Source: Candidatus Nomurabacteria bacterium RIFCSPHIGHO2_12_FULL_42_19
GTDB taxonomy: Bacteria; Patescibacteriota; Minisyncoccia; Phycocordibacterales; UBA9973
NCBI GenBank assembly: GCA_001786955.1
Contig: MFUM01000004.1
Location: forward strand, 4,457 to 68,456
Reading direction: 5' to 3'
Length of the DNA: 64,000 bases
Shown: one piece after another, positions 1 to 64,000 of the stretch
How the letters are laid out: the number at the start of each line of letters is the position of its first letter
Position numbering within the stretch: position 1 is the stretch's first letter
Notes under the pieces: generated by a model
Databases searched by the model: none
What the model was told of the DNA's origin: nothing
The model's input: only the letters and a program-made list of their open reading frames with translations
Made by a program: the position numbers and the translations under genes

Positions 1-431
1 AGCTGGCCGCGAAAATCGGAAATATACGGCAGGCGGTCCCGGTCAAGCACATTAACAAATATTATGACTTTGCCCGGCCCGAAAATGTCGGACGGCAGGA
101 AACGGATACTGCCCCAGTCAATAAGCAGGCGCAGGTCGGATTCATGCTGCTGGCTGAAACCGCGGATAGAGGAGCCGTCAAAGGTCAGATTATTCGCCGA
201 GCCAAGCAGAAATTTTTTATCATAATCAAGCATATGAAAGCGGCCTTCCAGGTCCGTAAAGCAAAGCGTCACCGCCTTGATTCGTTTTTCTTTTTGCAGG
301 TATGCGCGATATTCTTTTTCAAGTTCCGCCGAGCTGGCCTTCTCCGCTCTATCTTGAGCGCGCAGGTTCATGGCCTCAAGCTCCCCGTAAGGAATTTCCA
401 AAAAGTTTTTCAATGCTTTATTATTTTCCAT
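1..431 (-). CDS. glnA: Glutamine synthetase, N-terminal part (partial; the gene continues past the window start)
   Basis: Minus-strand ATG at 431..429, open to position 1. Hand translation MENNKALKNFLEIPYGELEAMNLRAQ...VTLCFTDLEGRFHMLDYDKKFLLGSANNLTFDGSSIRGFSQQHESDLRLLIDWGSIRFLPSDIFGPGKVIIFVNVLDRDRLPYISDFRGQ. The FDGSSI(R/G)GF/W motif and overall pattern match the GS type I beta-grasp domain. The + strand ORF at 144..434 is antisense to this. Confidence 0.6.
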   Translation of the reverse strand, partial: MENNKALKNFLEIPYGELEAMNLRAQDRAEKASSAELEKEYRAYLQKEKRIKAVTLCFTDLEGRFHMLDYDKKFLLGSANNLTFDGSSIRGFSQQHESDLRLLIDWGSIRFLPSDIFGPGKVIIFVNVLDRDRLPYISDFRGQ

Positions 432-470
432 TGATTTTGCAAAATCACGTCGCGCAAACTCAATTAAAGC
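429..470 (-). promoter_or_regulatory. Conserved start-codon-proximal element, instance 1: hairpin GTCGCGC-N13-GCGCGAC followed by the perfect palindrome GATTTTGCAAAATC 1 nt before the ATG
   Basis: Minus sense reads GCGTCGCGCTTTAATTGAGTTTGCGCGACGTGATTTTGCAAAATCA-ATG. The same block recurs at 4336..4420, 12259..12310 and 63271..63330. Confidence 0.6.
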
Positions 471-705
471 GCGACGCTCTTTTATATTAATTTAATAAAT
501 ATTTAATATAATTAAATACTAAATTAAACTAATTATATACTATTTTTATATAATAGCTGTGGATAACCCCTCACATACGTGCACGTGAGGGGAAAATAAA
601 CAAAACCCCGCCTTACGGCGGGGTTTTGCGGCACATATACTGTCTATATAAAAATGTGAGAACACCTCACACTCACAAAAAGAGTATAGCATACTTGTCA
701 GAAAA

Positions 706-734
706 TTGCAAGTAAAAAGCAAATAGTGTAGAAT
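706..734 (+). promoter_or_regulatory. Sigma70-type promoter TTGCAA-17-TAGAAT driving the RNase P RNA
   Basis: TTGCAA at 706..711, a 17-nt spacer, TAGAAT at 729..734. The predicted start about 7 nt downstream coincides with the 5' strand of the RNA's P1 helix. Confidence 0.6.
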
Positions 735-740
735 ATCGGG

Positions 741-1139
741 GCAGGCATCGGGTAGCTACCCAGCTCCACTTTCAATACTGAAAGTAAAATTAGGTAAAAA
801 ATAGGTTGCTTATTTTACACAAAGTGATGAAATTGATTGAGTGTTGAAAGTGGGGCTGGGAGGAAAGTCCGAACACAGACCAGTTTAGTCTAGGAAAGTA
901 GAGGGTAACGCCCTCCCATAGCGATATGGAGTTGCGAACAGAAACGACCCGGTTAAGTCCGGCTGAAACGGCTAAATACTTACTCCTGTGCAAGATCGTG
1001 TCCAGCCCCACTTTTCAAAAAGTGGAGCTGGGAGAATCGCTTGAGCCTATCAGTAATGACGGGCCTAGATAAATTGCTATCCCTCTCGTATGCTTAATCG
1101 CATGTAAGGGGCACAGAATTCGGCTTATAGATGCCTGCA
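741..1139 (+). ncRNA. rnpB: RNase P RNA (bacterial type, with expansions)
   Basis: Contains GGAAAGTCCGAAC (P4 5' strand), GGGTAACGCCC, and ACAGAAtTCGGCTTATA (P4 3' strand). GCAGGCATC (743..751) pairs with GATGCCTGC (1130..1138) as P1. An intrinsic terminator follows. The ORF called at 790..1011 (-) lies inside this RNA and is rejected. Confidence 0.75.
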
Positions 1140-1149
1140 AAAAAACGAG

Positions 1150-1178
1150 AGTCCCCCGCCCAAAGCGGGGGATTTTCT
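1150..1178. terminator. Bidirectional intrinsic terminator (CCCCCGC-CCAAA-GCGGGGG with T/A runs on both sides)
   Basis: GC stem with flanking U-runs, lying between the convergent rnpB (+) and DUF192 (-) genes. Confidence 0.6.
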
Positions 1179-1179
1179 A

Positions 1180-1647
1180 TTAATATACAAATAAAACCCT
1201 GTCCCCTTCCTTTAAATTATTTTTATCTGAAAATCCGGCATTAATCTCCAAAATATATTTCGCATTAATATCCGGTCCAAAAGTTTCCGGATAGGACTCT
1301 GGCCACGCGTCTTTTTTTATATATATCACTTTCATATCTTCAGTAATCCAAACGATGTCTATTGGAAAATTCATTCCCTTCATCCAAAAATAATATTTGC
1401 CGGGATGTTCAAAAACAAACAGCATACCCTCGTTTGTTTTTAATTCATTCCGTCCTCCGAGACCTTTTTGCCGTTCGGCGTCAGTCAAAGCCAAATCAAC
1501 TTTAATATTGGCCCCCGTCAATCTCACATACTTTATATTTTCCGGACTAAGGTTCTTGACAGGCTGATTGATTAGAAAAAATCCTATTACAAAAAAAACA
1601 ATAACCAAGGCGAAGCTAGAGAAAGAAGAAATATTTTTTTTATTCAT
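1180..1647 (-). CDS. DUF192-family protein with an N-terminal membrane anchor
   Basis: 155 aa. The pattern GLGGR...GMLFVF...YFWMKGMNFPIDIVWI resembles DUF192/COG1430. Confidence 0.55.
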   Translation of the reverse strand: MNKKNISSFSSFALVIVFFVIGFFLINQPVKNLSPENIKYVRLTGANIKVDLALTDAERQKGLGGRNELKTNEGMLFVFEHPGKYYFWMKGMNFPIDIVWITEDMKVIYIKKDAWPESYPETFGPDINAKYILEINAGFSDKNNLKEGDRVLFVY

Positions 1648-1656
1648 AATTCAGGG

Positions 1657-3060
1657 CTATTTAGGATCTCCGTTCCAGCCGAAAAGTTTCCCAATAGAAT
1701 CCGCGCTCTCGCGTTTGCGGGCGATTTTAATCATCCCGTCCCGGGCAATAATTTTTAGCGGTGTCGCCAGAAGACAATGATGCGAAGCCAGGCCGTCTTG
1801 ATACGCACCGGTATCCAAGACCGCCACAAACTGGTCCTGGTTGTCATGAAGCTTCGGCAAAAGAATATAATTTCCCCCAGCTGTGTATTTATCATCTGAA
1901 TCGCAAGTGCTCCCCGCTAGCCAGGTTGTTTTCAGGGCGCCATGCATATTGTTTGCCGGAATGACGTGGAACTTTTGGTGTATAGCCCAAGTATCCTTAA
2001 TGTCGTTCATAAAAGATCCGTCAATAATATACCAGGCTTTGGCATTCGCTTTCGGTATAAATTTTTTGGAAAGCACTTTGTAAATCGTCATTTCTGCCGG
2101 AGCCACGATGTATTGCCCCCACTCTACTATAAGATTTGGATGCCTGATTCCCGCTTTGTCTGATAAATTTTTAAGTATTTTGATAATCTTACTGGAAACT
2201 CCTTTAGCGGTATAAAATTTTTTCTTTTCATAAGGAATGCCAAATCCGCCGCCAATGTCCAGCGTATCAAGCGAAGGATGGATTTTTTGCAATTGTATAT
2301 ACATACTAAAAGCATGCTTTATGCCGTTTAAAATACTTTTTTGTGTTTTAATCTGCGACCCCAGATGGTAATGCATCACTTTAAGGTTTTTCATTTTGTT
2401 TAATTCAAGAGCATCTTTTTCTGAAAGTCCGAAACGGTCAAATTTTTTATCCCAATGCGAATCGGTTTTAATATTCAAATCTATCCGAGCTCCGATGTCG
2501 CCTTTATATTTTGAAAGCCTTTCAATTTCATCCAGACTTTCTATAATCGGCACAATATTCATACCTTTAGCGCGAAGTTCTTCTATTAAATCCAAATACT
2601 GGTCGGTTTTCGGGCCGTTGCAAAGTACGCGGATTTTGCTGTTGAATTTCTCTCCTTCCCAAAGTTTCTTTACAATCCAAAGCTCGTTGGCGGATGTCGC
2701 TTCCAGATTGGCGCCCTCGGAAAGGAGTGAAAGGATAAATTCCTTATTTTGATTCACTTTCATTGGATAGTGATAGAAAAATTTCCCCCGATAGCCGTAT
2801 ATTTTCATATAGGCTTGAAAATAGCCAATCAAGTCTTTTAATCTGTCTTCAATGATAAAAGGGAAAATTACCTGCAGTGGCGTGCCATATTTATACGCCA
2901 GGTCGCTTAAATTATAAATGTGATGGCCTTCAGTGGCTGTCAGTTCGCCGTCCTTATTGACACCGAAAAACTGGGTGTTGAATTCATCCGCTCCGAGCTT
3001 CCAAAATTTCTTCCAATTTTTCTGCGGTCTTTTGGGCTTTTTGGGTTTTTTCTTCGGCAT
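1657..3060 (-). CDS. speA: PLP-dependent decarboxylase, biosynthetic arginine decarboxylase (SpeA)-like, shortened, with a poly-Lys N-terminus
   Basis: 467 aa. Motifs HYPMKVNQ, VLCNGPKTD, HYHLGSQ, LDIGGGFGIPY and GSTCDSDD align with E. coli SpeA motifs YYPVKVNQ, VIVCNGYKD, HFHLGSQ, FDVGGGLGVDY and ITCDSDG. Confidence 0.65.
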   Translation of the reverse strand: MPKKKPKKPKRPQKNWKKFWKLGADEFNTQFFGVNKDGELTATEGHHIYNLSDLAYKYGTPLQVIFPFIIEDRLKDLIGYFQAYMKIYGYRGKFFYHYPMKVNQNKEFILSLLSEGANLEATSANELWIVKKLWEGEKFNSKIRVLCNGPKTDQYLDLIEELRAKGMNIVPIIESLDEIERLSKYKGDIGARIDLNIKTDSHWDKKFDRFGLSEKDALELNKMKNLKVMHYHLGSQIKTQKSILNGIKHAFSMYIQLQKIHPSLDTLDIGGGFGIPYEKKKFYTAKGVSSKIIKILKNLSDKAGIRHPNLIVEWGQYIVAPAEMTIYKVLSKKFIPKANAKAWYIIDGSFMNDIKDTWAIHQKFHVIPANNMHGALKTTWLAGSTCDSDDKYTAGGNYILLPKLHDNQDQFVAVLDTGAYQDGLASHHCLLATPLKIIARDGMIKIARKRESADSIGKLFGWNGDPK

Positions 3061-3091
3061 CTAAGTAAAAATAATTATAGCAAGTGCTGAT

Positions 3092-3130
3092 AAAATGTAA
3101 ACCCCCACATCTATATATAAGTGTGGGGGT
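3092..3130 (-). terminator. Intrinsic terminator after tgt (CCCCCACA-loop-TGTGGGGG plus a T-run on the minus strand)
   Basis: Hairpin at 3102..3129 followed by TTTACATTTTA in the minus sense. A TTTACA-16-TATAAT-like promoter for speA overlaps it. Confidence 0.55.
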
Positions 3131-3138
3131 AAAGGATT

Positions 3139-4338
3139 TTAGGATTTTAAATACCCTTTTAAAAATTCCTTCTTGAATTCAAAGAAGTTGTCGTCCAGGA
3201 TTGACTGCCGGATTTTTTTAACTAAATTAATAATGAAATACAAATTATGTATTGAAGCAAGAGTTGCGGCCAGTATTTCTTTACCATGAAAGAGATGGGC
3301 GAGGTAAGCGCGGGAATAGTTCGCGCATAAATAGCATTTACAATTCTCTTCAACCGCATTAAAGTCATTTTTATATTTAGCATTCATTATATTTATTTTC
3401 CCATTTTTGGTATAGAGTGAGCCATTGCGGGCATTGCGCGTCGGCGCAACGCAATCAAACAAATCCACGCCGTTTTCTATGCCCATAAACAAATCCTCCG
3501 GCTCGCCGATGCCGAGCAGATGCCGAGGCTTTTCTTCCGGCAATATTTCATTTACCCATCGGACCGCTGTCTGCATATCTTCCTTGGCAAAAGAGCCGCC
3601 GATACCAAAACCGTCAAAATCTAAACTCTTTAGAAAGTTTGCCGATTTTTTTCGGAGCGTTTCGTCTCTTCCGCCTTGCACAATACCGAACAATGCAATG
3701 TTGTTTTTTTTATTTAATTTATCATGTTCTTCTAAACTTCTTTTTGCCCAATTATGAGTTCGTTCCAACGCCTCTGTCTGATATCTAAAATCTTCCGCCG
3801 GGCTGGTGCACTCGTCAAAAGCAAAAATTATATCTGCGCCCAGGTTGTGCTGGATTTGGATTGATTTTTCCGGAGTGATGTAATGGATGCTGCCGTCCAA
3901 GTGCGATTTAAAAGAAACCCCGTCCTGTCCGATTTTAGCCAAACGAGGAGCACCAGAGTCATCAAAGCGTTCCGGAATCAACAAGGACGAATCGGTAATT
4001 TTTGTGATTTTAGAAACCTGCTTACCATAAGCTGCGCCCAGGGAAAAAACCTGAAAGCCGCCGGAATCGGTAATTATAGGGCTATTCCAATTCATAAATT
4101 TATGCAGACCGCCCGCTTTGGCTACCAACTCATCACCAGGCTGTAAATATAAATGATAGGTATTGGCTAAAATTACTTCAGCTCCCAGATCCCTAGCCTG
4201 CTCGGGGGTCAGAGCTTTCACGCTGGCTTTCGTGCCGACCGGCACAAAAGCCGGAGTCTGAATAACTCCATGCGCTGTAGTGATGACTCCCACCCTTCCT
4301 AAACAATTTTCCAATTTTTTCTCTATTTTGAAATGCAT
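3139..4338 (-). CDS. tgt: Queuine tRNA-ribosyltransferase (tRNA-guanine transglycosylase)
   Basis: 399 aa. Contains GVIQTPAFVPVGT, ITDSGGFQV, and a C-terminal zinc site CKCYLCANYSRAYLAHLF. Confidence 0.9.
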   Translation of the reverse strand: MHFKIEKKLENCLGRVGVITTAHGVIQTPAFVPVGTKASVKALTPEQARDLGAEVILANTYHLYLQPGDELVAKAGGLHKFMNWNSPIITDSGGFQVFSLGAAYGKQVSKITKITDSSLLIPERFDDSGAPRLAKIGQDGVSFKSHLDGSIHYITPEKSIQIQHNLGADIIFAFDECTSPAEDFRYQTEALERTHNWAKRSLEEHDKLNKKNNIALFGIVQGGRDETLRKKSANFLKSLDFDGFGIGGSFAKEDMQTAVRWVNEILPEEKPRHLLGIGEPEDLFMGIENGVDLFDCVAPTRNARNGSLYTKNGKINIMNAKYKNDFNAVEENCKCYLCANYSRAYLAHLFHGKEILAATLASIHNLYFIINLVKKIRQSILDDNFFEFKKEFLKGYLKS

Positions 4339-4420
4339 TGATTTTGCGAAATCACGTCACGCAAGTTAATTCTGATGAATTATGTCGTGTTCTCCTTTAA
4401 AACACGACCGGCGCGACGCT
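4336..4420 (-). promoter_or_regulatory. Conserved start-proximal element, instance 2 (before tgt)
   Basis: Minus sense reads GCGTCGCGCC...(nested hairpin)...TTGCGTGACGTGATTTCGCAAAATCA-ATG. The palindrome GATTTCGCAAAATC sits 1 nt before the ATG. Confidence 0.6.
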
Positions 4421-4421
4421 T

Positions 4422-5264
4422 CTATATTTCCACTTCCACGAATTTTAACTCCTGAATATTGACCGGGCTGGAAAGCAACGCTTTGGCAAAAGGATTGCGT
4501 GGGTCAGAGATTATCTTTTCAACAACAGCCAAAAGCAGAGAATTAATGCCGGGCAAAACCACCTGATCTCCTTTTTGCAAGATAAAATCTTTAGGCATTG
4601 TCATTTCAAAATTTCCCCCGCCCCGCCCGACAACTTCCATAAAAACATCCCCGCCTGCGTGAGCAGACCGACCCGCAATTATAGCCTGCGTTCTTTCTCC
4701 TGCATTTGAAAACAAAATTACTTTGGAAGAATTGTCATAAGCAAGGCTCACGCGCCCAATCGGCACATTACCTAGGGCAAAAACTATATTCCCCGTTTTT
4801 ACTCCCCTGTTCGTGCCCGTATCAATGATAAGCGTATCATAAGGAGATTGATTCGGTTTGGACAAAATAGCGGATAAAATCATCTTAACCTTTTCGTTTT
4901 TCCCTGCCTTGCCGACAGGCAGACGTCCTAAAATTTCCTTGATTTTTAAATTCTCATCCAAAATAGAATTGTAATTCGCTGTTCTTGCTTCTTGTTCGTT
5001 CAGTCTCAATTTCAAATCTTCATTTTCCCAAAGAAGAGATTTTTTGGAATAAAAATAGGAACCGGCATCTGATAATTTTCCATTTATGTTATTTCCTAAA
5101 ATTAAAACCGGGCGGAAAAGCCATCCGCTCATATAGGACAGCCCGTTAAAAATTCCCGTTCTGAAATAAAATAAAACAATCAAAACAAAAGCGCTAAGCG
5201 CAATATTTAAAAATTTTTTTCTTTTATTTTTTTTATCTAGGAGGTAGCTCATCTTGGTTGCCAA
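4422..5264 (-). CDS. mreC: Rod shape-determining protein MreC
   Basis: 280 aa. N-terminal TM segment, a coiled-coil region, then a beta-rich C-terminus. It lies directly downstream of mreB. Confidence 0.75.
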   Translation of the reverse strand: MATKMSYLLDKKNKRKKFLNIALSAFVLIVLFYFRTGIFNGLSYMSGWLFRPVLILGNNINGKLSDAGSYFYSKKSLLWENEDLKLRLNEQEARTANYNSILDENLKIKEILGRLPVGKAGKNEKVKMILSAILSKPNQSPYDTLIIDTGTNRGVKTGNIVFALGNVPIGRVSLAYDNSSKVILFSNAGERTQAIIAGRSAHAGGDVFMEVVGRGGGNFEMTMPKDFILQKGDQVVLPGINSLLLAVVEKIISDPRNPFAKALLSSPVNIQELKFVEVEI

Positions 5265-6279
5265 TCAGAATTTCTTTATAAAGAGGAAGATTGTCCAGAA
5301 TTACCCCCGTCCCGCGAGCCACGGCCGAGAGCGGATCTTCCACTACATAAACCGGAATTTTAAGAACTCTTTGTAAAAGCTGGTCAAGCCCCGGAAGCAA
5401 AGCCCCGCCGCCGGACAAAGTAATCCCCCGATGCATTATGTCGGATAAAATTTCCGGCGGTGTCGTTTCCAGCATGTCTTTCACGCCTTCTACCAGACTT
5501 TTGATTGAAGATGAAAGCGCTTCACGAATATCGGAATCCGTCACCACTACTTCGCGCGGCAATCCGGTAAGAAGGTCCCGTCCGTGGACTTCTGTTTCCA
5601 TGTATTCTCCCTGGACAACGGAACCGATGGCAATCTTGACCATCTCGGCTGTCCGCTCTCCAATCAGTATTTTAAATTCATCGCGCATATAAGTGATAAT
5701 GTCATTATTCAGCCGGTCGCCGGCTATTTTCAGATTTTTTGACTTGACGATTCCGCCCAAGGAAATTACCGCAACATCTGTCGTTCCGCCGCCGACGTCT
5801 ATAATCATGGAACCAACGGGGTCTTTGATTGGAAGCCGGATGCCGATGGCGGCCGCCATCGGTTCTTCTACCAGGAAAACTTCCCTGGCGCCGGCGGAGC
5901 GCGCCGCATCGTAGACTGCCCGCGTTTCAACGTTAGTCGTGCCGGATGGCACGCCGACCAGGACTCTCGGCCGCGCCAACTTTTTGGACATTTTGTCGGC
6001 TTTGTTTATCAGATAGGAGAGCATTTCTTCGGTTACTTCAAAATCGGAAATAACGCCATCCACCAGCGGACGGATAGCTTTGATGTGCCCGGGAGTGCGC
6101 CCGAGCATTTCTTTGGCCTGCACGCCAACTGCCAGGATTTGATTGGTTTTGATGTTGACTGCCACGACTGAAGGCTCGTTGATTACGATACCGTGGCCTT
6201 TCAAATACACCAAGGTATTGGAAGTGCCCAGATCTATGCCGATGTCGTTGGAGATTAATTTGTAGAATTTTTCAAACAT
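5233..6279 (-). CDS. mreB: Rod shape-determining protein MreB (actin-like)
   Basis: 348 aa. Contains IGIDLGTSNTLVY, DVGGGTTDVAVISLGGIV and LSGGGALL. Confidence 0.95.
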   Translation of the reverse strand: MFEKFYKLISNDIGIDLGTSNTLVYLKGHGIVINEPSVVAVNIKTNQILAVGVQAKEMLGRTPGHIKAIRPLVDGVISDFEVTEEMLSYLINKADKMSKKLARPRVLVGVPSGTTNVETRAVYDAARSAGAREVFLVEEPMAAAIGIRLPIKDPVGSMIIDVGGGTTDVAVISLGGIVKSKNLKIAGDRLNNDIITYMRDEFKILIGERTAEMVKIAIGSVVQGEYMETEVHGRDLLTGLPREVVVTDSDIREALSSSIKSLVEGVKDMLETTPPEILSDIMHRGITLSGGGALLPGLDQLLQRVLKIPVYVVEDPLSAVARGTGVILDNLPLYKEILIGNQDELPPR

Positions 6280-6294
6280 AATTAAGAACGGTTC

Positions 6295-7563
6295 TTAAGA
6301 AGTTTCCCCAAGAACCGTTCTTGTTAATTCTTCTAAAGAAACAATTTTTCCTTTCTCTTCAGCACGTTTTTTTAATTCTATTCCTTTTTCTTTTATACTC
6401 CGTAGAGATACAACCGCGCGAAATGGTATTCCAAGTAAATCCGCATCAGAAAACTTTTCTCCAGCCGATATGTTCATTCGGTCATCGAACAGGACTTCAA
6501 TACCCGCTTTCGATAAGCTTTTATAAACTCTATCAGCTTCTGCCGAAGTTGTTTCATCGTCCCCAAGCGCAAGCAAATGCACCTGAAATGGCGCTATAGA
6601 TTCCGGCCAAATTATACCTTTATCGTCGGCCAGAACCTCTACCACCGTGCCCAAGAGACGCCCCAGCCCTATGCCATAACAACCCATTAAAACAGGGTGT
6701 TTTTCCCCTTTTTCGTCTGTAAAGGATAAATCAAACGGCGCTGAGTATTTTGTTTTTAAGTCAAAAATATTCCCAACCTCAATAGCTCTTTGCTCGACTA
6801 ATTTTTCCTTTTTCAGATTAAGCTGGTTTAAAATCTCATCACTTAAAACCTCCTTATTCACGGCAACACCGCTCGCTTCATCAACATAGATAACATCTTC
6901 GCCCACGGGAGTAATGGTTTGAAATTCATGCGAATATTTTGCAAAAGTCCCGCCTGAAGCGAAAGTCATATAAGTCAGGTGCCCAATACCGACTCTGGAA
7001 AAAATAGTTTTATAAGCATCTTGCATTTTGCTGTAAAAATTTTCAAAGTCCCCAGCCGAAGTGTGAAAAGAATACATGTCTTTCATGATAAATTCCCTAC
7101 CACGCAACATTCCGGACTTGGCGCGAAGTTCCATTCTAAACTTATTTTGAATTTGATAAATATAGAGCGGAAAATCTTTATGCGAGGAAATATAATTTTT
7201 TAAAATTGGAACAACTATTTCTTCATGGGTGGGTCCCAGGGCAACTTCCCGACCGGAAGAATCTCCGACTTTGTATAAATCATCCATTGCCTGCCACCGG
7301 CCGGTTTTTTCCCAATTTTCTTTCGGCTGCATTGTGGACATCAGGACTTCCTGCCCACCGACTTTATCCATCTCTTCCCTGATTATATTTTCAATTTTCC
7401 TTAAAACCCGAAGCCCCAGCGGCAGGTAGCTATAAACTCCGGCCATTTCTTTGTGAACAAAACCCCCGCGAATAAGCAATTCGGCGTTTCTGGAAACTTC
7501 ATCCGCCGGACTCTCTTTTCTGGTCCTGGTAAAAAGCTTAGATTGTCTCATGCTGTTAATCAT
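6295..7563 (-). CDS. proS: Prolyl-tRNA synthetase (short form without an editing insertion)
   Basis: 422 aa. Class II motifs are present: LRGREFIMKDMYSF and GCYGIGLGRLLG. Confidence 0.9.
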   Translation of the reverse strand: MINSMRQSKLFTRTRKESPADEVSRNAELLIRGGFVHKEMAGVYSYLPLGLRVLRKIENIIREEMDKVGGQEVLMSTMQPKENWEKTGRWQAMDDLYKVGDSSGREVALGPTHEEIVVPILKNYISSHKDFPLYIYQIQNKFRMELRAKSGMLRGREFIMKDMYSFHTSAGDFENFYSKMQDAYKTIFSRVGIGHLTYMTFASGGTFAKYSHEFQTITPVGEDVIYVDEASGVAVNKEVLSDEILNQLNLKKEKLVEQRAIEVGNIFDLKTKYSAPFDLSFTDEKGEKHPVLMGCYGIGLGRLLGTVVEVLADDKGIIWPESIAPFQVHLLALGDDETTSAEADRVYKSLSKAGIEVLFDDRMNISAGEKFSDADLLGIPFRAVVSLRSIKEKGIELKKRAEEKGKIVSLEELTRTVLGETS

Positions 7564-7631
7564 ACTTGCATCTTACCCGAAAAAAGTCTTTTGGTCAAAG
7601 CAAAAACTCTTCCATAAAATAGAAGAAAAAT

Positions 7632-7666
7632 TTGCAAAAAAGAGAGTTTTCTGCTATATTATTCGT
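7632..7666 (+). promoter_or_regulatory. Promoter TTGCAA-17-TATATT ending 6 nt before the rpsB ATG (leaderless or near-leaderless transcript)
   Basis: TTGCAA at 7632..7637, a 17-nt spacer, TATATT at 7655..7660, and the ATG at 7667. Confidence 0.5.
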
Positions 7667-8392
7667 ATGCAAAAAACAGATATTAGGAAAGATTCAGATA
7701 CAATAATAGAAAAAATGTTCAAAGCCGGAGCGCATTACGGCTACAGCAAGACCAGAAGACACCCTTCTGTTTCTTCGTATATATACGCCACAAAAAATAA
7801 CGGAGACATCATAAATCTTGAAAAAACAGGTGTGATGCTGGATGAAGCCGTGAAATTTGTAAAAAACCTGGGAGCTCAGGGTAAAGTTGTCCTTTTCGTC
7901 GGCACAAAACCTGAAGCCAAAGAAACAATCAAAAATGTTGCGGAATCCCTGAATATGCCCTACGTCATGGAAAGATGGATAGGGGGCACCCTCTCTAATT
8001 TCATAGAGATAAAAAAAAGGATTGCCGAACTGGAAAATTACCATAAAGACAGCCTTGAGGGCGGACTGGATAAGTACACAAAAAAAGAACGAGTGATAAT
8101 GGCTAAAAAAATAGAAAAACTCACAAGATATTATTCCGGACTGATTGGCTTAAAAAAAACTCCGGATGCTTTATTTATTATAGACGGAAAAGCGGAGCAT
8201 ATTGCCCTAACTGAGGCAAAAAAAGGAAATGTGCCTATCGTTGCTTTGGTAAACTCTGATTCAAATATTAAAGGTATTGATTATCCGATTATTGCCAATG
8301 ATTCCGGAATTCCATCCATCAAATTTTTTGCCGCCGCTATTGCCGATGCTTATAGAGAAGGTCAAAATTCCGCGCCGGTTAAAACATTTTAA
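7667..8392 (+). CDS. rpsB: 30S ribosomal protein S2
   Basis: FKAGAHYGYSKTRRHP matches the S2 N-terminal signature. The ORF track starts at 7550, but the promoter and the S2 alignment favour the ATG at 7667. Confidence 0.85.
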   Translation: MQKTDIRKDSDTIIEKMFKAGAHYGYSKTRRHPSVSSYIYATKNNGDIINLEKTGVMLDEAVKFVKNLGAQGKVVLFVGTKPEAKETIKNVAESLNMPYVMERWIGGTLSNFIEIKKRIAELENYHKDSLEGGLDKYTKKERVIMAKKIEKLTRYYSGLIGLKKTPDALFIIDGKAEHIALTEAKKGNVPIVALVNSDSNIKGIDYPIIANDSGIPSIKFFAAAIADAYREGQNSAPVKTF

Positions 8393-8398
8393 ATCCAC

Positions 8399-9214
8399 AT
8401 GTCTATTCAAATCACCACAGAGCAAATAAAAGGGCTCCGCGATATGACTGGCATTTCGGTAATGCAATGTAAGCGCGCCTTGGAAGAAGCCGAAGGCGAT
8501 ATAAAAAAAGCGCTGGCTATCTTAAAAAAAACAAGCTCGGATATTGCGCTTAAAAAAGTTAATCGTGAAGTTAAAGACGGAAAAGTTTGCATTAAAACAG
8601 GAAACCTGCCTCCTGCCCGCGCAGGCGGGGCGCAGGCAGGTAAAAAAGCAGTCTTGGTGTCTTTGCGCTGTGAGACCGATTTTGTCGCCAGAAATGAAGA
8701 CTTCGCTAAGCTGCTGGAAAATCTTGCGGAAAAAGCGATAAAAGTCGGAGTAGAAGAAATGAAAAAGGAGGCCAAAGACATGATTGATGCTATAATCCAG
8801 AAAACCGGAGAAAATATCCAGCTTGGCGACACATATGAAGTAAATGGAGGTATTTTGGGAAATTACGTGCATAATAATAAGACTGGAGTTATCGTAAGCT
8901 TGACAGGGGGTGATGCGGAACTTGCAAAAGATATAGCCATGCACATAACTGCCATGAAGCCGGAATATATTTCGCAAGACGAAATAACAGAAGATGCCAG
9001 AAAAATAATGAAAGAAATTTTCGAAAAAGAAATAGCCAGTATGGACAAGCCTGCGGAAATAAAAGAGAAAATGCTTCTCGGAAAAATGGCGGCCTATTTC
9101 AAAGAAAAAACCCTGCTTGACCAGGCATTCATAAAAAACGGGGAAGAAACAGTGGGCCAGCTCCTGGAAAAAGCCAAGGCAAAAATAAAAGAAGTAAAAG
9201 CTTGCTTAATATAA
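8399..9214 (+). CDS. tsf: Elongation factor Ts
   Basis: 271 aa. The UBA-like N-terminus reads ITTEQIKGLRDMTGISVMQCKRALEEAEGDIKKALAILKK. It carries the GC-rich insert PPARAGGAQAGKK. Confidence 0.9.
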   Translation: MSIQITTEQIKGLRDMTGISVMQCKRALEEAEGDIKKALAILKKTSSDIALKKVNREVKDGKVCIKTGNLPPARAGGAQAGKKAVLVSLRCETDFVARNEDFAKLLENLAEKAIKVGVEEMKKEAKDMIDAIIQKTGENIQLGDTYEVNGGILGNYVHNNKTGVIVSLTGGDAELAKDIAMHITAMKPEYISQDEITEDARKIMKEIFEKEIASMDKPAEIKEKMLLGKMAAYFKEKTLLDQAFIKNGEETVGQLLEKAKAKIKEVKACLI

Positions 9215-9224
9215 GAATTAAAAT

Positions 9225-9626
9225 ATGTATTTTCTTTTAATTTTATTTTTTACATCGCTTCTCGGAATCATTTTTATGATCGGGAAAAAGTTGGTTTTAC
9301 TGAAAAACGGGCAGATATTGAGCAGAGAAGAAACTTTTTTAAAAGCCCCTTATTTGGAAGAATGGAAGCATTTGACCGTTAAAAACATAAAAAAGCACGG
9401 TTATACGGGGCTCGTAGCCACAATCAGACTCTATGTCCGATCTTCCAATCTTTTAAAAAATAAATATCAAGAAGTAAAAATTAGAATAAAAAATGTGCGC
9501 GAAAAGAGCCAAAACGGCGGCTTATCAGAAAAAAAGGAAGCCAGTAAGTTTTTAAAAATGATTTCGGAATACAAACATAAAATCAGAGAAATAAAGCATA
9601 AAATACACGAGGAAGAAAATTTGTAA
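9225..9626 (+). CDS. Hypothetical protein with an N-terminal TM segment and a Lys-rich C-terminus
   Basis: 133 aa ORF with no recognisable domain. Confidence 0.4.
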   Translation: MYFLLILFFTSLLGIIFMIGKKLVLLKNGQILSREETFLKAPYLEEWKHLTVKNIKKHGYTGLVATIRLYVRSSNLLKNKYQEVKIRIKNVREKSQNGGLSEKKEASKFLKMISEYKHKIREIKHKIHEEENL

Positions 9627-9658
9627 ATGTGTTAGTATATTGAAGTTAAAATAATATT

Positions 9659-9731
9659 GCCGGCATAGCTCAGTTGGTAGAGCACTTCTTTTGTAAAGAA
9701 GATGTCCGGGGTTCGATCCCTCGTGCCGGCT
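9659..9731 (+). tRNA. tRNA-Thr (anticodon TGT)
   Basis: Cloverleaf: acceptor GCCGGCA/TGCCGGC, D-arm GCTCAGTTGGTAGAGC, anticodon stem CTTCT/AGAAG with loop TTTGTAA, T-loop TTCGATC. Confidence 0.9.
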
Positions 9732-9741
9732 CAATAGATAA

Positions 9742-10431
9742 TTAAGGACTTGTTTTATTGTTCCCTGCGGATGTTGTTCCCTGAAGCTTGAAAGATTCCC
9801 TGACCCGGGATGAAAGCTCGTCTATGTCATGGAAACCGGTCAATACATCATCGTCAATCACCAGCGCCGGAAGCACAGTATCTTTTATCTTGTAAATTTG
9901 CAGCATGGATTTTACAGCTGAAAGGTCGGTACTATAATCAAAAGAATAAACGCGAAGCTCCGGATATTCCGTGCGCAGGCTTGAAAGCACTAGACTTTCC
10001 CGCTCACACAAGCCGCAATTTGCCGCTGTTGTATAAAAATAAAGAATAAATGCGGATTTTACCCCGCAGCGCGCGGAAATCTTTTTTGCCAGCAGATAAT
10101 CCTTAATCTGCAGCAATGAATAATATTTTTTCAAATAAGACACCTCATCCGTAGCGCCTAAATTTTTTTGGCTCCATTCCAGCTTATTGCCCAATTCGCC
10201 AAGCTCGTCAGAAAATACTGAATCGGAAATATTCTTGCAAGAAAGTTCGGAAAGCAGGGAAAATTGGGTTTCCGAGGAAAGAATATCTATGGCTATTTTA
10301 TCTTGAATCGCTTTCAGTTGATTGATTTTTTGACTGCCAAAATAATTGCTGAGATAGCTGGCACTGGCGAAAAGACCCACGGTAATCAAAAACACGATTA
10401 AATATTTTTTCCAGTCAATATTATTATCCAT
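9742..10431 (-). CDS. Hypothetical membrane-anchored protein (contains a CGLC motif; possibly a thioredoxin-like fold)
   Basis: 229 aa. N-terminal TM segment. ANCGLCERE is the only notable motif. Confidence 0.4.
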   Translation of the reverse strand: MDNNIDWKKYLIVFLITVGLFASASYLSNYFGSQKINQLKAIQDKIAIDILSSETQFSLLSELSCKNISDSVFSDELGELGNKLEWSQKNLGATDEVSYLKKYYSLLQIKDYLLAKKISARCGVKSAFILYFYTTAANCGLCERESLVLSSLRTEYPELRVYSFDYSTDLSAVKSMLQIYKIKDTVLPALVIDDDVLTGFHDIDELSSRVRESFKLQGTTSAGNNKTSP

Positions 10432-10435
10432 ATAT

Positions 10436-11686
10436 TTATCTCCAAGTCGGTTTTTTGGATAAAATGGTATTGTAAACTCCTTTTATAAGCCAAAATGGAG
10501 CGATAATGCTAAAAACGGGAAAGAAATAAAGCATATTAAGGGAAAAAAGAGTTTTCTCTTCGGTCATTTTCCGCCCAAAAATTATTGCAAAAATTACCAA
10601 AAAATATATGACGAACACAAGAAACATAAAAGACCGGGTATTTATAAAAAAGGTATCAAAATAAAGACTTTTGATGGAGAAATAGAATCCGATAGTATTC
10701 AAAACTATAATCTTTGAATATAAAAAATTTCCCAAGTTATATATAATCTGGCCGAAAAGGTAGCTGACCGAAAAAATGGAGATAATTCCCATAGGCAGGG
10801 TAAAAGTGGCGAAATTACCGTATTTTTTTCTGAATAAAACATCGCGGTAATCAATCGTGTTATTTATAAAACCATAAATCCAGCGCACTCTTTGGCGGTA
10901 AAGCTTTCCGATTGTCGGCGGCGTATTGGTATAAACATACGCATCATTGCAATGCTCTATTTTATAGCGATTTTTCTGCATGCGATAAGCAATTTCCATA
11001 TCTTCCGTGTTGTGGCCATGGCGATATGGTCCTAGTTCATCAAATACTCTTTTCCTGAAAATTGTCAGAGGTCCCGGAGTTACATTGATAGCTCCCAAAA
11101 AACCGAGCATCTTTTTAAGATAAACTCCCATATTGTACTCGGCTTTCTGCGCGTATTGGATAAAGTTTTTCGGATTATGCACAATCACTGAGGGGGCTAC
11201 AGCCATGATACTGGGATTTTTTTCAAAATAACCCATAATTCGGACAAGCGACTCCGGATCTGTCACGGAATCCGCATCAAGACAGCCAAAAAAATCAGTC
11301 TCTAGATTTTCCAGTCCCAGATTCAGCGCGGTATATTTTCCCCCATTTTTCTTGTAAAAAACTTTTATGTTGGGATATCCCGAAAATTTATTTATTACAT
11401 TCCAAGTGCCGTCGGTAGACCCGTCATCCACGAGAAAGATTTGAATCCTATCTTGGGGGTAATTCAAATCAAGCAGAGAGCGTACTGTTTTATAGACAGT
11501 TTTTTCTTCGTTCCAGCAAGGCACGGTAATCGTCACCTTTGGATAAAAGCTGAGCTTAATTTTTTCATTTCTTTTTCTGGTGACTATCTTTTTCCTGTTC
11601 TCAAAAAAAGTGACGAAAAAAAAGACCTGCACGTAAACAGAAAAAAAGACCAAGATATAAAATATAACATCCGAAATTGAAGTCAT
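10436..11686 (-). CDS. Family 2 glycosyltransferase, processive membrane type (cellulose / PNAG / hyaluronan synthase-like)
   Basis: 416 aa. Contains VDDGSTDGT, a DxD motif, QRVRWIYG (the QxxRW motif), and flanking TM helices. Confidence 0.85.
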   Translation of the reverse strand: MTSISDVIFYILVFFSVYVQVFFFVTFFENRKKIVTRKRNEKIKLSFYPKVTITVPCWNEEKTVYKTVRSLLDLNYPQDRIQIFLVDDGSTDGTWNVINKFSGYPNIKVFYKKNGGKYTALNLGLENLETDFFGCLDADSVTDPESLVRIMGYFEKNPSIMAVAPSVIVHNPKNFIQYAQKAEYNMGVYLKKMLGFLGAINVTPGPLTIFRKRVFDELGPYRHGHNTEDMEIAYRMQKNRYKIEHCNDAYVYTNTPPTIGKLYRQRVRWIYGFINNTIDYRDVLFRKKYGNFATFTLPMGIISIFSVSYLFGQIIYNLGNFLYSKIIVLNTIGFYFSIKSLYFDTFFINTRSFMFLVFVIYFLVIFAIIFGRKMTEEKTLFSLNMLYFFPVFSIIAPFWLIKGVYNTILSKKPTWR

Positions 11687-11725
11687 GCGCTTACTGCCAA
11701 TATAGCATTTTAGAAGTTAGATGTA

Positions 11726-11797
11726 AACCCGTCACACTTACTTTTATGACACAACTAAATTAAATTATTACATATCGTTAAAGTAAGTGTGCGGGTA
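11726..11797. repeat. Intergenic inverted repeat (arms about 18 nt, AACCCGTCACACTTACTTT / AAAGTAAGTGTGCGGGT) with a 35-nt spacer
   Basis: Seen directly, between the GT2 start and the DUF378 stop. Confidence 0.5.
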
Positions 11798-11813
11798 AAT
11801 GAAAAAACAAAAA

Positions 11814-12107
11814 TTACATTTTCTTGTCCATACCCCCCGCTTCACAAGAAGCACAAGCTTCCATGCATTTCTTGCACCTGCAGCCAAAAATCTTCATAAC
11901 TGCGGCGAGACCCACAAGAACATAGACGACTCCTTCAGCAACCGGCCAAGAGCCGAGAAGTAGATTGACAACATTCCAATTGCTGCCATTGCCCATCAAC
12001 AATGCCACGCCTACCAAACCCCAATTCAAGCCTCCTATAATCAATAAGGGCTTCCTGACTTTCCTTACAACACACCCACTTTTACAACAACCTTTTCCAT
12101 TACACAT
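11814..12107 (-). CDS. DUF378-family small membrane protein with Cys-rich N- and C-terminal extensions
   Basis: 97 aa. IGGLNWGLVG is the DUF378 hallmark. The termini are MCNGKGCCKSGC and GCRCKKCMEACASCEAGG. Confidence 0.6.
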   Translation of the reverse strand: MCNGKGCCKSGCVVRKVRKPLLIIGGLNWGLVGVALLMGNGSNWNVVNLLLGSWPVAEGVVYVLVGLAAVMKIFGCRCKKCMEACASCEAGGMDKKM

Positions 12108-12258
12108 ATATTTTTCTTAAATTAATCCCAACGCTCTCGGGTCGGGACTCCGACTTTACATCGGGGTTAATAAAAAAGACCTTTATGTTAATACAGTTAT
12201 TATATCATATTCTTAAAATATGCTACAATGGTATATTACAAGTTAAATAGCAGAAGAA

Positions 12259-12307
12259 GTCGCGCTTCAATGGACAATTGCGCGACACGATTCTGCAGAA
12301 TCGAAAT
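12259..12307 (+). promoter_or_regulatory. Conserved start-proximal element, instance 4 (before the dsbA-like gene): GTCGCGC-N14-GCGCGAC then the perfect palindrome GATTCTGCAGAATC, then GAAAT-ATG
   Basis: Same architecture as the instances at 429, 4336 and 63271. The palindrome carries compensatory T>C and A>G changes relative to GATTTTGCAAAATC. Confidence 0.6.
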
Positions 12308-12991
12308 ATGCAAAACAATGACCAAAAACCGATAGCCGGGGCAATCCTTATCGTAGGGGTTCTCATCGCCGGAGCAATTCTGTTAAAAGACAGCAAGGCG
12401 CCAATAGTAAATGCACCAGCTGCAAACAATGAAAAAAATCCGACAACCGGAAGACCGGTCTCATCGGCTGACCATATAATAGGAAGCCTGAATGCAAGAT
12501 TAGTTATAGTAGAATATTCGGATCTTGAATGTCCGTTTTGCAAAGTATTTCACGACACAATGCATAAAGTGGTAGATAACAGCAACGGCAAGGTTGCTTG
12601 GGTGTTTAGGCATTACCCGATTCCCCAACTTCATTCAAAAGCTTTTCGCGAAGCCGAGGCCACGGAATGCGCTTGGGAGCAGGGCGAAAATGACGCTTTT
12701 TGGAAATATACAGACAGGTTGTTTGAGATTACTCCATCCAATAACGGCCTGGATGCGGCTTTACTGCCTGAGATTGCCGAATATGCCGGATTGAATGTCG
12801 CGTCTTTTAATGATTGTCTGGTTAGCGGAAAATTCACAAATAAAGTTCAAGCTGATATTGATGATGGAATCAAGGCAGGCGTAAATGGAACCCCGTCTTC
12901 TTTCATCCTGCAAAAGGGTTCCCGCGTTGATACTATCCCGGGTGCCCAGCCGTATGAATCGGTGATGCAAAGATTAAGCGAGATAAAATAA
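12308..12991 (+). CDS. DsbA-family thiol:disulfide oxidoreductase (thioredoxin fold, CPFC active site) with a signal anchor
   Basis: VEYSDLECPFCKVFH. Start set at 12308 (MQNNDQKPIAGAILIVGVLIAG) because the conserved leader element lies upstream. The ORF track's 12278 ATG falls inside the leader hairpin. Confidence 0.8.
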   Translation: MQNNDQKPIAGAILIVGVLIAGAILLKDSKAPIVNAPAANNEKNPTTGRPVSSADHIIGSLNARLVIVEYSDLECPFCKVFHDTMHKVVDNSNGKVAWVFRHYPIPQLHSKAFREAEATECAWEQGENDAFWKYTDRLFEITPSNNGLDAALLPEIAEYAGLNVASFNDCLVSGKFTNKVQADIDDGIKAGVNGTPSSFILQKGSRVDTIPGAQPYESVMQRLSEIK

Positions 12992-12997
12992 ATAAAA

Positions 12998-14206
12998 CTA
13001 GTCAAAATAATTTTTCAGACGGGAAATTTTGTCGTGTTGGCGAAGTTTTTCGTGAACCTTGGCTTCAATTTGGCGAATACGCTCGCGGGTAACACCGAAT
13101 TCTTCCCCTACTCTTTCCAGCGTATGCTGAATGCCGTCAAGCAGGCCATAGCGCATTTCAAGAATTTTCCGCTCTTTCGGGTTAAGTTCATCCAAAACTT
13201 CGCGAATCTGGTCGGAGAGAATCCGGCGGGAAGATTCCTGGTCGGGACGCAAGATTTTATCGTCCGGAATAAAGTTTTCCAGGGTTGACTTGTCGTCATC
13301 GTCCCCCACCGGCTGTTCCAGGGATACAGTCTCCTGGCTGATATTTTCAATAACATGGATTTTTTCAACCGGGATGCCCATCTCGGTCGCAATTTCTTCG
13401 GCTAGCGGTTCCCGGCCTAAATCCTGGCTGAGCCTCCGGTGTGTCTGCTTATATTTGGAAATTGTTTCCACCATATGCACCGGTATGCGAATAGTTCTGC
13501 TCTGATCAGCCAAGGCACGGGTAATGGATTGGCGAATCCACCAAGTAGCGTAAGTAGAAAATTTATATCCTTTGGTCCAATCAAATTTTTCCACCGCCTT
13601 GAACAAGCCCAAATTCCCCTCCTGAATCAGGTCAAGCAGAGTTAAATTCGCGCTCCGGCCGACGTATTTTTTTGCGATTGAAACCACCAGACGCAAATTA
13701 GCGCGGGCCAATAAATTCTTTGCTTCCATATCCCCGCGCTCGATGCGCTTGGCAAGATCCTTCTCGTCACCCGCACGAATGAGAGGATATTGCCCTATTT
13801 CTTTCAGATACATTTGAATTGAATCATGCAAGCTTGATTTATTTAAATCTTTATCATTAAGGTCAAGGTCGAGATTAAGCAAATTTCCGCCTTCCAACAC
13901 ATCAATCGAGGCTGCAGAAAATTTCTCATAAAGCTCGTCTAAAAACAAAATATTGTTTTCGATGTCCGGAAAAGTTTTTAATATCTCGTCATAAGTGATA
14001 AACCCGCGCTTTCTTCCTTTTTCTATAAGAATATTTGCCAAATGAGCTAGGTTTTCGGCTTTCTTTTCAGCATAAGATAATTTTTTGGTTTTCGGGGCTT
14101 TTTTAACTATTTTACGGGGCTTTTTTTTGATTTTTTTTACCTTTTTGCTTTTTCTCTTTTTCGCAACTTTCGCTTTTTTATTTAATTTTCTGTTTTTCTT
14201 TTTCAT
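12998..14206 (-). CDS. rpoD: RNA polymerase sigma-70 factor RpoD with a poly-Lys N-terminus
   Basis: 402 aa. Region 2 reads [39 protein letters not shown]. Region 4 has an HTH. Confidence 0.95.
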
Positions 14207-14213
14207 TAATTTT

Positions 14214-15950
14214 TTATTTACGATTATTTTTAATATTCTCTTTTTTCTTATTCAATTCATTTATTTCCTTCAAAATCTTTTTACCTATTTCCTCATTAGA
14301 CGTTTGTCTTAATTCCAGCATTTTCTTGCTTAACTCTTCATTAATATTTTCTTCTTCAAGATTCAGAAACATCTCCGTTATGCTATTTTCTAATTTTTCG
14401 TTGTTCGTATAAAATACTTCTGCTTCGAATATAAGATCTTGTTTGACAACTTCATACTTTTTATAAACTTCTCCTAATTTTTCAAAAATTGCCTTAAAGT
14501 CTATAGCGGACGTTGGACGTCCGAGTTCCGGACGTCCAACGTCCGCTAAGCTTTGCTGCCAAAGAGCGATGCCCAAGAGTTTTCGCTCTATGTAATCTTT
14601 TCTGTACATCTTGGTTAAGCTCTCTCCCGCTTCCTTAATTTCTTCTTTTTCATATCTGAACTCTTGCTCAATTTTTTTTAAATCATCCTGTAATGCATTT
14701 TGAGATATGCCCGAAAGGTCGCTAATCTTTTTTATAAAATGCATTTTTTCTATCGAGCTTTCGAGCGCATTTACAAACGGTAATATTGTGCCTTTTATTT
14801 CCCTACCGGCCTTACGGGTGTCATTGCTATAATTTTTTAAAACTTTACTTAAAAGAAATTCTATAACGTGTTTAGAGTTTTTAATGGCTTCGCGCCAGGC
14901 ATCCGAACCCGTCTTCCCAATCAAATCCGCCGGATCGACACCATCAGGCATATCCACCACTTTTACATCCATCCCCAAAGAAAGAGCGATTTTGCCGGCA
15001 CGAATGGTCGCACTTGCCCCCGCCTTATCAGCATCAAAAGCAAGCACTAGATTCTCCGATAGGCGCCGCACCAGTCCTAAATTGCTTACAACATTTTCTT
15101 TTGAAACAGTAGAATCCGATAAAGCTGTGCCGGATGTCGCGATTGTGTTTTTATATCCCGCTTGATGCGATAATATCAAATCCATCTGACCTTCCACTAA
15201 AACAGAGAAGTTGTTCTTGCGGATGGAATCCTTAGCCTTATCAATTCCGTAAAGCACCGCATTTTTGCTGAAAATGGGCGTCTCGGGAGAGTTTAAATAT
15301 TTCGGTTCTCCTTCCCCTGTAATTCTTCCCGAAAACGCTATAACTCTTCCGCTTGAATCATTCATGGGAAACATAATTCTATTGCGAAAACGATCATAGT
15401 ATCCTTTCTCCGTTTTTTTAATTAGCCCGGCACGCTCTATTTCTAAATCACTAAAACCTGTCAACTTCAAGTGTTCATAAAGCGTCCGCCAGTCATCCTT
15501 CGCAAATCCAATACCAAAATCTTTGATTGTTTTTTCGCTCAGTCCTCGAGATTTTAAATATTCTATTTGTTTCGTTTCTAAGTTAGAAATAAAGAACTTC
15601 TCTGCTTTCTCCATCGCCCTGTATAATTTTTCTTTTTCGCTTTCCGCTTCTTTCATTTCTTTGCTGTAAGCCTTAAGAGGCACTCCGGCCCTATCTGCAA
15701 GAAGTTTTAATGCGCCTTTAAAATCAAGCCCTTCAAATTCCTCGACAAAGGTAAAAATATCACCCGACGCCCCGCAGCCAAAACAGTAATAAGTGCCGCG
15801 GTCGGGAGAAATGAAAAACGAAGGGGTTTTTTCATTGTGGAACGGGCATTTCGCCTTCAGGTTTACGCCTGTCTTCTCGAGCTTTATATAGGAAGAGACT
15901 ACTTCTTCAATCGATAGCCTCTCCTTAATTTTTTGTACGGGGGAATTCAT
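14214..15950 (-). CDS. dnaG: DNA primase
   Basis: 578 aa. CHC2 zinc finger [30 protein letters not shown], followed by a Toprim domain. It sits upstream of rpoD in the classic operon arrangement. Confidence 0.95.
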
Positions 15951-16044
15951 GAATCTTTATCTTTGGTTGTTTTTAAAATTTTCATAAATAAGCTTATAAA
16001 TTATAGATAATCTGGGTTTGATATACATGTTTCTAATAACTGCC

Positions 16045-16129
16045 TTGACACATATTTCATATTTGCTATACTTCGGTAGTAAATGGCTTCGGCCTCCGAG
16101 AAACCCCCGCAAGGGGGTTTCGTCTTTTA
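16045..16129 (+). ncRNA. Candidate small RNA: promoter TTGACA-16-TATACT, then a ~50-nt transcript ending in an intrinsic terminator (AAACCCCCGC-AA-GGGGGTTT plus a T-run)
   Basis: Near-consensus -35/-10 at 16045..16072. The terminator at 16101..16129 overlaps the stop codon of the convergent mazF-like gene. No + strand ORF follows it. Confidence 0.4.
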
Positions 16130-16513
16130 TGGAAGAATATTATGTATTTTCTTAATTATCGTACCAAAGTCATTCTCTTTTATCATACCAATTTTTCTTG
16201 AAAGCCTTCTACTATCCAAAAGTCTTATCTGTGATAAAATACCGGCATAAGTCTTTCCACTGAACTCATATTGGTGATAATAGTTATTGTTTTTCTTGGA
16301 GCTTGTTAATGGTATCGCTAAAAATATACTGTTATTGAATTTTCTAATAATAAGGATAGGTCTTTCAAATAATTCATTTTTCCCATCTTCTTCATAACCT
16401 ATATTTTTACCAAGTGAACAAAACCATATTTCTCTTTCGTGGAAAAAGACATTAGATTTCTTGGTTGATAAACTTTTTTTTAATTTATTCCAATCGTCAT
16501 ATTCTTTTTCCAT
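16127..16513 (-). CDS. mazF: MazF/PemK-family endoribonuclease toxin (type II TA toxin fold)
   Basis: FERPILIIRKFNNSIFLAIPLTS matches the MazF/EndoA RPVLVI...VIVxPITS core. SQIRLLDSRRLSRKIG matches the EQIRTIDKQRL region. The ATG is at 16513 (MEKEYDD...). The ORF track's upstream TTG at 16540 is less likely. The region is AT-rich. Confidence 0.7.
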   Translation of the reverse strand: MEKEYDDWNKLKKSLSTKKSNVFFHEREIWFCSLGKNIGYEEDGKNELFERPILIIRKFNNSIFLAIPLTSSKKNNNYYHQYEFSGKTYAGILSQIRLLDSRRLSRKIGMIKENDFGTIIKKIHNILP

Positions 16514-16520
16514 ATTTTTA

Positions 16521-19500
16521 TTATTCTTTTTTAGAAACAACTTCTCTATTTTTAAATCCGGTTCCGGCCGGAATCAGTCGTCCAATAATGACATTTTCTT
16601 TAAGCCCCCGCAGAAAATCCACTCCGCCTTTAATGGCATTTTCAATCAGGACGCGATTGGTGTTTTGGAATGAAGCGGCCGAGAGCCAGCTCTTGGTGCG
16701 GAGTGATACTTCGGTAATGCCGAGCACTACTGTTTCGGCTTTTGCTTCTTTTCCGTTTAAGTCGGCGACTCTTTGATTTTCTTCTATAAAGGCCGTATTC
16801 TCAACGATATCGCCGATTGAAAAATTAGTTTCACCTGCATCTTTTATTTTTCGCCGAGAAAACATCTGACGAATAATTATTTCCGTATGCTTTCTGGATA
16901 TTGAGGCACTTTGAAGCTCATAAACTTTGTTTATTTCAGTAATGATATATTCTTCAACCAATTCTTTATTGCCCAATTTAAACATTTCGGCAATATCGGC
17001 CGATCCATCGGTCAAAAGCTGTCCTTTTTTTACCTGCTCCCCTATTTTTACGATTGGCATTCTACGGAAAGCCACAGTGTATTCCATCTCGTTTTTCTTG
17101 CCGTCAACCTTGCTGTCAGATAGAATTTTAATTATTTTCTCTTTCCCGTCTTTAGCTTTGATTTCTATTATCTCGCCATCGGTCTCGGAAATAACTGCGG
17201 GATTTTTTGGAATCCTTCTTTCAAATATTTCCTCAACACGCGGCAGACCGGTCGTGATATCGGTTCCCGCCACGCCTCCGGCATGAAAGGTGCGAAGCGT
17301 AAGCTGCGTGCCGGGCTCACCGATAGCTTGAGCCGCGATAATGCCGACAGCCTCGCCTTGTTCCACCAGATGATTGCGCCCCAAATCAAGCCCGTAACAC
17401 ATCACGCAAAGACCGTGCACCGTTTTGCACGTAAGCGGAGAACGGACGAATACTTCCGCAAAACCCGCTCCTTCAATATTGTATGCTTCTTCTTTGGTAA
17501 TCAAAAATCCTTTCTTGTAGATGACCTTGCCGTTTTTGTCTTTAAGGTCGCCTGCGAGTATGCGTCCCCGGATGTTTTTTGAAAGCGGAATTTCAATTCC
17601 GGAAATATTTTCCCTGGTAACTATTTTTCCTTCTTTCGTGCCGCAATCCTCTTCGGTAATCACAACATCCTGCGCCACATCCACCAATCTTCGAGTCAAA
17701 TACCCGGCTTTCGCGGTGTTAAGCGCCGTGTCGGAAGCGCCTTTTCTGGCGCCATGAGTGATAACGAAATATTCAATCGGGGAAAGTCCTTCTTGATAGC
17801 AAGGAATAATCGGAAATTCCAGTGTCTTGCCCTGGTTATTTTGAATAAGACCAATCATGCCTATCATTTGTACTAGAGAACTCATCGTACCGCGGGCTCC
17901 GGAAGTAACCAAGTCAAAGGTAGAGCCATTCTGGTCAAGAGTGCCTGGCAGGACTTTTTCCAAATCTCTCTTGGTATGGGTCCAGATTTCAATAATTTTC
18001 TGGTATTTTTCTTCTTCGGAAAGCAAACCTTCGCTCCATTGGGCCAATACTGCTTCTTCCAGTTTTTTACCTTGTTCTATAATCTTCGGCTTTAAGGGAG
18101 AAACCTCCACATTGTCCAATCCCCAAGTAGTGCCGGAAACTGTCGAGTATTTGAAGCCGAATTCCTTGATTTTATCCAGAATAGGAGGAGTATTGTCCAC
18201 GCCGCAGTGTATGATAAGCTCGTCCAAGAGCGAGGATAATCTTTTTTGGTTCATTTCATCGTTCACGTAGGTAAAATCGTTAGGCAAAATGCTGTTGAAA
18301 AGAAGTTTCCCCACAGAGGTCTCAAAAATTCCCCCGTCAAACTTTCTATATTTGTGCGTATCGGTCGCGAGAACTTTTATTTTGGCGCGCAGAGACACAA
18401 CTCCGTAATCATGGGCGGTAATAGCGGTATTCGGACTGGAAAAATATTTTCCTTCTCCTTTTTCCCCATCGACAGATTTGGTCATCCAATAAGCCCCTAG
18501 GACAATATCCCGGCTTGAATGTACTATCGGGTCTCCATTTTGCGGCTTGAGCAGGTTTTTATTGGCTGCCATTAATTCTCTGGCTTCCCATTGCGCTTCC
18601 TCAAGAAGCGGAACATAGACAGCCATCTGGTCTCCATCGAAGTCAGCGTTGAAAGCCTGGCAAACCAGGGGATGCACCTGAATAGCGTTGCCTTCAATTA
18701 AAATCGGATTAAAAGCCTGAATACCCAAGCGATGCAGGGTCGGCGCGCGGTTGAGCAGCACATATTTTCCCTGAATGACTTCTTCCAACATCGCCCAGAC
18801 TTCTCCGGTCCTCTCTTCTATAAGCTTGTTGGCTCCGCGGATATTGAATGCAAGTTCCGCCTGTAGAATTTTTGAAATTACGAATGGCCGGAAAAGCTCG
18901 AGCGCCATATGCTTCGGCAATCCGCATTGGTTGAGCTTGAGCTGGGGACCGACGACGATAACCGAGCGTCCCGAATAGTCTACGCGCTTTCCCAGCAAAT
19001 TCTGGCGAAAGAGGCCTTGTTTTGACTTTAGATTATCCGACAGGGATTTCAAGGGGCGTTTTTGGGACTGACTCATCGCCGCCGAATCGTTCTGCTTGGC
19101 AATCGAGTTGTCAATCAATGCGTCAACGGCTTCCTGAATGATTCTTTTTTCGTTTCGTAAAATTACATCCGGGGCATTAATTTCTTTCAATTTTTTCAAG
19201 CGATTGTTTCTATTTATCACCCGGCGATAAAGATCGTTCAAATCGGAAGTTGCGTGCCTGCCCCCGTCGAGAGCCACCATCGGGCGAAGTACCGGCGGAA
19301 TAACCGGAATAACCGTTAGAAACATCCATTCCGGCCTGATTCCCGCGTAAGTCATCGCGCGGATAAGGGAGAGCCTTTTTTGCAGTTTTTCTTTTTCAGC
19401 CGCGCTCGCTTTTTCCGCCATCTTCTCCGTGAGATGTTTTAATTTGTTTAAATCAAGATTCTTAAAAATAGAATAAATCGCCTCGGCACCGATATTGGCT

Positions 19501-20129
19501 TCAAAACAAGTACCGTATTTCAAAGAGTAATGATGGAAGGAAATTTCGTTCAATACTTTACCTTCGTAAATTTCTCCGATTTCTTTCTTGGTGATGGAAA
19601 GCAAAGTTTTCAGCTTCTCGCGGATGTCGTCATCAGCCGAATTTTTTAATTTGGTTTTATATTCCTTGTCCAGACCCGACAGAATATTTTCTTTTTCCTC
19701 TTCGTGAACCTTGGTAATGATATATCCGGCAAAATAGATTACTTTTTCAAGATCGGAAACGGAAATATTCAGGAGAATGCTCATGCGGGAAGGCACTCCG
19801 CGCAGAAACCAAATATGCGAGACCGGAGTGGAGAGCTCAATGTGTCCCATGCGCTCCCGGCGCACGATAGAGCGCGTAACTTCGACTCCGCATTTTTCGC
19901 AAATGATGTCTTTGTAGCGAATTCGGCGGTATTTTCCGCAGTAACATTCATAATCTTTTTCCGGTCCGAAGATTTTCTCATCAAAAAGGCCTCCGCGCTC
20001 GGACCGTCCGGTGCGGTAATTTATTGTTTCCGGTTTGGTAACTTCCCCAAAAGACCATTCTTTTATCTGCTCCGGAGACGCGAGCCGGAGCGCGATGCGG
20101 TCAAATTCAGTTGTGTTGAGAGTTTTCAT
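16521..20129 (-). CDS. rpoC: DNA-directed RNA polymerase subunit beta'
   Basis: 1202 aa. Contains the zinc-binding N-terminus and [14 protein letters not shown]. Confidence 0.97.
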
Positions 20130-20135
20130 ATTTTT

Positions 20136-23100
20136 TTATTTATCTCCGGATTTTTTTAAATCGACATCAAGCGCAAGACCTCGCAGATAATTCAAGAGCA
20201 CATTGAAGGACGCGGGAGAATTTGGCGGCCTAATTTTTTCATTTTTGATAATGGAATCAAATGTCTGAGAACGGCCTAAGATATCGTCGGATTTGATGGT
20301 AAGCATTTCGCGCAAAGTATAAGCCGCGCCATAGCCTTCAAGCGCCCAGACTTCCATTTCTCCGAATCTCTGTCCCCCGCCCTGAGCTTTTCCGCCCAAA
20401 GGCTGCTGAGTAATAAGCGAATAAGGTCCGATGGAACGCATGTGAATCTTGTCTTCCACCATGTGGTGCAATTTGAGCATATACATATAGCCCACAGCCA
20501 CATCCTGCTGGAAAGCCTCTCCGGTACGGCCGTCAAAAAGTTTTAATTTCCCATTCTCCGGCAACCCGGCTTTAATCAATTCTTCTTTTATTTCTTCATG
20601 CCGCGCCCCCAAGAATGGCGGAACAATAGCCTGATAGCCGAGACTGTTGGCAGCCATGCCTAAGTGCATTTCCAAAATCTGCCCCAAATTCATGCGGGAA
20701 GGAACGCCGAGTGGAGTCAGGATAATATCAATCGGGGTTCCGTCTTCCGCGTAAGGCATGTCTTCTTCGGGAAGAATGGTTGAAATGACTCCTTTATTCC
20801 CGTGCCTTCCGGAAAGCTTGTCCCCGACTGAAATATTCCTGATCTGCGCGACTTCAACCACGATTTTTTTGATGATTCCGGCTTCAAGCGCATGCCCTAA
20901 ATCACGGGAGAAAATCTTTACGCCAATAATGCGCCCGCGCTTGCCATGTTCCATACGGAGCGACGTATCTTTCACGTCGCGCGCTTTCTCGGCAAAAATT
21001 GAACGAAGGAGCCGCTCTTCCGGGGTAAGCTCGGTCTCGCCTTTGGGGGTAATCTTGCCAACCAAAATATCATTTTCCCGGACTTCCGCGCCGATGCGGA
21101 CAATGCCGTCTTCGTCGAGATCTTTCAATTTTAATTCGCCGACATTCGGTATGTCGCGGGTGGTTATTTCGGGCCCGAGCTTGGTATCGCGGACCACGCA
21201 GGTAAATTCTTCAACATAAACGGAAGTGAATTTGCTATTTTTAACCAGGCGCTCGGAAACAATTATCGCGTCTTCGTAGTTGGATCCGGACCAGGACAAA
21301 AAAGCCACAAAAATATTTTGCCCGAGAGAAATCTGCCCATTTACCGTGCTGCTGGTATCTGCCAATATATCGCCTTTCTTCACTTTATCGCCTACGTTCG
21401 GGAGTGGGCGTTGATGAAAGACTGCAAAATTGTTATTTCTCAGAAAATTAATCAAGTTGTAAATTTTTTCTGTTTTTCCCTTGACGACTATTTTTTTTGC
21501 ATCTAAATAAGAAACAACCCCGTCTTCCAGGCAGATAACCAGCCGGCCTGAATCGCGCGAGGCCGATTCTTCAACGCCGGTTGCTACAAGTGGAGCCTCC
21601 GGAAGAACGCAGGGCACAGCCTGTTTCTGCATATTGGATCCCATCAGGGCACGGTTCGCGTTATTGTGTTCTAGAAATGGAATCATTGAGGTCGCGATAG
21701 AGAAAGCCTGGTTGGGGGCAACGTCGATAAAATCAATCTGGTCGCGGGAAACTCGTCCTGGTTCGGTTTTAATTCTGGCTTCCACTTTTTCCTCGGTTAT
21801 TTTCCCATTTTCGTCATAAGGAATTCCGGCGTGCGCGATGTTGTACTTTTCTTCTTCCAGCGCGTTCAAATACACAATCTCGCTGGTAATCTTCCCGTTT
21901 TTAACTTTTGCATAAGGGGTTTCAATAATTCCGAAATCATTTATTTTGGCATAGGTGGAAAGATGAAGAATAAGCCCGATGTTCGGGCCTTCCGGAGTAT
22001 GAATCGGACAGACTCTTCCGTAGTGCGAAGGATGCACATCGCGCACCTCCAGTCCGGCGCGCTCACGAGTAAGACCTCCGGGTCCCAGGGCGGAGAGAGT
22101 GCGCAAATGCTCTATTTCATAAAGTACATTTTCCTGCGCCATGAATTGCGAAAGCTGGTTAGTGGTAAAAAATTCCTTGATGCGGGCCTGTAGCGGCCGC
22201 TGGTTGATAATCTGAATCGGCATTGCCGTGTCAACGTCAATAATGGACATGCGGTCTTGAATATTCCTTTTAATCTGCATCATGCCGGTGCGCACTTTTT
22301 GCTGAAGTATTTCTCCGACAAAACGCACGCGTCTCTGGCCTAAATGATCTATGTCGTCGGCTTTTGCTCCGGGAGTATTGTTTAAAATAATGATATTAGA
22401 AATTACGGTCACTAAATCTTCCTTGGAAATAGTTCGGCGGGCGAGTTCCATTTCGTCCATCGATTTTAGAAAACGCTGATTAAATCTGAACCGTCCAACC
22501 GGGGAAAGGTCATAACGTTCCGCGGTAAACAAGGAATTGATAAATTCTTTGGCATTGTCAGCGGTTGCCATGTCGCCGTCCCGGAGACGCTTGTAGATTT
22601 CAATATATGCATCATTCAAGCTTCCTTCTTTATCTTTGGAAAGAGAATCTTTAATAGTTTTTTCCGCAACAGAATTTTTCTCAAATGCTTTTAGAATCAT
22701 TTCGTTCGTTTCATAACCCATAGTGCGCAAAAACGTTGTCGCAGGAAATTTTCTCTTTTTGTCTATTCTTATATAAATTCCCCCATCCGCTTCCGATTCT
22801 ATTTCAATCCAAACTCCGCGAGCCGGAATAATTTTTGCGCCGAAATATTTTTGACCCTTGCTTTCAGATTCGGTGAAAAAAACTCCGAAGGACCGTGCGA
22901 GTTGCGGCACGATAACGCGCTCTACTCCGTTTATAATGAAAGTCCCGTGCGAAGTCATCAAAGGAAGCTCTGACATGAAAATCTCCTGCTCTTTAACAGT
23001 ACCTAAAATTTTATTGGTCAGTCGGACCCGCGCTTTAAGCAATCCTTGATGGGAAAGCTTGTTTATTTTAGAATTATTTTCGTCGGATTTGGACTCACTA

Positions 23101-23318
23101 AGAGAAAAAGAAGTGAATTCCAGTTGAAACTTTTTTCCGGAGTAATCTGCGATTGGAGAAAATTCTTTAAAAACTTCCCCGATACCCTGTTCAATCAGCC
23201 ATTTGAAACTTTTTAACTGAGCTTCAATCAAATTCGGAAATTCCACCAAGGGTTTTTTGTATCTGGAAAAGTACTTTTTGGGACGCTTTGTTTCTACGTG
23301 CATATTGATTGAGTCCAA
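20136..23318 (-). CDS. rpoB: DNA-directed RNA polymerase subunit beta
   Basis: 1060 aa. Contains GEMEVWALEGYGAAYTLREMLTIKSDD and other beta-subunit motifs. Confidence 0.97.
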   Translation of the reverse strand: MDSINMHVETKRPKKYFSRYKKPLVEFPNLIEAQLKSFKWLIEQGIGEVFKEFSPIADYSGKKFQLEFTSFSLSESKSDENNSKINKLSHQGLLKARVRLTNKILGTVKEQEIFMSELPLMTSHGTFIINGVERVIVPQLARSFGVFFTESESKGQKYFGAKIIPARGVWIEIESEADGGIYIRIDKKRKFPATTFLRTMGYETNEMILKAFEKNSVAEKTIKDSLSKDKEGSLNDAYIEIYKRLRDGDMATADNAKEFINSLFTAERYDLSPVGRFRFNQRFLKSMDEMELARRTISKEDLVTVISNIIILNNTPGAKADDIDHLGQRRVRFVGEILQQKVRTGMMQIKRNIQDRMSIIDVDTAMPIQIINQRPLQARIKEFFTTNQLSQFMAQENVLYEIEHLRTLSALGPGGLTRERAGLEVRDVHPSHYGRVCPIHTPEGPNIGLILHLSTYAKINDFGIIETPYAKVKNGKITSEIVYLNALEEEKYNIAHAGIPYDENGKITEEKVEARIKTEPGRVSRDQIDFIDVAPNQAFSIATSMIPFLEHNNANRALMGSNMQKQAVPCVLPEAPLVATGVEESASRDSGRLVICLEDGVVSYLDAKKIVVKGKTEKIYNLINFLRNNNFAVFHQRPLPNVGDKVKKGDILADTSSTVNGQISLGQNIFVAFLSWSGSNYEDAIIVSERLVKNSKFTSVYVEEFTCVVRDTKLGPEITTRDIPNVGELKLKDLDEDGIVRIGAEVRENDILVGKITPKGETELTPEERLLRSIFAEKARDVKDTSLRMEHGKRGRIIGVKIFSRDLGHALEAGIIKKIVVEVAQIRNISVGDKLSGRHGNKGVISTILPEEDMPYAEDGTPIDIILTPLGVPSRMNLGQILEMHLGMAANSLGYQAIVPPFLGARHEEIKEELIKAGLPENGKLKLFDGRTGEAFQQDVAVGYMYMLKLHHMVEDKIHMRSIGPYSLITQQPLGGKAQGGGQRFGEMEVWALEGYGAAYTLREMLTIKSDDILGRSQTFDSIIKNEKIRPPNSPASFNVLLNYLRGLALDVDLKKSGDK

Positions 23319-23501
23319 ATAAAAGAAAATAAACGAAAGAAAAACATACGAGGAAATGCTTTTCTCTAGCTTCTTTAGATTTATTTAGATATGATTAAGT
23401 TAAAACCTTGTAATATATACACAGGATTGCATCCGATACTCAATCAATGAATCTCAGCCACCTTACTCCTTTTCAACTTTTTTGTCAACTAAAACTGGGG
23501 A

Positions 23502-24236
23502 TTATCTATTTTTCTTCCATTCCTCTATTTTTTTGTGGTTTCCAGAGAGTAAAACTTTCGGAACTTTGTAATTTTTATTCTTATATTTTAAAACTTCCGG
23601 GCGGGTGTAAACTTCACTACTAGAGACTCGTTCTTCTTCTAGTGATTCATATTTACCCAAAACCCTGGGAATCTGGCGAGAAATTGAGTCTATTAAAACC
23701 ATCGCCGGTAATTCGCCTCCGGTTAAGACATAATCCCCTATTGAAATATCTTCTGCCTTAAATATCTTTTTGACCCGCATATCTATGCCTTCATAACGGC
23801 CGGAAATCAAAATAATATCGGTGTATTTTTTTACGGAATTTTTTGCATATGCCGTATTAAATTTTTTACCGGATGGAGAAAAATTTATTATTTTAATTCT
23901 AGAGCGTTTAGAAAGTGTTCTTGCGAATGGTTGACGTTGCGTAGTAGGAAATCCTGAGCGAGAACACTTTCTAAGAGCGTATTCAATAGCCTTTAGCATC
24001 GGCTCGGCTCTCATCACCATTCCCGGCCCTCCGCCGTAAGGCTTATCATCTACCGGGCGATACCCATTGTCTTTAACCCTCCTCCGCTTAAAAGCTTCGG
24101 ACGGGCGAGTAAAATCCCGCGGATTGTAAAATTTCACTTCTATCAGCTTGTTCTTCAGAGCCCGTCCGACAATAGACTCATTTAGGTATGAACTGAACAT
24201 TTCTGGGAATATGGTAATAATGTGAAATTTAATCAT
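23502..24236 (-). CDS. trmD: tRNA (guanine37-N1)-methyltransferase
   Basis: 244 aa. Starts MIKFHIITIFPEMF and contains YGGGPGMVM. Confidence 0.9.
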   Translation of the reverse strand: MIKFHIITIFPEMFSSYLNESIVGRALKNKLIEVKFYNPRDFTRPSEAFKRRRVKDNGYRPVDDKPYGGGPGMVMRAEPMLKAIEYALRKCSRSGFPTTQRQPFARTLSKRSRIKIINFSPSGKKFNTAYAKNSVKKYTDIILISGRYEGIDMRVKKIFKAEDISIGDYVLTGGELPAMVLIDSISRQIPRVLGKYESLEEERVSSSEVYTRPEVLKYKNKNYKVPKVLLSGNHKKIEEWKKNR

Positions 24237-24312
24237 AAAAAATTGCTTTGCCCGTCCGTAGCTTTAGCGAAGGAGGGTAATTATATGAAAACGCATTTTT
24301 ATATTATATTAC

Positions 24313-24342
24313 AAAACCCCGCTTTAGGCGGGGTTTTGTTTC
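24313..24342 (-). terminator. Intrinsic terminator (AAAACCCCGC-TTTA-GGCGGGGTTTT) after the KH gene
   Basis: Nearly identical to the hairpin at 603..628. Confidence 0.55.
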
Positions 24343-24347
24343 AAAAA

Positions 24348-24689
24348 CTAGATTCCCTTAAGGTCTTCCATTGCTTGGTCCACAGTCTTGAGCGTTGGGG
24401 CGGAACTCATTGATCCCGCGGGTCTCTCGGGTCTCATACTCCCCGCCGGTTCGTTGATTTTCAGATTCACACGGGCATTGTTCTTCATGCCAATAATGCG
24501 GAGCAAGGTGCGGATAGCCTTCGCAGTATTACCCATCCTTCCGATAATCTTGCCCATGTCGGCAGGATTTACGGTAAGACTGATGAGCACACCCATTTCA
24601 TCCACCGTGCGATCGATTTTTACATCGTTCGGATTGTCTACGAGAGCTTTTACTACATACTCTAGAAATATCTTGTCGGCTTCTTCCAT
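24348..24689 (-). CDS. KH-domain RNA-binding protein (YlqC-like, as found in rpsP-rimM-trmD operons)
   Basis: 113 aa. KH GxxG loop IGRMGNTAKAIR. C-terminal duplicated motif EPAGSM / RPAGSM encoded by GC-rich DNA. Confidence 0.8.
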   Translation of the reverse strand: MEEADKIFLEYVVKALVDNPNDVKIDRTVDEMGVLISLTVNPADMGKIIGRMGNTAKAIRTLLRIIGMKNNARVNLKINEPAGSMRPERPAGSMSSAPTLKTVDQAMEDLKGI

Positions 24690-24771
24690 ATGTGTTTCAG
24701 AATTTTATATTTTTAATCTAACTTTGCAGTGTTACGACCTGACATGCTGCCATACCTGTAATTATACGAAA

Positions 24772-25080
24772 TTATTTTTTCATTTTCAACTCCTTTCTCT
24801 TTAGTGTCGGCTTCTTTTTCGGCAGCACATTAACTTTTTTCCCTTCAATGACCTTGTCGTGCACCAAGAAATTATGCATCGTGTCAGAACATTTCGCGCC
24901 TTGGGAAATCCAATACTTTATCCGGTCAGCTATCAAGTTTTTCTCCCCGGCTTTTGGATTATAGGTGCCGAGTATTTCCAAAAACTTTCCACTCTTGGTG
25001 CTATTTTTTGAATCGGTCAAAACAGCCCGAAATGACGGATCATTTTTCCTGCCTATTCTCTGAAGCCTTATCTTTAACAT
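24772..25080 (-). CDS. rpsP: 30S ribosomal protein S16
   Basis: MLKIRLQRIGRKNDPSFRAVLTDS. Confidence 0.9.
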   Translation of the reverse strand: MLKIRLQRIGRKNDPSFRAVLTDSKNSTKSGKFLEILGTYNPKAGEKNLIADRIKYWISQGAKCSDTMHNFLVHDKVIEGKKVNVLPKKKPTLKRKELKMKK

Positions 25081-25145
25081 GCAGTGAGTCTAACATAAAT
25101 TATATAAAATGCAATCCGCCCCTATTTTATGCTATATTTAAAAGA

Positions 25146-27167
25146 ATGAAGGAATCTAAAAACAAATTGCAAGGTATTATTTCCATCTCTTCAAAAGGCA
25201 CAGGCTATGTGGCAACCGGAGAAGTGAAGAATAAGGGCCAGGACCCGGAAATTGATTTCCAGCATTTAAATACCGCCCTGCACGGAGATATGGTAGAGAT
25301 AATCTTGCACCCGAAAGGTAAAAATCGCCAAACTGCTGAAGTTTCAAAAATAATATCGCGCGCAAAAATGAATTTCGCGGGAGTTCTGGAAGAAGAAAAC
25401 AAAATGTTCTTCCTGAAACCGGACGATACAAAAATGTATACAGATATTCTAATCCCAACCAAGTTTTTAAATAATGCGAAAGTTGGACAAAAGGTTTTTG
25501 TGGAAATAATTTCATGGAAAGATCCCCACAAGGCTCCGGAAGGAAAAGTAATAAAAGTTTTAGGCCGTCCGGGAGACAATGATACTGAAATGGAAAGTAT
25601 TGCGATAGAAAAAGGCTTTGATGCGAAACTTCCGCATAAAGTGGAAGAAGAAGCAAGGAAAATAAAGCAAAACGGCATTAAAGAAACCGACTATGCCGGA
25701 CGCAGAGATTTTCGCAAAACCCTGACCTTCACTATTGACCCCTCGGATGCGAAAGATTTTGATGATGCGATATCTTTCAGATTCCTCCCCTCCTTAAATA
25801 AGGAGGGGGCAGGGGGTGGTAATTCAAAAGACCACCCCGCCTCCGGCACCCCTCCTAAAAAAGGAGGGGAAGAGCAATATGAAGTCGGCATACACATCGC
25901 CGATGTCTCGCATTATGTAAAAATCGGCAGTGCTTTAGATGAAGAAGCGCGAGAAAGAGGAACTTCGGTATATTTGGTAGATAGGACGATACCAATGCTG
26001 CCGGAAACGCTTTCTAATGATTTGTGCTCTCTGGTGCCAAATAAAGACCGGCTTACTATGAGCGCAGTATTTATCATAGATAAAAATGCTCATGTAAAAA
26101 GCAAATGGTTCGGGCGCACGGTTATACATTCAAAAAAAAGATTTACTTACGAAGAAGCCGAGGAGTTAATAAAAAAATCCGCTGCGCCGTTCCATAAAGA
26201 ACTTTTTATCTTGAACAGCTTGGCAAAAAAATTAACCGGGGAAAGATTTGCGCAGGGCGCAATATCGCTTGACCAGGAAGAAGTAAAATTTGTTTTGGAT
26301 AAAAATGGAGTGCCGTTGAAAGTAATAAAAAAAGAGCGCGGCGATTCAAACAGGCTGATTGAGGAATTTATGCTCCTGGCAAATAAAAAAGTGGCGGAGG
26401 TCTTGTCTCCAAAAAATATAAAGGGTGTGAAAGATGAAGGCGTATCCATATACCGAGTGCACGATCTGCCGAGTAAGGAAAAAATGGCCGATCTGGCGTT
26501 TTTTTTGCGAAGTTTGGGACATAGAGTCTCCTTGCAGAACGGCCTTATCCCGACATATGAAATAAATAAGCTTCTAGAGAGTTTGGCCGGCAAAAATGAA
26601 GAAGATACGGTGCATCGCGCAGTTATCCGTTCTATGGCTAAAGCGCTTTATTCCACCAAAAATATCGGGCATTACGGTCTGGCTTTTCAATATTATACTC
26701 ACTTCACTTCCCCGATTAGGCGCTATCCGGACATCATGGTGCACAGACTTCTGGAAAAATTCCTCTCTGGCAAAAAAATAAAAAAGGAGGATTTAAAAGA
26801 GAAATTAATCGAATATGAAAAAATCGCCCTAAATGCATCCGAACAGGAAAAACGCGCCGCAGATGCCGAACGAGCTTCCATAAAATATAAACAAGTGGAA
26901 TATATGTCCAGATATCTGGGAAAAAGCTTCGACGGGGTAATCAGCGGGATAACCGAGTGGGGCATGTATGTGGAAGAACTAGAGACAAAATGCGAAGGTT
27001 TGGTGCGGGTACGTGATATGAATGACGATTTTTATATTTTCAATGAAAAAAAATTGGAATTAACCGGACAAAAAAAGAAAAAAAAGTACAGGCTCGGCGG
27101 CCGTGTCAAAATAAAAGTAAAATCGGTTGATTTGGAGAGAAAAACGATAGATTATATATTGACATGA
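25146..27167 (+). CDS. rnr: Ribonuclease R (RNB family 3'-5' exoribonuclease with a C-terminal S1 domain)
   Basis: RNB motifs DPSDAKDFDDAISF and HIADVSHYV, plus HYGLAFQYYTHFTSPIRRYPD. Start taken at 25146 (MKESKN...) because the ORF track's 24954 overlaps rpsP. It carries an 88-nt GC-rich in-frame element. Confidence 0.9.
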   Translation: MKESKNKLQGIISISSKGTGYVATGEVKNKGQDPEIDFQHLNTALHGDMVEIILHPKGKNRQTAEVSKIISRAKMNFAGVLEEENKMFFLKPDDTKMYTDILIPTKFLNNAKVGQKVFVEIISWKDPHKAPEGKVIKVLGRPGDNDTEMESIAIEKGFDAKLPHKVEEEARKIKQNGIKETDYAGRRDFRKTLTFTIDPSDAKDFDDAISFRFLPSLNKEGAGGGNSKDHPASGTPPKKGGEEQYEVGIHIADVSHYVKIGSALDEEARERGTSVYLVDRTIPMLPETLSNDLCSLVPNKDRLTMSAVFIIDKNAHVKSKWFGRTVIHSKKRFTYEEAEELIKKSAAPFHKELFILNSLAKKLTGERFAQGAISLDQEEVKFVLDKNGVPLKVIKKERGDSNRLIEEFMLLANKKVAEVLSPKNIKGVKDEGVSIYRVHDLPSKEKMADLAFFLRSLGHRVSLQNGLIPTYEINKLLESLAGKNEEDTVHRAVIRSMAKALYSTKNIGHYGLAFQYYTHFTSPIRRYPDIMVHRLLEKFLSGKKIKKEDLKEKLIEYEKIALNASEQEKRAADAERASIKYKQVEYMSRYLGKSFDGVISGITEWGMYVEELETKCEGLVRVRDMNDDFYIFNEKKLELTGQKKKKKYRLGGRVKIKVKSVDLERKTIDYILT

Positions 27168-29068
27168 ACTTTGTTTTTAATTCAAAAATAAAATTGTGGA
27201 AATGGATTTTAGCCGCTATTTTTGTAGGATTTTTTTTGACGTCATTATTTTTTAAAAATACGGAAAAAGAAGGAATATTCCGGCCGCAAAATAATAAAGC
27301 TTCGGTAATACAACTTATCGCCCCGGAACCAAAAACAATAAAACCCCGGTATTTTTACGTCAATAAAGACGCAAACGGACAACCTAAAGTCTCCGCCACG
27401 GCATATTTGGTCGGTGATTTGAATACCGGAGAAGTCGTTTTGGCAAAAAATCAAGACCAGAAATTCCCGATTGCTTCCATATCCAAGCTGATGACGGCAC
27501 TTGTTGCTAGAAAAATAACAACTTTGGACGATACGGCGCGGGTAAGCAAAACAGCTTTGGCAACTTACGGCAAAAACGGCGAATTAAGGTTGGGAGAAAA
27601 AATAAAAATCGCCGACCTGATATATCCTCTTCTTTTGGAATCAAGCAATGATGCGGCGGAAGTACTCGCCCTGCATTTTGACAGAAATAATTTTATTTCA
27701 AAAATGAACCAGGAGGCGGAAAAATTAAAGATGTCCGGAACGTTATACGAAGATCCGAGTGGGCTTTCTCCCAATAACCAGTCGACCGCTTCCGACATAT
27801 TTAAGTTGACAGGATATTTGATGCAGCAACAGCCGGATCTGCTGAAAATCACGACAAAACGAAGTTATTCCGATAAAAAACATTCTTGGTCAAATATCAG
27901 CCAGTTTCTGGGCAAAGACGGTTATTTGGGAGGAAAAAGCGGATATACGGATGAAGCGAAACAAACAGCTGTTTCTATTTTTTCTTTGCCTCTCGGGGAA
28001 AATAGCTACCGCCCTGTTGCTATTGCCTTATTGCAAAGCTCTGACCGCTACAAAGACGTAGAAAATATCCTAAATTATCTGAAGAAAAACATATACTACG
28101 GGGGAGAAGCAGATGCAAATACCAATTGGGTGCAGGAAAAAATCGGAGTGCCGGATATTAAAGATCCTAATTTTATAACTATTGTTTTCGCCGGCGACGT
28201 AATGCTTGGACGCGGAGTCCGAAATTCAGTTATAAAAAATTTCAATAATGATTATTCCGCGCTGTTTGGAAAATCAAAAGAACTGTCGGAATTATTAAAA
28301 AAATCCGATATTGTTTTTGCTAATTTGGAAGGTACCGCTTCGGACCAGGGCATTGACCAGAAAAATTTATATTCTTTTAGAATGGACCCGGCCGTCATTC
28401 CGGCCTTAAGGGGCGCGGGCATCAGCATTTTATCTATGGCTAATAACCATATTGCGGACTGGGGACGCCTGGCATATATTGATACGCTTTCGCGCTTGAA
28501 AGAAAATGAAATACTCTACACCGGTGGAGGAAATAATAAAACAGAAGCCGAAACGCCGGCAGTTATTGAAAAATACGGAATGAAAATCGGTTTTCTCGGT
28601 TTCTCCGATAAAGGACCGGACTATATGGCGGCAGACGCCGATAAAGCAGGCGTTCTTCTGGCCAACGATCCGGATTTTGATGAAATAGTTAAAAAAGCCA
28701 GCGCCAAAGTTGACTATTTGATAGTTTCGTTTCACTTCGGTGATGAATACCAGGCGAAGCATAATGCCAGGCAGGAATATTTAGCGCACAGGGCGGTTGA
28801 TGACGGCGCGAAAATTATTATTGGAAACCATCCGCATGTCATAGAAGATACGGAAGTTTATAAAAACAGCTTCATCGCCTACTCGCTCGGCAACTTTATC
28901 TTTGACCAGTCTTGGAGCAAGGACACGATGAAAGGCATGCTTCTGGAAATTAAATTAAACAGAGACGGTTCTATGACAGTCAAGAAAAATATTGTCCAAT
29001 TAAATTCCGCTTTCCAGCCGGATAAAATAATTAAAGGCAAAGAGGAGAAAGTGATTTTCGGGAAGTAA
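27164..29068 (+). CDS. Fusion protein: N-terminal serine-type D-Ala-D-Ala carboxypeptidase (PBP, S11-like) plus a C-terminal CapA-family metallophosphoesterase domain
   Basis: 634 aa. N-terminal TM segment. PBP motifs SISKLMT (SxxK) and SGYT. The CapA-like half has GDVMLGRG, NLEG, ANNH and GNHPHV. Confidence 0.75.
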   Translation: MNFVFNSKIKLWKWILAAIFVGFFLTSLFFKNTEKEGIFRPQNNKASVIQLIAPEPKTIKPRYFYVNKDANGQPKVSATAYLVGDLNTGEVVLAKNQDQKFPIASISKLMTALVARKITTLDDTARVSKTALATYGKNGELRLGEKIKIADLIYPLLLESSNDAAEVLALHFDRNNFISKMNQEAEKLKMSGTLYEDPSGLSPNNQSTASDIFKLTGYLMQQQPDLLKITTKRSYSDKKHSWSNISQFLGKDGYLGGKSGYTDEAKQTAVSIFSLPLGENSYRPVAIALLQSSDRYKDVENILNYLKKNIYYGGEADANTNWVQEKIGVPDIKDPNFITIVFAGDVMLGRGVRNSVIKNFNNDYSALFGKSKELSELLKKSDIVFANLEGTASDQGIDQKNLYSFRMDPAVIPALRGAGISILSMANNHIADWGRLAYIDTLSRLKENEILYTGGGNNKTEAETPAVIEKYGMKIGFLGFSDKGPDYMAADADKAGVLLANDPDFDEIVKKASAKVDYLIVSFHFGDEYQAKHNARQEYLAHRAVDDGAKIIIGNHPHVIEDTEVYKNSFIAYSLGNFIFDQSWSKDTMKGMLLEIKLNRDGSMTVKKNIVQLNSAFQPDKIIKGKEEKVIFGK

Positions 29069-29100
29069 AAACAATTGAAATAGATAAAACTAATTAATTT

Positions 29101-31374
29101 TTATTTCGCAATTTGAGTAGCTTCTTCGAATTTTACCGAGAGAAGTTTGGAAGCTTCGTTGGAGCCGATGGTGACGCCGTAAAGAATTCCGGCTCTGGAC
29201 ATCGTTTCGCGGTTGTGGGTAACGACGATAAGCTGGGATTGCTTGGAGAGCTTCTCCAGCATATCCCCGTATTTTCGGGAGTTTGCTTCATCCAGCGCCG
29301 CATCCGTTTCGTCCAGCACCAAAAAAGGCGGCGGATTGACTTGCGACATAGCGAAAAGAAGGGCAATGGAAGTAAGCGACCTTTCTCCCCCGGAGAAAGC
29401 GTGAAGTTCCTTGACTTTCTTGCGCGGCAAAGAGACATTGATTTCTATTCCTTTTTCAATAACGATGTTCTCATCATCTTCTGATTCCCCCATTTCATCG
29501 TCATCTTCATTGATTTCATCAACTTTTTTCTTCTTAGTTTCAATAATAGAAATAGATCCGTGTCCGCCGCCAAACATTAATGAAAAGAATTCTTGAAACT
29601 CTACGTTGATTTTTTTGACACCTTCCTTGAATTCCGTATCTATTTTTTCCTTCAAATCAGCAATAAGTATAACCAGAGATTCAATGCTTTTGGATAAATC
29701 TTCCATTTCTTTCGTTAAAAATTGATCCCGCCCGGAAACTTCTTTATATTCCTTTATCAATTCCGCTCCGTTGCCCAGGCCCGTATCTTCTAATTTTATT
29801 TTTATGCGCTCAATTTTTTTCTTTTGGTCTTCTTGGTTATGCAATTCCCCGTTGTTTTCAATTTTATAGTCCTTATAAGAAAAAACTTCCCGTCCAATCA
29901 GGATTTCCCCTTCTTTTATCTCATTTTCAAAAGATTCGGCCCTATTTTTCAAATTCCCTTCTTTGATAGCCACAAGTTCCAGAGCGGAAGACAATTCTTG
30001 TTGTCTGACTCTCCAGGCAAATTTCTCCCGTTCAAGATCGCGTAAGGCCTCCATTTCCTTGTTTATTTCTTGTTTCAGTATCTCTATTGATTTGGCAATT
30101 TCTTTTTCTTTGCTTTCAATCCCTTTCATTTCTTCCAAGATTGCCTGCTGGGTTTTTTTTAGTTTTTCAATTTCTAAATTGTGGCTGGATTCATCCTTGT
30201 CATTTTGAGAGAATTTTTTCAAAATATTCTTAATACTCTCCAAAACGGGCCTAATCTCCTCAATACTTTCTTTTAAAAAAGCCAAATCTATAGAATTATT
30301 TATCTCACTGATTATGGCTTTGATTTCTTCCTGTGAAATTTCTATAAATAGGGATTTCTGTTCTTTCCTGCGTTCTTCCATTTCAACCATTCCCTCTATC
30401 CGCCCAAGCTTGCGTTCTATTTCACTTTTTACTCCGCGAAGGGAGTTGAGGCCTTCCTCAATTTTTCTCAATTCTTCTATTTTACCCCCACCCATCCTCC
30501 CCCTTATTAAGGGGGAGGTGTCAGAATGACGGAGGGGGTCGTTGTTTTCAACAATAGAAATTTTACCAGTTACATTTTTAAGTTCATTTGAAAGCTTGTT
30601 CCTTTCAGATGATAAATCGGCTTTCTCTTTCTCCAAAAAGATGCTTTCTTTCTTCAGATATTCCCCGTAAAGAGCCGTCAGCTCTGTTTGCATTTCTTTT
30701 GTTTTTTCAAATTTTTCCACCTGTTTCTTGAGAAAGTTAAGATGTGGGGCATTTTCCCGCCGCATTAAGGAAACCTCTTTCATGTTTTCATTCGTCCGTT
30801 CAAGTTTTCTCTCGCTTTCTTTTATCTTATATTGATAAATTTTAAGTCCCAAGGCATCTTCTACCATTTCTTTTTTTTCTCTTGCATTGGCGCTCAAAAT
30901 CCTGTCTGTCTCGCCCTGAGAAATAATGTGATGCCCGGAAGAACCTATGTTGACCGAGGCCAGCAAATTGTGAATATCCTTCAGTCTGACTTCTGTGCCA
31001 TTTAAAATATATTTATTCAACCCATCGGAAAAAACCTCGCGGGAAATTGAAATAACATCATAATTCAAATTAATATTCTCTCCCCCGTCATTGGAAAGCT
31101 TGAAAATTTTGTCGGAATTATTGAAATAGATGGTGACGGACGCCCGTGAGGCTTTTGGCAGATTTTTAGAACCTTTAAAAATGAGATCCGAACCGCCTTT
31201 TCCGCGCATGGATTTCATGGATTGTTCGCCCAAAACAAAGCGGATGGATTCCACCACATTGGATTTTCCGGATCCGTTCGGGCCGACAATGGAAACAATG
31301 GGATTTTCAAACTCTAAAACAGTTTTTTGGGCAAAAGACTTAAAACCATTTAGCTGGAGTGTTTTGAGCCGCAT
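29101..31374 (-). CDS. smc: SMC-family ATPase (chromosome segregation protein with a short coiled-coil)
   Basis: 757 aa. Walker A GPNGSGKSN at the N-terminus. C-terminal LSGGERSLTSIALLFA and LVLDETDAALD. Shorter than the canonical SMC (about 1180 aa). Confidence 0.8.
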   Translation of the reverse strand: MRLKTLQLNGFKSFAQKTVLEFENPIVSIVGPNGSGKSNVVESIRFVLGEQSMKSMRGKGGSDLIFKGSKNLPKASRASVTIYFNNSDKIFKLSNDGGENINLNYDVISISREVFSDGLNKYILNGTEVRLKDIHNLLASVNIGSSGHHIISQGETDRILSANAREKKEMVEDALGLKIYQYKIKESERKLERTNENMKEVSLMRRENAPHLNFLKKQVEKFEKTKEMQTELTALYGEYLKKESIFLEKEKADLSSERNKLSNELKNVTGKISIVENNDPLRHSDTSPLIRGRMGGGKIEELRKIEEGLNSLRGVKSEIERKLGRIEGMVEMEERRKEQKSLFIEISQEEIKAIISEINNSIDLAFLKESIEEIRPVLESIKNILKKFSQNDKDESSHNLEIEKLKKTQQAILEEMKGIESKEKEIAKSIEILKQEINKEMEALRDLEREKFAWRVRQQELSSALELVAIKEGNLKNRAESFENEIKEGEILIGREVFSYKDYKIENNGELHNQEDQKKKIERIKIKLEDTGLGNGAELIKEYKEVSGRDQFLTKEMEDLSKSIESLVILIADLKEKIDTEFKEGVKKINVEFQEFFSLMFGGGHGSISIIETKKKKVDEINEDDDEMGESEDDENIVIEKGIEINVSLPRKKVKELHAFSGGERSLTSIALLFAMSQVNPPPFLVLDETDAALDEANSRKYGDMLEKLSKQSQLIVVTHNRETMSRAGILYGVTIGSNEASKLLSVKFEEATQIAK

Positions 31375-31381
31375 ATTATTT

Positions 31382-32110
31382 TTAATCCAGCCAATTTTTT
31401 ATTTTTAATGCGGCTTCAGCCGCTTTCTGTTCGGCTTCTTGTTTTGATTTGCCCTTGCCCTCGGCAATCAAGTCCGGTCCGAAATAAATACCCACGGTAA
31501 AATGCTTGTCGTGGTCCGGGCCCGACTGATGCAAAACCTTATAGGCGGGAGTAACCAACACGAATTCCTGCGCTTTTTCCTGCACCAGGGACTTTGCATC
31601 GCGCCAAAGTTTTTTATTTACTATTTCTTCTGTCTTGGGCAGAAGAGTTTCAGCCACGAATTTATCTGCCGCATCATATCCTCTATCCAGATACATAGCT
31701 CCGACAAATGCCTCATAAGTATTCGCCAAAATATATTGCCTGGCTTTGCCGTAATCTTTGGCTTCGCCTTTGGACAAAAGTAAATAGTCGTTCATTCCTA
31801 TTTTTAAAGCAATTTCAGAAATAATAACGGCATTCACAAGAGCGGAACGAAGCGCGGTCAATTCTCCTTCCGTATAGTGCGGATATTTTTTATAAAGAAA
31901 ATCGGTGACAATGAGCTCGAGCACGGCATCGCCTAAAAATTCCAAACGTTCATTGTGGGAAAGAGAAGCCGCCGGATTTTCGTTTATATAAGAACGGTGC
32001 GTAAAAGCCTGTTTAAGCAAATCCTTATTCTTAAAAATTACTTTTATTTTTTTCTCAAAATTTGAAAAATGTGTCATGTTATCTGTTTGTTTTTTGTGAA
32101 ATAATTTCAA
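31382..32110 (-). CDS. rnc: Ribonuclease III
   Basis: [12 protein letters not shown] signature with a C-terminal dsRBD. Confidence 0.95.
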
Positions 32111-33041
32111 CCGCCTTGCTAATTAACGGGATAATGTCGTTATAAATACGGAGTTCCGGGATTGCGGAAAGCTCAAACCATCTTGCCCCATCCAGTCCGC
32201 CGGATTTTTCCAAGGCAAGTTCTCTGTATTCGCTCTTGGCTAAAAAATAAACCACCTTTTTCAGGCTTTTTCCTTTTTCTGGATGCGTTGCCACATATTC
32301 GTTTTCCCCCAATTTTTCTTCCATTTTAATATCAAGCCCGATTTCTTCCTTTATTTCTCTGATTGTCGCTTCTTCTTCGTTTTCTCCCTTTTCAATACTG
32401 CCCTTGGAAATAGTCCAATAGCCGAAAACATCATGCACTAATGCAAAAAAGACTTTGTTATTCTTTTTCGCATAAACAAGCGCTCCGCCTTTTTTCTCAA
32501 CTGGCAATTTTGCAGTATCCGGCACTTCTTCGTGTTTTTTCTTTCTGCTGACTTGTTCTTTTCCGGGCTCGCCTATTTCTTTATAAACCGCGCCTAAGAC
32601 GCCGTTGACGAATTTACCGGAATTCTCTCCGCCGAAAGTTTTTGCCAGTTCTATCGCTTCATTGATAGCCACTTTCGGAGGCACTTCCTTCCTGTCGCCA
32701 AAAAGGAGCTCCGTTAGGCCGATTCTCAGAATATTCCTGTCAACAACAGAAATCTTATCTATCGGCCAATCAGGCGCGGCCTTTTCTATGATTTCGTCAA
32801 TCATTGCGCGCTTCTTTAACACTTTATCCATAAGCGAGAACACAAAAACATCATCCTCCAACCCTGGGGCAAATTCTTTTAAATTTCTTTTGAGAATATT
32901 ATTTATCTCTCCGGAAATATCGGAATTGCTGATTTTCTTATCATCGGACCCGCCTGCGCTCGACTGTGGCGAGGCGAGCAGGAAATCCCACTCAAAAAGC
33001 GTCTGAAGAACTATTGATCTGGAAAGGTGCCTATTTGCCAT
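32079..33041 (-). CDS. nusB: NusB-like antitermination domain fused to a C-terminal NUDIX hydrolase domain
   Basis: 320 aa. The N-terminus [20 protein letters not shown]...[11 protein letters not shown] is NusB-like. The C-terminus carries a Nudix box [23 protein letters not shown]. Confidence 0.75.
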
Positions 33042-33074
33042 AAAATAATGAACGGGGTGAACAATTTGTCAATT

Positions 33075-33133
33075 CACCTCACCCCCGACCCCTCTCCTTA
33101 TCAAGGAGAGGGGTGCCAAAGGCGGGGTGAGGT
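33075..33133. repeat. Intergenic copy of the GC-rich hairpin element family (CCTCTCC-TTATCAA-GGAGAGG core with an outer inverted repeat CACCTCACCCC / GGGGTGAGGT)
   Basis: Same core as the in-frame copies in pheS, rnr and smc. It also sits in terminator position after rpmF. Confidence 0.6.
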
Positions 33134-33357
33134 TATTTCTCCGCTTTTTTTGCTTTTGCTTTCTTTTGTCTCTTTTCCGTCTTTTTGACTAAATCCAAAA
33201 TCTTTTTCCCGCGGTAAAAACCGCAAGATGAGCACACTGTATGGCGTCTTTTTAGGGCTTTACAATTTTCACACTTGGAAAAACTCGTAGTTTCCAAGGC
33301 GTGGTGCGAGCGACGGTTTTTTGTATGCGATTTTGTATGCCTCATTCGTACTACCAT
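33133..33357 (-). CDS. rpmF: 50S ribosomal protein L32
   Basis: 74 aa. Contains HHALETTSFSKCENCKALKRRHTVCSSCGFY, a C4 zinc ribbon typical of L32. Confidence 0.85.
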   Translation of the reverse strand: MVVRMRHTKSHTKNRRSHHALETTSFSKCENCKALKRRHTVCSSCGFYRGKKILDLVKKTEKRQKKAKAKKAEK

Positions 33358-33432
33358 AATGAATACATCCTAGCATATTAAGGCCGAAAAGCAATTTTCA
33401 TATTGAAAATAATATGTTATTATAAACGAATT

Positions 33433-35208
33433 ATGGAAAAGACTGAAAAACTAGGCAATTTAAGGCATACTCTGGCTCACCTGCTCGCATCGGCCATCGG
33501 AGAGATTTATAAATTTGATAAAATCAAACTTACCCTCGGTCCGGCCATAGATAATGGCTTTTATTATGATATTGATTTTTGCGGCGAAAAAATGACCGAT
33601 GCGGATTTGAAAAAAATTGAAGATAAAATGCGGAAAAATTTGCCTAAATGGACAGAATGGGAACATAAAGAAATAAGCAAGGACGAAGCGTTAGAATTTT
33701 TCAAAAACGAATACAAGGCGGAATTAATAAATGAAATCGCCCTACGCGGAGAGAAAATTACTACTTATACTTGCGGAGGATTTACTGATTTATGCCGTGG
33801 TGGACACTTGGCGCATCCGTCTAAAGAAATAGATCCGGATTCTTTCAAGCTGGACCGCGTGGCCGGCGCTTACTGGCGAGGAGATGAGAAGAACAAAATG
33901 CTCACCCGAATTTACGGATTGGCTTTTGAGACCAAAGAAGAACTGGATGCATATTTAACACAAAGAGAGGAAGCAGAAAAAAGAGACCATCGAAAGCTCG
34001 GACAAGAGCTTGATATTTTTATTTTTGATGACGATGTCGGCCCGGGACTTCCGCTTTGGTTGCCAAATGGCGCCGTGATTATTGAAGAACTGGAAAAATT
34101 AGCAAAAGAAACGGAAGAAAAAGCCGGATATGTTCGTGTGCGCACTCCCCATATTGCCAAAGAATCAATGTATAAAAAAAGCGGGCATTTGCCTTATTAT
34201 GCAGACAGCATGTATTCGCCGATGGACTGTGAAGGAGAAAATTACTATCTCAAAGCGATGAATTGCCCGCACCATCATAAAATTTTTGCCGCGCGGCCAA
34301 AAAGCTATCGTGATTTGCCCCTGCGGCTTGCCGAATATGGCACAGTCTATCGTTATGAAAAATCCGGAGAACTTTTCGGGCTTATGCGCGTACGCTCCCT
34401 CTCAATGAATGACGCGCATATTTATTGTTCGGAAAAACAATTCGCGAATGAATTTCGCGCAGTTAATGAAATGTATCTTAAATATTTTAAAATTTTCGGA
34501 GTTGAAAAGTATATAATGCGATTCTCTACCCATGATCCGAAAGAACTTGGAAAAAAATATGTGGACGAACCGGAGCTCTGGCTGAAAACGGAAAAAATGG
34601 TCCGTGATGTTCTGATTGAATCAAAAATTCCATATGTTGAGGTGCCGAATGAAGCGGCTTTTTATGGGCCAAAAATAGATGTGCAAGTCTGGAGTGCTAT
34701 TGGGAAAGAGTTTACTCTGGCCACCAACCAGGTTGATTTTGCAGTGCCTAAGCGTTTTGATTTAACATTCACAAATAAAGAAGGCAAGGCAGAAACTCCG
34801 CTTTGTATCCATCGTGCGCCGCTCGGCACCCATGAAAGATTTATCGGCTTCTTGATTGAGCATTATGCCGGCATCTTCCCTCTTTGGCTCTCGCCAGTGC
34901 AGGTAAAAGTAATTCCTGTCCGCACAAATCATAATGAATATGCGAAGCAGATTTTTGAATTATTAAAAGAAAATAACATCCGTGCGGAATTGGATGATAG
35001 CGATGAAAACCTCGGCACAAAAGTCCGCGATGCAAAAAATAAAAAAATGCCTTACTGGATAGTCATCGGCGACAAAGAAATAGAAGCAAAAAAAGTAACT
35101 CTTGAATCCCGCCTGCCTGCGCAGGCAGGCGACGCTGGACAATTAGGACAAATTTCAAAAGAAGAACTCGTCGCAAAACTTGTGGCCGAGGTCAAAATTA
35201 AAATATAA
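33433..35208 (+). CDS. thrS: Threonyl-tRNA synthetase (short form lacking the N-terminal TGS domain)
   Basis: HTLAHLLASAI (SAD motif), class II motifs, and an anticodon-binding C-terminus. The ORF track starts at 33403; the ATG at 33433 (MEKTEK...) is an alternative. It carries the palindromic insert GCCTGCCTGCGCAGGCAGGC. Confidence 0.88.
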   Translation: MEKTEKLGNLRHTLAHLLASAIGEIYKFDKIKLTLGPAIDNGFYYDIDFCGEKMTDADLKKIEDKMRKNLPKWTEWEHKEISKDEALEFFKNEYKAELINEIALRGEKITTYTCGGFTDLCRGGHLAHPSKEIDPDSFKLDRVAGAYWRGDEKNKMLTRIYGLAFETKEELDAYLTQREEAEKRDHRKLGQELDIFIFDDDVGPGLPLWLPNGAVIIEELEKLAKETEEKAGYVRVRTPHIAKESMYKKSGHLPYYADSMYSPMDCEGENYYLKAMNCPHHHKIFAARPKSYRDLPLRLAEYGTVYRYEKSGELFGLMRVRSLSMNDAHIYCSEKQFANEFRAVNEMYLKYFKIFGVEKYIMRFSTHDPKELGKKYVDEPELWLKTEKMVRDVLIESKIPYVEVPNEAAFYGPKIDVQVWSAIGKEFTLATNQVDFAVPKRFDLTFTNKEGKAETPLCIHRAPLGTHERFIGFLIEHYAGIFPLWLSPVQVKVIPVRTNHNEYAKQIFELLKENNIRAELDDSDENLGTKVRDAKNKKMPYWIVIGDKEIEAKKVTLESRLPAQAGDAGQLGQISKEELVAKLVAEVKIKI

Positions 35209-35217
35209 ACCCCCAAC

Positions 35218-35430
35218 CTAAAGTTCAAGTACCTCTTTCACAATTTGGTGTGCAACGATTTGAGCTTGTTTTCTACCCAACGCAGGAGTCATCTCCTCAA
35301 TTGCCTTTGCAATCAAAGAATCTCTTTCCTCTGGTTTGCTATCTGTCCTTTTAAGCCCCGTCATTAGCTCTACTCGCGCATCACGCAATCGCAAGTCTGG
35401 TGATTTTTGGTTTAGATCTGATTCTCTCAT
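35218..35430 (-). CDS. Hypothetical small protein (70 aa) downstream of the Doc cassette
   Basis: ORF only. Charged and helical, with no recognisable domain. Confidence 0.35.
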   Translation of the reverse strand: MRESDLNQKSPDLRLRDARVELMTGLKRTDSKPEERDSLIAKAIEEMTPALGRKQAQIVAHQIVKEVLEL

Positions 35431-35480
35431 TTTATATAAACTATTAAGCTAATAATGATCTAATCATACAAGTTAAGAAC

Positions 35481-35513
35481 TTATATATCAATCTCCGCCA
35501 GCTTGGCGTTGGA
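35481..35513 (-). repeat. Orphan duplicate of the gyrB 3' end (encodes [10 protein letters not shown]), in frame directly after the doc stop codon
   Basis: A 14-nt identical core ATATCAATCTCCGC is shared with 36295..36308. The flanking codons are synonymous but recoded (TCC AAC GCC AAG CTG versus TCA AAT GCA AAA TTA). Confidence 0.7.
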
Positions 35514-35957
35514 TTATTTTGTTGCATCGTAATCTTCAATATTCTCTTCAATAAAAGAATTTATTATATTCATAATATTATGTCTTTCTTCTGGTTTGCT
35601 TTCAGCAACTTTACAGGCAAATTGATAGATATCTTGGTTGGGAGTAGAGAGCCATTTGCCATTTTGAACAAGAAAAAATAGCAGTGTTGTAACTGCAATT
35701 CTTTTATTGCCGTTTTGAAAGGGGTGATTTTTTACCATCAAATAAAAGAGTATTGCTGATTTCCCGATAAGGCCTTCGTATAAACTTTTTCTATCAAAAG
35801 TTTGAAATGGTGTTGCAATACAACTTTCCAATTTATCTGGAAAACGCGTTTCAAAGTCAGGAATTGGTTCATTCCATTCCATAAATTCCTTGGCGAGTTG
35901 AAAAGCGATATATTCCACATCTGCCAGATTAATACGTTTAATCGTTTGACGTGCCAT
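35514..35957 (-). CDS. doc: Doc (death-on-curing) / Fic-family toxin
   Basis: 147 aa. HPFQNGNKRIAVTTLLFFL matches the Doc motif HxFx(D/N)GNKR. Confidence 0.8.
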   Translation of the reverse strand: MARQTIKRINLADVEYIAFQLAKEFMEWNEPIPDFETRFPDKLESCIATPFQTFDRKSLYEGLIGKSAILFYLMVKNHPFQNGNKRIAVTTLLFFLVQNGKWLSTPNQDIYQFACKVAESKPEERHNIMNIINSFIEENIEDYDATK

Positions 35958-35967
35958 AAAATTTTAA

Positions 35968-36252
35968 TTATTCTTTTCCGAGTTTTCGCAATGCGGGACC
36001 ATATTTCTTTACCACACGCTTAACAACATCTTCTATATCCTTTTTGCGACGATCTGGCACAAAAACGCCTAAAATGGTCTCATATTCTTCTCTTGGAATA
36101 ATATAATTTCTTCCAATTTTTTCAGCATGTATTTGGCCTGACCGAATCTTCTTAAAAATAGCAACTCTGGAAACACCAAGAAGTTTCGCTATTTCCGGCG
36201 CAGAAAAGTACTTTTTGCTCTCTCCTTCAAAAATATGCTTATTTTTCAACAT
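35968..36252 (-). CDS. Excisionase-family helix-turn-helix DNA-binding protein (candidate antitoxin or regulator for Doc)
   Basis: 94 aa. YFSAPEIAKLLGVSRVAIFKKIRSGQIHAEKIGRNYIIPREE resembles the Xis/AlpA-like HTH (TIGR01764 pattern). Confidence 0.65.
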   Translation of the reverse strand: MLKNKHIFEGESKKYFSAPEIAKLLGVSRVAIFKKIRSGQIHAEKIGRNYIIPREEYETILGVFVPDRRKKDIEDVVKRVVKKYGPALRKLGKE

Positions 36253-36260
36253 ATATATAG

Positions 36261-36276
36261 GTTAACATATGTTAAC
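36261..36276. promoter_or_regulatory. Perfect 16-bp palindrome GTTAACATATGTTAAC, the putative operator of the HTH-Doc operon
   Basis: It lies just upstream of the HTH gene start, next to a TATATAT -10-like stretch. Confidence 0.5.
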
Positions 36277-36291
36277 TCATAAATCAATGGG

Positions 36292-38397
<2,106 letters not shown>

Positions 38398-38412
38398 CTA
38401 TTATAGCAAATT

Positions 38413-40269
38413 TTACCGCACTTGCCAACCATTATTCTCCTTGATTTTATTGGTTATTTGAGTCATAACTGCATTTATTTCCGCATCTGTAAGAGTCCTA
38501 TCAAAAGACTGGAAAACTACCCTAAAAGCATAAGAGATTTTATCGTCCTTTTTAAACTCATCAAAGAGTTCCGGGCCACGAATTGCAAGACTTCCGGCAT
38601 TATTTTTTATAATTTTTTCTACATCTTTACTTTTAACTCCCTCCGGCACCCAGACGGCAATATCGCGTGCGATAAAAGGAAACAAGGACCACATCTTAAA
38701 AGCTCCGCCTGTGTGCTTTTGCGAACGGTGACGTTGCGAAGCAGGATATTCCTGAGCAAAAGCATCAGGCGAGGCTGATTTACAAAATTCTTCAAGACTC
38801 ATTTCTTTTACTTCTTTTTTATTTCCATAAGCCACATTCATTTCTTCCCCGCTCTTTTTAAACACCGTTCCAATTTCAAAAATTTTTATTTCGTCCATCC
38901 CCAACAAAGGCACGTTGAGTTGGTTTAATTTCAAACTTTCCTTCAGTCCGTCAGTCAGATTCGTCCGCAAAAATTTTTTATCCGAAGCGCTCTGCATCAC
39001 TTCCACTTCCCCACTATTACAAAAAGTATAAGTCATTACTTCACTATATCCTTCGCCGAGCAATTTATTTCTCGCCCAGGAAATCTTCGCATAAGTTTCA
39101 TTTACTTTTGTTTTAAAATTAATTTTTGGTATTTTTCCTTTTACTTTGTCATAGCCAATAATCCTTCCGATTTCTTCTGCCATATCTTCCTCAATTACTA
39201 AATCAAGCCGCATCGGTGGCACGGTGATTACGTATTCTTCTCCCCCTGCTAAGGGGGAGTGCCCATCGGGCGAGGGGGTCTTTGTATATTCAAAGTTATA
39301 TCTTTTCAAAATATCTTCCACTTGAGACACAGAAATGTCCAAACCAAGAATTTTTGAAATTTTTTCCACCGAGAAAGAAAGCTTTCTGATCTCCTGTTTT
39401 TGGGGATAGACATCGACAATGTTTTCAAAAATAGCTTCCGGACACATTTCTAAAATAAGCGCCGATAATTCCAGCATAGCGTGCGGGCCAAGTTCCGGAG
39501 ATAAATCGTTTTCAAAGCGCTTGCGTGCGTCCGTAAATATATTCAAAGCCTGCGCGGTTTTTCTTACGGAAGTTGGATTAAAATTAGCAACTTCCAGAAT
39601 TATATCTTTTGTATTATTATCTACTTCCGCAATTTTCCCGCCCTTGATGCCAGCAATGGCTAAGACATTCTTATCGTCCGAAATGACCATATTTGAAGAT
39701 TTGAACTTTATTTCTTTATTGTCCAGGGTGGTCATCTCCTCGCCGTCTTTACCGTTTCGGACAATTATGTCGCCCTGTATTTTATCCAAATCAAAAGCAT
39801 GTGCGGGCTGACCGCAATCAAACATCACAATATTCGCCGCATCTACCACATTATTTATGCTTCTCTGCCCTATTGACTCCAGATGCTTTATGACCCATTC
39901 CGGACTGGTGCCAATTTTAATATTCTTTACAATTCTCCCCATATATCTTCTACATTTATCTGATTGGACATCAATTTTTAATTCTGCCTGCCCCGCCGGA
40001 GCCTTGGGCGCAGGCGGGGGAATTTTATACTTCGGAGCAGGATCAACATACTTTATATTTAAAAGTGAAGCGAGTTCACGCGCCACGCCCTGGTGGCTAA
40101 GTAAATCATGCGCGCGGTTTGGCAAGATTTTCAAATCAAAAATATTATCATCCCCTTTTTTCTCTAAACTCTCAACTTCACAAAGATGGTAATTAAAAAC
40201 ATCCACAAATTTTTCTGCATCAGGTGCTTCCGGTATATACCATTTGAGCCAATTGTAAGAAATCAACAT
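38413..40269 (-). CDS. pheT: Phenylalanyl-tRNA synthetase beta subunit (shortened)
   Basis: 618 aa. N-terminal MLISYNWLKWYIPE, plus B3/4 and B5 cores. Two GC-rich in-frame inserts are present. Confidence 0.9.
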   Translation of the reverse strand: MLISYNWLKWYIPEAPDAEKFVDVFNYHLCEVESLEKKGDDNIFDLKILPNRAHDLLSHQGVARELASLLNIKYVDPAPKYKIPPPAPKAPAGQAELKIDVQSDKCRRYMGRIVKNIKIGTSPEWVIKHLESIGQRSINNVVDAANIVMFDCGQPAHAFDLDKIQGDIIVRNGKDGEEMTTLDNKEIKFKSSNMVISDDKNVLAIAGIKGGKIAEVDNNTKDIILEVANFNPTSVRKTAQALNIFTDARKRFENDLSPELGPHAMLELSALILEMCPEAIFENIVDVYPQKQEIRKLSFSVEKISKILGLDISVSQVEDILKRYNFEYTKTPSPDGHSPLAGGEEYVITVPPMRLDLVIEEDMAEEIGRIIGYDKVKGKIPKINFKTKVNETYAKISWARNKLLGEGYSEVMTYTFCNSGEVEVMQSASDKKFLRTNLTDGLKESLKLNQLNVPLLGMDEIKIFEIGTVFKKSGEEMNVAYGNKKEVKEMSLEEFCKSASPDAFAQEYPASQRHRSQKHTGGAFKMWSLFPFIARDIAVWVPEGVKSKDVEKIIKNNAGSLAIRGPELFDEFKKDDKISYAFRVVFQSFDRTLTDAEINAVMTQITNKIKENNGWQVR

Positions 40270-40280
40270 AAATTAAGTTA

Positions 40281-41072
40281 TTAAAACTGATTGAGGCGTA
40301 AATCTCCCTGATAAAAAAGTCTAACATCCGGAATACCCCATTTAATCATAGCAATACGGTCCAATCCTCCGCCGAAAGCAAAACCTTGGTATTTTTTAGG
40401 GTCCAAGCCGCAATTTTTGAGTACATTTGGGTGTAAAACACCTGAACCCATCATCTCAAGCCACTTCCCTTTGAACTTGGCGAAAACTTCCAGAGATGGT
40501 TCGGTAAAAGGGAAAAAACTGGGGCGAAATTCTACCTCCACATCATCACTCAACATTTTTTTGTAAAAATGGGTTAATACGCCCTTCAAATCAGCAAGGG
40601 AAACATTTTCTCCCACCATTGCTCCGTCTATCTGATAAAATTGCATTTCGTGCGTTGCATCCGTAGCTTCGTTGCGGAAAACTTTTCCGATGGAAATAAA
40701 AGCGGCTGGCAATCTGCCGTCTTTGCCCGCTTGCTCAATCGCGCGGGCGGTTACGGTCGTCGTATGTGTTCGCAACACAGATTTTGAATTACCACCCCCT
40801 GCCCCCTCCTTATCAAGGCGGGGAGGATTCTTTTCTCCTCCTGCCTGAGGAGGAGTGCCCGAAGGACGAGGTGGTTCTTTTATCCAAAATGTATCCTGCA
40901 TATCCAGCGCCGGATGGTCTTTCGAAAAATTCAAGGCGTAAAAGTTATACCAGTCGCTCTCCAGCTCCGGCCCGGTCGCGATTTCAAAACCAAGCTCCGA
41001 AAAAGCCCGATAAGCCTCCTCGGCTAACAGAGAAAGCGGATGTATTGTGCCCTTTTTTATGTCTTCGTTCAT
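40281..41072 (-). CDS. pheS: Phenylalanyl-tRNA synthetase alpha subunit (lacks the N-terminal coiled-coil)
   Basis: 263 aa. Class II core FRPSFFPFTEPS and GFAFGGGLDRIAMIKWGIPDVRLF. Carries an 87-nt GC-rich in-frame element. Confidence 0.9.
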   Translation of the reverse strand: MNEDIKKGTIHPLSLLAEEAYRAFSELGFEIATGPELESDWYNFYALNFSKDHPALDMQDTFWIKEPPRPSGTPPQAGGEKNPPRLDKEGAGGGNSKSVLRTHTTTVTARAIEQAGKDGRLPAAFISIGKVFRNEATDATHEMQFYQIDGAMVGENVSLADLKGVLTHFYKKMLSDDVEVEFRPSFFPFTEPSLEVFAKFKGKWLEMMGSGVLHPNVLKNCGLDPKKYQGFAFGGGLDRIAMIKWGIPDVRLFYQGDLRLNQF

Positions 41073-41075
41073 TGA

Positions 41076-41297
41076 TTAATGATGCGGGTGAATGGAGCCA
41101 TCATGTCCTAATTTATATTCAACCGTTTTGCCATTAACATGAGCAGAAAAAACACCACTTTGATGATTTTCAACATGTTTAAATAATTGATCTCTTAGCT
41201 CATCACTCATGCCTGCTAGGGCAGCATACGCGTGAGGGTGATTAGTAGCGTTAATATCATGCTCACCTATTTTTAGTCTTACATTTTCGTCTGACAT
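41076..41297 (-). CDS. Hypothetical His-rich small protein
   Basis: 73 aa ORF lying 3 nt upstream of pheS. Contains HPHAYAAL...HDGSIHPHH. Confidence 0.4.
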   Translation of the reverse strand: MSDENVRLKIGEHDINATNHPHAYAALAGMSDELRDQLFKHVENHQSGVFSAHVNGKTVEYKLGHDGSIHPHH

Positions 41298-41358
41298 ATA
41301 TTTAATAAAAATTAACTTATAATAAACAGATTATACCAAAAAATACCTATTTTACCAG

Positions 41359-44256
41359 TCATTTTTTCTTATAAATTTCTGCCATCCGGCAGTATTCGCA
41401 TTCGGTATTTTTGCCGTAAGAATTGTAGCGGCACTCCCGCTCCAACCAACGTCCGTTTTTCACCGACTCATCGTAATCAGCAATATCTTTTTTTAGCAGT
41501 CTAATTTCTTTTTCGGTGATTATTCTCTCATAAAAACTTTCTTTTTCATCTTTCGCTTCTAGAAATTCTAGCCGGCTTTCACTGACACTTACTTTCCACT
41601 CGGGGCTTTGATTAATTAAAAAAGAATACATCGCAAGCTGCCGTAAATTTCCACTCATCCTTCCTTCTTCGTCAAGCTTCTCAATTTCGAACTTTTTTCT
41701 TACTCCTCCGGTCTTAAAGTCCGTCACCCGCACCTCTTTGCCGTTTAAGTTTTCAATAAGGTCGATTTTCCCGTAAATCTTCAGGTGCGGATAATCGTTG
41801 TCTTTTATGGCAATGCTTTCTTCGGTCTTGCGGCTGAATTTTATTTCTTTCAGGCGGTTCTCTGTCCAGGATAAAACTACGCTTAAAATTTCTTTTCCTA
41901 TTCGCATACGTTCTCTGGAATCTTCAAACTCCCGCTTCAAAACCTCTTCGGTAACGATATCCTCGACTTCGCCCGGAGTTGGAATATTTTTCATCTTCAA
42001 AATCCTGTCTATTGACGCATGGACGGCAATACCGAATTCCAAAACTTCAATTTTATCTTTAGGCAGCTGCAATAAATTTTCAAAATACCATTTCCACGGG
42101 CATTCAAAGAAATTATTAAGCAACGAGACAGAAACATACCTGTCTTTGTATTTGTCTTTCACCAGCTTCGCCAGATGTGAAAGGTTCGTATTTTTATGAA
42201 TTTTTTTCTTTAGGGCCTGAGCCTTCTCTTTTTTAAAGACTTGGGGAGGCAAATCCGCTATAACCCTAGCAAGCTCCTGACTTCCTCCTTTCAAAGATTC
42301 TTTGGAATAAGAAAGGGTGCAGAATCTTTTGGCCCGGGTTATGGCCACATAGAGTTTGCGTTTTATGGCATCTATGTCTCGTTCTTCAACCCCCTCCGCT
42401 ATACTCTCGGATAATGTAAAGCCCATATGCCTGCCACCCACCAGTGATTTCTCATCCATGTGCGCAATCCAAACATAATCGAATTCCAACCCCTTCGAAG
42501 AATGCATAGTAAGAACTTTCACCCCCTCAGAAGAAGTAGTGAGAATTGGTATATGTTCATTATAAAATTCCAATTTTTCCAAATACGAAACGAACTGTGT
42601 GAATGTGATGTTGGGATTCTTTTCTTCTTCCCGAATCAAAAGTCCTAAAACGGTATCTAAAATTTCTTTGCCTGAAATAATTTTTTTCTCCCTGTTTTCG
42701 TTCTCAAATAGTTCTTGTCCGATTATTTGAATTAATGATTTCAAATCATTATCTTTAGAATCATCTTTCCATTTAATAAGTTCCCTAATCCACTTCTCTA
42801 CATTATTGTCAGCGGAAAAAAGAGTCGGAACTTTTTCGGAGATTTTTTCGAAAGAAAATTCTCGCATATTTTGAGAAACTATAAAAGCATGAGCCGAAAG
42901 TGGTTCGATGCCTGATATCTTGTCAAAAAAAGACAGGGCTAGAGACGTAATATCTCCATTATTAATTATTTTCAAAACTCGGATGAGTGCCTGCGTTTCC
43001 TCCTGGTCGAAAAGGCTTAGAGCTTCAAGGGTTCCGACTGGCACTCCCCCTTCATGTAATAATTCAAGTGCTCTGCGGACTTGTCTGTTCTTTGGCACCA
43101 GTATCGCGCAATCGTTAGAGTTTATCCCCTTTTTTATTTTTTCTTTTATATCAATTAAGGCGGCATAAATTTCCTCTTCCGGATTATCGGCCTCAAATAG
43201 TCTTATTATATGTTTTTCTTTATTTTGGCTTTTCAGTTTCTGGTCGGATAATACACTTTGCAGGAGTGCATGAGAAGCATCCAAGATCACCTGCGTAGAG
43301 CGATAATTGTCTACCAAGGTGATAAGCTTGGCGTCCGGAAATGTCTTCTTGAAACCGGCAAAGTATTCTATCGAAGCTCCGCTAAATCCATAAATGAGCT
43401 GCCTATCGTCGCCGACCACAAAAATGTCCGGCCTTTCAACAGCAGCCCAAACGCTGGTTAAAAATTCATTTTGCACGCGGGAAGAATCCTGATGCTCGTC
43501 TATGAGAATATACAAATATCTTTCTCGGATGAGTGAAGCGGCTTCATTGGAAACTTCCACAATCTTTAACAGAGATTCCAAAATGTCGTCATAATCCAAC
43601 ACATTTTTTTCCTTCTTTTTTTTCTCATATAAATCAATAAATATAATAACCTCCTTGGTCCGTTCCAGGCTTTCACTTCTTTTGGCGTCTTTTTTAAATT
43701 TGCTTTCGCCCAAATCTGCAACTTCTTTATCGATGCTCTTTGAAAATTCTTTGAGTGTTATACGCCCCCTTTTTAAAAGTGAGATGAGAGACTTTAGGTC
43801 TTGAAAATACCGCATAGGATTACCCCGCGGGCGAAGGTATTCCCAATCATTGTCCCGTAATATTTGGTCGAAAAATATCGCCCGGTCGGTGTCTTCCAAA
43901 AGTTTCGGCGCTGCCGTGAGCCTAAGAACCTTAAAATGTTCTTCTATTATTTTCATACCAAAGCTATGGAAGGTAAAAATATTTACTTTTTCTCCCGATT
44001 TACCGATATAACGATTCAAGCGCTCTTTCATGGCATCCACTCCGGAATTTGTAAAAGTGAGACATAAAATCCCGTCTGCCTTGATGTCGGTTTTCTGTAA
44101 GATATTAGCAATGCGAAGCGCCAGAATCTGCGTTTTGCCCGTCCCGGGGCCTGCCACCACCATTACCGGACCGTCTATAGTGTCCACGGCCTCTTTTTGA
44201 GCCTTGTTTAGATTTTTATATTTCTCGCCAAAAACATCACTATCGCCCATAGACAC
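41359..44256 (-). CDS. UvrD/PcrA-family SF1 helicase fused to a C-terminal PD-(D/E)xK nuclease domain with 4 Cys (AddA/AddB-like single-chain helicase-nuclease)
   Basis: 965 aa. Walker A AGPGTGKTQ. Helicase motifs DEHQDSS and VTRAK. The C-terminus has VTDFKTGG and the cysteines CPWKWY...CRYNSYGKNTECEYC. Confidence 0.8.
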   Translation of the reverse strand: MSMGDSDVFGEKYKNLNKAQKEAVDTIDGPVMVVAGPGTGKTQILALRIANILQKTDIKADGILCLTFTNSGVDAMKERLNRYIGKSGEKVNIFTFHSFGMKIIEEHFKVLRLTAAPKLLEDTDRAIFFDQILRDNDWEYLRPRGNPMRYFQDLKSLISLLKRGRITLKEFSKSIDKEVADLGESKFKKDAKRSESLERTKEVIIFIDLYEKKKKEKNVLDYDDILESLLKIVEVSNEAASLIRERYLYILIDEHQDSSRVQNEFLTSVWAAVERPDIFVVGDDRQLIYGFSGASIEYFAGFKKTFPDAKLITLVDNYRSTQVILDASHALLQSVLSDQKLKSQNKEKHIIRLFEADNPEEEIYAALIDIKEKIKKGINSNDCAILVPKNRQVRRALELLHEGGVPVGTLEALSLFDQEETQALIRVLKIINNGDITSLALSFFDKISGIEPLSAHAFIVSQNMREFSFEKISEKVPTLFSADNNVEKWIRELIKWKDDSKDNDLKSLIQIIGQELFENENREKKIISGKEILDTVLGLLIREEEKNPNITFTQFVSYLEKLEFYNEHIPILTTSSEGVKVLTMHSSKGLEFDYVWIAHMDEKSLVGGRHMGFTLSESIAEGVEERDIDAIKRKLYVAITRAKRFCTLSYSKESLKGGSQELARVIADLPPQVFKKEKAQALKKKIHKNTNLSHLAKLVKDKYKDRYVSVSLLNNFFECPWKWYFENLLQLPKDKIEVLEFGIAVHASIDRILKMKNIPTPGEVEDIVTEEVLKREFEDSRERMRIGKEILSVVLSWTENRLKEIKFSRKTEESIAIKDNDYPHLKIYGKIDLIENLNGKEVRVTDFKTGGVRKKFEIEKLDEEGRMSGNLRQLAMYSFLINQSPEWKVSVSESRLEFLEAKDEKESFYERIITEKEIRLLKKDIADYDESVKNGRWLERECRYNSYGKNTECEYCRMAEIYKKK

Positions 44257-44366
44257 ATTTTAACACCTTAAGAGACTTTCTCCATCTGCATTATATAACC
44301 AAATTATGTGTCAAATAAACGGTAAAATGCTTTCTTTTTATTGGAAATAATGTAAATTAGAGACAA

Positions 44367-44425
44367 GGAGGATTCGCATAGCGGTCTAGTGCCGAAGGAA
44401 ATATAGACTTGGAAAGCGCTTTTTT
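44367..44425 (+). pseudogene. Degenerate copy of the 5' half of tRNA-Ser(GGA), a tRNA fragment
   Basis: GGAGGATTCGCATAGCGGTCTAGTGCC...CTTGGAAAGCGC aligns with tRNA positions 1 to about 45 of the gene at 44452. It has a 13-nt insertion and no 3' half. Confidence 0.55.
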
Positions 44426-44451
44426 GTTTGTTAGTATTTGAATTGAAAAAT

Positions 44452-44536
44452 GGAGGGTTCGCATAGCGGTCTAGTGCGCACGCTTGGAAAGCGTGTGTGG
44501 AGCAATCCACCAGGAGTTCGAATCTCCTACCCTCCG
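44452..44536 (+). tRNA. tRNA-Ser (anticodon GGA), type II with a long variable arm
   Basis: Acceptor GGAGGGT/ACCCTCC. Anticodon stem CACGC/GCGTG with loop TTGGAAA. Variable stem GTGGA/TCCAC. T-arm AGGAG-TTCGAAT-CTCCT. G73. Confidence 0.85.
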
Positions 44537-44561
44537 CCTTCGATTGCCGAAAATAATTTAT

Positions 44562-44783
44562 TTAGGCGGGGATATCTATTCGCTCTGATCGGTCTTCTTG
44601 ATCGGCTTTTTGTCTGGCACGAACAACTTCTTCCATGTGAGTAAGTTCCGTCCTGGCCTGCGTTTCATTTTTGCCTTGCGTCATAAGTTTTTTCATCTCT
44701 TCCTCCCATTCTTCCGGAAGATATTTAAAGCCAGAACCTTGATAACCCGAATTATTTAAATTTTTTGGTTTTTCTATTTTCAT
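44562..44783 (-). CDS. Hypothetical charged small protein
   Basis: 73 aa ORF only. Confidence 0.3.
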   Translation of the reverse strand: MKIEKPKNLNNSGYQGSGFKYLPEEWEEEMKKLMTQGKNETQARTELTHMEEVVRARQKADQEDRSERIDIPA

Positions 44784-44818
44784 AAATTTATTTACTTTTT
44801 ACACCTCTAATAAAGGCA

Positions 44819-47014
44819 TTATAACATACTTAAAAATTCTTTCTCGCTTAATATTTTTACACCCAGCTTTTCGGCAACTTTAAGCTTGGAGCCCGGGTCC
44901 GCTCCGGCTACGATATAGGAAGTATTTTTTGAGACGGAACCCGCGACTTTCCCTCCGAGAGCCAGGATTCTTTCTTTAGCAATTTCTCGGGACATTTGGG
45001 AAAGCGTCCCGGTCAAAACGAAATGTAATTCGGTAAATTTGTCGGCTTTCTTTTTTTCCGCTCTTTCCACGATTACGCCATTTCTTTGCAATTTTTTTAT
45101 GAAATTCAAATTATTTTTATTATTAAAAAAATCATAAACGCTTTTTGATACAGCCGGGCCGATGTTTTCTATACTATCTATCTCAGCAAGGACTCCCCTT
45201 GCTGAAGTTATTAATTTTTCCAGAGTGCCAAAGTGTAGCGCTAAATCTCTTGCTGTTTCCTCCCCCACATGCAGGATTCCGAGCGCCCACAGAAAGCGTG
45301 AAAAAGGGATTTTCTTTTTATTTTTTATTTCATTGATTATGTTTTCCGCCGATTTTTCCCCAAAGCGTTCCAGGAGCGCTATATCTTCTTTTTTAAGGGT
45401 GAAAATGTCGGCTGCGTCGGTAATGAGCCCTTCGTCCTTGAATCTTCTCAGTATTTTCGGGCCTAATTCATAAATTTCAAAGACAGAAACAAAATGCTCT
45501 AAATACCTTTCGTTTTTTGCCGGGCATTTAGGATTGCTGCAATAATGAGCGACAGAGATATTCTCCAGCTCGCAAGATTTCTGAGTCGCGTAAGTCCCAC
45601 CCGGTACCCCGGGAAGGGTCAAGCGCGAAGAAATCTCGTGAGCCGAAGAATCCCCCATCTTTTTCTTCCTAACTTTTCCTCCGCAGGCCGGGCATTTGTC
45701 CGGCATTTTGAATTTTTTTTCTTTGCCTGTCCGCATCCGAATCAGCACCTCCACTACTTTCGGTATCACATCGCCGGCTTTTTCTATCACGACCGTATCC
45801 CCGATACGCAAATCAAGGCGCTCTATCTGGTCCATATTATGGAGAGTAGCCTTGGACACCCGGGAACCCGCCACCAGCGTCGGCTCAAAAAGAGCGAGCG
45901 GTGTCAATACACCGGTACGCCCGACATTTACCTTTATATCCTTTACTATTGTTGTCGCTCTTTCCGCCGGATATTTGAATGCCACCATAAAGCGCGGCGC
46001 CTTGCCGACCACCCCTAGTGTCTCCTGTAATTTCAAATCGTCCACCGAGACAACGACGCCGTCCGTGCCGTAGAGAAAATCGGGCCTGATTTTTTCAAAT
46101 TTCTTTATGAAAGTAAACACTTCATTCATATTAGCGCACAGAGCCTCCAATTTCTCAACTTTAAATCCAATCCTGCGGAGCATTTGATGTTTTTCGGAGT
46201 GGGTTTGCATAGCCGAATCATGAATTTTCTGAGTCGCGTAAGTCCCACCCCGTACTCGGGGAAGGGTCAAGCGCGAAGAAAATTCATGATTCGGCGTAGC
46301 CTCGGCTATATCGTAAGCAAAAAAATCCAATTCCCTTTTGGCGGCTAATTTTGGATCCAGCTGCCGCAAACTTCCTGCCGCGGCATTTCGGGTATTGGCA
46401 AAAAGGGGTTTTCCTTTTTTCTCATTTTCTTTATTCAATTTAACGAGCATTTCTTTGCTCAAAAGCGCTTCTCCGCGGATTTCCAGGTGCGGAAGGTATG
46501 GTTTTTGGAGAAGAAGTGGAATTGAATGTATGGTTTTGAGATTTTGGGTTATGTCTTCCCCAATTAATCCGTCTCCTCTCGTTGCGCCGCGCATAAACTT
46601 GCCATTTTCATAAACAAGCGAAACTGCCAACCCGTCAAACTTGACTTCGCAAAAATAATTAAATTTCGCGCGCGCAGGTAAAAGCTTTTTGATTCTTGTT
46701 TCCCACTCATATAATTCTGTCTCACTAAAAGCATCATTAAGAGAAAGCATGCGGGTTTTGTGCTGAACTTTTACAAATTTATTAAGCGGTTTGCCGGCTA
46801 CTCTGTTTTCCGGAGCATTTAAATCGTTAAATTCGGGGTATTTTTTCAAAAGCTCTTTAAGCTCGTGAGTGAGAGAATCGTAAACATCGTCGGTTACACC
46901 GGGGGCGTTTTGGGTATGATATAAATCACGCAAACGCGCGATTTCTTTTCGTAATTTTTTTACCCGCTTGGATTCGGCGAGGCTGGTTCTTTTTTTATCT
47001 TCCACCTCTTTCAT
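44819..47014 (-). CDS. ligA: NAD-dependent DNA ligase
   Basis: 731 aa. Adenylation domain (KFDGLAVSL), OB fold, Zn finger, HhH and BRCT. It contains two in-frame copies of a TIR-flanked repeat element. Confidence 0.92.
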   Translation of the reverse strand: MKEVEDKKRTSLAESKRVKKLRKEIARLRDLYHTQNAPGVTDDVYDSLTHELKELLKKYPEFNDLNAPENRVAGKPLNKFVKVQHKTRMLSLNDAFSETELYEWETRIKKLLPARAKFNYFCEVKFDGLAVSLVYENGKFMRGATRGDGLIGEDITQNLKTIHSIPLLLQKPYLPHLEIRGEALLSKEMLVKLNKENEKKGKPLFANTRNAAAGSLRQLDPKLAAKRELDFFAYDIAEATPNHEFSSRLTLPRVRGGTYATQKIHDSAMQTHSEKHQMLRRIGFKVEKLEALCANMNEVFTFIKKFEKIRPDFLYGTDGVVVSVDDLKLQETLGVVGKAPRFMVAFKYPAERATTIVKDIKVNVGRTGVLTPLALFEPTLVAGSRVSKATLHNMDQIERLDLRIGDTVVIEKAGDVIPKVVEVLIRMRTGKEKKFKMPDKCPACGGKVRKKKMGDSSAHEISSRLTLPGVPGGTYATQKSCELENISVAHYCSNPKCPAKNERYLEHFVSVFEIYELGPKILRRFKDEGLITDAADIFTLKKEDIALLERFGEKSAENIINEIKNKKKIPFSRFLWALGILHVGEETARDLALHFGTLEKLITSARGVLAEIDSIENIGPAVSKSVYDFFNNKNNLNFIKKLQRNGVIVERAEKKKADKFTELHFVLTGTLSQMSREIAKERILALGGKVAGSVSKNTSYIVAGADPGSKLKVAEKLGVKILSEKEFLSML
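45568..45643. repeat. ligA in-frame repeat element, copy 2 (imperfect TIR GCTCGCAAGATTTC / GAAATCTCGTGAGC plus a conserved structured core)
   Basis: Core TGAGTCGCGTAAGTCCCACCCGGTACCCCGGGAAGGGTCAAGCGCGAAG. It encodes SSRLTLPGVPGGTYATQK inside the ligase Zn finger, between the two Cys pairs. Confidence 0.7.
46212..46295. repeat. ligA in-frame repeat element, copy 1 (17-nt perfect TIR GCCGAATCATGAATTTT / AAAATTCATGATTCGGC plus the same core)
   Basis: The core differs from copy 2 at three positions. Two of them are compensatory within the stem CCCCG-TACT-CGGGG versus CCCGG-TACC-CCGGG. It encodes SSRLTLPRVRGGTYATQK in the adenylation-domain region. Confidence 0.7.
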
Positions 47015-47017
47015 ATA

Positions 47018-47509
47018 TTAATAAGATACTCTGATTTCACGTTCAATGCGATTCGGATTAGAGGGTAAACATCCGGAATCGCCAATATTATATCCCTTTG
47101 AGGTAACTGTCGTGATTATTGACGGTGCTTTAGTGATATTATCTTTAAAAACAGTCACATTGGCACAACCAAGCTCGCTATTACCCAGTCTGGAAACGAC
47201 AAAATTCCAGGATGGGAAAATGCCATTCAGGGTAATATTGCCACCGAGACACTGCACTGTGCCTGATCCTCCGCTCTGCACGAAAGAATTACTGGAAGGT
47301 TTGTCATTGTTGAGTGCGCATTCGGCGCCGGTATCAGCGGCAAAAAAAGCTTCATTGGTGTCTTTGGCGGAAGTGCCAAATCTGATTTCTTTCAAAGCAA
47401 TATTAGCAACACCCAGAGCGATGGCTAAAAGAATACTTGAAAGAGTAACTGCAAAAAGTATTACAAATCCCCTATTTTTTTTTATTTTTTTTATAATCAT
47501 TGCGTCCAA
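47018..47509 (-). CDS. Type IV pilus minor pilin / pseudopilin (PilX-like)
   Basis: 163 aa. Hydrophobic prepilin-like N-terminus GFVILFAVTLSSILLAIALG, beta-rich C-terminus with Cys. Confidence 0.6.
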   Translation of the reverse strand: MDAMIIKKIKKNRGFVILFAVTLSSILLAIALGVANIALKEIRFGTSAKDTNEAFFAADTGAECALNNDKPSSNSFVQSGGSGTVQCLGGNITLNGIFPSWNFVVSRLGNSELGCANVTVFKDNITKAPSIITTVTSKGYNIGDSGCLPSNPNRIEREIRVSY

Positions 47510-47955
47510 TTAAATAAATTTTCTGAAAAAGTTATGCTGTAATTCCCTGAACCTTGAGTCCAGGAAACGGTTGAGAAAATTTTAACTTCCTCCGAATTTA
47601 CTATAGTTTTTTGAATTGTGCGGCTAAAACTAGAATCGGCAGGAGAGGAAGGAGTTATGTCGGCTATGTTGGCATCTCTGAAATTACTCCAATTTTTTCC
47701 TGTCGTTTCGGTATATAAAACATAAGTGTCACGCACATTCCTGGCATACTCGATGCCTTCTTGGGTCAAATAGGCGGCAATTATTTTCTTTTTGGCATAA
47801 TTGGTATCGGCAATTCCCTGAGACAAAATTATCAGCAGGCCTAAAATTGACACGGAGAAAATGGAAACAGCAACAAGCGTCTCTATTAAAGTGAATCCCC
47901 TCGGCAAGTTTGGAACTTTTTGATTTTTATTTTTTTGTTTAAAAAAATTTCTCAT
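47497..47955 (-). CDS. Type IV pilus minor pilin (class III signal RGFTLIETLVAV)
   Basis: 152 aa with the canonical G/FTLIE prepilin cleavage and methylation motif. Confidence 0.8.
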   Translation of the reverse strand: MRNFFKQKNKNQKVPNLPRGFTLIETLVAVSIFSVSILGLLIILSQGIADTNYAKKKIIAAYLTQEGIEYARNVRDTYVLYTETTGKNWSNFRDANIADITPSSPADSSFSRTIQKTIVNSEEVKIFSTVSWTQGSGNYSITFSENLFNWTQ

Positions 47956-47959
47956 AATT

Positions 47960-48607
47960 TTAAATATCTATCAGTCTTTGGGACACTGAAGTCTGCAGAG
48001 AAAAGGGCGTGGCAACATTTTTAAAAGTTATCGTTCCAGTCAGTTTGATAGTAATAAAAGGTTGCTGCTGGTCGCCGGGAGGAGAAGTATAATTAGGGGG
48101 TTCGGCGCCCAATACTGAAAATCCGGAAACCGCCGAATCAATTACAACTTCGTCGGGAGTCAGTTGGATAAAATTAGATGCGCTATAAGGACCCGCCGTT
48201 GATTTGAAAATCTTGCCGCTGTCCAGATAGTAAATCCATTGATCGTCGTGATTAATCGGATCGCCGTCTGCAGCAGTAGAATCGCCATCGGCAGATTCAA
48301 AGGCTATGGCCCAGCCATTTATGCAACTCTTTGGAACGCTCACAATCGGAGAAGTAGTAGAAGGAATCGTGTCTCCGGCTGTAAAACAGTGATAATTATA
48401 TCCTGTTCTTAAATTTCTGGACATATCTTCCAGAATAAAACTTAAATTGTCTATTATTGAGCGCATGCTTTGCGATTTTTGGTGAAGCAGGTTGGCATTC
48501 AGGAGAGCGCCCATGCCGGCCATAATAATAATTATAAAAATAGACACGGCAATCATTGTTTCAATTATCGTATAACCGCCTTTAATTTTAAAATCTTTTT
48601 TAAGCAT
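47960..48607 (-). CDS. Type IV pilus minor pilin / pseudopilin (PilW/GspJ-like)
   Basis: 215 aa. GGYTIIETMIAVSIF prepilin motif. Confidence 0.75.
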   Translation of the reverse strand: MLKKDFKIKGGYTIIETMIAVSIFIIIIMAGMGALLNANLLHQKSQSMRSIIDNLSFILEDMSRNLRTGYNYHCFTAGDTIPSTTSPIVSVPKSCINGWAIAFESADGDSTAADGDPINHDDQWIYYLDSGKIFKSTAGPYSASNFIQLTPDEVVIDSAVSGFSVLGAEPPNYTSPPGDQQQPFITIKLTGTITFKNVATPFSLQTSVSQRLIDI

Positions 48608-48608
48608 A

Positions 48609-49202
48609 TTAATTTATCTGCACTCTGCCGGAAGGGTATAATTTAATTACAGCCGTCATTGATTGGGGTGATTTAATGGTAATTTGAATATAATCAAAAT
48701 TATTAGTTAATGTTGTACCACTTGAATCTTTAAAAATTGCGCCGGAATCTGTCCGTTTAAAAATAATAGATAGGGGGCTAATTGGAACACTCGGAACACA
48801 AGCAACACCGGTGCATCTGTCTATTCCAAATATGTAATTATTTTTTTGAATATCTATAGTGTTTAATGCTTCTCCGGCTTCGTAACCATTAAGATTATTA
48901 AAATCAGCAAAATAAATAAAACTTTTATTATTACTGAGGTCAAAATAAGTTCCATAAGACGGCTTCCAGGGCGAAACGGTTGGCGCCTGGGTCGGCAATA
49001 AGCCGGATAGGGATGATTTCTGCGCCTGAACGATTTGCAAAGCAATATCGCTGGCAAGATTTTTTATGTCAACTTTTGCCTGAAAACCCCCGTAGTTAAA
49101 CATCACAATAGAAGACATGGCCGAAAAAATGCTCAGAACAACAATGAGTTCTACATAACTCATTCCCGCATTTGTTCTATTTTTTTTGTTTAATTTTTTC
49201 AT
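48609..49202 (-). CDS. Type IV pilus minor pilin / pseudopilin (GspH/FimT-like)
   Basis: 197 aa. AGMSYVELIVVLSIF prepilin-like N-terminus. Confidence 0.7.
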   Translation of the reverse strand: MKKLNKKNRTNAGMSYVELIVVLSIFSAMSSIVMFNYGGFQAKVDIKNLASDIALQIVQAQKSSLSGLLPTQAPTVSPWKPSYGTYFDLSNNKSFIYFADFNNLNGYEAGEALNTIDIQKNNYIFGIDRCTGVACVPSVPISPLSIIFKRTDSGAIFKDSSGTTLTNNFDYIQITIKSPQSMTAVIKLYPSGRVQIN

Positions 49203-49238
49203 TTTTTAAAGAAAGAACCGTTCTTGCTTAAAACTTGC

Positions 49239-50063
49239 CTAAAAAAGACGCAATTCAAAAAGAAACGCCAAGAGCGCGCCTAAAACCAGATATGGAGCAA
49301 AGGGAATTTCGCTTTTTATTCCGTATTTTTTAGAAAAAACAACAAGAGAAAGACCGACAATGGCCCCAAGCCAGAAAGCGACCACAAGGCCGGAGAATGC
49401 GCGCGCGAGCCCAAGCAGCCATCCCAAGCCGACTGCCAGTTTGGCATCCCCCAGCCCCATCCAAGTTCCGGAAGACACGAGCCAAAATAAATAAAAAGGT
49501 AAAGCAATCAAGAAGCCGGACAAAAATTCCAAAATTGAAGGCATGTGCGGATAAAAACCTGCCTGCGCCCAGCCTGCGCTGGCAGAAGACAGGCCAGAAT
49601 TGTTAAAAAAGAATAAGCCGATAAAACCAAGAGCGCCTAAGGCAAAAGCGAGCGAGTCGGGGATTATTTTATGCCGGAGGTCGTAGACGGCAATAACCAC
49701 CAGAAGCGCGAATATCGCGGCATAATAAGCATAAGCGATAATAAATGCGGGAGTAAAAAAACTAAACTGTCCGCCCAGGGCGGAAAACTTTAAAAAGAGC
49801 GCCGCAAAAATCAGGCCGGTCGCCAGCTCGACCAAAGGATAGGAAATTGAGATTCTTGTTTTGCAGGTTCGGCATCTACCTCCCAAAACAAAAAAACTTG
49901 CGAGCGGGACAAGCTCATACCAGCAAAGAGTATTCTGACAGGACATACAGGCGCTTCTCCCGCCGAAGGATCTCTCGGTGTTCAGCCGGGCAATGACAAC
50001 ATTTAAAAAACTTCCGATAATCAGGCCAAAAAAAAAGAAAATAATTGTAACTACAATGATCAT
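49239..50063 (-). CDS. pilD: Prepilin peptidase (A24 family, leader peptidase / N-methyltransferase)
   Basis: 274 aa. Zinc motif CMSCQNTL...CRTCKTRISISYPLVEL, multiple TM helices, catalytic Asp region MGLGDAKL. Confidence 0.9.
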   Translation of the reverse strand: MIIVVTIIFFFFGLIIGSFLNVVIARLNTERSFGGRSACMSCQNTLCWYELVPLASFFVLGGRCRTCKTRISISYPLVELATGLIFAALFLKFSALGGQFSFFTPAFIIAYAYYAAIFALLVVIAVYDLRHKIIPDSLAFALGALGFIGLFFFNNSGLSSASAGWAQAGFYPHMPSILEFLSGFLIALPFYLFWLVSSGTWMGLGDAKLAVGLGWLLGLARAFSGLVVAFWLGAIVGLSLVVFSKKYGIKSEIPFAPYLVLGALLAFLFELRLF

Positions 50064-50084
50064 ATTAATTAAAACTATCCGTAA

Positions 50085-50543
50085 TTAATCACAAATCGGG
50101 CCGGAAATATTACCTATTTCCCCTTTGGCGTTGCCTTGAGAATCAATACACCAATAATTGAAATTTCCTTCTTTGCTTTTTAGTAAAGCCGAAACCACAT
50201 AGGCTGAGGGATTAGCAGCACAGGTTGGCATTGTCCCGCCACTTTGTTTTTGCGCTTCCAGTATCGCTGCCCAAATTACAGTATTGCTAAATGGCGTACC
50301 GGCAGTCTGAGCGCAAGGTCCGATACTATGAGAATCAGTCCCATAAGCATTCGGAATATTATTCAAATACAACAACTCCGTTTGCTGCATTACGGTCCTA
50401 AGATTTGTTTTAACTCCGGCATTTGCCCCTTTGGCTCTTGAAGCGGAAGTGGAAGTTAGTATTACTCCGGTCAAAATAGCAATAATCGCGACAACGACCA
50501 ATAATTCAATTAACGTGAAACCTCGTTTAAAATTAGTTTTCAT
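50085..50543 (-). CDS. pilA: Type IV pilin (major pilin paralog 2)
   Basis: Starts [29 protein letters not shown]. Start set at 50543; the ORF track's 50606 lies upstream of the promoter-like TATAAT and of pilA1's terminator. Confidence 0.85.
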   Translation of the reverse strand: MKTNFKRGFTLIELLVVVAIIAILTGVILTSTSASRAKGANAGVKTNLRTVMQQTELLYLNNIPNAYGTDSHSIGPCAQTAGTPFSNTVIWAAILEAQKQSGGTMPTCAANPSAYVVSALLKSKEGNFNYWCIDSQGNAKGEIGNISGPICD

Positions 50544-50605
50544 AAATTTATCTTTCCTATTAAAAGGACTTTCTAATCCATTTATTATACCAAACCAAAC
50601 AAGCA

Positions 50606-50645
50606 AAAACCACCCTGAGTTTTCTTGGAGGGTGGTTTTTGTTTG
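50606..50645 (-). terminator. Intrinsic terminator after pilA1 (ACCACCCT-loop-AGGGTGGT plus a T-run)
   Basis: Hairpin at 50606..50640. In the minus sense it is followed by TTTTGCTTGTTTGG. A TATAAT box for the second pilin lies downstream. Confidence 0.6.
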
Positions 50646-50665
50646 TTGTAATCTTTAAACAGATG

Positions 50666-51112
50666 TTATGAACATACGCCAACTGTTGGTACGGTGTTAT
50701 AGGCCTTTACCCATCCAGAGTTATCTACGCACCATGTTCCAGTGCCTTTTAACGCAGGAACACTCATAGACCACTTTTGTCCACTTGAACCAACAGAACA
50801 AGATGCGGTGCTGCCAGATTGAGTATTAACTTGAACAATTGCTGCTGCAATAACAGGATCAGCAAACATACCAGTAGCTGTGGTACATGCGGTAGCGCCA
50901 AAATCAGAAGCAGCATATTTATTACCACCAGTGACACTATCATAATAAAGTTCTGCTTGTGCACGAACATTTGCCATATTCGCTTTTACCGCCGCATCCG
51001 CGCCCTTGGAACGCGCCGAGTTCAATGATGCAAGCACGACTGATGCCAATATGCCGATAATCGCCACGACCACCAAAAGTTCAATTAACGTGAAACCTTT
51101 ATTCATTTTCAT
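50666..51112 (-). CDS. pilA: Type IV pilin (major pilin PilA)
   Basis: 148 aa. Starts [28 protein letters not shown]-terminal Cys pair. Confidence 0.9.
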
Positions 51113-51241
51113 AATCTTAATTTCTAAACTAAATTAATAATAATTAATAATGCAATTTCGACTCCCGCCTGCTCCCATAGGGCGGGCAGGTATTTTTAAT
51201 ACGTTCATTATAACATATATGCAAAAAAGTTATCCACACCC

Positions 51242-52450
51242 CTAACTTATCCCTCCCGCTAGATTGTAAATAGGCATTAATACGGAAACCAAAAGTACAC
51301 CTACTCCCAAGCCCAAGACCACAATCATTACAGGCTCTATCATGCCGACTAATGTATCAACCGCATCGTCCACTTCCCGCTTATAAAAATCGGTCAGAGT
51401 TTTTAAAATAGCGCCGAGAGAGCCTGTTTCTTCGCCGACTAAGACCATTTGCACCATAATTCCGGGTATTTGTTCTCCGTGCTTTTCAAGCGCCGCCGAG
51501 AAAGCCAATCCTGATTTTACTCCGTCTGCCACTTCTGCCAGCAGGTTTTTATATACCAGACTGCCTACGACTTGCCCGGTAATGTCTATTGCCCGAACTA
51601 TCGGGACACCCGACAGAAGCATAGTGTTCAAATTGTCCGTTATTCTGGAAAGATAAAGTTTTTTATATAAATTGCCTACAACCGGAGTGGAAAGACGCAA
51701 ACCATCAAGATATACTTTCCCTCTCTCCGTAGAAGCCAGCCGCCAAACCCAGATTCCTAAAAGCACGAGAAAAATCAGCGCAAAAAGACCGTAGTGAACA
51801 AAAAAATTAGAAACGGCAATCACTATTTTAGTATAAAAAGGCACGGCTTGGCCGGAATCCAGAATAATTGTGGAAAGTTTCGGGATTACAATCACGAACA
51901 TCAAACTCATCACGATAAAAAAGGTGGCAATAACAAAAGCCGGGTAAATAAGCGCGTTCCTGGTCTTGGAAGTAAGGGCGTATTGGCGATCCAGGTAGTC
52001 TGCCAAATGCAAAAACGTTTGGTTGAGTTTTCCCGTCTCTTCACCCACCTTAACCATATTTATATAAAAATCGGAAAAAACATCCGGATGATGGGAGAGA
52101 GAGCCAGAAATGGAAACCCCCGCCTGAAGATCGTCGCCAACTTGGGTAAGCTTATGCCCAAGAAGTTTGTTTTCGGTGTTCGCCGCAAGCATCGTAAAAG
52201 CTTTCAAGGCAGAAACCTGCGCTTCAAATAAAGTGGAAATCTGGCGTGAAAGAATCACTATGTCTTTCGGCTTTACTCTTTCAAAAAAGGAAAGCTGGAA
52301 AATCGATTTATTTTCTCCCTCTTCTTTGATAGAAATAACAACCAAGCCCCTGCGCTGAAGCCCGCTTATTGCTATGTCGCGGTTAGGCGCATCAATTTCT
52401 CCCTCTTTGTTTATACCCTTATCATCTATTGCCTTGTATTTAAATAACAT
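51242..52450 (-). CDS. pilC: Type IV pilus assembly platform protein PilC (GspF family)
   Basis: 402 aa with two GspF repeats and 3 TM segments. Confidence 0.9.
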   Translation of the reverse strand: MLFKYKAIDDKGINKEGEIDAPNRDIAISGLQRRGLVVISIKEEGENKSIFQLSFFERVKPKDIVILSRQISTLFEAQVSALKAFTMLAANTENKLLGHKLTQVGDDLQAGVSISGSLSHHPDVFSDFYINMVKVGEETGKLNQTFLHLADYLDRQYALTSKTRNALIYPAFVIATFFIVMSLMFVIVIPKLSTIILDSGQAVPFYTKIVIAVSNFFVHYGLFALIFLVLLGIWVWRLASTERGKVYLDGLRLSTPVVGNLYKKLYLSRITDNLNTMLLSGVPIVRAIDITGQVVGSLVYKNLLAEVADGVKSGLAFSAALEKHGEQIPGIMVQMVLVGEETGSLGAILKTLTDFYKREVDDAVDTLVGMIEPVMIVVLGLGVGVLLVSVLMPIYNLAGGIS

Positions 52451-52473
52451 AGAAATTTAAATTAACTTTTTGA

Positions 52474-52520
52474 CCACAGGTCGGACCTGTGGGTTTCCCA
52501 TAGGTCTGATCTGTGGTCCT
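52474..52520. repeat. Intercistronic palindrome CCACAGGTCGGACCTGTGG, followed by a second imperfect inverted repeat, between pilT and pilC
   Basis: Seen directly; no T-run follows on the coding strand. Confidence 0.5.
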
Positions 52521-52521
52521 A

Positions 52522-53580
52522 TTATATCAAGCGCTCAAGCCCTTTTGGATTAAGCGAATATTGATAAGCGTTATCTATGGAAATTTCCCCGGCGCGCACA
52601 AGCTCTATCAATGAATGATTCAAATCCACCATTCCGGATTCCATTCCCGTTTCAATAACCACATCTATTTCGTGCGTGCGTTTTTCGCGGATTAAGTTGG
52701 CAACCGCATTATTATTCAAAAGAAGCTCATAAGCCGGAATAAGCCCGCCCGCAATTCTGGGAATAAGCCTCTGGGAAAAAATACCGAGCAGGCTGGCTGC
52801 AAGCTGGGCGCGGATTTGGTCCTGCTGGTCGCCCGGAAAAGAGTCAATTATCCTGTCAATGGTCTGGGAGGCGTTATTGGTATGTAGGGTTGAAAGCACG
52901 AGATGCCCCGTCTCAGCCGCCGTTACAGCGGTTGCAATGGTTTCCGGATTGCGCATCTCACCTACCATTATTACGTTCATATCTTCGCGAAAAGCCGATT
53001 TTAGCGCCGTATGAAAATCTTTCGTATCAATACCGACTTCACGCTGACTAACAATAGATTTGTCGGGCGTGTATACATGTTCAATCGGATCTTCTATGGT
53101 TATTATATTACGCGCTTGTTCATTGTTAATTACATTAATCATTGCCGATAAAGTGGTTGACTTGCCTTGTCCGACAGGACCAACAACCAGAAAAAAACCC
53201 TGTTTCTTGCGGGCTAAATCGGCCAAAATGGGAGGCAGACGCAATTCTGTCATAGTCTGAACTTTAGGCACTAGTCTGAAAACTATATTAATCAAGCCTT
53301 TTTGGTAAAAGGCATTGCCGCGCAGTCTCGCTTTGCCGCGAAAATCATAAGAAAAATCGGCTTCTTGGTTTTCCTTAAATCTGTCAATTTTTTCTTTTTC
53401 CAGTATTTCGCCCAAAAATCCCAACATATCTTCTTGGGTCAAGACCGGATGCTTGGCAAGAAAAATAAGTTCTCCGGATACGCGGATAGCCGGCGCGCGC
53501 CCGGCGCCCAAATGCAAATCCGAGCCATTTTCGTGAATAACATTCAAAACAAGTTCTTCAAGTTCTTTTTTATAATCCAT
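52522..53580 (-). CDS. pilT: Twitching-motility (retraction) ATPase PilT
   Basis: 352 aa. Walker A GPVGQGKSTT. PilT-type AIRNLIRE-like region NAVANLIREKRTHEI. Confidence 0.9.
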   Translation of the reverse strand: MDYKKELEELVLNVIHENGSDLHLGAGRAPAIRVSGELIFLAKHPVLTQEDMLGFLGEILEKEKIDRFKENQEADFSYDFRGKARLRGNAFYQKGLINIVFRLVPKVQTMTELRLPPILADLARKKQGFFLVVGPVGQGKSTTLSAMINVINNEQARNIITIEDPIEHVYTPDKSIVSQREVGIDTKDFHTALKSAFREDMNVIMVGEMRNPETIATAVTAAETGHLVLSTLHTNNASQTIDRIIDSFPGDQQDQIRAQLAASLLGIFSQRLIPRIAGGLIPAYELLLNNNAVANLIREKRTHEIDVVIETGMESGMVDLNHSLIELVRAGEISIDNAYQYSLNPKGLERLI

Positions 53581-53586
53581 GATTTT

Positions 53587-53988
53587 TTATTTTGGAATAA
53601 TAACTTTTTTTTCTAAAATTTTTATCACTTGGTCAATTACTTCTGCCGGAGTAGAATTCGCCTTCACGATATATCCGGCTACTCCCAGCCGATTGCCTTC
53701 GTCAATATCTGATTGCTGGCTTTTATTGGATAAAACTATTTTCAAGCAATTCGGACACAATTTTTGCATATTTATTTTCGCCAGCATCTCAAAACCGTCC
53801 ATCTCCGGCATAATGATATCCATCAGCATGACATCAGGGCTTAATCCGCCTTTAAGTTTTTCTAGAGCCTGTCCGCCGCTTGGCGCCGTATAAACCTCAA
53901 AATTATTTTGGCTGAATTTAAGCGCATACATATCCAAAAGAAAGCTATCGTCATCAACTATTAAAATTTTTCTTTTTTCGCCTTCCAT
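53587..53988 (-). CDS. Stand-alone response-regulator receiver domain (CheY/PilH-like)
   Basis: KILIVDDDSFLLDMYALKF...DVMLMDIIMPEMDGFEML. The ATG is at 53988 (MEGEKRK). The ORF track's 54054 start adds a non-REC N-terminal extension. Confidence 0.8.
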   Translation of the reverse strand: MEGEKRKILIVDDDSFLLDMYALKFSQNNFEVYTAPSGGQALEKLKGGLSPDVMLMDIIMPEMDGFEMLAKINMQKLCPNCLKIVLSNKSQQSDIDEGNRLGVAGYIVKANSTPAEVIDQVIKILEKKVIIPK

Positions 53989-54065
53989 ATAATATTCCTT
54001 CTTTAAGCCAACATCCCCAATTATACTATAAAACAGCCACCAAGAGAAATTCATTGTTGCACATT

Positions 54066-55808
54066 CTATTCGCTCTCATTGCTGAAATTGTAGACTTCCG
54101 TGAAAGGAATTATGCCTTGCAGGGACTTTAACATGGCATCTTCTCTCATCATCAGCATTCCTTTACTGCGGGCCAATTTGTAAATTGCCGCATTGGTGGG
54201 ATTTTTCAGTATTATAGCCTGCATTTCCTTGTCAATTTTAAACATTTCAAAAACAGCAATACGGCCGCGTGTTCCGGAAGGACATTCGGGAGACGGTACG
54301 GTATCGTACATCTTGTCGCCTATTTTCGGCTTGAATTCAGCCGGTAAATCTTTCATTTGCTCTTCAATCTGCATCCTGACGCTTTGATCCATCGGCATCT
54401 CTTTGCGTGAAGACGGAAAGGTCATCCGAGCCAGACGCTGGGCAATAGAAACAATCAATGTCGGCGCAATCAAATATGGGTCAACTCCCATGTCCACAAG
54501 GCGAGGGACCGCGCCAATCGCGTTATTGGTATGAAGCGTAGAGAGCACGAGGTGTCCGGTCAAAGCCGCCTGAATCGCGAGCTGGGCCGTCTCCTTGTCG
54601 CGGATTTCTCCAACCATGATTATGTCCGGGTCCTGGCGCAGGATTGAACGAAGTCCTGAAGCAAACGTATAGCCAATCTCGGGCATCATTTGCGACTGAT
54701 TAATATCCGGCATATGATACTCCACCGGATCCTCCAAAGACACAATATTGCTTTTTTCCTTATCCAGCTCATTCATCATTGAATACAGAGTAGTTGATTT
54801 TCCGGATCCTGTCGGGCCGGTAATCAGGATAAGCCCATACGGCTTTTTTATCGCTTCTCTGATTATGTTCAGATTTGTTTCCGATAGGCCTAATTGGTCC
54901 AGCGGCTTGACTCCTTTTTCGGAATCCAGAATACGCATGACAACTTTTTCGCCATAATATGCCGGCATGGTGGAAACGCGAAAATCAATCTTGCGCCCGT
55001 CAATATTAGCGCTAAAAGACCCGTCTTGAGGCTTACGTTTCTCGTCCAATCGCAGCTTGGAAAGAATTTTTATACGCGCTACAATCCCGCCATAAACATT
55101 CGGCGGCAATACTATTGTGGTATGAAGCGCGCCATCCACCCGAAAACGTACTTTTACTTTTTCCCCCGTGTATTCAATGTGTATATCCGAAGCGCCTCCT
55201 TCAATGGCGTTGCGAAGTATGACGGCGACAATTTTTATAACCGGCGCGTCTTCCACTATTTTTGCTTCTTCGCCCGGTTTTATATTTTTAATTTCTTTGC
55301 TTAAATTTTCCTCGCTCAAGCTTTTAACATTGGCCATCTCCTCCTGACTCAATTCTTTAAGAGCTTCTTCAACTTGGCTTCCTATGCCCTTGTAAGTTTC
55401 CATAATGCCTTCATAATCGCTTTTGGAAATAAGAAAAATTTTGAAGGGAATGCCGATTTTGGTGGAAATAAACTGCAACGCATCCATCGCCTGTATATTT
55501 TCCGGGTCCATTACTCCCACTTCCAATACTCCGTCTTTCAACTCAATCGGGGCAAAATGATAATGGGTCGCCGAGTCTTCCGAAATATATTTCAGGGCAT
55601 CAAAAGATGTTTCTGCCGGATTTATATTTTTCACCGGTATGCCCAAATATTCTCCTTTTAGTTCAAGAATTTTTTCTTCCGGAACGCCGGACTCAATCAG
55701 CACTTCGTCAACATCACCGTCATAATCCCGGCTTGCACGGCTTTTAATCTCGCTTATTTGGCCTTCTTTGATTACGCCTCTTTTAGCTAATTCTTCTAAA
55801 AAGCTCAT
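54066..55808 (-). CDS. pilB: Type IV pilus assembly (extension) ATPase PilB (GspE family)
   Basis: 580 aa. Walker A GPTGSGKSTTLY and the tetracysteine motif CPECPSGTRGR. Confidence 0.9.
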   Translation of the reverse strand: MSFLEELAKRGVIKEGQISEIKSRASRDYDGDVDEVLIESGVPEEKILELKGEYLGIPVKNINPAETSFDALKYISEDSATHYHFAPIELKDGVLEVGVMDPENIQAMDALQFISTKIGIPFKIFLISKSDYEGIMETYKGIGSQVEEALKELSQEEMANVKSLSEENLSKEIKNIKPGEEAKIVEDAPVIKIVAVILRNAIEGGASDIHIEYTGEKVKVRFRVDGALHTTIVLPPNVYGGIVARIKILSKLRLDEKRKPQDGSFSANIDGRKIDFRVSTMPAYYGEKVVMRILDSEKGVKPLDQLGLSETNLNIIREAIKKPYGLILITGPTGSGKSTTLYSMMNELDKEKSNIVSLEDPVEYHMPDINQSQMMPEIGYTFASGLRSILRQDPDIIMVGEIRDKETAQLAIQAALTGHLVLSTLHTNNAIGAVPRLVDMGVDPYLIAPTLIVSIAQRLARMTFPSSRKEMPMDQSVRMQIEEQMKDLPAEFKPKIGDKMYDTVPSPECPSGTRGRIAVFEMFKIDKEMQAIILKNPTNAAIYKLARSKGMLMMREDAMLKSLQGIIPFTEVYNFSNESE

Positions 55809-55817
55809 AAATTAAAA

Positions 55818-56243
55818 TTAAGGAACGATTGGCGTCTGATTGTTTGGGATCGTATTTGGAACATTTGAGACATCGAGAGGCGCGGATATATTTTCAGCGC
55901 CAAATTGGGCAAAAGGATTTGGTCTGCCTTCGGTGCCATCCGGTATAAGATTTATTGGAGTATCGTGTAAATTAATAAACGCCGGATCGGAAAAAACAGC
56001 ATCATTCAATTTTATATTCTTGACATTCAATAGCAAGGTAAGAAAATCCCTGGCAACCAAAGAGGTCGGGTTTTGAATATTTATATCCGCAGGTAAATTA
56101 TTCGCGTCCGGCAATGAAGTATTGGAAGGCGATAAAACCAAACTACCTTGATCGGGGGATGATTTTATGAAAAAAACATAAATCAAAACAAAAATCCCGG
56201 CGATTATTACAAATATTATGATGTTTCTGATTTTGGGAATCAT
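55818..56243 (-). CDS. Hypothetical membrane-anchored protein (in PilP position)
   Basis: 141 aa with an N-terminal TM segment. Located between pilO and pilB. Confidence 0.4.
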   Translation of the reverse strand: MIPKIRNIIIFVIIAGIFVLIYVFFIKSSPDQGSLVLSPSNTSLPDANNLPADINIQNPTSLVARDFLTLLLNVKNIKLNDAVFSDPAFINLHDTPINLIPDGTEGRPNPFAQFGAENISAPLDVSNVPNTIPNNQTPIVP

Positions 56244-56244
56244 T

Positions 56245-56850
56245 TTAATTTTTTAGCCAATAAGTTCTAATGTGAAAATTATATTTGTAAACTTCGGAAG
56301 AAGAAGCCGATTTTGTATTGATGTTCACGCCCGTATCGGATGAAAAGGCAATTGATGATATGTCCACAATCCTGAGATTACTTTCCAGGTTCTTGGTAAA
56401 ATTAATAAAATTATGATAAGTTCCCGATGTGGAAAATTCCAAATCAAAAATTCCATAATCCTTGTGCGCCGGCTTGGCAATTCCGCCCTGGACCACCGCT
56501 GTTGTTGTAGTCGCCACGGCATTTGTATCCGTTGTGTTATATTTTACATCTTTCAAAACCATTCCATAAGGCGACGCCATTTGTTCTATTTCAAGAATCA
56601 GACGGATATTGTCAACATTCTCAGGCAGGAGTTTTTTAATTTTTATTAAATTTTCCGGATCAACAGCATTGTATTTGGCGGTCAATTTATCCCGTTCGTT
56701 TTCAAGCATTTTAGAATTGTCAAGCGCTTCATTATAAGCTGTGGCCTGGATTTTTAATGCGGACACATCTTCATAAAGGGGATTAGCAAATACGAAAAAG
56801 ACAGAGACTGCGATTCCTATCAAGATAATTGGCATGATAAATCTCATCAT
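56245..56850 (-). CDS. pilO: PilO-like type IV pilus inner-membrane component
   Basis: 201 aa. TM segment followed by a coiled-coil. Assignment is by position after pilN. Confidence 0.55.
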   Translation of the reverse strand: MMRFIMPIILIGIAVSVFFVFANPLYEDVSALKIQATAYNEALDNSKMLENERDKLTAKYNAVDPENLIKIKKLLPENVDNIRLILEIEQMASPYGMVLKDVKYNTTDTNAVATTTTAVVQGGIAKPAHKDYGIFDLEFSTSGTYHNFINFTKNLESNLRIVDISSIAFSSDTGVNINTKSASSSEVYKYNFHIRTYWLKN

Positions 56851-56856
56851 AAAAAT

Positions 56857-57447
56857 TTAACTCTGGAGTGTCTGTTTATAATTGACAAAACTCGGATCGA
56901 CCGAAAATTCCAAATCAAAAAGAACACTGCCTTTGTCGTCCAGGGTTAGGTTGGAAAAAATAGGATCAATCAAATTTTTATTTTTAGCGAACAAGTCAGA
57001 TTGAAGCGCCACCGAACTATAGCCGATTGCCTGTCCGGATATTTTAATGCTTATCCTGGTATTTTTATCCGTTTCAAGATTATAGCCGAATTTGGTATAG
57101 CGGATGGTTTTCATGGTAATGCTATCCAGCGTATTGAAAACGGGAGTAATGGCAATATGTTTGGATAAAATTTCGCTTGCTGCGCGCAGACGCCTGTCTA
57201 AAGTTTGCAATTCGGTTATTTTAGAAGGCTCAAAACGATTTTTGGCCAAGTTAAGGGTGTTCTCCATTTTCGTAATGTTTTTTATTACGATTCCTTTATA
57301 AAAATAAAGGCCTCCGGTTGCTAAAAGCACGGCGAATAAAACAAAAATAGAAGCAATAAGCAAAATACCGACAGGCCGCGCGGAAACAGCGCGCTCCCTG
57401 ACTATGGGTTTTTTGGGTATAAATGATGTTTGAAAATTTTGATCCAT
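56857..57447 (-). CDS. pilN: PilN-like type IV pilus inner-membrane component
   Basis: 196 aa with a single TM segment and a coiled-coil. Directly downstream of pilM. Confidence 0.55.
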   Translation of the reverse strand: MDQNFQTSFIPKKPIVRERAVSARPVGILLIASIFVLFAVLLATGGLYFYKGIVIKNITKMENTLNLAKNRFEPSKITELQTLDRRLRAASEILSKHIAITPVFNTLDSITMKTIRYTKFGYNLETDKNTRISIKISGQAIGYSSVALQSDLFAKNKNLIDPIFSNLTLDDKGSVLFDLEFSVDPSFVNYKQTLQS

Positions 57448-57474
57448 CTTCTTTTCCTTGCTTTATTATCGCAC

Positions 57475-58602
57475 TTATTGTAATTTTCGCAATGCCAAAC
57501 CCAAGGCAACCGCGAATTCAGGGCCCATAGTTTCAAGAACTTTTTCCAGAAACGCCGGCGCACTTACCTTGGAAAAAGGACGGCCAATTTCTATTTCCGC
57601 CCGGAAATTATTTACCGCCACCTCTTTCAGTCCTTTCAAAAGGGACCCGCCACCGGTAAATATTACCTTGCTGATAGTCCGATTATACTTCTTTTCGTAT
57701 CCCAACAACACATTATTAATCTCGGAAAAGATATAATCAATATGAACTTTAATAATATCAGCCAAGCTTTTTTCTGCCGGGTTTCCAAAAAGGCCGAATT
57801 CCTTCTTTATTTTTTCCGCTTCCGAAAAAGAAATGCTCAAAGACTTGGAAATGGAATTGGAAATGTCCGCTCCTCCCCTGTCTATCGTGTGATAACCCTT
57901 AACCATGCCGAATTCAACGATAGAAAGCTTGGTATGCGACGCGCCGAAATCTATCAGTAAAACCGGGGAAAGCTCGTGTTCAAAGTTTGCCCGGATGGAA
58001 GAAAATATTTCAATCTCAAAAAAAGAAGCCGAGAGACTGCACTGGGAAACAATTGAACGGTACTTGGCAACCGCATCGTTTTGCGTGGCGACGACCAGCA
58101 CGTTTATCTTGTCTGCCGGCTGGGGCGGCAAATCGGCATTGTTCGCTTCCTCAAAAGAAGCTTCTCTTTTCGGCAATATGAAATAATCAATGGAAACCTC
58201 GGTAATCGGCACCGGGATATATTTGCGGGCTTCGGTAGGAATAATCGCGGCTATTTCGGCGTCTTGTATCTGAGCCGGGAGCTCAATGGTAAAAATCAGG
58301 CTTGATTGAACCGGAATGGAAAGGGCTGGAGAGGCGCCGGTCACGCCGGATTGCTTGAGAACTTCCTGCAGAGCCAGCACGATTTTTTCAATGGGAAGAT
58401 TGGTAACGCGCCCTGCATCAAGATCGGCGTAAGGACCAAGCGCTATCGCTCCATAAGTTTCAAGTACTGCTTTGCCTCCTTTTCTTTTAATTTCAACCAC
58501 CTTAATCGCCGAAGAACCGATGTCAACACCAACAGCGCTGTTTCCATCGCTGCCCTGAAGCCTGCTGAAACTTGAAAAAAGATTTTTTAATAAATTATTC
58601 AT
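57475..58602 (-). CDS. pilM: Type IV pilus assembly protein PilM (actin-like ATPase)
   Basis: 375 aa. Contains VGVDIGSSAIKVVE and ...DFGASHTKLSIV. Confidence 0.85.
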   Translation of the reverse strand: MNNLLKNLFSSFSRLQGSDGNSAVGVDIGSSAIKVVEIKRKGGKAVLETYGAIALGPYADLDAGRVTNLPIEKIVLALQEVLKQSGVTGASPALSIPVQSSLIFTIELPAQIQDAEIAAIIPTEARKYIPVPITEVSIDYFILPKREASFEEANNADLPPQPADKINVLVVATQNDAVAKYRSIVSQCSLSASFFEIEIFSSIRANFEHELSPVLLIDFGASHTKLSIVEFGMVKGYHTIDRGGADISNSISKSLSISFSEAEKIKKEFGLFGNPAEKSLADIIKVHIDYIFSEINNVLLGYEKKYNRTISKVIFTGGGSLLKGLKEVAVNNFRAEIEIGRPFSKVSAPAFLEKVLETMGPEFAVALGLALRKLQ

Positions 58603-58641
58603 CCTTAATTTATGCTAAAATACCCCTTAAGTATAACATAT

Positions 58642-59292
58642 ATGAGTTTTTTAAACACCATATTAGGCATAGTTTTTCCCGTAAAATGCATATTGTGCGG
58701 CAAAACCGGGGTGGATTTATGCCTTGAATGCCTTAAAGACGCTCCGGCAGCCGAACGCGAGAGCGCAAGATGGATTTTCCCCCTTTATGATTATCGCCAC
58801 CCGGGCATCAAAAAGGCATTATGGTTCCTAAAATATAAAGGCAGGAAAAGATTGGCGGACGTTTTTGCGGAAATTATTTATGGCAGGATTTTGGAAGAAT
58901 TGTCCGATTTGTCCGTAATGGAAAACTTTAACAATGCTATTTTGGTCCCGATTCCCCTTTCGCCGAAAAGATACCGCGAACGGGGATTTAATCAGGCAGA
59001 ATTAATTTGCAAAAAGCTTATTGAGATAGATCAAGATGAAAATTTCAGATTGGAAGAAAATGTCTTGATAAAAATAAAAAATACCGAGCACCAGGTGCGT
59101 ATACAGGATCGGCGCGCCAGGTTAAAAAATCTAATTGGCTCGTTTGCGGTAAAAAATGAAGCATTGGTAAAAAATAAAAATATAATCCTGATAGACGATG
59201 TCACGACCACCGGCGCGACCTTAAACGAAGCGCGGAAAACTTTAAAGCAGGCGGGCGCACGAAAAATAATTGCTTTCACGATTGCGCATTAA
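58642..59292 (+). CDS. comFC: ComF-family phosphoribosyltransferase (competence protein ComFC)
   Basis: Zn-ribbon CILCGKTGVDLCLEC and PRTase motif ILIDDVTTTGATL. The ATG at 58642 is preferred over the ORF track's 58612. Confidence 0.85.
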   Translation: MSFLNTILGIVFPVKCILCGKTGVDLCLECLKDAPAAERESARWIFPLYDYRHPGIKKALWFLKYKGRKRLADVFAEIIYGRILEELSDLSVMENFNNAILVPIPLSPKRYRERGFNQAELICKKLIEIDQDENFRLEENVLIKIKNTEHQVRIQDRRARLKNLIGSFAVKNEALVKNKNIILIDDVTTTGATLNEARKTLKQAGARKIIAFTIAH

Positions 59293-59337
59293 GACATCTA
59301 TTTAAAAAATTTTATATTCTCATATTTTATTGCTATA

Positions 59338-60564
59338 ATGATTTTCATGAAACACTGCAAGGATTGCGAGCCGGCGCAGGAGAGCCATTTCGTGGCATAT
59401 ACTTCCGTTGTTCTGAGCTGGATAGACGAGCCGTTTTTCGACCTGATGGAAAGAATTTTCAAAAATATCGCCGAGACGTTGGCGGATGAAATTACCCTGC
59501 CTTTTTTTAAATTAATGGTTTTTTTAAAGCTCGGGCATTGGAGCGACAAGCCTGACGGCAAAGATACTTGGCGCACGAAGTGCTTCTGGGAAGAAGCGGA
59601 ACGGCGCGGGATAAAGATGCGCGAATTCCATTTGGGCCCTATTAAAGACGCTTTCATCGCGGAATATAAAGGCCCGCCTTCGCTAAAGCTTCGGCGGACA
59701 AGCAAAACAATACTCTTTGACGGTCTGCCCCGCCCCGGTTTTAAAGAATCCCCGGCGCTCAAATGGATGGACAATAAAGGCATAATGAAAGTAAAATTCC
59801 TGAAAGAAGGCTTGCCAATCGCGAATGGCGGAGTGGCTTTTACTAAAAGAGGCGCATTAAAAATTTTTAATAGCATAGCAAAACCGGTTATCACTAAGCC
59901 GAATCTAGGTTCCAGGAGCCGACACACGATGATACACATAAATACCGGAGAAGGCCTGATTGCCGGCTTTAAAAAAGCGAAAAAGTTGTCTCCGCTTGTC
60001 GTGATTGAAGAAGAATTGCGCGGATATTTATTCAGAGGCACTTTAATCGGCGGGAAATTAGCCGGAGTGGTCCGGCGCGACCAACCGGAAGTCACCGGCG
60101 ATGGCATGCATACTTTGAAGGAATTAATGGAAGAAGAAAATAAAAGACCGGAACGCAACGGCCCGATTTTTCATAAAATAATCGTGGATAAAGAAATGGA
60201 AATAGAATTAAAAAGAGAAAATATAACCATGGATGATGTTCCGGAAACGGGAAAAGTCGTGACTTTTTCCCAAAAGACAAGCCGGAGCTGCGGCGGGACC
60301 ACGACTGAAGTTACGGACATTGTGCATCTCGAGAATGTGGAAATGCTGGAGCATGTTGCCAGATTTTTGGACGACCCGCTCATCGGTGTAGATTTTATAA
60401 TTGAAGATATTACCAAGTCGTGGAAAGAAGAACAGCATTGCGGAATAATTGAATGCAACAGCTTGCCTTTCATAGATTTGCACCACTATCCTCTTTTTGG
60501 GAAACCGAACAATGTCGCCGGCAAGCTTTGGGATTTGGTATTGCCGGAATCAAAAATAGATTAA
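59338..60564 (+). CDS. ATP-grasp domain ligase (cyanophycin synthetase / RimK-like fold)
   Basis: 408 aa. KPNLGSRSRHTMIHI...VVIEEELRGYLFRGTLIGGKLAGVVRRDQPEVTGDGMHTLKELMEEEN matches the CphA-type ATP-grasp pattern KPxxGxxGxG...VIvEqyIxGxdyRvlVvggklVAvaeRvPahVvGDGrhTIaeLI. Confidence 0.55.
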   Translation: MIFMKHCKDCEPAQESHFVAYTSVVLSWIDEPFFDLMERIFKNIAETLADEITLPFFKLMVFLKLGHWSDKPDGKDTWRTKCFWEEAERRGIKMREFHLGPIKDAFIAEYKGPPSLKLRRTSKTILFDGLPRPGFKESPALKWMDNKGIMKVKFLKEGLPIANGGVAFTKRGALKIFNSIAKPVITKPNLGSRSRHTMIHINTGEGLIAGFKKAKKLSPLVVIEEELRGYLFRGTLIGGKLAGVVRRDQPEVTGDGMHTLKELMEEENKRPERNGPIFHKIIVDKEMEIELKRENITMDDVPETGKVVTFSQKTSRSCGGTTTEVTDIVHLENVEMLEHVARFLDDPLIGVDFIIEDITKSWKEEQHCGIIECNSLPFIDLHHYPLFGKPNNVAGKLWDLVLPESKID

Positions 60565-61064
60565 ATTCGTTTTAGTGTTTCTATGGAAATCTCTGATTTA
60601 GGGTCAAAAGCGTCTGGATCCATTTTAAGATGCGATACATATTTTCTCTCAACAGCAAATTCGCCTAAGAATTTTAAAAAATCTTCTTTGGTTTCCCTCT
60701 CTCCTTTTTCCTCCAGGTGTTCAAGAGGATGCGCTTCCGGGGTAAATTCAAAATGCCCGCATATTTCTCCGTCTTTATAAACTCGTAAATGATACTGGTC
60801 TTGGAAATCCGTTAATTTCCTCCAGCTCAAAACTTGGTCCTCATCCACCCAAGCGATAAAGTGATTGCCGAAACCCCATTCATCGTGGAGATGCTGTTTA
60901 AGCCCTTCCAGAGTCTTTCCGGGCGTCAACCAGCCAATATGGTATTTTTGCCTGCCTTTCTTGTGCCAAATAAGACCGGCTTTTAAAAGAATTTTGCGAA
61001 AGGGCAGGAAAAAACTATATATAAAATCCCAAATTTTTTGCTTTAGTTTGTCTTCCGGAGTCAT
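60561..61064 (-). CDS. Hypothetical protein
   Basis: 167 aa ORF only (HFIAWVDEDQVLSWRKL and a C-terminal acidic region). Confidence 0.4.
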   Translation of the reverse strand: MTPEDKLKQKIWDFIYSFFLPFRKILLKAGLIWHKKGRQKYHIGWLTPGKTLEGLKQHLHDEWGFGNHFIAWVDEDQVLSWRKLTDFQDQYHLRVYKDGEICGHFEFTPEAHPLEHLEEKGERETKEDFLKFLGEFAVERKYVSHLKMDPDAFDPKSEISIETLKRI

Positions 61065-61085
61065 AAAAACAATATAGCACGAAAA

Positions 61086-61487
61086 CTATTCGGTAGTCAC
61101 CCCGTCAAATTCCGGGCTATCGGCTTCTGCTTCGGCGCGAGTCGCCCGCATTACGCCGTCCTTGTGGTGCGCCGGGGAATAAATCGTGTAAAGTTTCAAG
61201 GCTTCGGTCTGTGAAATATTAACTACATTATGCTCCGCGCCAGCCGGCACGATGACCGCATCGCCGTCACCGACCGCGTATTCATTGCCGTCGATAAATA
61301 CCTTTCCTTCTCCTTTTTCAAAGCGGAAAAATTGGTCGTTGTCTTTGTGAATTTCAAGGCCGATTTCTTCGCCGGGCTTGAGGGCCATCAGCACAAGTTG
61401 GTTGTGCGCTCCGGTATATAAAACTTTCCGAAAATTATTATTTTCAAGAGTCAGTTTTTCTATATTATTTTTATATCCTTTTTTCAT
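61086..61487 (-). CDS. Cupin-domain protein
   Basis: 133 aa. ALKPGEEIGLEIHKDNDQFFRFEKGEGKVFIDGNEYAVGDGDAVIVPAGAEHNV matches the cupin two-motif pattern. Confidence 0.7.
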   Translation of the reverse strand: MKKGYKNNIEKLTLENNNFRKVLYTGAHNQLVLMALKPGEEIGLEIHKDNDQFFRFEKGEGKVFIDGNEYAVGDGDAVIVPAGAEHNVVNISQTEALKLYTIYSPAHHKDGVMRATRAEAEADSPEFDGVTTE

Positions 61488-61553
61488 AAATATATTATAT
61501 CACTTTTTTAATTTTGGGCGGGACACTCGGATCGGCATGGCAGTCTGTTTATT

Positions 61554-62120
61554 TTAAAGATTTTTGCTCAACTGTTCTACAACCTTCCCTAACTCAATCC
61601 AAGATGTTTTACGCCCTCCGTTTTGTTCCAGCCAGGAGCTTTCCAAATCAATAAGTCGAACACTGTTTTTGCTTCCAAGAGATTTTTCAGGAACTACATA
61701 GAATAACCACTGTAAGGGATTTCGCTGATCACACGTTTTGTTGAAAATTCCATGCCACGCGAATATAAATAATTCGCAGAATCTTCCTTGTTCCTCAATC
61801 TGTTCATCTAGGTGATCTCGTTTAAAATAAGACGGTTTGTTTTTTATTTGTGTAGAAAAAGCGTGAATAGCTTTACTACGGGGCGTCCATAATTGTTTTG
61901 CCGCAGATTGTTTAAGCTGTATGCGAATCCGCTTTATTCCGTTGCCTTTCTGAAAATCCCACGGATGCCAACCTGCAGCCACCCACTCCCATGCAGGATC
62001 GGTGATGAAAAGTGCTTGCCATACCATAGCTTCTGCGTAACTGCCTCGCTCACGATTATCCATAATTTTTTGATTATAGAGATGGTCAATAAGTCTTTTT
62101 ATGATTTCTTTATTGGACAT
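61554..62120 (-). CDS. Hypothetical protein (Trp-rich)
   Basis: 188 aa ORF only. Confidence 0.35.
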   Translation of the reverse strand: MSNKEIIKRLIDHLYNQKIMDNRERGSYAEAMVWQALFITDPAWEWVAAGWHPWDFQKGNGIKRIRIQLKQSAAKQLWTPRSKAIHAFSTQIKNKPSYFKRDHLDEQIEEQGRFCELFIFAWHGIFNKTCDQRNPLQWLFYVVPEKSLGSKNSVRLIDLESSWLEQNGGRKTSWIELGKVVEQLSKNL

Positions 62121-62148
62121 GTTTGGTTTAAGATTAAGGCAGCGGAGT

Positions 62149-62391
62149 CTACCGATAATAAATTAAATGCTTTTTTAAAAACGCTCGACCGGAGCCAGAT
62201 TTTAAATATTTTTCAAAATTAAAAGCCTTGTATTTGTCTTTTGTTGCAAAGTAAAAATCTAATTCCACTGGCAAACGAGTCGAGGTAGCGGGCACGTTAC
62301 CTTTTTTGTGTCTACTCAATCTGTCTTTCAAATTGTCAGTACAACCAATATAAAAACCATCTTTACATTTTAAACTGTACACATAATACAT
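62149..62391 (-). CDS. Small GIY-YIG nuclease-domain protein (UPF0213-like)
   Basis: 80 aa. YYVYSLKCKDGFYIGCTDNLKDRLSRHKKG is the GIY-YIG motif. Confidence 0.8.
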   Translation of the reverse strand: MYYVYSLKCKDGFYIGCTDNLKDRLSRHKKGNVPATSTRLPVELDFYFATKDKYKAFNFEKYLKSGSGRAFLKKHLIYYR

Positions 62392-62474
62392 TGATAAAGT
62401 ATAACAGCGAAGGTCGCCTTCGCAAATCTCCTGGCGGATTTCATCACGCCGAAGGTTTGCTACTGCGAACCGAA

Positions 62475-62562
62475 GGCGGATGAGGTGGGATTCGAACCCA
62501 CGGTCCTTTTAAGGGGACGGCGGTTTAGTAAACCGCTACCTTAAACCACTCGGTCACTCATC
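62475..62562 (-). tRNA. tRNA-Ser-like, type II (long variable arm); the anticodon loop reads TTACTAA, giving an apparent ACU anticodon
   Basis: Minus strand. Acceptor GGATGAG/CTCATCC. D-arm ACCGAGTGGTTTAAGGT. Anticodon stem GCGGT/ACCGC. Variable stem GTCC/GGAC. T-arm GTGGG-TTCGAAT-CCCAC. G73. The anticodon call is uncertain. Confidence 0.7.
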
Positions 62563-62628
62563 CAATTTTTTATAATAACATAAGGGAGTATAGCAAAAAA
62601 AATGGAAAAATAGCATTAATATGCTAGA

Positions 62629-62660
62629 GTAATTACGTAATTGATTACGTAATTAATTAC
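62629..62660. repeat. Tandem palindromic sites AATTACGTAATT (x2, the second copy partial) upstream of tRNA-Ser(GCU)
   Basis: Seen directly: GTAATTACGTAATTGATTACGTAATTAATTAC. Confidence 0.5.
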
Positions 62661-62800
62661 ATAAAGGAGCCGTGTCTATGAAATATAAACTGCTTTATAT
62701 TTCATCTGTTTCGCCAAAGCGAATAGGATTATGCGCCAAAGGCGCAATCCTAAGGGAAGAGCCCGAGAGGGCGCGAAGACACGTGACTGAACGAAGTAAA

Positions 62801-62889
62801 GGAGCCGTGTCTGAGCGGTCTAAGGTACATCTTTGCTAAAGATGCAGGGGCTTTATACCCCCTCGCGAGTTCGAATCTCGCCGGCTCCG
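62801..62889 (+). tRNA. tRNA-Ser (anticodon GCT), type II
   Basis: Acceptor GGAGCCG/CGGCTCC. Anticodon stem CATCT/AGATG with loop TTGCTAA. T-arm GCGAG-TTCGAAT-CTCGC. G73. Confidence 0.85.
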
Positions 62890-62907
62890 CATTGGGAAAA
62901 TAAAATT

Positions 62908-63273
62908 TTAGGCTCTTTTCTTTTTTAAACTTTTAACTGCTTTGTTTGTAATTCCTTTCCACTCGCTTTTTAATTTTTTGGCTAGAGCTTTGATGTCTTT
63001 CTCATGTAATTTATACTGCTTGGCATAATTTTCGGTTACAACATCTACCGCTTTGTGATAAACAGGAGCGCTGACTTTTTTAGCCTTTTTAACTTCACTT
63101 ATTACCTCTTTCTTTATTTTATCCATCAAGACTTTCGCTTTCTTTTGATGCGCCTTAGCCTTAGGACCAAATAAATAATACGCTCCGGCACCAAGCGCCG
63201 CTACTCCCGCTCCCACTGCCGCCATTTCACCCCCCGACATCCCCTTTTTTTTATTTGTATTATTTTTTTTCAT
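62908..63273 (-). CDS. Hypothetical Lys/Ala-rich protein with a Gly/Ala-rich TM-like segment
   Basis: 121 aa ORF, preceded by the conserved start-proximal element. Confidence 0.5.
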   Translation of the reverse strand: MKKNNTNKKKGMSGGEMAAVGAGVAALGAGAYYLFGPKAKAHQKKAKVLMDKIKKEVISEVKKAKKVSAPVYHKAVDVVTENYAKQYKLHEKDIKALAKKLKSEWKGITNKAVKSLKKKRA

Positions 63274-63330
63274 TTGATTTGATTTTGCGAAATCATGCCG
63301 CGCAACCGTCCGTTTTAGCGTAGCGTTAAT
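63271..63330 (-). promoter_or_regulatory. Conserved start-proximal element, instance 3 (palindrome GATTTCGCAAAATC 7 nt before the ATG; upstream hairpin degenerate)
   Basis: Minus sense reads TTGCGCGGCATGATTTCGCAAAATCAAATCAA-ATG. Confidence 0.5.
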
Positions 63331-63335
63331 AATTT

Positions 63336-63587
63336 TTAATCTTTTCGACTTTTTCTCTTTTTTCTAAAAAGAAAATTGAACACCGCGCTGTCCCTCACGT
63401 CTTCCAGCAATTCTTTCGTCGTATCACCCACATTGTCTATATTTTTTTCTATCTTGTCCATAATCCTTGAAAATGTGTTGGTGGCGCGGATAAGGTAAAA
63501 TAAAAATATCGCCGTTAAAATCCACAGCATAACAAAGCCGACGGATGATATAAAAAAGAAAACTTGTGATTGTAAAACGAGATCCAT
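63336..63587 (-). CDS. Hypothetical small membrane protein
   Basis: 83 aa with one TM helix. Confidence 0.4.
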   Translation of the reverse strand: MDLVLQSQVFFFISSVGFVMLWILTAIFLFYLIRATNTFSRIMDKIEKNIDNVGDTTKELLEDVRDSAVFNFLFRKKRKSRKD

Positions 63588-63624
63588 AACTGCATTATAG
63601 TATATTTAGTTATATAATTCAAAC

Positions 63625-64000
63625 ATGGAATTGAGCAACCAGTTAGAAATAAAATTCCGCCTGGATATAAATCAAAAGAAAGCTCTGCGTCGGCTGAAGA
63701 TTTTCTCGGTAGCCGATTTGCTGTTTCATTTCCCTGTCCGTTATAGCGATATCAGCGAAGTAAAAAAAATCGCGGAACTGATTCCGGGAGACATAGCAAC
63801 GGTATACGGTAAAGTTTCAAAACTGAAAACCAAAAAAGCTTTCCGCTCAAGAATACCGATGGCTGAGGGAGAGATTGAGGATTTGTCCGGAAAAATAAAA
63901 ATCATCTGGTTCAACCAGGCCTACCTCGCCAAGATGATTAAAAATGGCGAAAATGTAAAATTAACCGGAAAAATAACATTGGGGAAAAAAGGCATCTACC
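63625..64000 (+). CDS. recG: ATP-dependent DNA helicase RecG, N-terminal part (partial; continues beyond the window)
   Basis: ALRRLKIFSVADLLFHFPVRYSD is the conserved RecG N-terminal wedge region. The ORF is open to the window end. Confidence 0.75.
   Translation, partial: MELSNQLEIKFRLDINQKKALRRLKIFSVADLLFHFPVRYSDISEVKKIAELIPGDIATVYGKVSKLKTKKAFRSRIPMAEGEIEDLSGKIKIIWFNQAYLAKMIKNGENVKLTGKITLGKKGIY

Follow-up and report, generated by a model that had tools for sequence, protein, structure and literature searches.

The Rickettsia palindromic elements (RPEs) are palindromic repeats that lie in frame in unrelated housekeeping genes, carry no transposase, and move in a manner that is unexplained (PMC10969869). 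Their families (RPE-1 to RPE-10) occur in Rickettsia alone; a repeat measures approximately 100–150 bp and codes for a conserved peptide tens of residues long. The GC clusters of yeast mitochondria are short, GC-rich palindromes of an AT-rich genome that form polymorphic in-frame insertions in a coding gene (var1), decay quickly, and merge or nest into new forms (PMC8811140); they are some 30–50 bp long, have loops, and are flanked by AG or TAG sequences that are read as target duplications. REP sequences and REPINs, which RAYT transposases (IS200/IS605-like, HUH) mobilize, are dispersed, non-autonomous, GC-rich hairpins of 20–40 nt inserted without target duplication; REPs are extragenic and species-specific, number in the tens to hundreds per genome, and have a conserved 5' tetranucleotide and a RAYT gene alongside. 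IS200/IS605-type elements insert without duplication 3' of a tetra- or pentanucleotide, and MITEs consist of an internal segment bounded by terminal inverted repeats, with a target-site duplication on the outside. HIP1 and DUS/USS are sequence-defined words of 8–12 nt that occur about once per kilobase, also inside genes and with reading-frame preferences, and arise by point substitution. Finally, the PstI palindromes of Neurospora mitochondria, attributed to Yin et al. in 1981, are said to have a conserved, dispersed, GC-rich core of 18 bp with two PstI sites and to lie next to tRNA genes, mainly between genes.

The window analyzed here is a 64-kb stretch of DNA (41% GC) from a member of Candidatus Nomurabacteria (Patescibacteria), a groundwater bacterium. 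It contains an 18-bp palindrome and its variants, which work like RPEs and yeast mitochondrial GC clusters but are members of neither. As with RPEs, insertion is in frame, compatible with the fold, and into unrelated housekeeping genes, adding a peptide and encoding no transposase. Unlike RPEs, the unit is a loopless perfect palindrome of 18 bp (six residues), with variants of 33–36 nt, and is spread across the superphylum; the difference in length would make sequence relatedness to RPEs impossible. Like GC clusters, it is a GC-rich palindrome in an AT-rich genome, in frame and polymorphic between sister species, but its host is bacterial, its purine|pyrimidine (R|Y) flanks are not repeats, a filled and empty pair at thrS lacks a duplication, and the frame bias and lengths in multiples of three give no sign of bypass. 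It shares with REPs and REPINs the traits of a dispersed, non-autonomous hairpin inserted without duplication; however, its copies are mostly intragenic, perfect ones are rare, the sequence is common to many classes, and the approximately 58 open reading frames (ORFs) of the window yielded no RAYT-like gene. With respect to IS200/IS605-type insertion, no duplication is seen at thrS, and the flanks show an R|Y preference only, with no conserved tetranucleotide. Unlike a MITE, the unit consists of nothing but its inverted repeat, and exactly 18 nt were added at thrS. An 18-bp GC-rich palindromic core in an AT-rich genome, with one conserved copy in a tRNA-Gln fragment, recalls the PstI palindromes, but CTGCAG is absent from the 18-mer, and the PstI family is by description organellar and mainly intergenic. 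Like HIP1 and DUS/USS, the 18-mer is a short, sequence-defined word found also inside genes and with a frame preference; unlike them, it is rare (one perfect copy in the 64-kb window) and enters by insertion. Literature searches on the peptide, on palindromes in Patescibacteria and the candidate phyla radiation, and on in-frame palindromic elements returned no description of this family.

Five in-frame sites in the window

The initial annotation had reported perfect or near-perfect palindromes in five genes. All five sites are real, with coordinates as reported and in frame (Table 1), and Pfam confirmed the host genes as encoding ThrRS, EF-Ts, PheT, a prepilin peptidase, and a NusB–NUDIX fusion. 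Only the thrS site is a perfect palindrome, however; tsf and pilD carry imperfect, two-tier hairpins, and the pheT and nusB palindromes are weak (RNA-fold z scores of -3.6 for tsf, -2.7 for pilD, -1.6 for pheT, and -0.9 for nusB). An (A/P)-Q-A-G peptide, which had been described as recurring, is present in thrS, tsf, and pilD only, with PAGQA in pheT and SSAGG in nusB. We regard pheT and nusB as diverged or weak members of the family, and the assignment of pheT is tentative. The half-site GCGCAGGCNGG occurs eight times in the window, counting both strands, and all eight copies lie within the five sites; 0.08 copies were expected by chance and no shuffled sequence contained more than one.

Table 1. 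Palindromic segments in genes of the window
Gene	Feature	Coordinates	Strand	Sequence	Encoded peptide	Remark
thrS	perfect 18-bp palindrome	35112..35129	.	CCTGCCTGCGCAGGCAGG		18-nt gap in sister species
tsf	36-nt two-tier variant	8606..8641	+	CTGCCTCCTGCCCGCGCAGGCGGGGCGCAGGCAGGT	LPPARAGGAQAG	hairpin, orthologue comparison
pilD	36-nt two-tier variant	49557..49592	-	CTGTCTTCTGCCAGCGCAGGCTGGGCGCAGGCAGGT (sense)	LSSASAGWAQAG	matches tsf in frame and architecture
nusB	diverged or expanded relative in first loop	32949..32981	-	CTGCTCGCCTCGCCACAGTCGAGCGCAGGCGGG (sense)	11 residues	keeps half-site GCGCAGGCGGG
pheT	weak relative in variable linker	39984..40021	-	...CCCCCGCCTGCGCCCAAGGCTCCGGCGGGGCAGGCAG... 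(sense)	PPAPKAPAGQA	half-site GCGCAGGCGGG on + strand

The thrS insert is 78% GC. When the flanks are included, the palindrome extends to a perfect 22-mer, CGCCTGCCTGCGCAGGCAGGCG (35110–35131), with 11-bp arms and no loop, longer than the 20-mer first noted (the 20-mer form is RCCTGCCTGCGCAGGCAGGY). The peptide is likewise fuller than PAQAG, in that the 18 inserted nucleotides (codons 35113–35130) encode LPAQAG. By chance, no other match to the palindrome with up to three mismatches was obtained (0 in 100 shuffles).

The tsf composite has an inner CCCGC-GCAG-GCGGG hairpin within an outer CCTGCCT/AGGCAGG stem and a predicted folding energy of -27.6 kcal/mol. The inner stem of pilD has A:T where that of tsf has C:G. 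No inverted-repeat pair in the window is longer than the one made up of tsf 8605–8641 and pilD 49557–49593 (37 nt, with 89% complementarity), and among approximately 2 Mb of loci the 36-nt composite was not found outside these two genes. A T run that follows the pilD copy is a conserved F-Y codon pair and is also present in orthologues that lack the insert. The placement of the peptides in surface loops is borne out for two of the proteins, although at low confidence: AlphaFold 2 models put the tsf and thrS inserts in β-hairpin turns, the former between strands 60–69 and 82–91 (block pLDDT 54) and the latter between strands 554–559 and 570–575 (pLDDT below 50). The EF-Ts loop reads ...TGNLPPARAGGAQAGK at the insert.

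All five sites are inside ORFs and, unlike intrinsic (Rho-independent) terminators, none scored as a full terminator-like site in a terminator scan, which listed only a weak five-pair sub-hairpin on the + strand (40002–40019); it overlaps the pheT element, the gene itself being on the other strand. A search of the window with the Rfam 15 covariance models at the gathering score found tRNAs only and no match at the sites.

Filled and empty sites among orthologues

Comparison with orthologues bore out the proposal that the segments are insertions. The ThrRS of a sister species is 89% identical to that of the window, and its gene is missing 18 nt exactly at the thrS site (L001: gaatccc|gcgatgct). 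The insert is absent from 59 orthologues (the sister species and 58 others) and is fixed in the window species (4/4 sequence variants). This filled and empty pair, which is the single pair at the DNA level for the LPAQAG family, shows exactly 18 nt added and no target duplication. The thrS site taken by itself could also be read as a 16-nt core bounded by a 2-nt duplication of GC, but GC...GC flanks were seen at only 12 of 77 sites, the flanks being generally R...Y and not direct repeats. Over approximately 11 kb of genes in common with the sister species, the lineage of the window has three additional GC-hairpin inserts, belonging to at least two families. Thus, the colonization of coding sequence by small palindromes that had been suggested is directly visible.

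The other sites have histories of their own. None of the 20 closest orthologues of tsf has the insert, but distant ones do; in one of these (L006, 74% identical in tsf) the composite matches at 35 of 36 nt. The tsf and pilD segments are missing from most of 120 orthologues each, and scattered pilD orthologues have LPAQAG or 12-residue composites at the same point, with a gene-specific inner-stem variant in common among composites of different lineages. At the point of the nusB segment, one orthologue (L121) carries a perfect LPAQAG 18-mer and the sister species has LPATAKATAG, whereas orthologues at about 50% identity (L253 and L015) have nothing there. PheT has about six extra residues relative to representatives at 50–57% identity, and a different hairpin family has also settled in the pheT loop that holds the 18-bp element in L056. 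In thrS, L064 has the element at the identical codon. The motif is therefore found in distant orthologues, which had been named as an outcome that would refute the initial reading, but its presence is patchy: distant relatives have it and the closest ones do not, which gives no sign of simple vertical conservation. Rough neighbor-joining and Fitch reconstructions called for no fewer than ten gains or losses in the tree of tsf and nine in that of pilD.

Could each palindrome have been made where it lies? Template switching during replication perfects quasi-palindromes, and switching or slippage at GC-rich codons already in place would need no transfer between sites. Indeed, the composites resemble duplications of arm segments (CCTGCCT-CCTGCCC and GCGCAGGCGGG-GCGCAGGCAGG). 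A search of the empty thrS site of the sister species, TCCCGCGAT, for a precursor sequence found none, however, and the same 18-mer is present at unrelated loci and across phyla, which local processes are unable to produce; the pattern is the opposite of palindromes peculiar to each locus. We consider a local origin very unlikely, although local template switching may explain the growth and upkeep of copies that already exist.

Distribution, codons, and reading frames

Exact copies of the 18-mer were found at at least 120 loci in GTDB genomes and at least 120 in JGI metagenomes, the matches listed being mostly from low-GC Patescibacteria of many classes; the LPAQAG family is not peculiar to the window genome and spans Patescibacteria. 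By a hand estimate, the chance rate of the 18-mer in DNA of 40% GC is approximately 2e-12 per position. The window has one perfect copy, a 599-kb contig has at least three (L018, L056, and L073), and one genome has at least about seven among the matches listed. We give next to no credence to an artifact of assembly or of the library or to chance GC-rich words: nothing specific favors it, identical alleles turn up in MAGs and assemblies that are independent of one another and differ in year and source, the copies are in frame, orthologous copies are at different stages of decay, and shuffling gave expectations of 0.00–0.08.

In several lineages, the thrS, tsf, and pilD copies are the same DNA read in the same codons, xxC CTG CCT GCG CAG GCA GGY. 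Within long ORFs, the frames LPAQAG, PACAGR, and CLRRQ are represented in the ratio 33:11:5 in genomes and 42:6:12 in metagenomes, such that about two thirds of the copies are in the LPAQAG frame. In low-GC genomes about 64% of copies are in ORFs of 120 or more codons, and 28 of 77 lie outside long ORFs. The dominance of one frame might be thought to reflect convergent selection for LPAQAG as a useful loop or motif, such as a sortase- or protease-like site, and the peptide does bear a superficial likeness to LPXTG. But the codons are fixed (CTG CCT GCG CAG GCA GGY), even though Leu, Pro, Ala, and Gly have four to six codons and the genome uses all of them, and this by itself largely refutes selection on the peptide. 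Moreover, the DNA itself is a perfect palindrome, copies also turn up in each of the remaining frames, in intergenic DNA, and within a fragment of tRNA-Gln, and the host proteins are cytosolic housekeeping enzymes; the idea is highly improbable. The frame bias together with the copies outside ORFs fits an element that acts at the level of DNA and is filtered by translation.

The hairpins might instead be left untranslated, either excised from the mRNA or passed over during translation in the manner of the Magnusiomyces mitochondrial bypass elements; GC clusters within yeast mitochondrial genes can be bypassed in translation (PMC8811140). We see very little likelihood of this here: the insert lengths (18, 33, and 36 nt) are all multiples of three and the reading-frame bias is strong, neither of which would be needed if the inserts were skipped, and decayed copies that fold poorly remain in frame.

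Outside as well as inside ORFs the flanks prefer R|Y (42 of 56 outside). No target motif beyond R|Y was held in common, no tetranucleotide was conserved, and extension of the palindrome into the flanks ends after one base.

Conservation, decay, and a candidate insertion element

On balance we think it probable that each site holds a copy of a palindromic insertion element that is ultra-short and non-autonomous, its copies having been filtered by selection into permissive loops. The unit would be the 18-bp perfect palindrome, usually with a purine on its 5' side and a pyrimidine on its 3' side, and new copies would be pasted into the chromosome without target duplication. All frames of the unit are free of stop codons and 18 is divisible by three, so a copy in a gene adds six residues. 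Selection would purge most copies; the survivors would be in permissive surface loops, with a preference for the LPAQAG frame. Copies would afterwards decay, largely by C-to-T changes as in the copies compared, some would grow into two-tier hairpins of 33–36 nt, and loss would presumably occur by hairpin-mediated deletion. Insertions apparently become fixed at a high rate for the number of permissive loops on offer, and the same loops would therefore be hit repeatedly in different lineages. We infer that the element is actively mobile and that it is translated.

The main alternative is that the 18-mer is a functional cis-element under selection, either bound, like parS or an operator, by a dimeric DNA-binding protein, or an RNA or DNA hairpin recognized by a nuclease or serving in termination or processing, with old sites whose patchiness reflects losses. 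Different classes of Patescibacteria have the sequence in identical form, and copies at orthologous sites are far better kept (83–100% identical) than four-fold sites of the host genes, which are saturated (identity 0.24–0.41); the latter contrast counts in favor of an insertion element as well. At an intergenic, apparently orthologous locus between a RarA-like gene and tRNA-Gln, the palindrome is perfect in four lineages whose flanks have diverged; the inner-stem difference between tsf and pilD is compensatory; and when a symmetric double variant with CCTGCCYGCGCRGGCAGG was considered in metagenomes, 74 of 74 low-GC matches were canonical at the tested pair of positions, a result that has no power to tell selection on structure apart from youth of the copies. 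That distant orthologues should carry the element at one and the same codon (thrS in L064, the tsf composite, and the pilD inner-stem variant) is awkward for untargeted insertion, and taken with the perfect tRNA-Gln palindrome could mean that the sequence itself is under selection.

Nevertheless, a cis-element seems to us unlikely. The closest relatives lack the insert at every site examined, so the insert is dispensable, and the positions of the copies, in coding loops of essential genes that are unrelated to one another, follow no logic. The spectrum of mismatches resembles birth and decay: among unseeded copies in 1.06 Mb, about six were perfect and about 16 had one to four mismatches. Single uncompensated changes (LPAQTG, LSAQAG, and LPAQSG) are common among orthologue variants, the frame bias reveals a cost acting via translation, and the sites have neither an Rfam family nor a canonical terminator context.

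What might move the insertion element is a matter for speculation. The mover could be a trans-acting activity that recognizes a hairpin or cruciform, possibly a single-strand HUH enzyme of the IS200/IS605 or RAYT kind, which likewise inserts hairpin DNA without target duplication. Pfam detected no transposase, integrase, HNH, or Y1/HUH gene among the approximately 58 ORFs of the window. Clustering of ORFs of at least 100 residues around 75 low-GC loci revealed no gene family enriched as a candidate mobilizer, the recurring neighbors being housekeeping genes only (RarA-like ATPase, ABC transporters, and UvrD helicases).

A broader proposal, which we advance tentatively and hold at somewhat less than even chances, is that the palindrome is one of the smallest sequence-defined mobile units, active across Patescibacteria and perhaps some Bacteroidota. 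Its putative machinery would recognize the hairpin or cruciform and paste it at R|Y without duplication, and either turnover repeatedly remodels the same loops (in EF-Ts, ThrRS, NusB, and PilD) in different lineages or old copies are actively targeted or renewed. If so, the small genomes of Patescibacteria would carry an active 18-bp insertion family that adds and removes six-residue loops in essential proteins, which would explain part of the lineage-specific protein insertions in this group and set a lower limit on the size of a recognizable mobile or insertional DNA family. The mechanistic question would become what moves a bare hairpin. The insertions would also be a handy marker in groundwater communities, both of population structure and of divergence that is recent, and annotators and phylogeneticists would be warned that two loop insertions of the LPAQAG type, even when they share a site, may not go back to a common ancestor.

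Finally, we note some occurrences of the 18-mer in other settings. It is present in 25 viral contigs, most with a GC content of 0.58–0.67 and three low in GC; this mostly high-GC set gives no sign of phages as carriers or spreaders, and the matches in high-GC genomes and most of the viral matches are probably chance or unrelated repeats. At one locus (L043) two copies flank 2.2 kb, which we considered as a transposon and rejected, as the interior consists of housekeeping genes and the copies are the tips of longer intergenic hairpins. In a Sphingobacteriales MAG the 18-mer forms the tip of longer, REP-like intergenic hairpins.

Palindromic segments in five genes of the window

Against a window GC content of 41%, the initial annotation described GC-rich palindromes lying in frame in thrS, tsf, pheT, pilD and nusB, and these proved real in coordinates, reading frame and the Pfam identities of the host genes (ThrRS, EF-Ts, PheT, prepilin peptidase and a NusB-NUDIX fusion, respectively). 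The last four sites were present as first described, and the thrS site contained the reported 20-mer within a longer, 22-bp palindrome, the only perfect one among the five sites; 100 shuffles of the window gave a chance expectation of 0 further matches to it at up to three mismatches. The description of all five as perfect or near-perfect held only in part: predicted RNA folding was well above that of shuffled sequences for thrS (z -3.0), tsf (z -3.6) and pilD (z -2.7), but pheT (z -1.6) and nusB (z -0.9) showed no clear excess. All eight copies of the half-site GCGCAGGCNGG on both strands fell within the five sites (0.08 expected), a looser hairpin pattern had 11 matches versus 0.8 in simulations, and the tsf and pilD segments formed the longest inverted-repeat pair of the window (37 nt, 89%).

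Candidatus Nomurabacteria MAGs from Rifle groundwater encode proteins 100% identical to the ThrRS and EF-Ts of the window. RIFCSPHIGHO2_01_FULL_41_91 is an identical match for both and GW2011_GWC2_41_8 is one, by name, for EF-Ts; the identical proteins recur on many contigs from independent assemblies.

Palindromes, hairpins and repeats in the window
Position	Strand	Gene or location	Feature
35110-35131		thrS	perfect palindrome, CGCCTGCCTGCGCAGGCAGGCG
8606-8641	+	tsf	palindromic segment
49557-49592	-	pilD	palindromic segment
32949-32981	-	nusB	palindromic segment
39984-40021	-	pheT	palindromic segment
25783-25873		RNase R	GC-stem, AT-loop hairpin, other family, in frame; triple hairpin (26 aa), absent in sister species
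40782-40855		pheS	GC-stem, AT-loop hairpin, other family, in frame
30496-30518		SMC	GC-stem, AT-loop hairpin, other family, in frame (12 aa), absent in sister species
39240-39259		pheT	GC-stem, AT-loop hairpin, other family, in frame
33088-33114		listed as intergenic	GC-stem, AT-loop hairpin, other family
25798-25829 and 40782-40813			32 nt, 100% identical, inverted orientation
5843-5862		mreB	perfect 20-nt palindrome CCGATGGCGGCCGCCATCGG
14507-14545		dnaG	two adjoining 17-nt hairpins, CGGACGTTGGACGTCCG and CGGACGTCCAACGTCCG
44819-47014		ligA	NAD-dependent DNA ligase gene
45578-45641 and 46226-46289		ligA	64-nt direct repeat, 91% identical, 648 nt apart
51164-51187		intergenic, downstream of pilin gene	GC hairpin CCCGCCTGC..GGGCGGGCAGG, then T run

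Insertion and recurrence

Orthologue comparisons show that the sites are insertions, in support of the earlier proposal that small palindromic DNA has colonised coding sequence. The core of the thrS site is an 18-bp perfect palindrome (the 18-mer) encoding LPAQAG, six residues absent from all 59 other closest orthologues. At the DNA level, the window has 18 additional bases at the empty site gaatccc/gcgatgct of the sister species (a relative with an 89%-identical ThrRS), and removal of CCTGCCTGCGCAGGCAGG yields TCC CGC GAY exactly, with a boundary that is ambiguous by at most two bases. The site is filled in each of the four sequence variants of the window species and empty in each of the three from the sister cluster. 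There is no target duplication at this single DNA-level filled/empty pair; a 16-nt core with a 2-nt GC duplication at its flanks would fit thrS alone and not the family, whose flanks elsewhere are not direct repeats.

The majority of 120 tsf orthologues are 259 aa long with nothing at the insert point, where scattered others carry LPAQAG, LPAQTG, LPAQSG, LSAQAG, LPAGKAG and similar peptides, and one (P0131) has 12 residues, LPPARAGGAQAG, identical to the window. The pattern in pilD is the same, mostly empty with scattered carriers, and two orthologues (P0268 and P0313) have 12-residue composites, the composite being a 36-nt nested-hairpin form of the 18-mer. For nusB, a perfect LPAQAG occupies the same point as the window insert at one locus (L121), the sister species has LPATAKATAG there, and orthologues of about 50% identity have nothing. 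The pheT segment, about six extra residues within a variable linker, is tentatively assigned to the 18-mer family.

Among insert-bearing lineages the host genes share about 70% nucleotide identity with saturated four-fold sites (0.24-0.41), and the inserts are 83-100% identical (35 of 36 positions for the composite of the window and that of locus L006). The main rival explanation is that selection maintains a functional palindromic site or a functional hairpin. It would account for such striking conservation at orthologous sites but agrees poorly with the lack of the insert in the closest relatives, with single changes left uncompensated, with the position of copies in coding loops of genes unrelated to one another, and with the decay series. 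The 20 closest tsf and 17 closest pilD relatives are without the insert, and carriers of the window's composite rank beyond 100th. Rough NJ/Fitch counts require at least 10 changes on the tree for tsf and at least nine for pilD, and a Kaiserbacteria ThrRS of only 47% identity has LPAQAG at the identical CCG/CGAC point. In 1.06 Mb of low-GC loci, unseeded copies numbered about six perfect and about 16 with one to four mismatches (0.7 expected at four mismatches).

In a comparison with the sister species over about 11 kb of shared genes, three GC-hairpin inserts of at least two families are present in the window lineage only (RNase R, 78 nt; SMC, 36 nt; ThrRS, 18 nt). The sister species in turn has one or more candidates, including a 27-nt insert of 56% GC in RNase R. 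Fixed insertions would thus be, to an order of magnitude, some hundred per genome per unit synonymous divergence, enough for a restricted number of permissive loops to be hit repeatedly. The point that most merits further study is the recurrence at identical codons in lineages far apart.

Anatomy, protein context and distribution

In every lineage compared at the DNA level the insert reads xxC CTG CCT GCG CAG GCA GGY. Because these codons are fixed while the genome at large draws on every synonymous codon for the residues, the conserved entity is the DNA and not the peptide. Specific results contradict each of four other explanations: selection on the peptide, a mutational origin that is purely local, bypass during translation, and artefact. 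No frame of the 18-mer contains a stop codon. In the 36-nt form an inner CCCGC-GCAG-GCGGG hairpin lies within an outer CCTGCCT/AGGCAGG stem, and in the pilD composites from three lineages the inner stem is instead CCAGC...GCTGG, a compensatory pair change.

The inserts lie in loops. AlphaFold models the EF-Ts insert as the turn between strands 60-69 and 82-91 (pLDDT about 54, against a mean of 89 for the model) and the ThrRS insert as the loop of the anticodon-binding domain between strands 554-559 and 570-575 (pLDDT below 50, against a mean of 74). Other lineages have other short insertions in this ThrRS loop (P0026, P0042 and P0051); that of P0026, R-D-LPAGAG-G, looks like a decayed copy one codon downstream. 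One pheT loop is occupied by another hairpin family in the window and by the 18-mer in locus L056.

A scan in which a single genome represented each GTDB species found the exact 18-mer at no fewer than 120 loci. Among the matches listed, about 63 are Patescibacteria by name (WWE3, Microgenomates, Saccharibacteria and Paceibacteria groups, the last including Nomura-, Kaiser-, Zambryski-, Yonath-, Wildermuth-, Woese-, Gottesman-, Shapiro-, Beckwith-, Dojka- and Uhrbacteria), about 14 are Bacteroidota and the remainder are mixed; the contigs are mostly low-GC, for which we estimate by hand a chance rate of about 2e-12 per position. JGI metagenomes likewise contained at least 120 matching loci; all 74 of the listed matches on low-GC contigs were canonical, and the viral contigs scanned gave nothing informative.

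Perfect copies in long ORFs favour one frame: LPAQAG, PACAGR and CLRRQ were counted 33, 11 and 5 times in low-GC GTDB genomes and 42, 6 and 12 times in low-GC JGI metagenomes, two samples that may overlap. Outside long ORFs lay 28 of 77 copies. A purine directly precedes the 18-mer in 29 of 33 LPAQAG-frame copies and a pyrimidine directly follows in 28 of 33; outside ORFs, R/Y flanks were found in 42 of 56, and the flanks compared revealed no further target motif. In four Paceibacteria lineages (L036 1735, L048 3540, L049 6792 and L053 372) a perfect copy interrupts the D-stem of a tRNA-Gln 5' fragment (junction GGATCG/TCTAATGGTAGGAC); the fragment has a RarA-like ATPase gene on one side and a complete tRNA-Gln on the other. 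The palindrome is perfect in all four and the flanks have diverged, a conservation that selection on a functional site would also explain. One Sphingobacteriales MAG (L019, L043, L084, L092, L099 and L120) has at least seven copies as tips of longer REP-like intergenic hairpins; at L043 two copies flank a 2.2-kb operon of housekeeping genes, so the arrangement is not a transposon.

Nature of the element and other repeats

The best-supported reading is that the sites are a non-autonomous, ultra-short palindromic insertion element. Selection would filter copies into permissive loops and the least harmful frame, and the copies would subsequently decay, nest or be deleted. We infer that the element is actively mobile and translated. 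As to mechanism, no candidate mobilising enzyme is encoded within the window and none recurs beside copies elsewhere; hairpin dependence and the absent target duplication lead us to guess at a hairpin-recognising activity supplied in trans, which may be of the HUH single-strand kind. The element works like Rickettsia palindromic elements (PMC10969869) and yeast mitochondrial GC clusters (PMC8811140), but differs from the former in their defining size and host and from the latter in their defining flanking repeats and host; it also lacks the extragenic location and high copy number of REP/RAYT. A full-text literature search, covering some but not all journals, found no description of the 18-mer family or the LPAQAG insert.

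Stem words of the other hairpin families are CCCCTCC..GGAGGGG, GGGGTGG..CCACCCC and CCTCCCCC..GGGGGAGG. The hairpin downstream of the pilin gene is terminator-like and has words in common with the 18-mer family; the mreB palindrome has no sequence relationship to the CCTGCC family. The direct repeat in ligA, whose adenylation domain is matched by Pfam in two stretches, may reflect duplication within the gene or insertion of a segment.

Follow-up and report, generated by a model that had tools for sequence, protein, structure and literature searches.

Two hairpin insertions in ligA

The window (by which we mean the whole 64-kb stretch of DNA that was analysed) carries on its minus strand, at 44819..47014, the gene ligA, which encodes an NAD-dependent DNA ligase of 731 aa that is a 100% match to a LigA cluster of Ca. 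Nomurabacteria GW2011_GWA2_41_25-like genomes, and in which the domains PF01653, PF03120, PF12826 and PF00533 were found. The ORF reads, without stop or frameshift, through two copies of a hairpin-forming element. A preliminary description had reported the positions of both copies and their in-frame product SSRLTLP(R/G)V(R/P)GGTYATQK; the translation of the ORF bears this out, and the degenerate pattern of the 49-nt core is matched without mismatch at 45582-45630 and 46230-46278 (chance expectation 0). Copy 1 (minus strand, 46212..46295) lies at site 1, in a loop of the nucleotidyltransferase domain after FFAYDIAEA, and is a complete 84-nt hairpin of 28 codons with the peptide (T)PNHEFSSRLTLPRVRGGTYATQKIHDSA. 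Its arms, GCCGAATCATGAATTTTCT (46212..46230) and AGAAAATTCATGATTCGGC (46277..46295), measure 19 nt each and are perfectly complementary, and its conserved core (minus strand, 46230..46278) consists of an apical stem-loop (46248-46261, plus strand CCCCG TACT CGGGG), a lower CCC/GGG helix and a CGCG/CGCG helix. Copy 2 (minus strand, 45560..45651), a hairpin of ~92 nt with the peptide ...SSAHEISSRLTLPGVPGGTYATQKSCELEN..., occupies site 2, within the LigA zinc finger, and separates the two Cys pairs there (CPACG and YCSNPKCP), just where it had been placed. The arms of copy 2 pair over 14 nt with 2 mismatches and extend to 22 bp with 4 mismatches (45560-45581 / 45630-45651), its core spans 45582..45630 (minus strand), and its apical stem-loop (45600-45613) reads CCCGG TACC CCGGG on the plus strand.

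The two copies are alike over 64 nt (91% identity), and two of their three core differences are compensatory (CCCCG/CGGGG to CCCGG/CCGGG), a switch that had already been remarked upon and of which there are many independent recurrences elsewhere. Each copy folds into a long hairpin (-53 to -55 kcal/mol, with z = -7 to -11 relative to shuffled sequences; copy 1 reaches -53.6 kcal/mol on the mRNA strand and -55.5 on the other), and they score 89 bits (copy 1) and 87 bits (copy 2, match at 45562-45649) with the covariance model. By pattern scan and covariance model alike, the 64-kb window holds two copies of this family, both in ligA. In the AlphaFold model of LigA, residues 242-267 (copy 1) and 453-488 (copy 2) appear as coil with pLDDT <50 and confident secondary structure on either side, the only other low-confidence coil being at residues 71-78; both inserts are predicted by the model to be disordered loops.

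The alignment of LigA orthologs identifies both segments as lineage-specific insertions and not as conserved LigA sequence. Copy 1 is missing in the nearest orthologs (P0002 and P0004), and ligA deprived of exactly its 84 nt gives YDIAEATMQTHSEKH, which is the length of the uninserted orthologs. It is a young, lineage-specific gain, the core of which is nearly identical to that of the resident copy of the same genome (the two have rare core variants in common) and the arms of which are perfect. Copy 2, on the other hand, is old and vertically inherited: its site is occupied by the same family in P0002, P0003, P0004, P0008, P0019, P0020, P0046 and others, and L003 carries homologous arms that show compensatory changes. 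The arm sequence of copy 1 was found in the window only as its own two arms, and in none of the 141 fetched loci, so that no donor copy was recovered. Full-length members of the 90% LigA cluster all keep both inserts unchanged, and no insertion/excision polymorphism was seen within the species. As a separate observation, a serine recombinase adjoins ligA in L004, with no demonstrated connection to the hairpins.

A family of hairpins in housekeeping genes

Pattern scans recovered 87 distinct hairpin copies of 78-110 nt, nearly all from Nomurabacteria/Paceibacteria, in a set made up of 46 loci from GTDB species representatives, 91 metagenome stretches and the window. Eighty-six of the copies lie inside ORFs of at least 100 aa (exact-motif copies were counted as intragenic in 87/87 cases), and they are spread over more than 10 different genes: LigA (2 sites), UvrA, UvrB, UvrC (2 sites), UvrD/PcrA, Pol III delta', LeuRS, an RluA-type pseudouridine synthase, Tgt, a SAM methyltransferase and an FAD-linked oxidase (2 sites). 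These hosts are enriched in nucleotide-excision-repair and replication functions, and the genomes of the GTDB species representatives contain 1-2 exact-core copies each. The two copies of the window could by themselves be read as a private tandem or intragenic duplication in ligA, or as ordinary loop sequence with chance complementarity, since no third copy occurs in the 64 kb. This explanation, the duplication part of which the preliminary description had named as the simple alternative, is refuted by the 87 copies in unrelated genes of dozens of genomes. The covariation described below is massive, shuffled controls give none, and the probability of the explanation is practically negligible.

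Among 120 LigA orthologs, 42 carry an insert at site 1 and 73 carry one in the zinc-finger loop; LigA has about five insertion hot spots, and many orthologs are empty at both of the present sites, while others hold unrelated hairpin-derived peptides there. The same pattern extends to the family at large, as for each site there are related genomes in which it is empty and others in which unrelated core families fill it (for the FAD-oxidase host the empty sites were seen at the DNA level). In some lineages the core is decayed or partly deleted (e.g. RFTLKGSDTTQKF, TLPLRGGT), and copies also persist at orthologous sites over a host divergence of ~70% amino-acid identity. The whole hairpin, arms included, is inserted DNA that enters housekeeping proteins in frame, at surface loops that tolerate it, and is kept in the ORF, where it is predicted to form a disordered loop. 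No matches were obtained in viral contigs (0), and a doubled-motif peptide profile run against a 5.8-billion-protein set gave only 665 candidates, all without a usable E-value, since a database of that size is too large for so short a motif.

Pairing constraint and strand preference

The elements share one layout, in which a conserved, GC-rich, imperfect hairpin core of ~50-60 nt is joined to copy-specific arms of 12-25 bp through a short sub-terminal stem, AT-rich and likewise conserved (AAAATTCTTC / GAAGAATTTT-like). The outer 12+12 nt have 31% identity between unrelated copies, and the arms are nevertheless 90.5% paired, with all four Watson-Crick types present at most positions and a covariation score of 0.585 (vs 0.143 when shuffled and at most 0.158 with the partners slid). 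Five Watson-Crick versions of the apical stem were found, some of which differ only at synonymous third positions, and the peptide alternates between PGVPGG and PRVRGG while the stem stays paired. These observations support the view that pairing of the nucleic acid, and not the peptide, is what is constrained. Synonymous third-position identity (computed only on core columns not forced by the search pattern) amounts to 0.69-0.87 in the core vs 0.51-0.62 in flanking conserved host codons. Taken together, the slow evolution of the core and the covariation of its helices point to purifying selection on structure, which would be unexpected for a purely neutral passenger.

The fold is, moreover, strand-specific. 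The alternation of U.G/C-G and G.U/A-U in the covarying core helices pairs only on the antisense strand, and in 81/87 copies the hairpin is better, by 7.7 kcal/mol, on the strand antisense to the mRNA (the mRNA-strand hairpin having a mean of -42.6 kcal/mol per 100 nt). G.U pairs make up ~1% of arm cells, and the arm mismatches as read on the mRNA strand are asymmetric (A.C 64 vs G.U 21; Y.Y 68 vs R.R 13), whereas on the antisense strand the same mismatches become mild G.T and purine-purine ones; the asymmetry in mismatch type is robust to clustering.

The strand preference bears on the reading of the hairpin as a cis-regulatory structure in the ligA mRNA (a stability element, a site for RNase III, or a device that makes ribosomes pause where domains meet, in aid of co-translational folding). 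The hairpin is very stable within the mRNA, its orientation and frame are fixed, and the inserts lie between folded units of LigA as judged from the structure model, all of which would suit such a role. We nonetheless hold it to be quite improbable, as the mRNA strand folds systematically less well than its complement and shows fewer G.U than A.C, and the sites are dispensable across orthologs; for the ligA pair, too, the better fold lies opposite the ligase mRNA, so that a structured mRNA is not the obvious interpretation.

Reading frame and orientation

Of the copies, 81/87 share one orientation and one reading frame, with the family peptide (K)NSSGLTLPGVPGGTHTVQNS / ISSRFTLPGVPGGTYATQKS. 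This frame has stops in 0/87 copies, vs 64/87 for one and 30/87 for the other of the remaining sense frames (34-95% of copies for the other frames overall), and even the copy-specific arms, taken alone, contain a stop in 0% of cases in frame 0 vs 17-20% in other frames. The length of the hairpins modulo 3 is uninformative in this respect, since stems extend by chance. The earlier proposal that selection acts on nucleic-acid structure and not on the peptide therefore stands as far as pairing is concerned (witness the five versions of the apical stem), but has to be amended, because the frame matters as well. Judging from the integrity of the ORFs, the element is probably translated as part of the host protein.

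As 81/83 host genes are co-oriented with their neighbours, orientation by transcription and orientation by replication are inseparable in these data; in the sole informative case (L103) orientation follows the gene. In L006 and L102 the core has been flipped between unchanged arms.

The open frame also speaks against removal of the elements before or during translation (as a mini-intron, by RNA excision and ligation, or by a bypass of the kind known from the Magnusiomyces 'byp' elements or T4 gene 60), which would yield a LigA protein devoid of them. Skipping copy 2 would restore the zinc finger, and GC-rich hairpins in AT-rich coding sequence do resemble byps in the account of these given in PMC6649704; a removed element, however, needs no open frame, and the frame used here is open in 87/87 copies, fast-evolving arms included. 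Considering in addition that the insert at site 1 is exactly 28 codons long and that no ribozyme or intron model was matched, we regard removal as very improbable; an intron or a bypass was rejected on the open frame, and an intein on the length of the insert (~28 aa, far too short).

Relation to known palindromic elements

The nearest known analogues are the Rickettsia palindromic elements (RPE-1 to RPE-10; Ogata et al. 2000, 2002, as summarised in PMC10969869), to which the preliminary description had likened the ligA copies. According to that summary, RPEs are likewise short palindromic repeats inserted in frame in unrelated housekeeping ORFs of a small-genome bacterium, with a conserved peptide in one frame, fold-compatible positions and several families per genome, and with neither a transposase nor a clear transposition mechanism known (PMC10969869). 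In the present family we found the in-frame palindromic insertion in unrelated housekeeping ORFs, the common frame and peptide, and (by AlphaFold prediction) the fold-compatible loops. The differences are of host and of construction: the present elements belong to Patescibacteria and have no known sequence relation to RPEs (so that we claim sameness of kind and not family membership), they are shorter (78-110 nt vs about 100-150), and they possess a conserved GC-rich central core, 1-2 copies per genome and exact-motif copies that are all intragenic. Furthermore, the arms of RPEs are described in PMC6649704 as losing repeat identity over time, whereas the present arms stay ~90% complementary while their sequence turns over completely.

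A second likeness is to the coding palindromes of Nematomorpha mitochondria, near-perfect inverted repeats in translated genes for which repeat conversion or template switching has been proposed, and in which, as here, the arms are seemingly actively homogenised and gains and losses between species are dynamic (PMC6649704). There, both arms encode conserved native protein and no common core or family exists (PMC6649704). The present hairpins, in contrast, are insertions with a family core, wholly absent from uninserted orthologs, and native coding arms were not found.

Yeast mitochondrial GC clusters, the 'byp' elements of Magnusiomyces and double-hairpin elements are mobile GC-rich palindromic mini-elements that spread in AT-rich genomes. 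Such organelle hairpins can also sit within coding sequence, but the ribosome skips byps, for which an open frame is therefore no requirement, whereas every copy of the present family keeps its frame open, resides on a bacterial chromosome and has long arms of its own sequence. With regard to a possible way of working, we also considered the attC sites of integrons, in which structure is conserved over sequence and the functional form is one specific folded strand with characteristic imperfections. In integrons these sites border gene cassettes in the neighbourhood of an integrase. Conserved structure and a strand-specific imperfect fold are thus common to both, whereas the present elements come without integrase, cassette context or R/L boxes. 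A DNA-uptake signal was discarded on copy number (1-2 per genome, far too few), and a terminator on the intragenic location and the lack of a T run.

Miniature inverted-repeat elements (MITEs) and REP/REPIN sequences are small hairpin-forming repeats too, of non-coding size, and the substrates of REP and IS200/IS605-type systems are strand-specific imperfect hairpins. A classical non-autonomous transposon of this sort (a MITE, or a single-strand hairpin resembling those of IS200/IS605 or REP/RAYT), which a transposase from another part of the genome would move in trans, would account for a repeated hairpin with presence/absence variation at different sites and genes. Hairpins with wobble pairs and bulges on one strand are typical of HUH single-strand transposase substrates (IS608/REP biology), and the present fold is of that type. 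The resemblance of copies within a genome also fits: same-genome copies at different sites have a core identity of 0.86, which equals that of orthologous copies (0.86; background 0.82), and some pairs are alike even in their arms (L005/L025 0.71, L016/L035 0.54). The structure of the element argues the other way. What had been described as terminal inverted repeats proved to be arms that differ from copy to copy, so that these cannot be taken as transposon termini; the conserved part is the centre, i.e. the reverse of a TIR or REPIN layout, and MITEs have the family-wide TIRs and TSDs that these elements lack. REP/REPINs, being extragenic with conserved arms and a variable centre, were rejected on the intragenic location, conserved centre and variable arms of the present copies. 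Moreover, no target-site duplication was detected (flanking direct-repeat lengths equal the shuffled-partner control), no transposase was seen beside any copy in loci of 2-16 kb (the serine recombinase beside ligA in L004 apart), and the low copy number and the viral contigs without matches add to this. We consider trans-mobilisation by a transposase improbable; of the comparisons originally offered, the one with RPEs holds and the one with miniature inverted-repeat elements does not, the defining MITE features being absent.

Rfam (gathering score and E<=10, both strands) returned no family for the elements and, at gathering score, only three tRNAs in the window; at E up to 10 nothing lay over either core, and a chance-level bxd_5 match (E=7, 11.3 bits, 46180-46235) touches the edge of copy 1. 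The claim that nothing like these elements had been described for this kind of genome agrees with our search, in which no published description of the family was found for CPR bacteria.

Origin and maintenance

On balance, we think that the elements are probably translated, largely selfish or neutral, RPE-type coding palindromes of Nomurabacteria/Paceibacteria and not a LigA-specific device. New copies would arise rarely, by copying of a resident hairpin of the same genome, possibly in a single-strand or template-switch manner. In favour of such mobility, and of concerted evolution, we count the young copy at site 1, the flipped cores and the cores of same-genome copies, which are as similar as those of orthologous copies. 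The complementarity of the arms would be kept by a DNA-level process (quasi-palindrome template switching or conversion), in favour of which we count the rarity of G.U in the arms and the strand asymmetry of the mismatches, and which would act on the strand with the better hairpin, i.e. the lagging-strand sequence, antisense to the mRNA in co-oriented genes. Purifying selection on the host may in turn purge those copies that break the frame, add stops, encode harmful peptides or place the stronger hairpin in the mRNA, and such purging would leave one orientation and one frame. Several findings sit uneasily with a passenger: neutral sites of the same lineages are less conserved than the core, an active selfish element would be expected in more than 1-2 copies per genome, all exact-motif copies are intragenic in hosts enriched in repair and replication genes, and no transposase partner, donor copy or within-species polymorphism was seen. 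Template switching alone, furthermore, does not obviously predict the asymmetry in mismatch type.

The same findings lend weight to a host-beneficial, strand-specific nucleic-acid signal under purifying selection, acting as ssDNA or as an antisense transcript on the strand opposite the mRNA, perhaps in replication or repair, or serving the co-regulation of genome-maintenance genes, with the peptide as a tolerated cost. In favour of such a signal are the core that evolves more slowly than the synonymous sites of its host genes, the covarying helices with pairs that form only on the antisense strand, the greater stability of that strand and its milder arm mismatches, the persistence of copies at orthologous sites, an orientation that is nearly invariant despite the flips, and hosts that include UvrA, UvrB, UvrC, UvrD, LigA and the clamp-loader delta' subunit. 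Against it, each site is empty in some relatives and taken by unrelated core families in others, cores are decayed or partly deleted in some lineages, a genome has but 1-2 copies, no promoter or terminator for an antisense RNA rose above chance in a scan around the elements, and Rfam has no family on either strand. The enrichment in repair genes could also reflect long, weakly expressed, insertion-tolerant genes, and the other hairpin families of the window reside in RNase R, PheS, DnaG and TrmD. We thus consider a host signal of this kind unlikely, and a host function of some sort for the elements is conceivable.

Implications

Few known genomes are as small and streamlined as those of Patescibacteria/CPR, and still a majority of the LigA orthologs (73 of 120) bear an insert in the zinc-finger loop; many other housekeeping genes there also bear GC-rich hairpin insertions that are probably translated. 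If the reading as RPE-type coding palindromes is right, Rickettsia would no longer be the only bacterial lineage with pervasive protein-coding palindromes, this being the second, and here the palindromes have a distinct architecture (a core that is conserved, private arms that co-evolve and a fold specific to one strand). The conservation of the core, the strand asymmetry and the bias towards repair genes together make it testable whether the elements serve nothing but themselves or have acquired a use. It is rather unlikely, in our estimation, that the hairpins are a selected strand-specific signal in genome-maintenance genes (UvrA/B/C/D, LigA, clamp loader, primase), coupling these to replication or repair status as ssDNA or antisense RNA, or that they represent a new, transposase-independent hairpin copying kept by selection; were either the case, they would constitute a cis-element or a mobile DNA without described counterpart.

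For models of genome stability, the data are relevant to the lifetime of perfect palindromes in essential genes; for protein evolution, the elements would supply ready-made disordered loops. For annotation there is a direct consequence, in that the interrupted loop causes the Pfam zinc-finger domain of LigA to be missed. Apart from the family treated here, the window has at least four more in-frame hairpins from other families (those in RNase R, PheS, DnaG and TrmD), and more diverged related members are intergenic.

Two in-frame hairpins in the DNA ligase gene

The ligA gene (44819-47014, minus strand) encodes, by ORF translation, an NAD-dependent DNA ligase of 731 aa whose nearest database relatives are annotated LigA of Candidatus Nomurabacteria/Paceibacteria, and which differs by a single residue from a 90%-cluster member from Ca. 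Nomurabacteria GW2011_GWA2_41_25 and GWC2_41_8. A 49-nt core occurs exactly twice in the window (45582-45630 and 46230-46278; chance expectation: none), in both cases within ligA and in frame, the two copies being 91% identical across 64 nt. Copy 1 (46212-46295; site 1, a loop of the nucleotidyltransferase domain) has a perfect 19-bp inverted repeat flanking the core, and copy 2 (45560-45651; site 2, the Cys-Cys loop of the zinc finger, bracketed by the motifs CPACG and YCSNPKCP) has 14-nt arms with 2 mismatches, extendable to 22 bp with 4 mismatches. Each forms a single long hairpin (-46 to -56 kcal/mol, z = -7 to -11), and all details of the preliminary description of two in-frame core copies in this gene (coordinates, arms, folds, placement between CPACG and YCSNPKCP) were borne out. 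An Rfam search of both strands recovered no family matching either core, the sole match nearby (bxd_5, E=7) being at chance level and grazing the edge of copy 1.

Alignment of 120 LigA orthologs (P0001-P0120; 70-82% identity), a comparison that the preliminary description had proposed, showed both segments to be insertions, since both sites are empty in many orthologs (e.g. P0011, P0027, P0030). Excision of the exact 84-nt palindrome of copy 1 yields YDIAEATMQTHSEKH, of the same length as uninserted orthologs, and thus what was inserted is the entire hairpin, its own arms included. Inserts of at least 12 aa are found at site 1 in 42 and in the zinc-finger loop in 73 of the 120 orthologs, and about five insertion hot spots are discernible, with many insert-peptide families (KNSSALLHPAGGTFRQKNFS, ESSSSKGPRFSGAPNPGQTISHRTL, PRIFDPRGS..., TTPSPLLNKEGR...SPPFEGGVP and others), all of which read like translated palindromes. 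The three additional hot spots (query residues ~114-117, 170-176 and 708; inserts in 9, 32 and 3 of 120) carry Gly/Pro/Arg-rich peptides and are empty in the window LigA. In an AlphaFold LigA model (71 orthologs) the ligase domains are confident throughout, and the only long low-confidence coils (242-267 and 453-488) are the two inserts. The Pfam zinc-finger match PF03119 is usually lost when the loop is interrupted, so that insertions there hide the domain from routine annotation; we observed that it is reported almost only for orthologs with an uninterrupted Cys-Cys loop.

A family of coding palindromes

The preliminary description had also proposed a search for further copies and empty sites, and this yielded both. 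A scan of GTDB (one genome per species, with the apical 24-mer as query) gave 46 loci, 44 of them from Nomurabacteria, Paceibacteria or Minisyncoccia MAGs, and a metagenome scan with a relaxed pattern gave 91 stretches; together with the window these comprise 87 distinct hairpin copies, ascertained through an exact apical motif and on short loci. Viral contigs scanned for the family gave no match. Within the window a covariance model matched the two ligA copies and nothing else, and outside it diverged relatives, some of them intergenic. Every copy has the same architecture, a conserved core (mRNA-strand consensus AAAAATTCTTCCGGCTTNACCCTTCCCGGAGTACCGGGYGGGACCCACACCGTTCAGAATTCTT) between copy-specific arms of 12-25 bp. 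By peptide context and Pfam the hosts are LigA (two sites), UvrA, UvrB, UvrC (two sites), UvrD/PcrA, DNA polymerase III delta' (HolB), LeuRS, an RluA-type pseudouridine synthase, Tgt, a SAM-dependent methyltransferase and an FAD-linked oxidase (two sites). At the DNA level the orthologous FAD-oxidase site is empty in loci L024, L038 and L045 and filled in others (L025 and L007 among them). The host list (loci L009, L010, L029, L033, L040, L091, L104, L113 and others) includes all components of nucleotide excision repair (UvrA, UvrB, UvrC, UvrD/PcrA, LigA) plus the clamp-loader delta'; the enrichment (5 of 12 host genes) has a rough binomial probability of ~1e-6, uncorrected for expression or insertion tolerance.

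In all, 81/87 copies share orientation and frame within long ORFs (3 of the remainder lie in another sense frame, 2 are flipped and 1 sits at a locus edge where the ORF is cut short), and none is intergenic. The used frame is free of stops in every copy, as against stops in 34-95% of copies in each of the other five, and even within the fast-evolving arms stops amount to 0% in the used frame vs 17-20% in others. Judging by this ORF integrity, the hairpins are probably read by the ribosome. An intron or bypass reading was rejected, pending proteomics, since a spliced or skipped element needs no open frame, yet all 87 are open.

We consider it well supported that the copies belong to a repeated family of palindromic insertions that are in frame and translated, comparable in kind to the Rickettsia palindromic elements (RPEs); the likeness to RPEs noted beforehand holds in that an in-frame palindromic repeated family inhabits unrelated hosts. 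Conversely, the reading of the terminal inverted repeats (TIRs) as MITE-like termini failed, as arm sequence is unshared between copies. A miniature inverted-repeat transposable element (MITE) in the defined sense was rejected: the arms are private to each copy, flanking direct repeats are at control level and representative genomes have 1-2 copies each; no transposase partner turned up on the short loci. TIR-bearing and REPIN elements have the opposite layout to the conserved centre and private arms of the family. A 2024 review of prokaryotic MITEs treats RPEs as the outstanding case, similar elements elsewhere being only speculated (PMC10969869). Our full-text literature search brought up no account of in-frame palindromic insertions for Patescibacteria/CPR, in agreement with the earlier statement that nothing like it was described for such genomes; the novelty lies in the lineage, in which RPE-type protein-coding palindromes are new, and in their distinct architecture.

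Pairing, strand asymmetry and mechanism

In a 47-sequence gapless alignment (20 arm pairs), 90.5% of arm pairing is Watson-Crick or wobble, with both-sided change in 18/20 pairs and a covariation score of 0.585 (shuffles 0.143, 0/500 as high; partners slid, at most 0.158). The apical stem comes in five forms, CCCGG/CCGGG (66 copies), CCCCG/CGGGG (10), CCGCG/CGCGG, CCTGG/CCAGG and CCTCG/CGAGG (3 each), with single-mismatch intermediates in no more than two copies. Synonymous third-position pairs account for some of these switches and others turn PGVPGG into PRVRGG, therefore it is the pairing that is kept and not the peptide; five Watson-Crick stems strengthen the original argument for selection on nucleic-acid pairing, which had been made from the two ligA copies. 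When orthologous copies sharing a host site are compared, identity is 0.69-0.87 at synonymous positions in the core part unforced by the search pattern, 0.51-0.62 at synonymous third positions of flanking conserved host codons and 0.39-0.72 in the arms. The core hence changes at a lower rate than neutral sites of these lineages, and would be either under selection or renewed at some time after the species split.

The arms contain few G.U pairs (~1% of cells), and mRNA-strand mismatches, with one conserved column left out, are biased towards A.C over G.U (64 vs 21) and pyrimidine-pyrimidine over purine-purine (68 vs 13), a bias that persists after clustering at 90% (p = 8e-5 and 1e-9) and 80% identity (3e-3 and 3e-7). 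On the complementary strand these become mild G.T and purine-purine mismatches, and the antisense fold is better by 7.7 kcal/mol on average (81/87 copies; core alone, 85/87), with an alignment consensus energy of -53.3 vs -40.8 kcal/mol on the mRNA strand. Two core pairs alternate on the antisense strand between U.G/C-G and G.U/A-U (pairable in 70/71 and 71/71), and are A.C mismatches on the mRNA strand in most copies. Several other hairpin families have the same antisense tendency and others are without it. Since the minus strand carries 38/47 window genes and is the G-rich strand, ligA runs in the direction of presumed replication, which places the better hairpin on the lagging-strand sequence; 81/83 hosts are co-oriented with their neighbours, and therefore transcription and replication orientation are inseparable in these loci.

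We favour an explanation by largely selfish or neutral coding palindromes, the arms of which would be kept complementary through DNA-level conversion acting on the strand with the better hairpin. The candidate process is quasi-palindrome template switching, as proposed for the coding palindromes of Nematomorpha (PMC6649704), and selection on the host would retain copies with the right frame, open reading, an innocuous peptide and weaker mRNA structure. A functional, strand-specific element is a serious rival, even if we hold it to be rather improbable: the slow-evolving, covarying core fits a pure passenger poorly, and the low copy number, exclusively genic location and host bias towards UvrABCD, LigA and replication genes are uncomfortable for one, for which reasons the rival is retained.

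History of the insertions

The arms of copy 2 are homologous to those of L003 (P0004), with compensatory differences, and the zinc-finger site is occupied by the same family in P0002, P0003, P0004, P0008, P0019, P0020, P0046 and others; this copy is an old one, passed on by vertical inheritance. Copy 1, at site 1, is younger, being missing from the closest orthologs (P0002 and P0004) and having perfect arms. The rare core variants CTTGACCC and GGGACTTACGCGACTCAG are present both in it and in the resident copy at site 2, and the arms of the two are partly similar. Core identity is 0.86 between same-genome copies at different sites, 0.86 between orthologous copies of different genomes and 0.82 in the background, and some same-genome pairs have alike arms (e.g. 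L005/L025, 0.71), which suggests that entire hairpins are copied from time to time within a genome.

At the HolB site of L006 and L102 the arms are unchanged but the core between them is flipped, and at the LigA zinc-finger site of P0062 and P0108 it is inverted between homologous arms. Inversion of this kind, which gives the peptide KNSE(W/R)(C/R)(G/K)SHPVLREG..., would be expected from recombination between arms; the rarity of such flips suggests that the usual orientation is favoured. At the second FAD-oxidase site (b), L026 and L132 have, immediately downstream, a partial repeat of the element's left arm and of the beginning of its core (…SYFTDKNFPGFNFFDLNK), suggestive of a tandem or aborted copying event.

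Genomic surroundings and other hairpin families

A run of type IV pilin-like genes (47018-48607, 50472-51123) with N-methyl-type N-termini and repeated 77-nt 5' ends precedes ligA, and L001, L003 and L004 have the same pilus operon-ligA synteny; in L004 a large serine recombinase gene (12113-13726; Resolvase/Recombinase domains) lies directly downstream of ligA, an association only. Furthermore, 85 nt upstream of the only tRNA gene called there by ARAGORN, tRNA-Ser(GGA) (44452-44538), a 33-nt stretch (44360-44392) duplicates its 5' part (44445-44477) at 88% identity; possible readings of this stretch next to ligA are a tRNA remnant and an attachment-site-like duplication.

The in-frame hairpin phenomenon is genome-wide, as other families occupy RNase R, PheS, DnaG and TrmD in the window, along with intergenic hairpins. 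The RNase R-like ORF (771 aa; RNB, CSD2 and S1 domains) holds a GC-rich hairpin in frame (25783-25873, plus strand; -55 to -59 kcal/mol; peptide SFRFLPSLNKEGAGGGNSKDHPASGTPPKKGGEEQY), and PheS (264-aa ORF) an in-frame insert with the peptide PQAGGEKNPPRLDKEGAGGGNSKSVLR (~40780-40840, minus strand). The same PheS site carries a different family in L003 (13734-13809; QNFAALPASGLRHGQNF), and so PheS also has a hot spot. DnaG primase (580-aa ORF) contains in frame a perfect 20-bp palindrome with a 5-nt loop (14504-14548, minus strand), and TrmD (253-aa ORF) an in-frame hairpin with 17-bp arms (23908-23974, minus strand). Read in another frame, the latter encodes LLESVLAQDFLLRNVNHSQEHF, which is the peptide family that P0039, P0045 and P0117 have at LigA site 1; it is therefore one DNA family read in different frames in different hosts. 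Of the two intergenic hairpins (33071-33138 and 759-860), one has the CCCCTCTCCTTATCAAGGAGAGGGG motif, also present in the RNase R and PheS inserts, and the other (102 nt, 24-nt arms, no ORF) is far more stable on the plus strand (-46 vs -30 kcal/mol).
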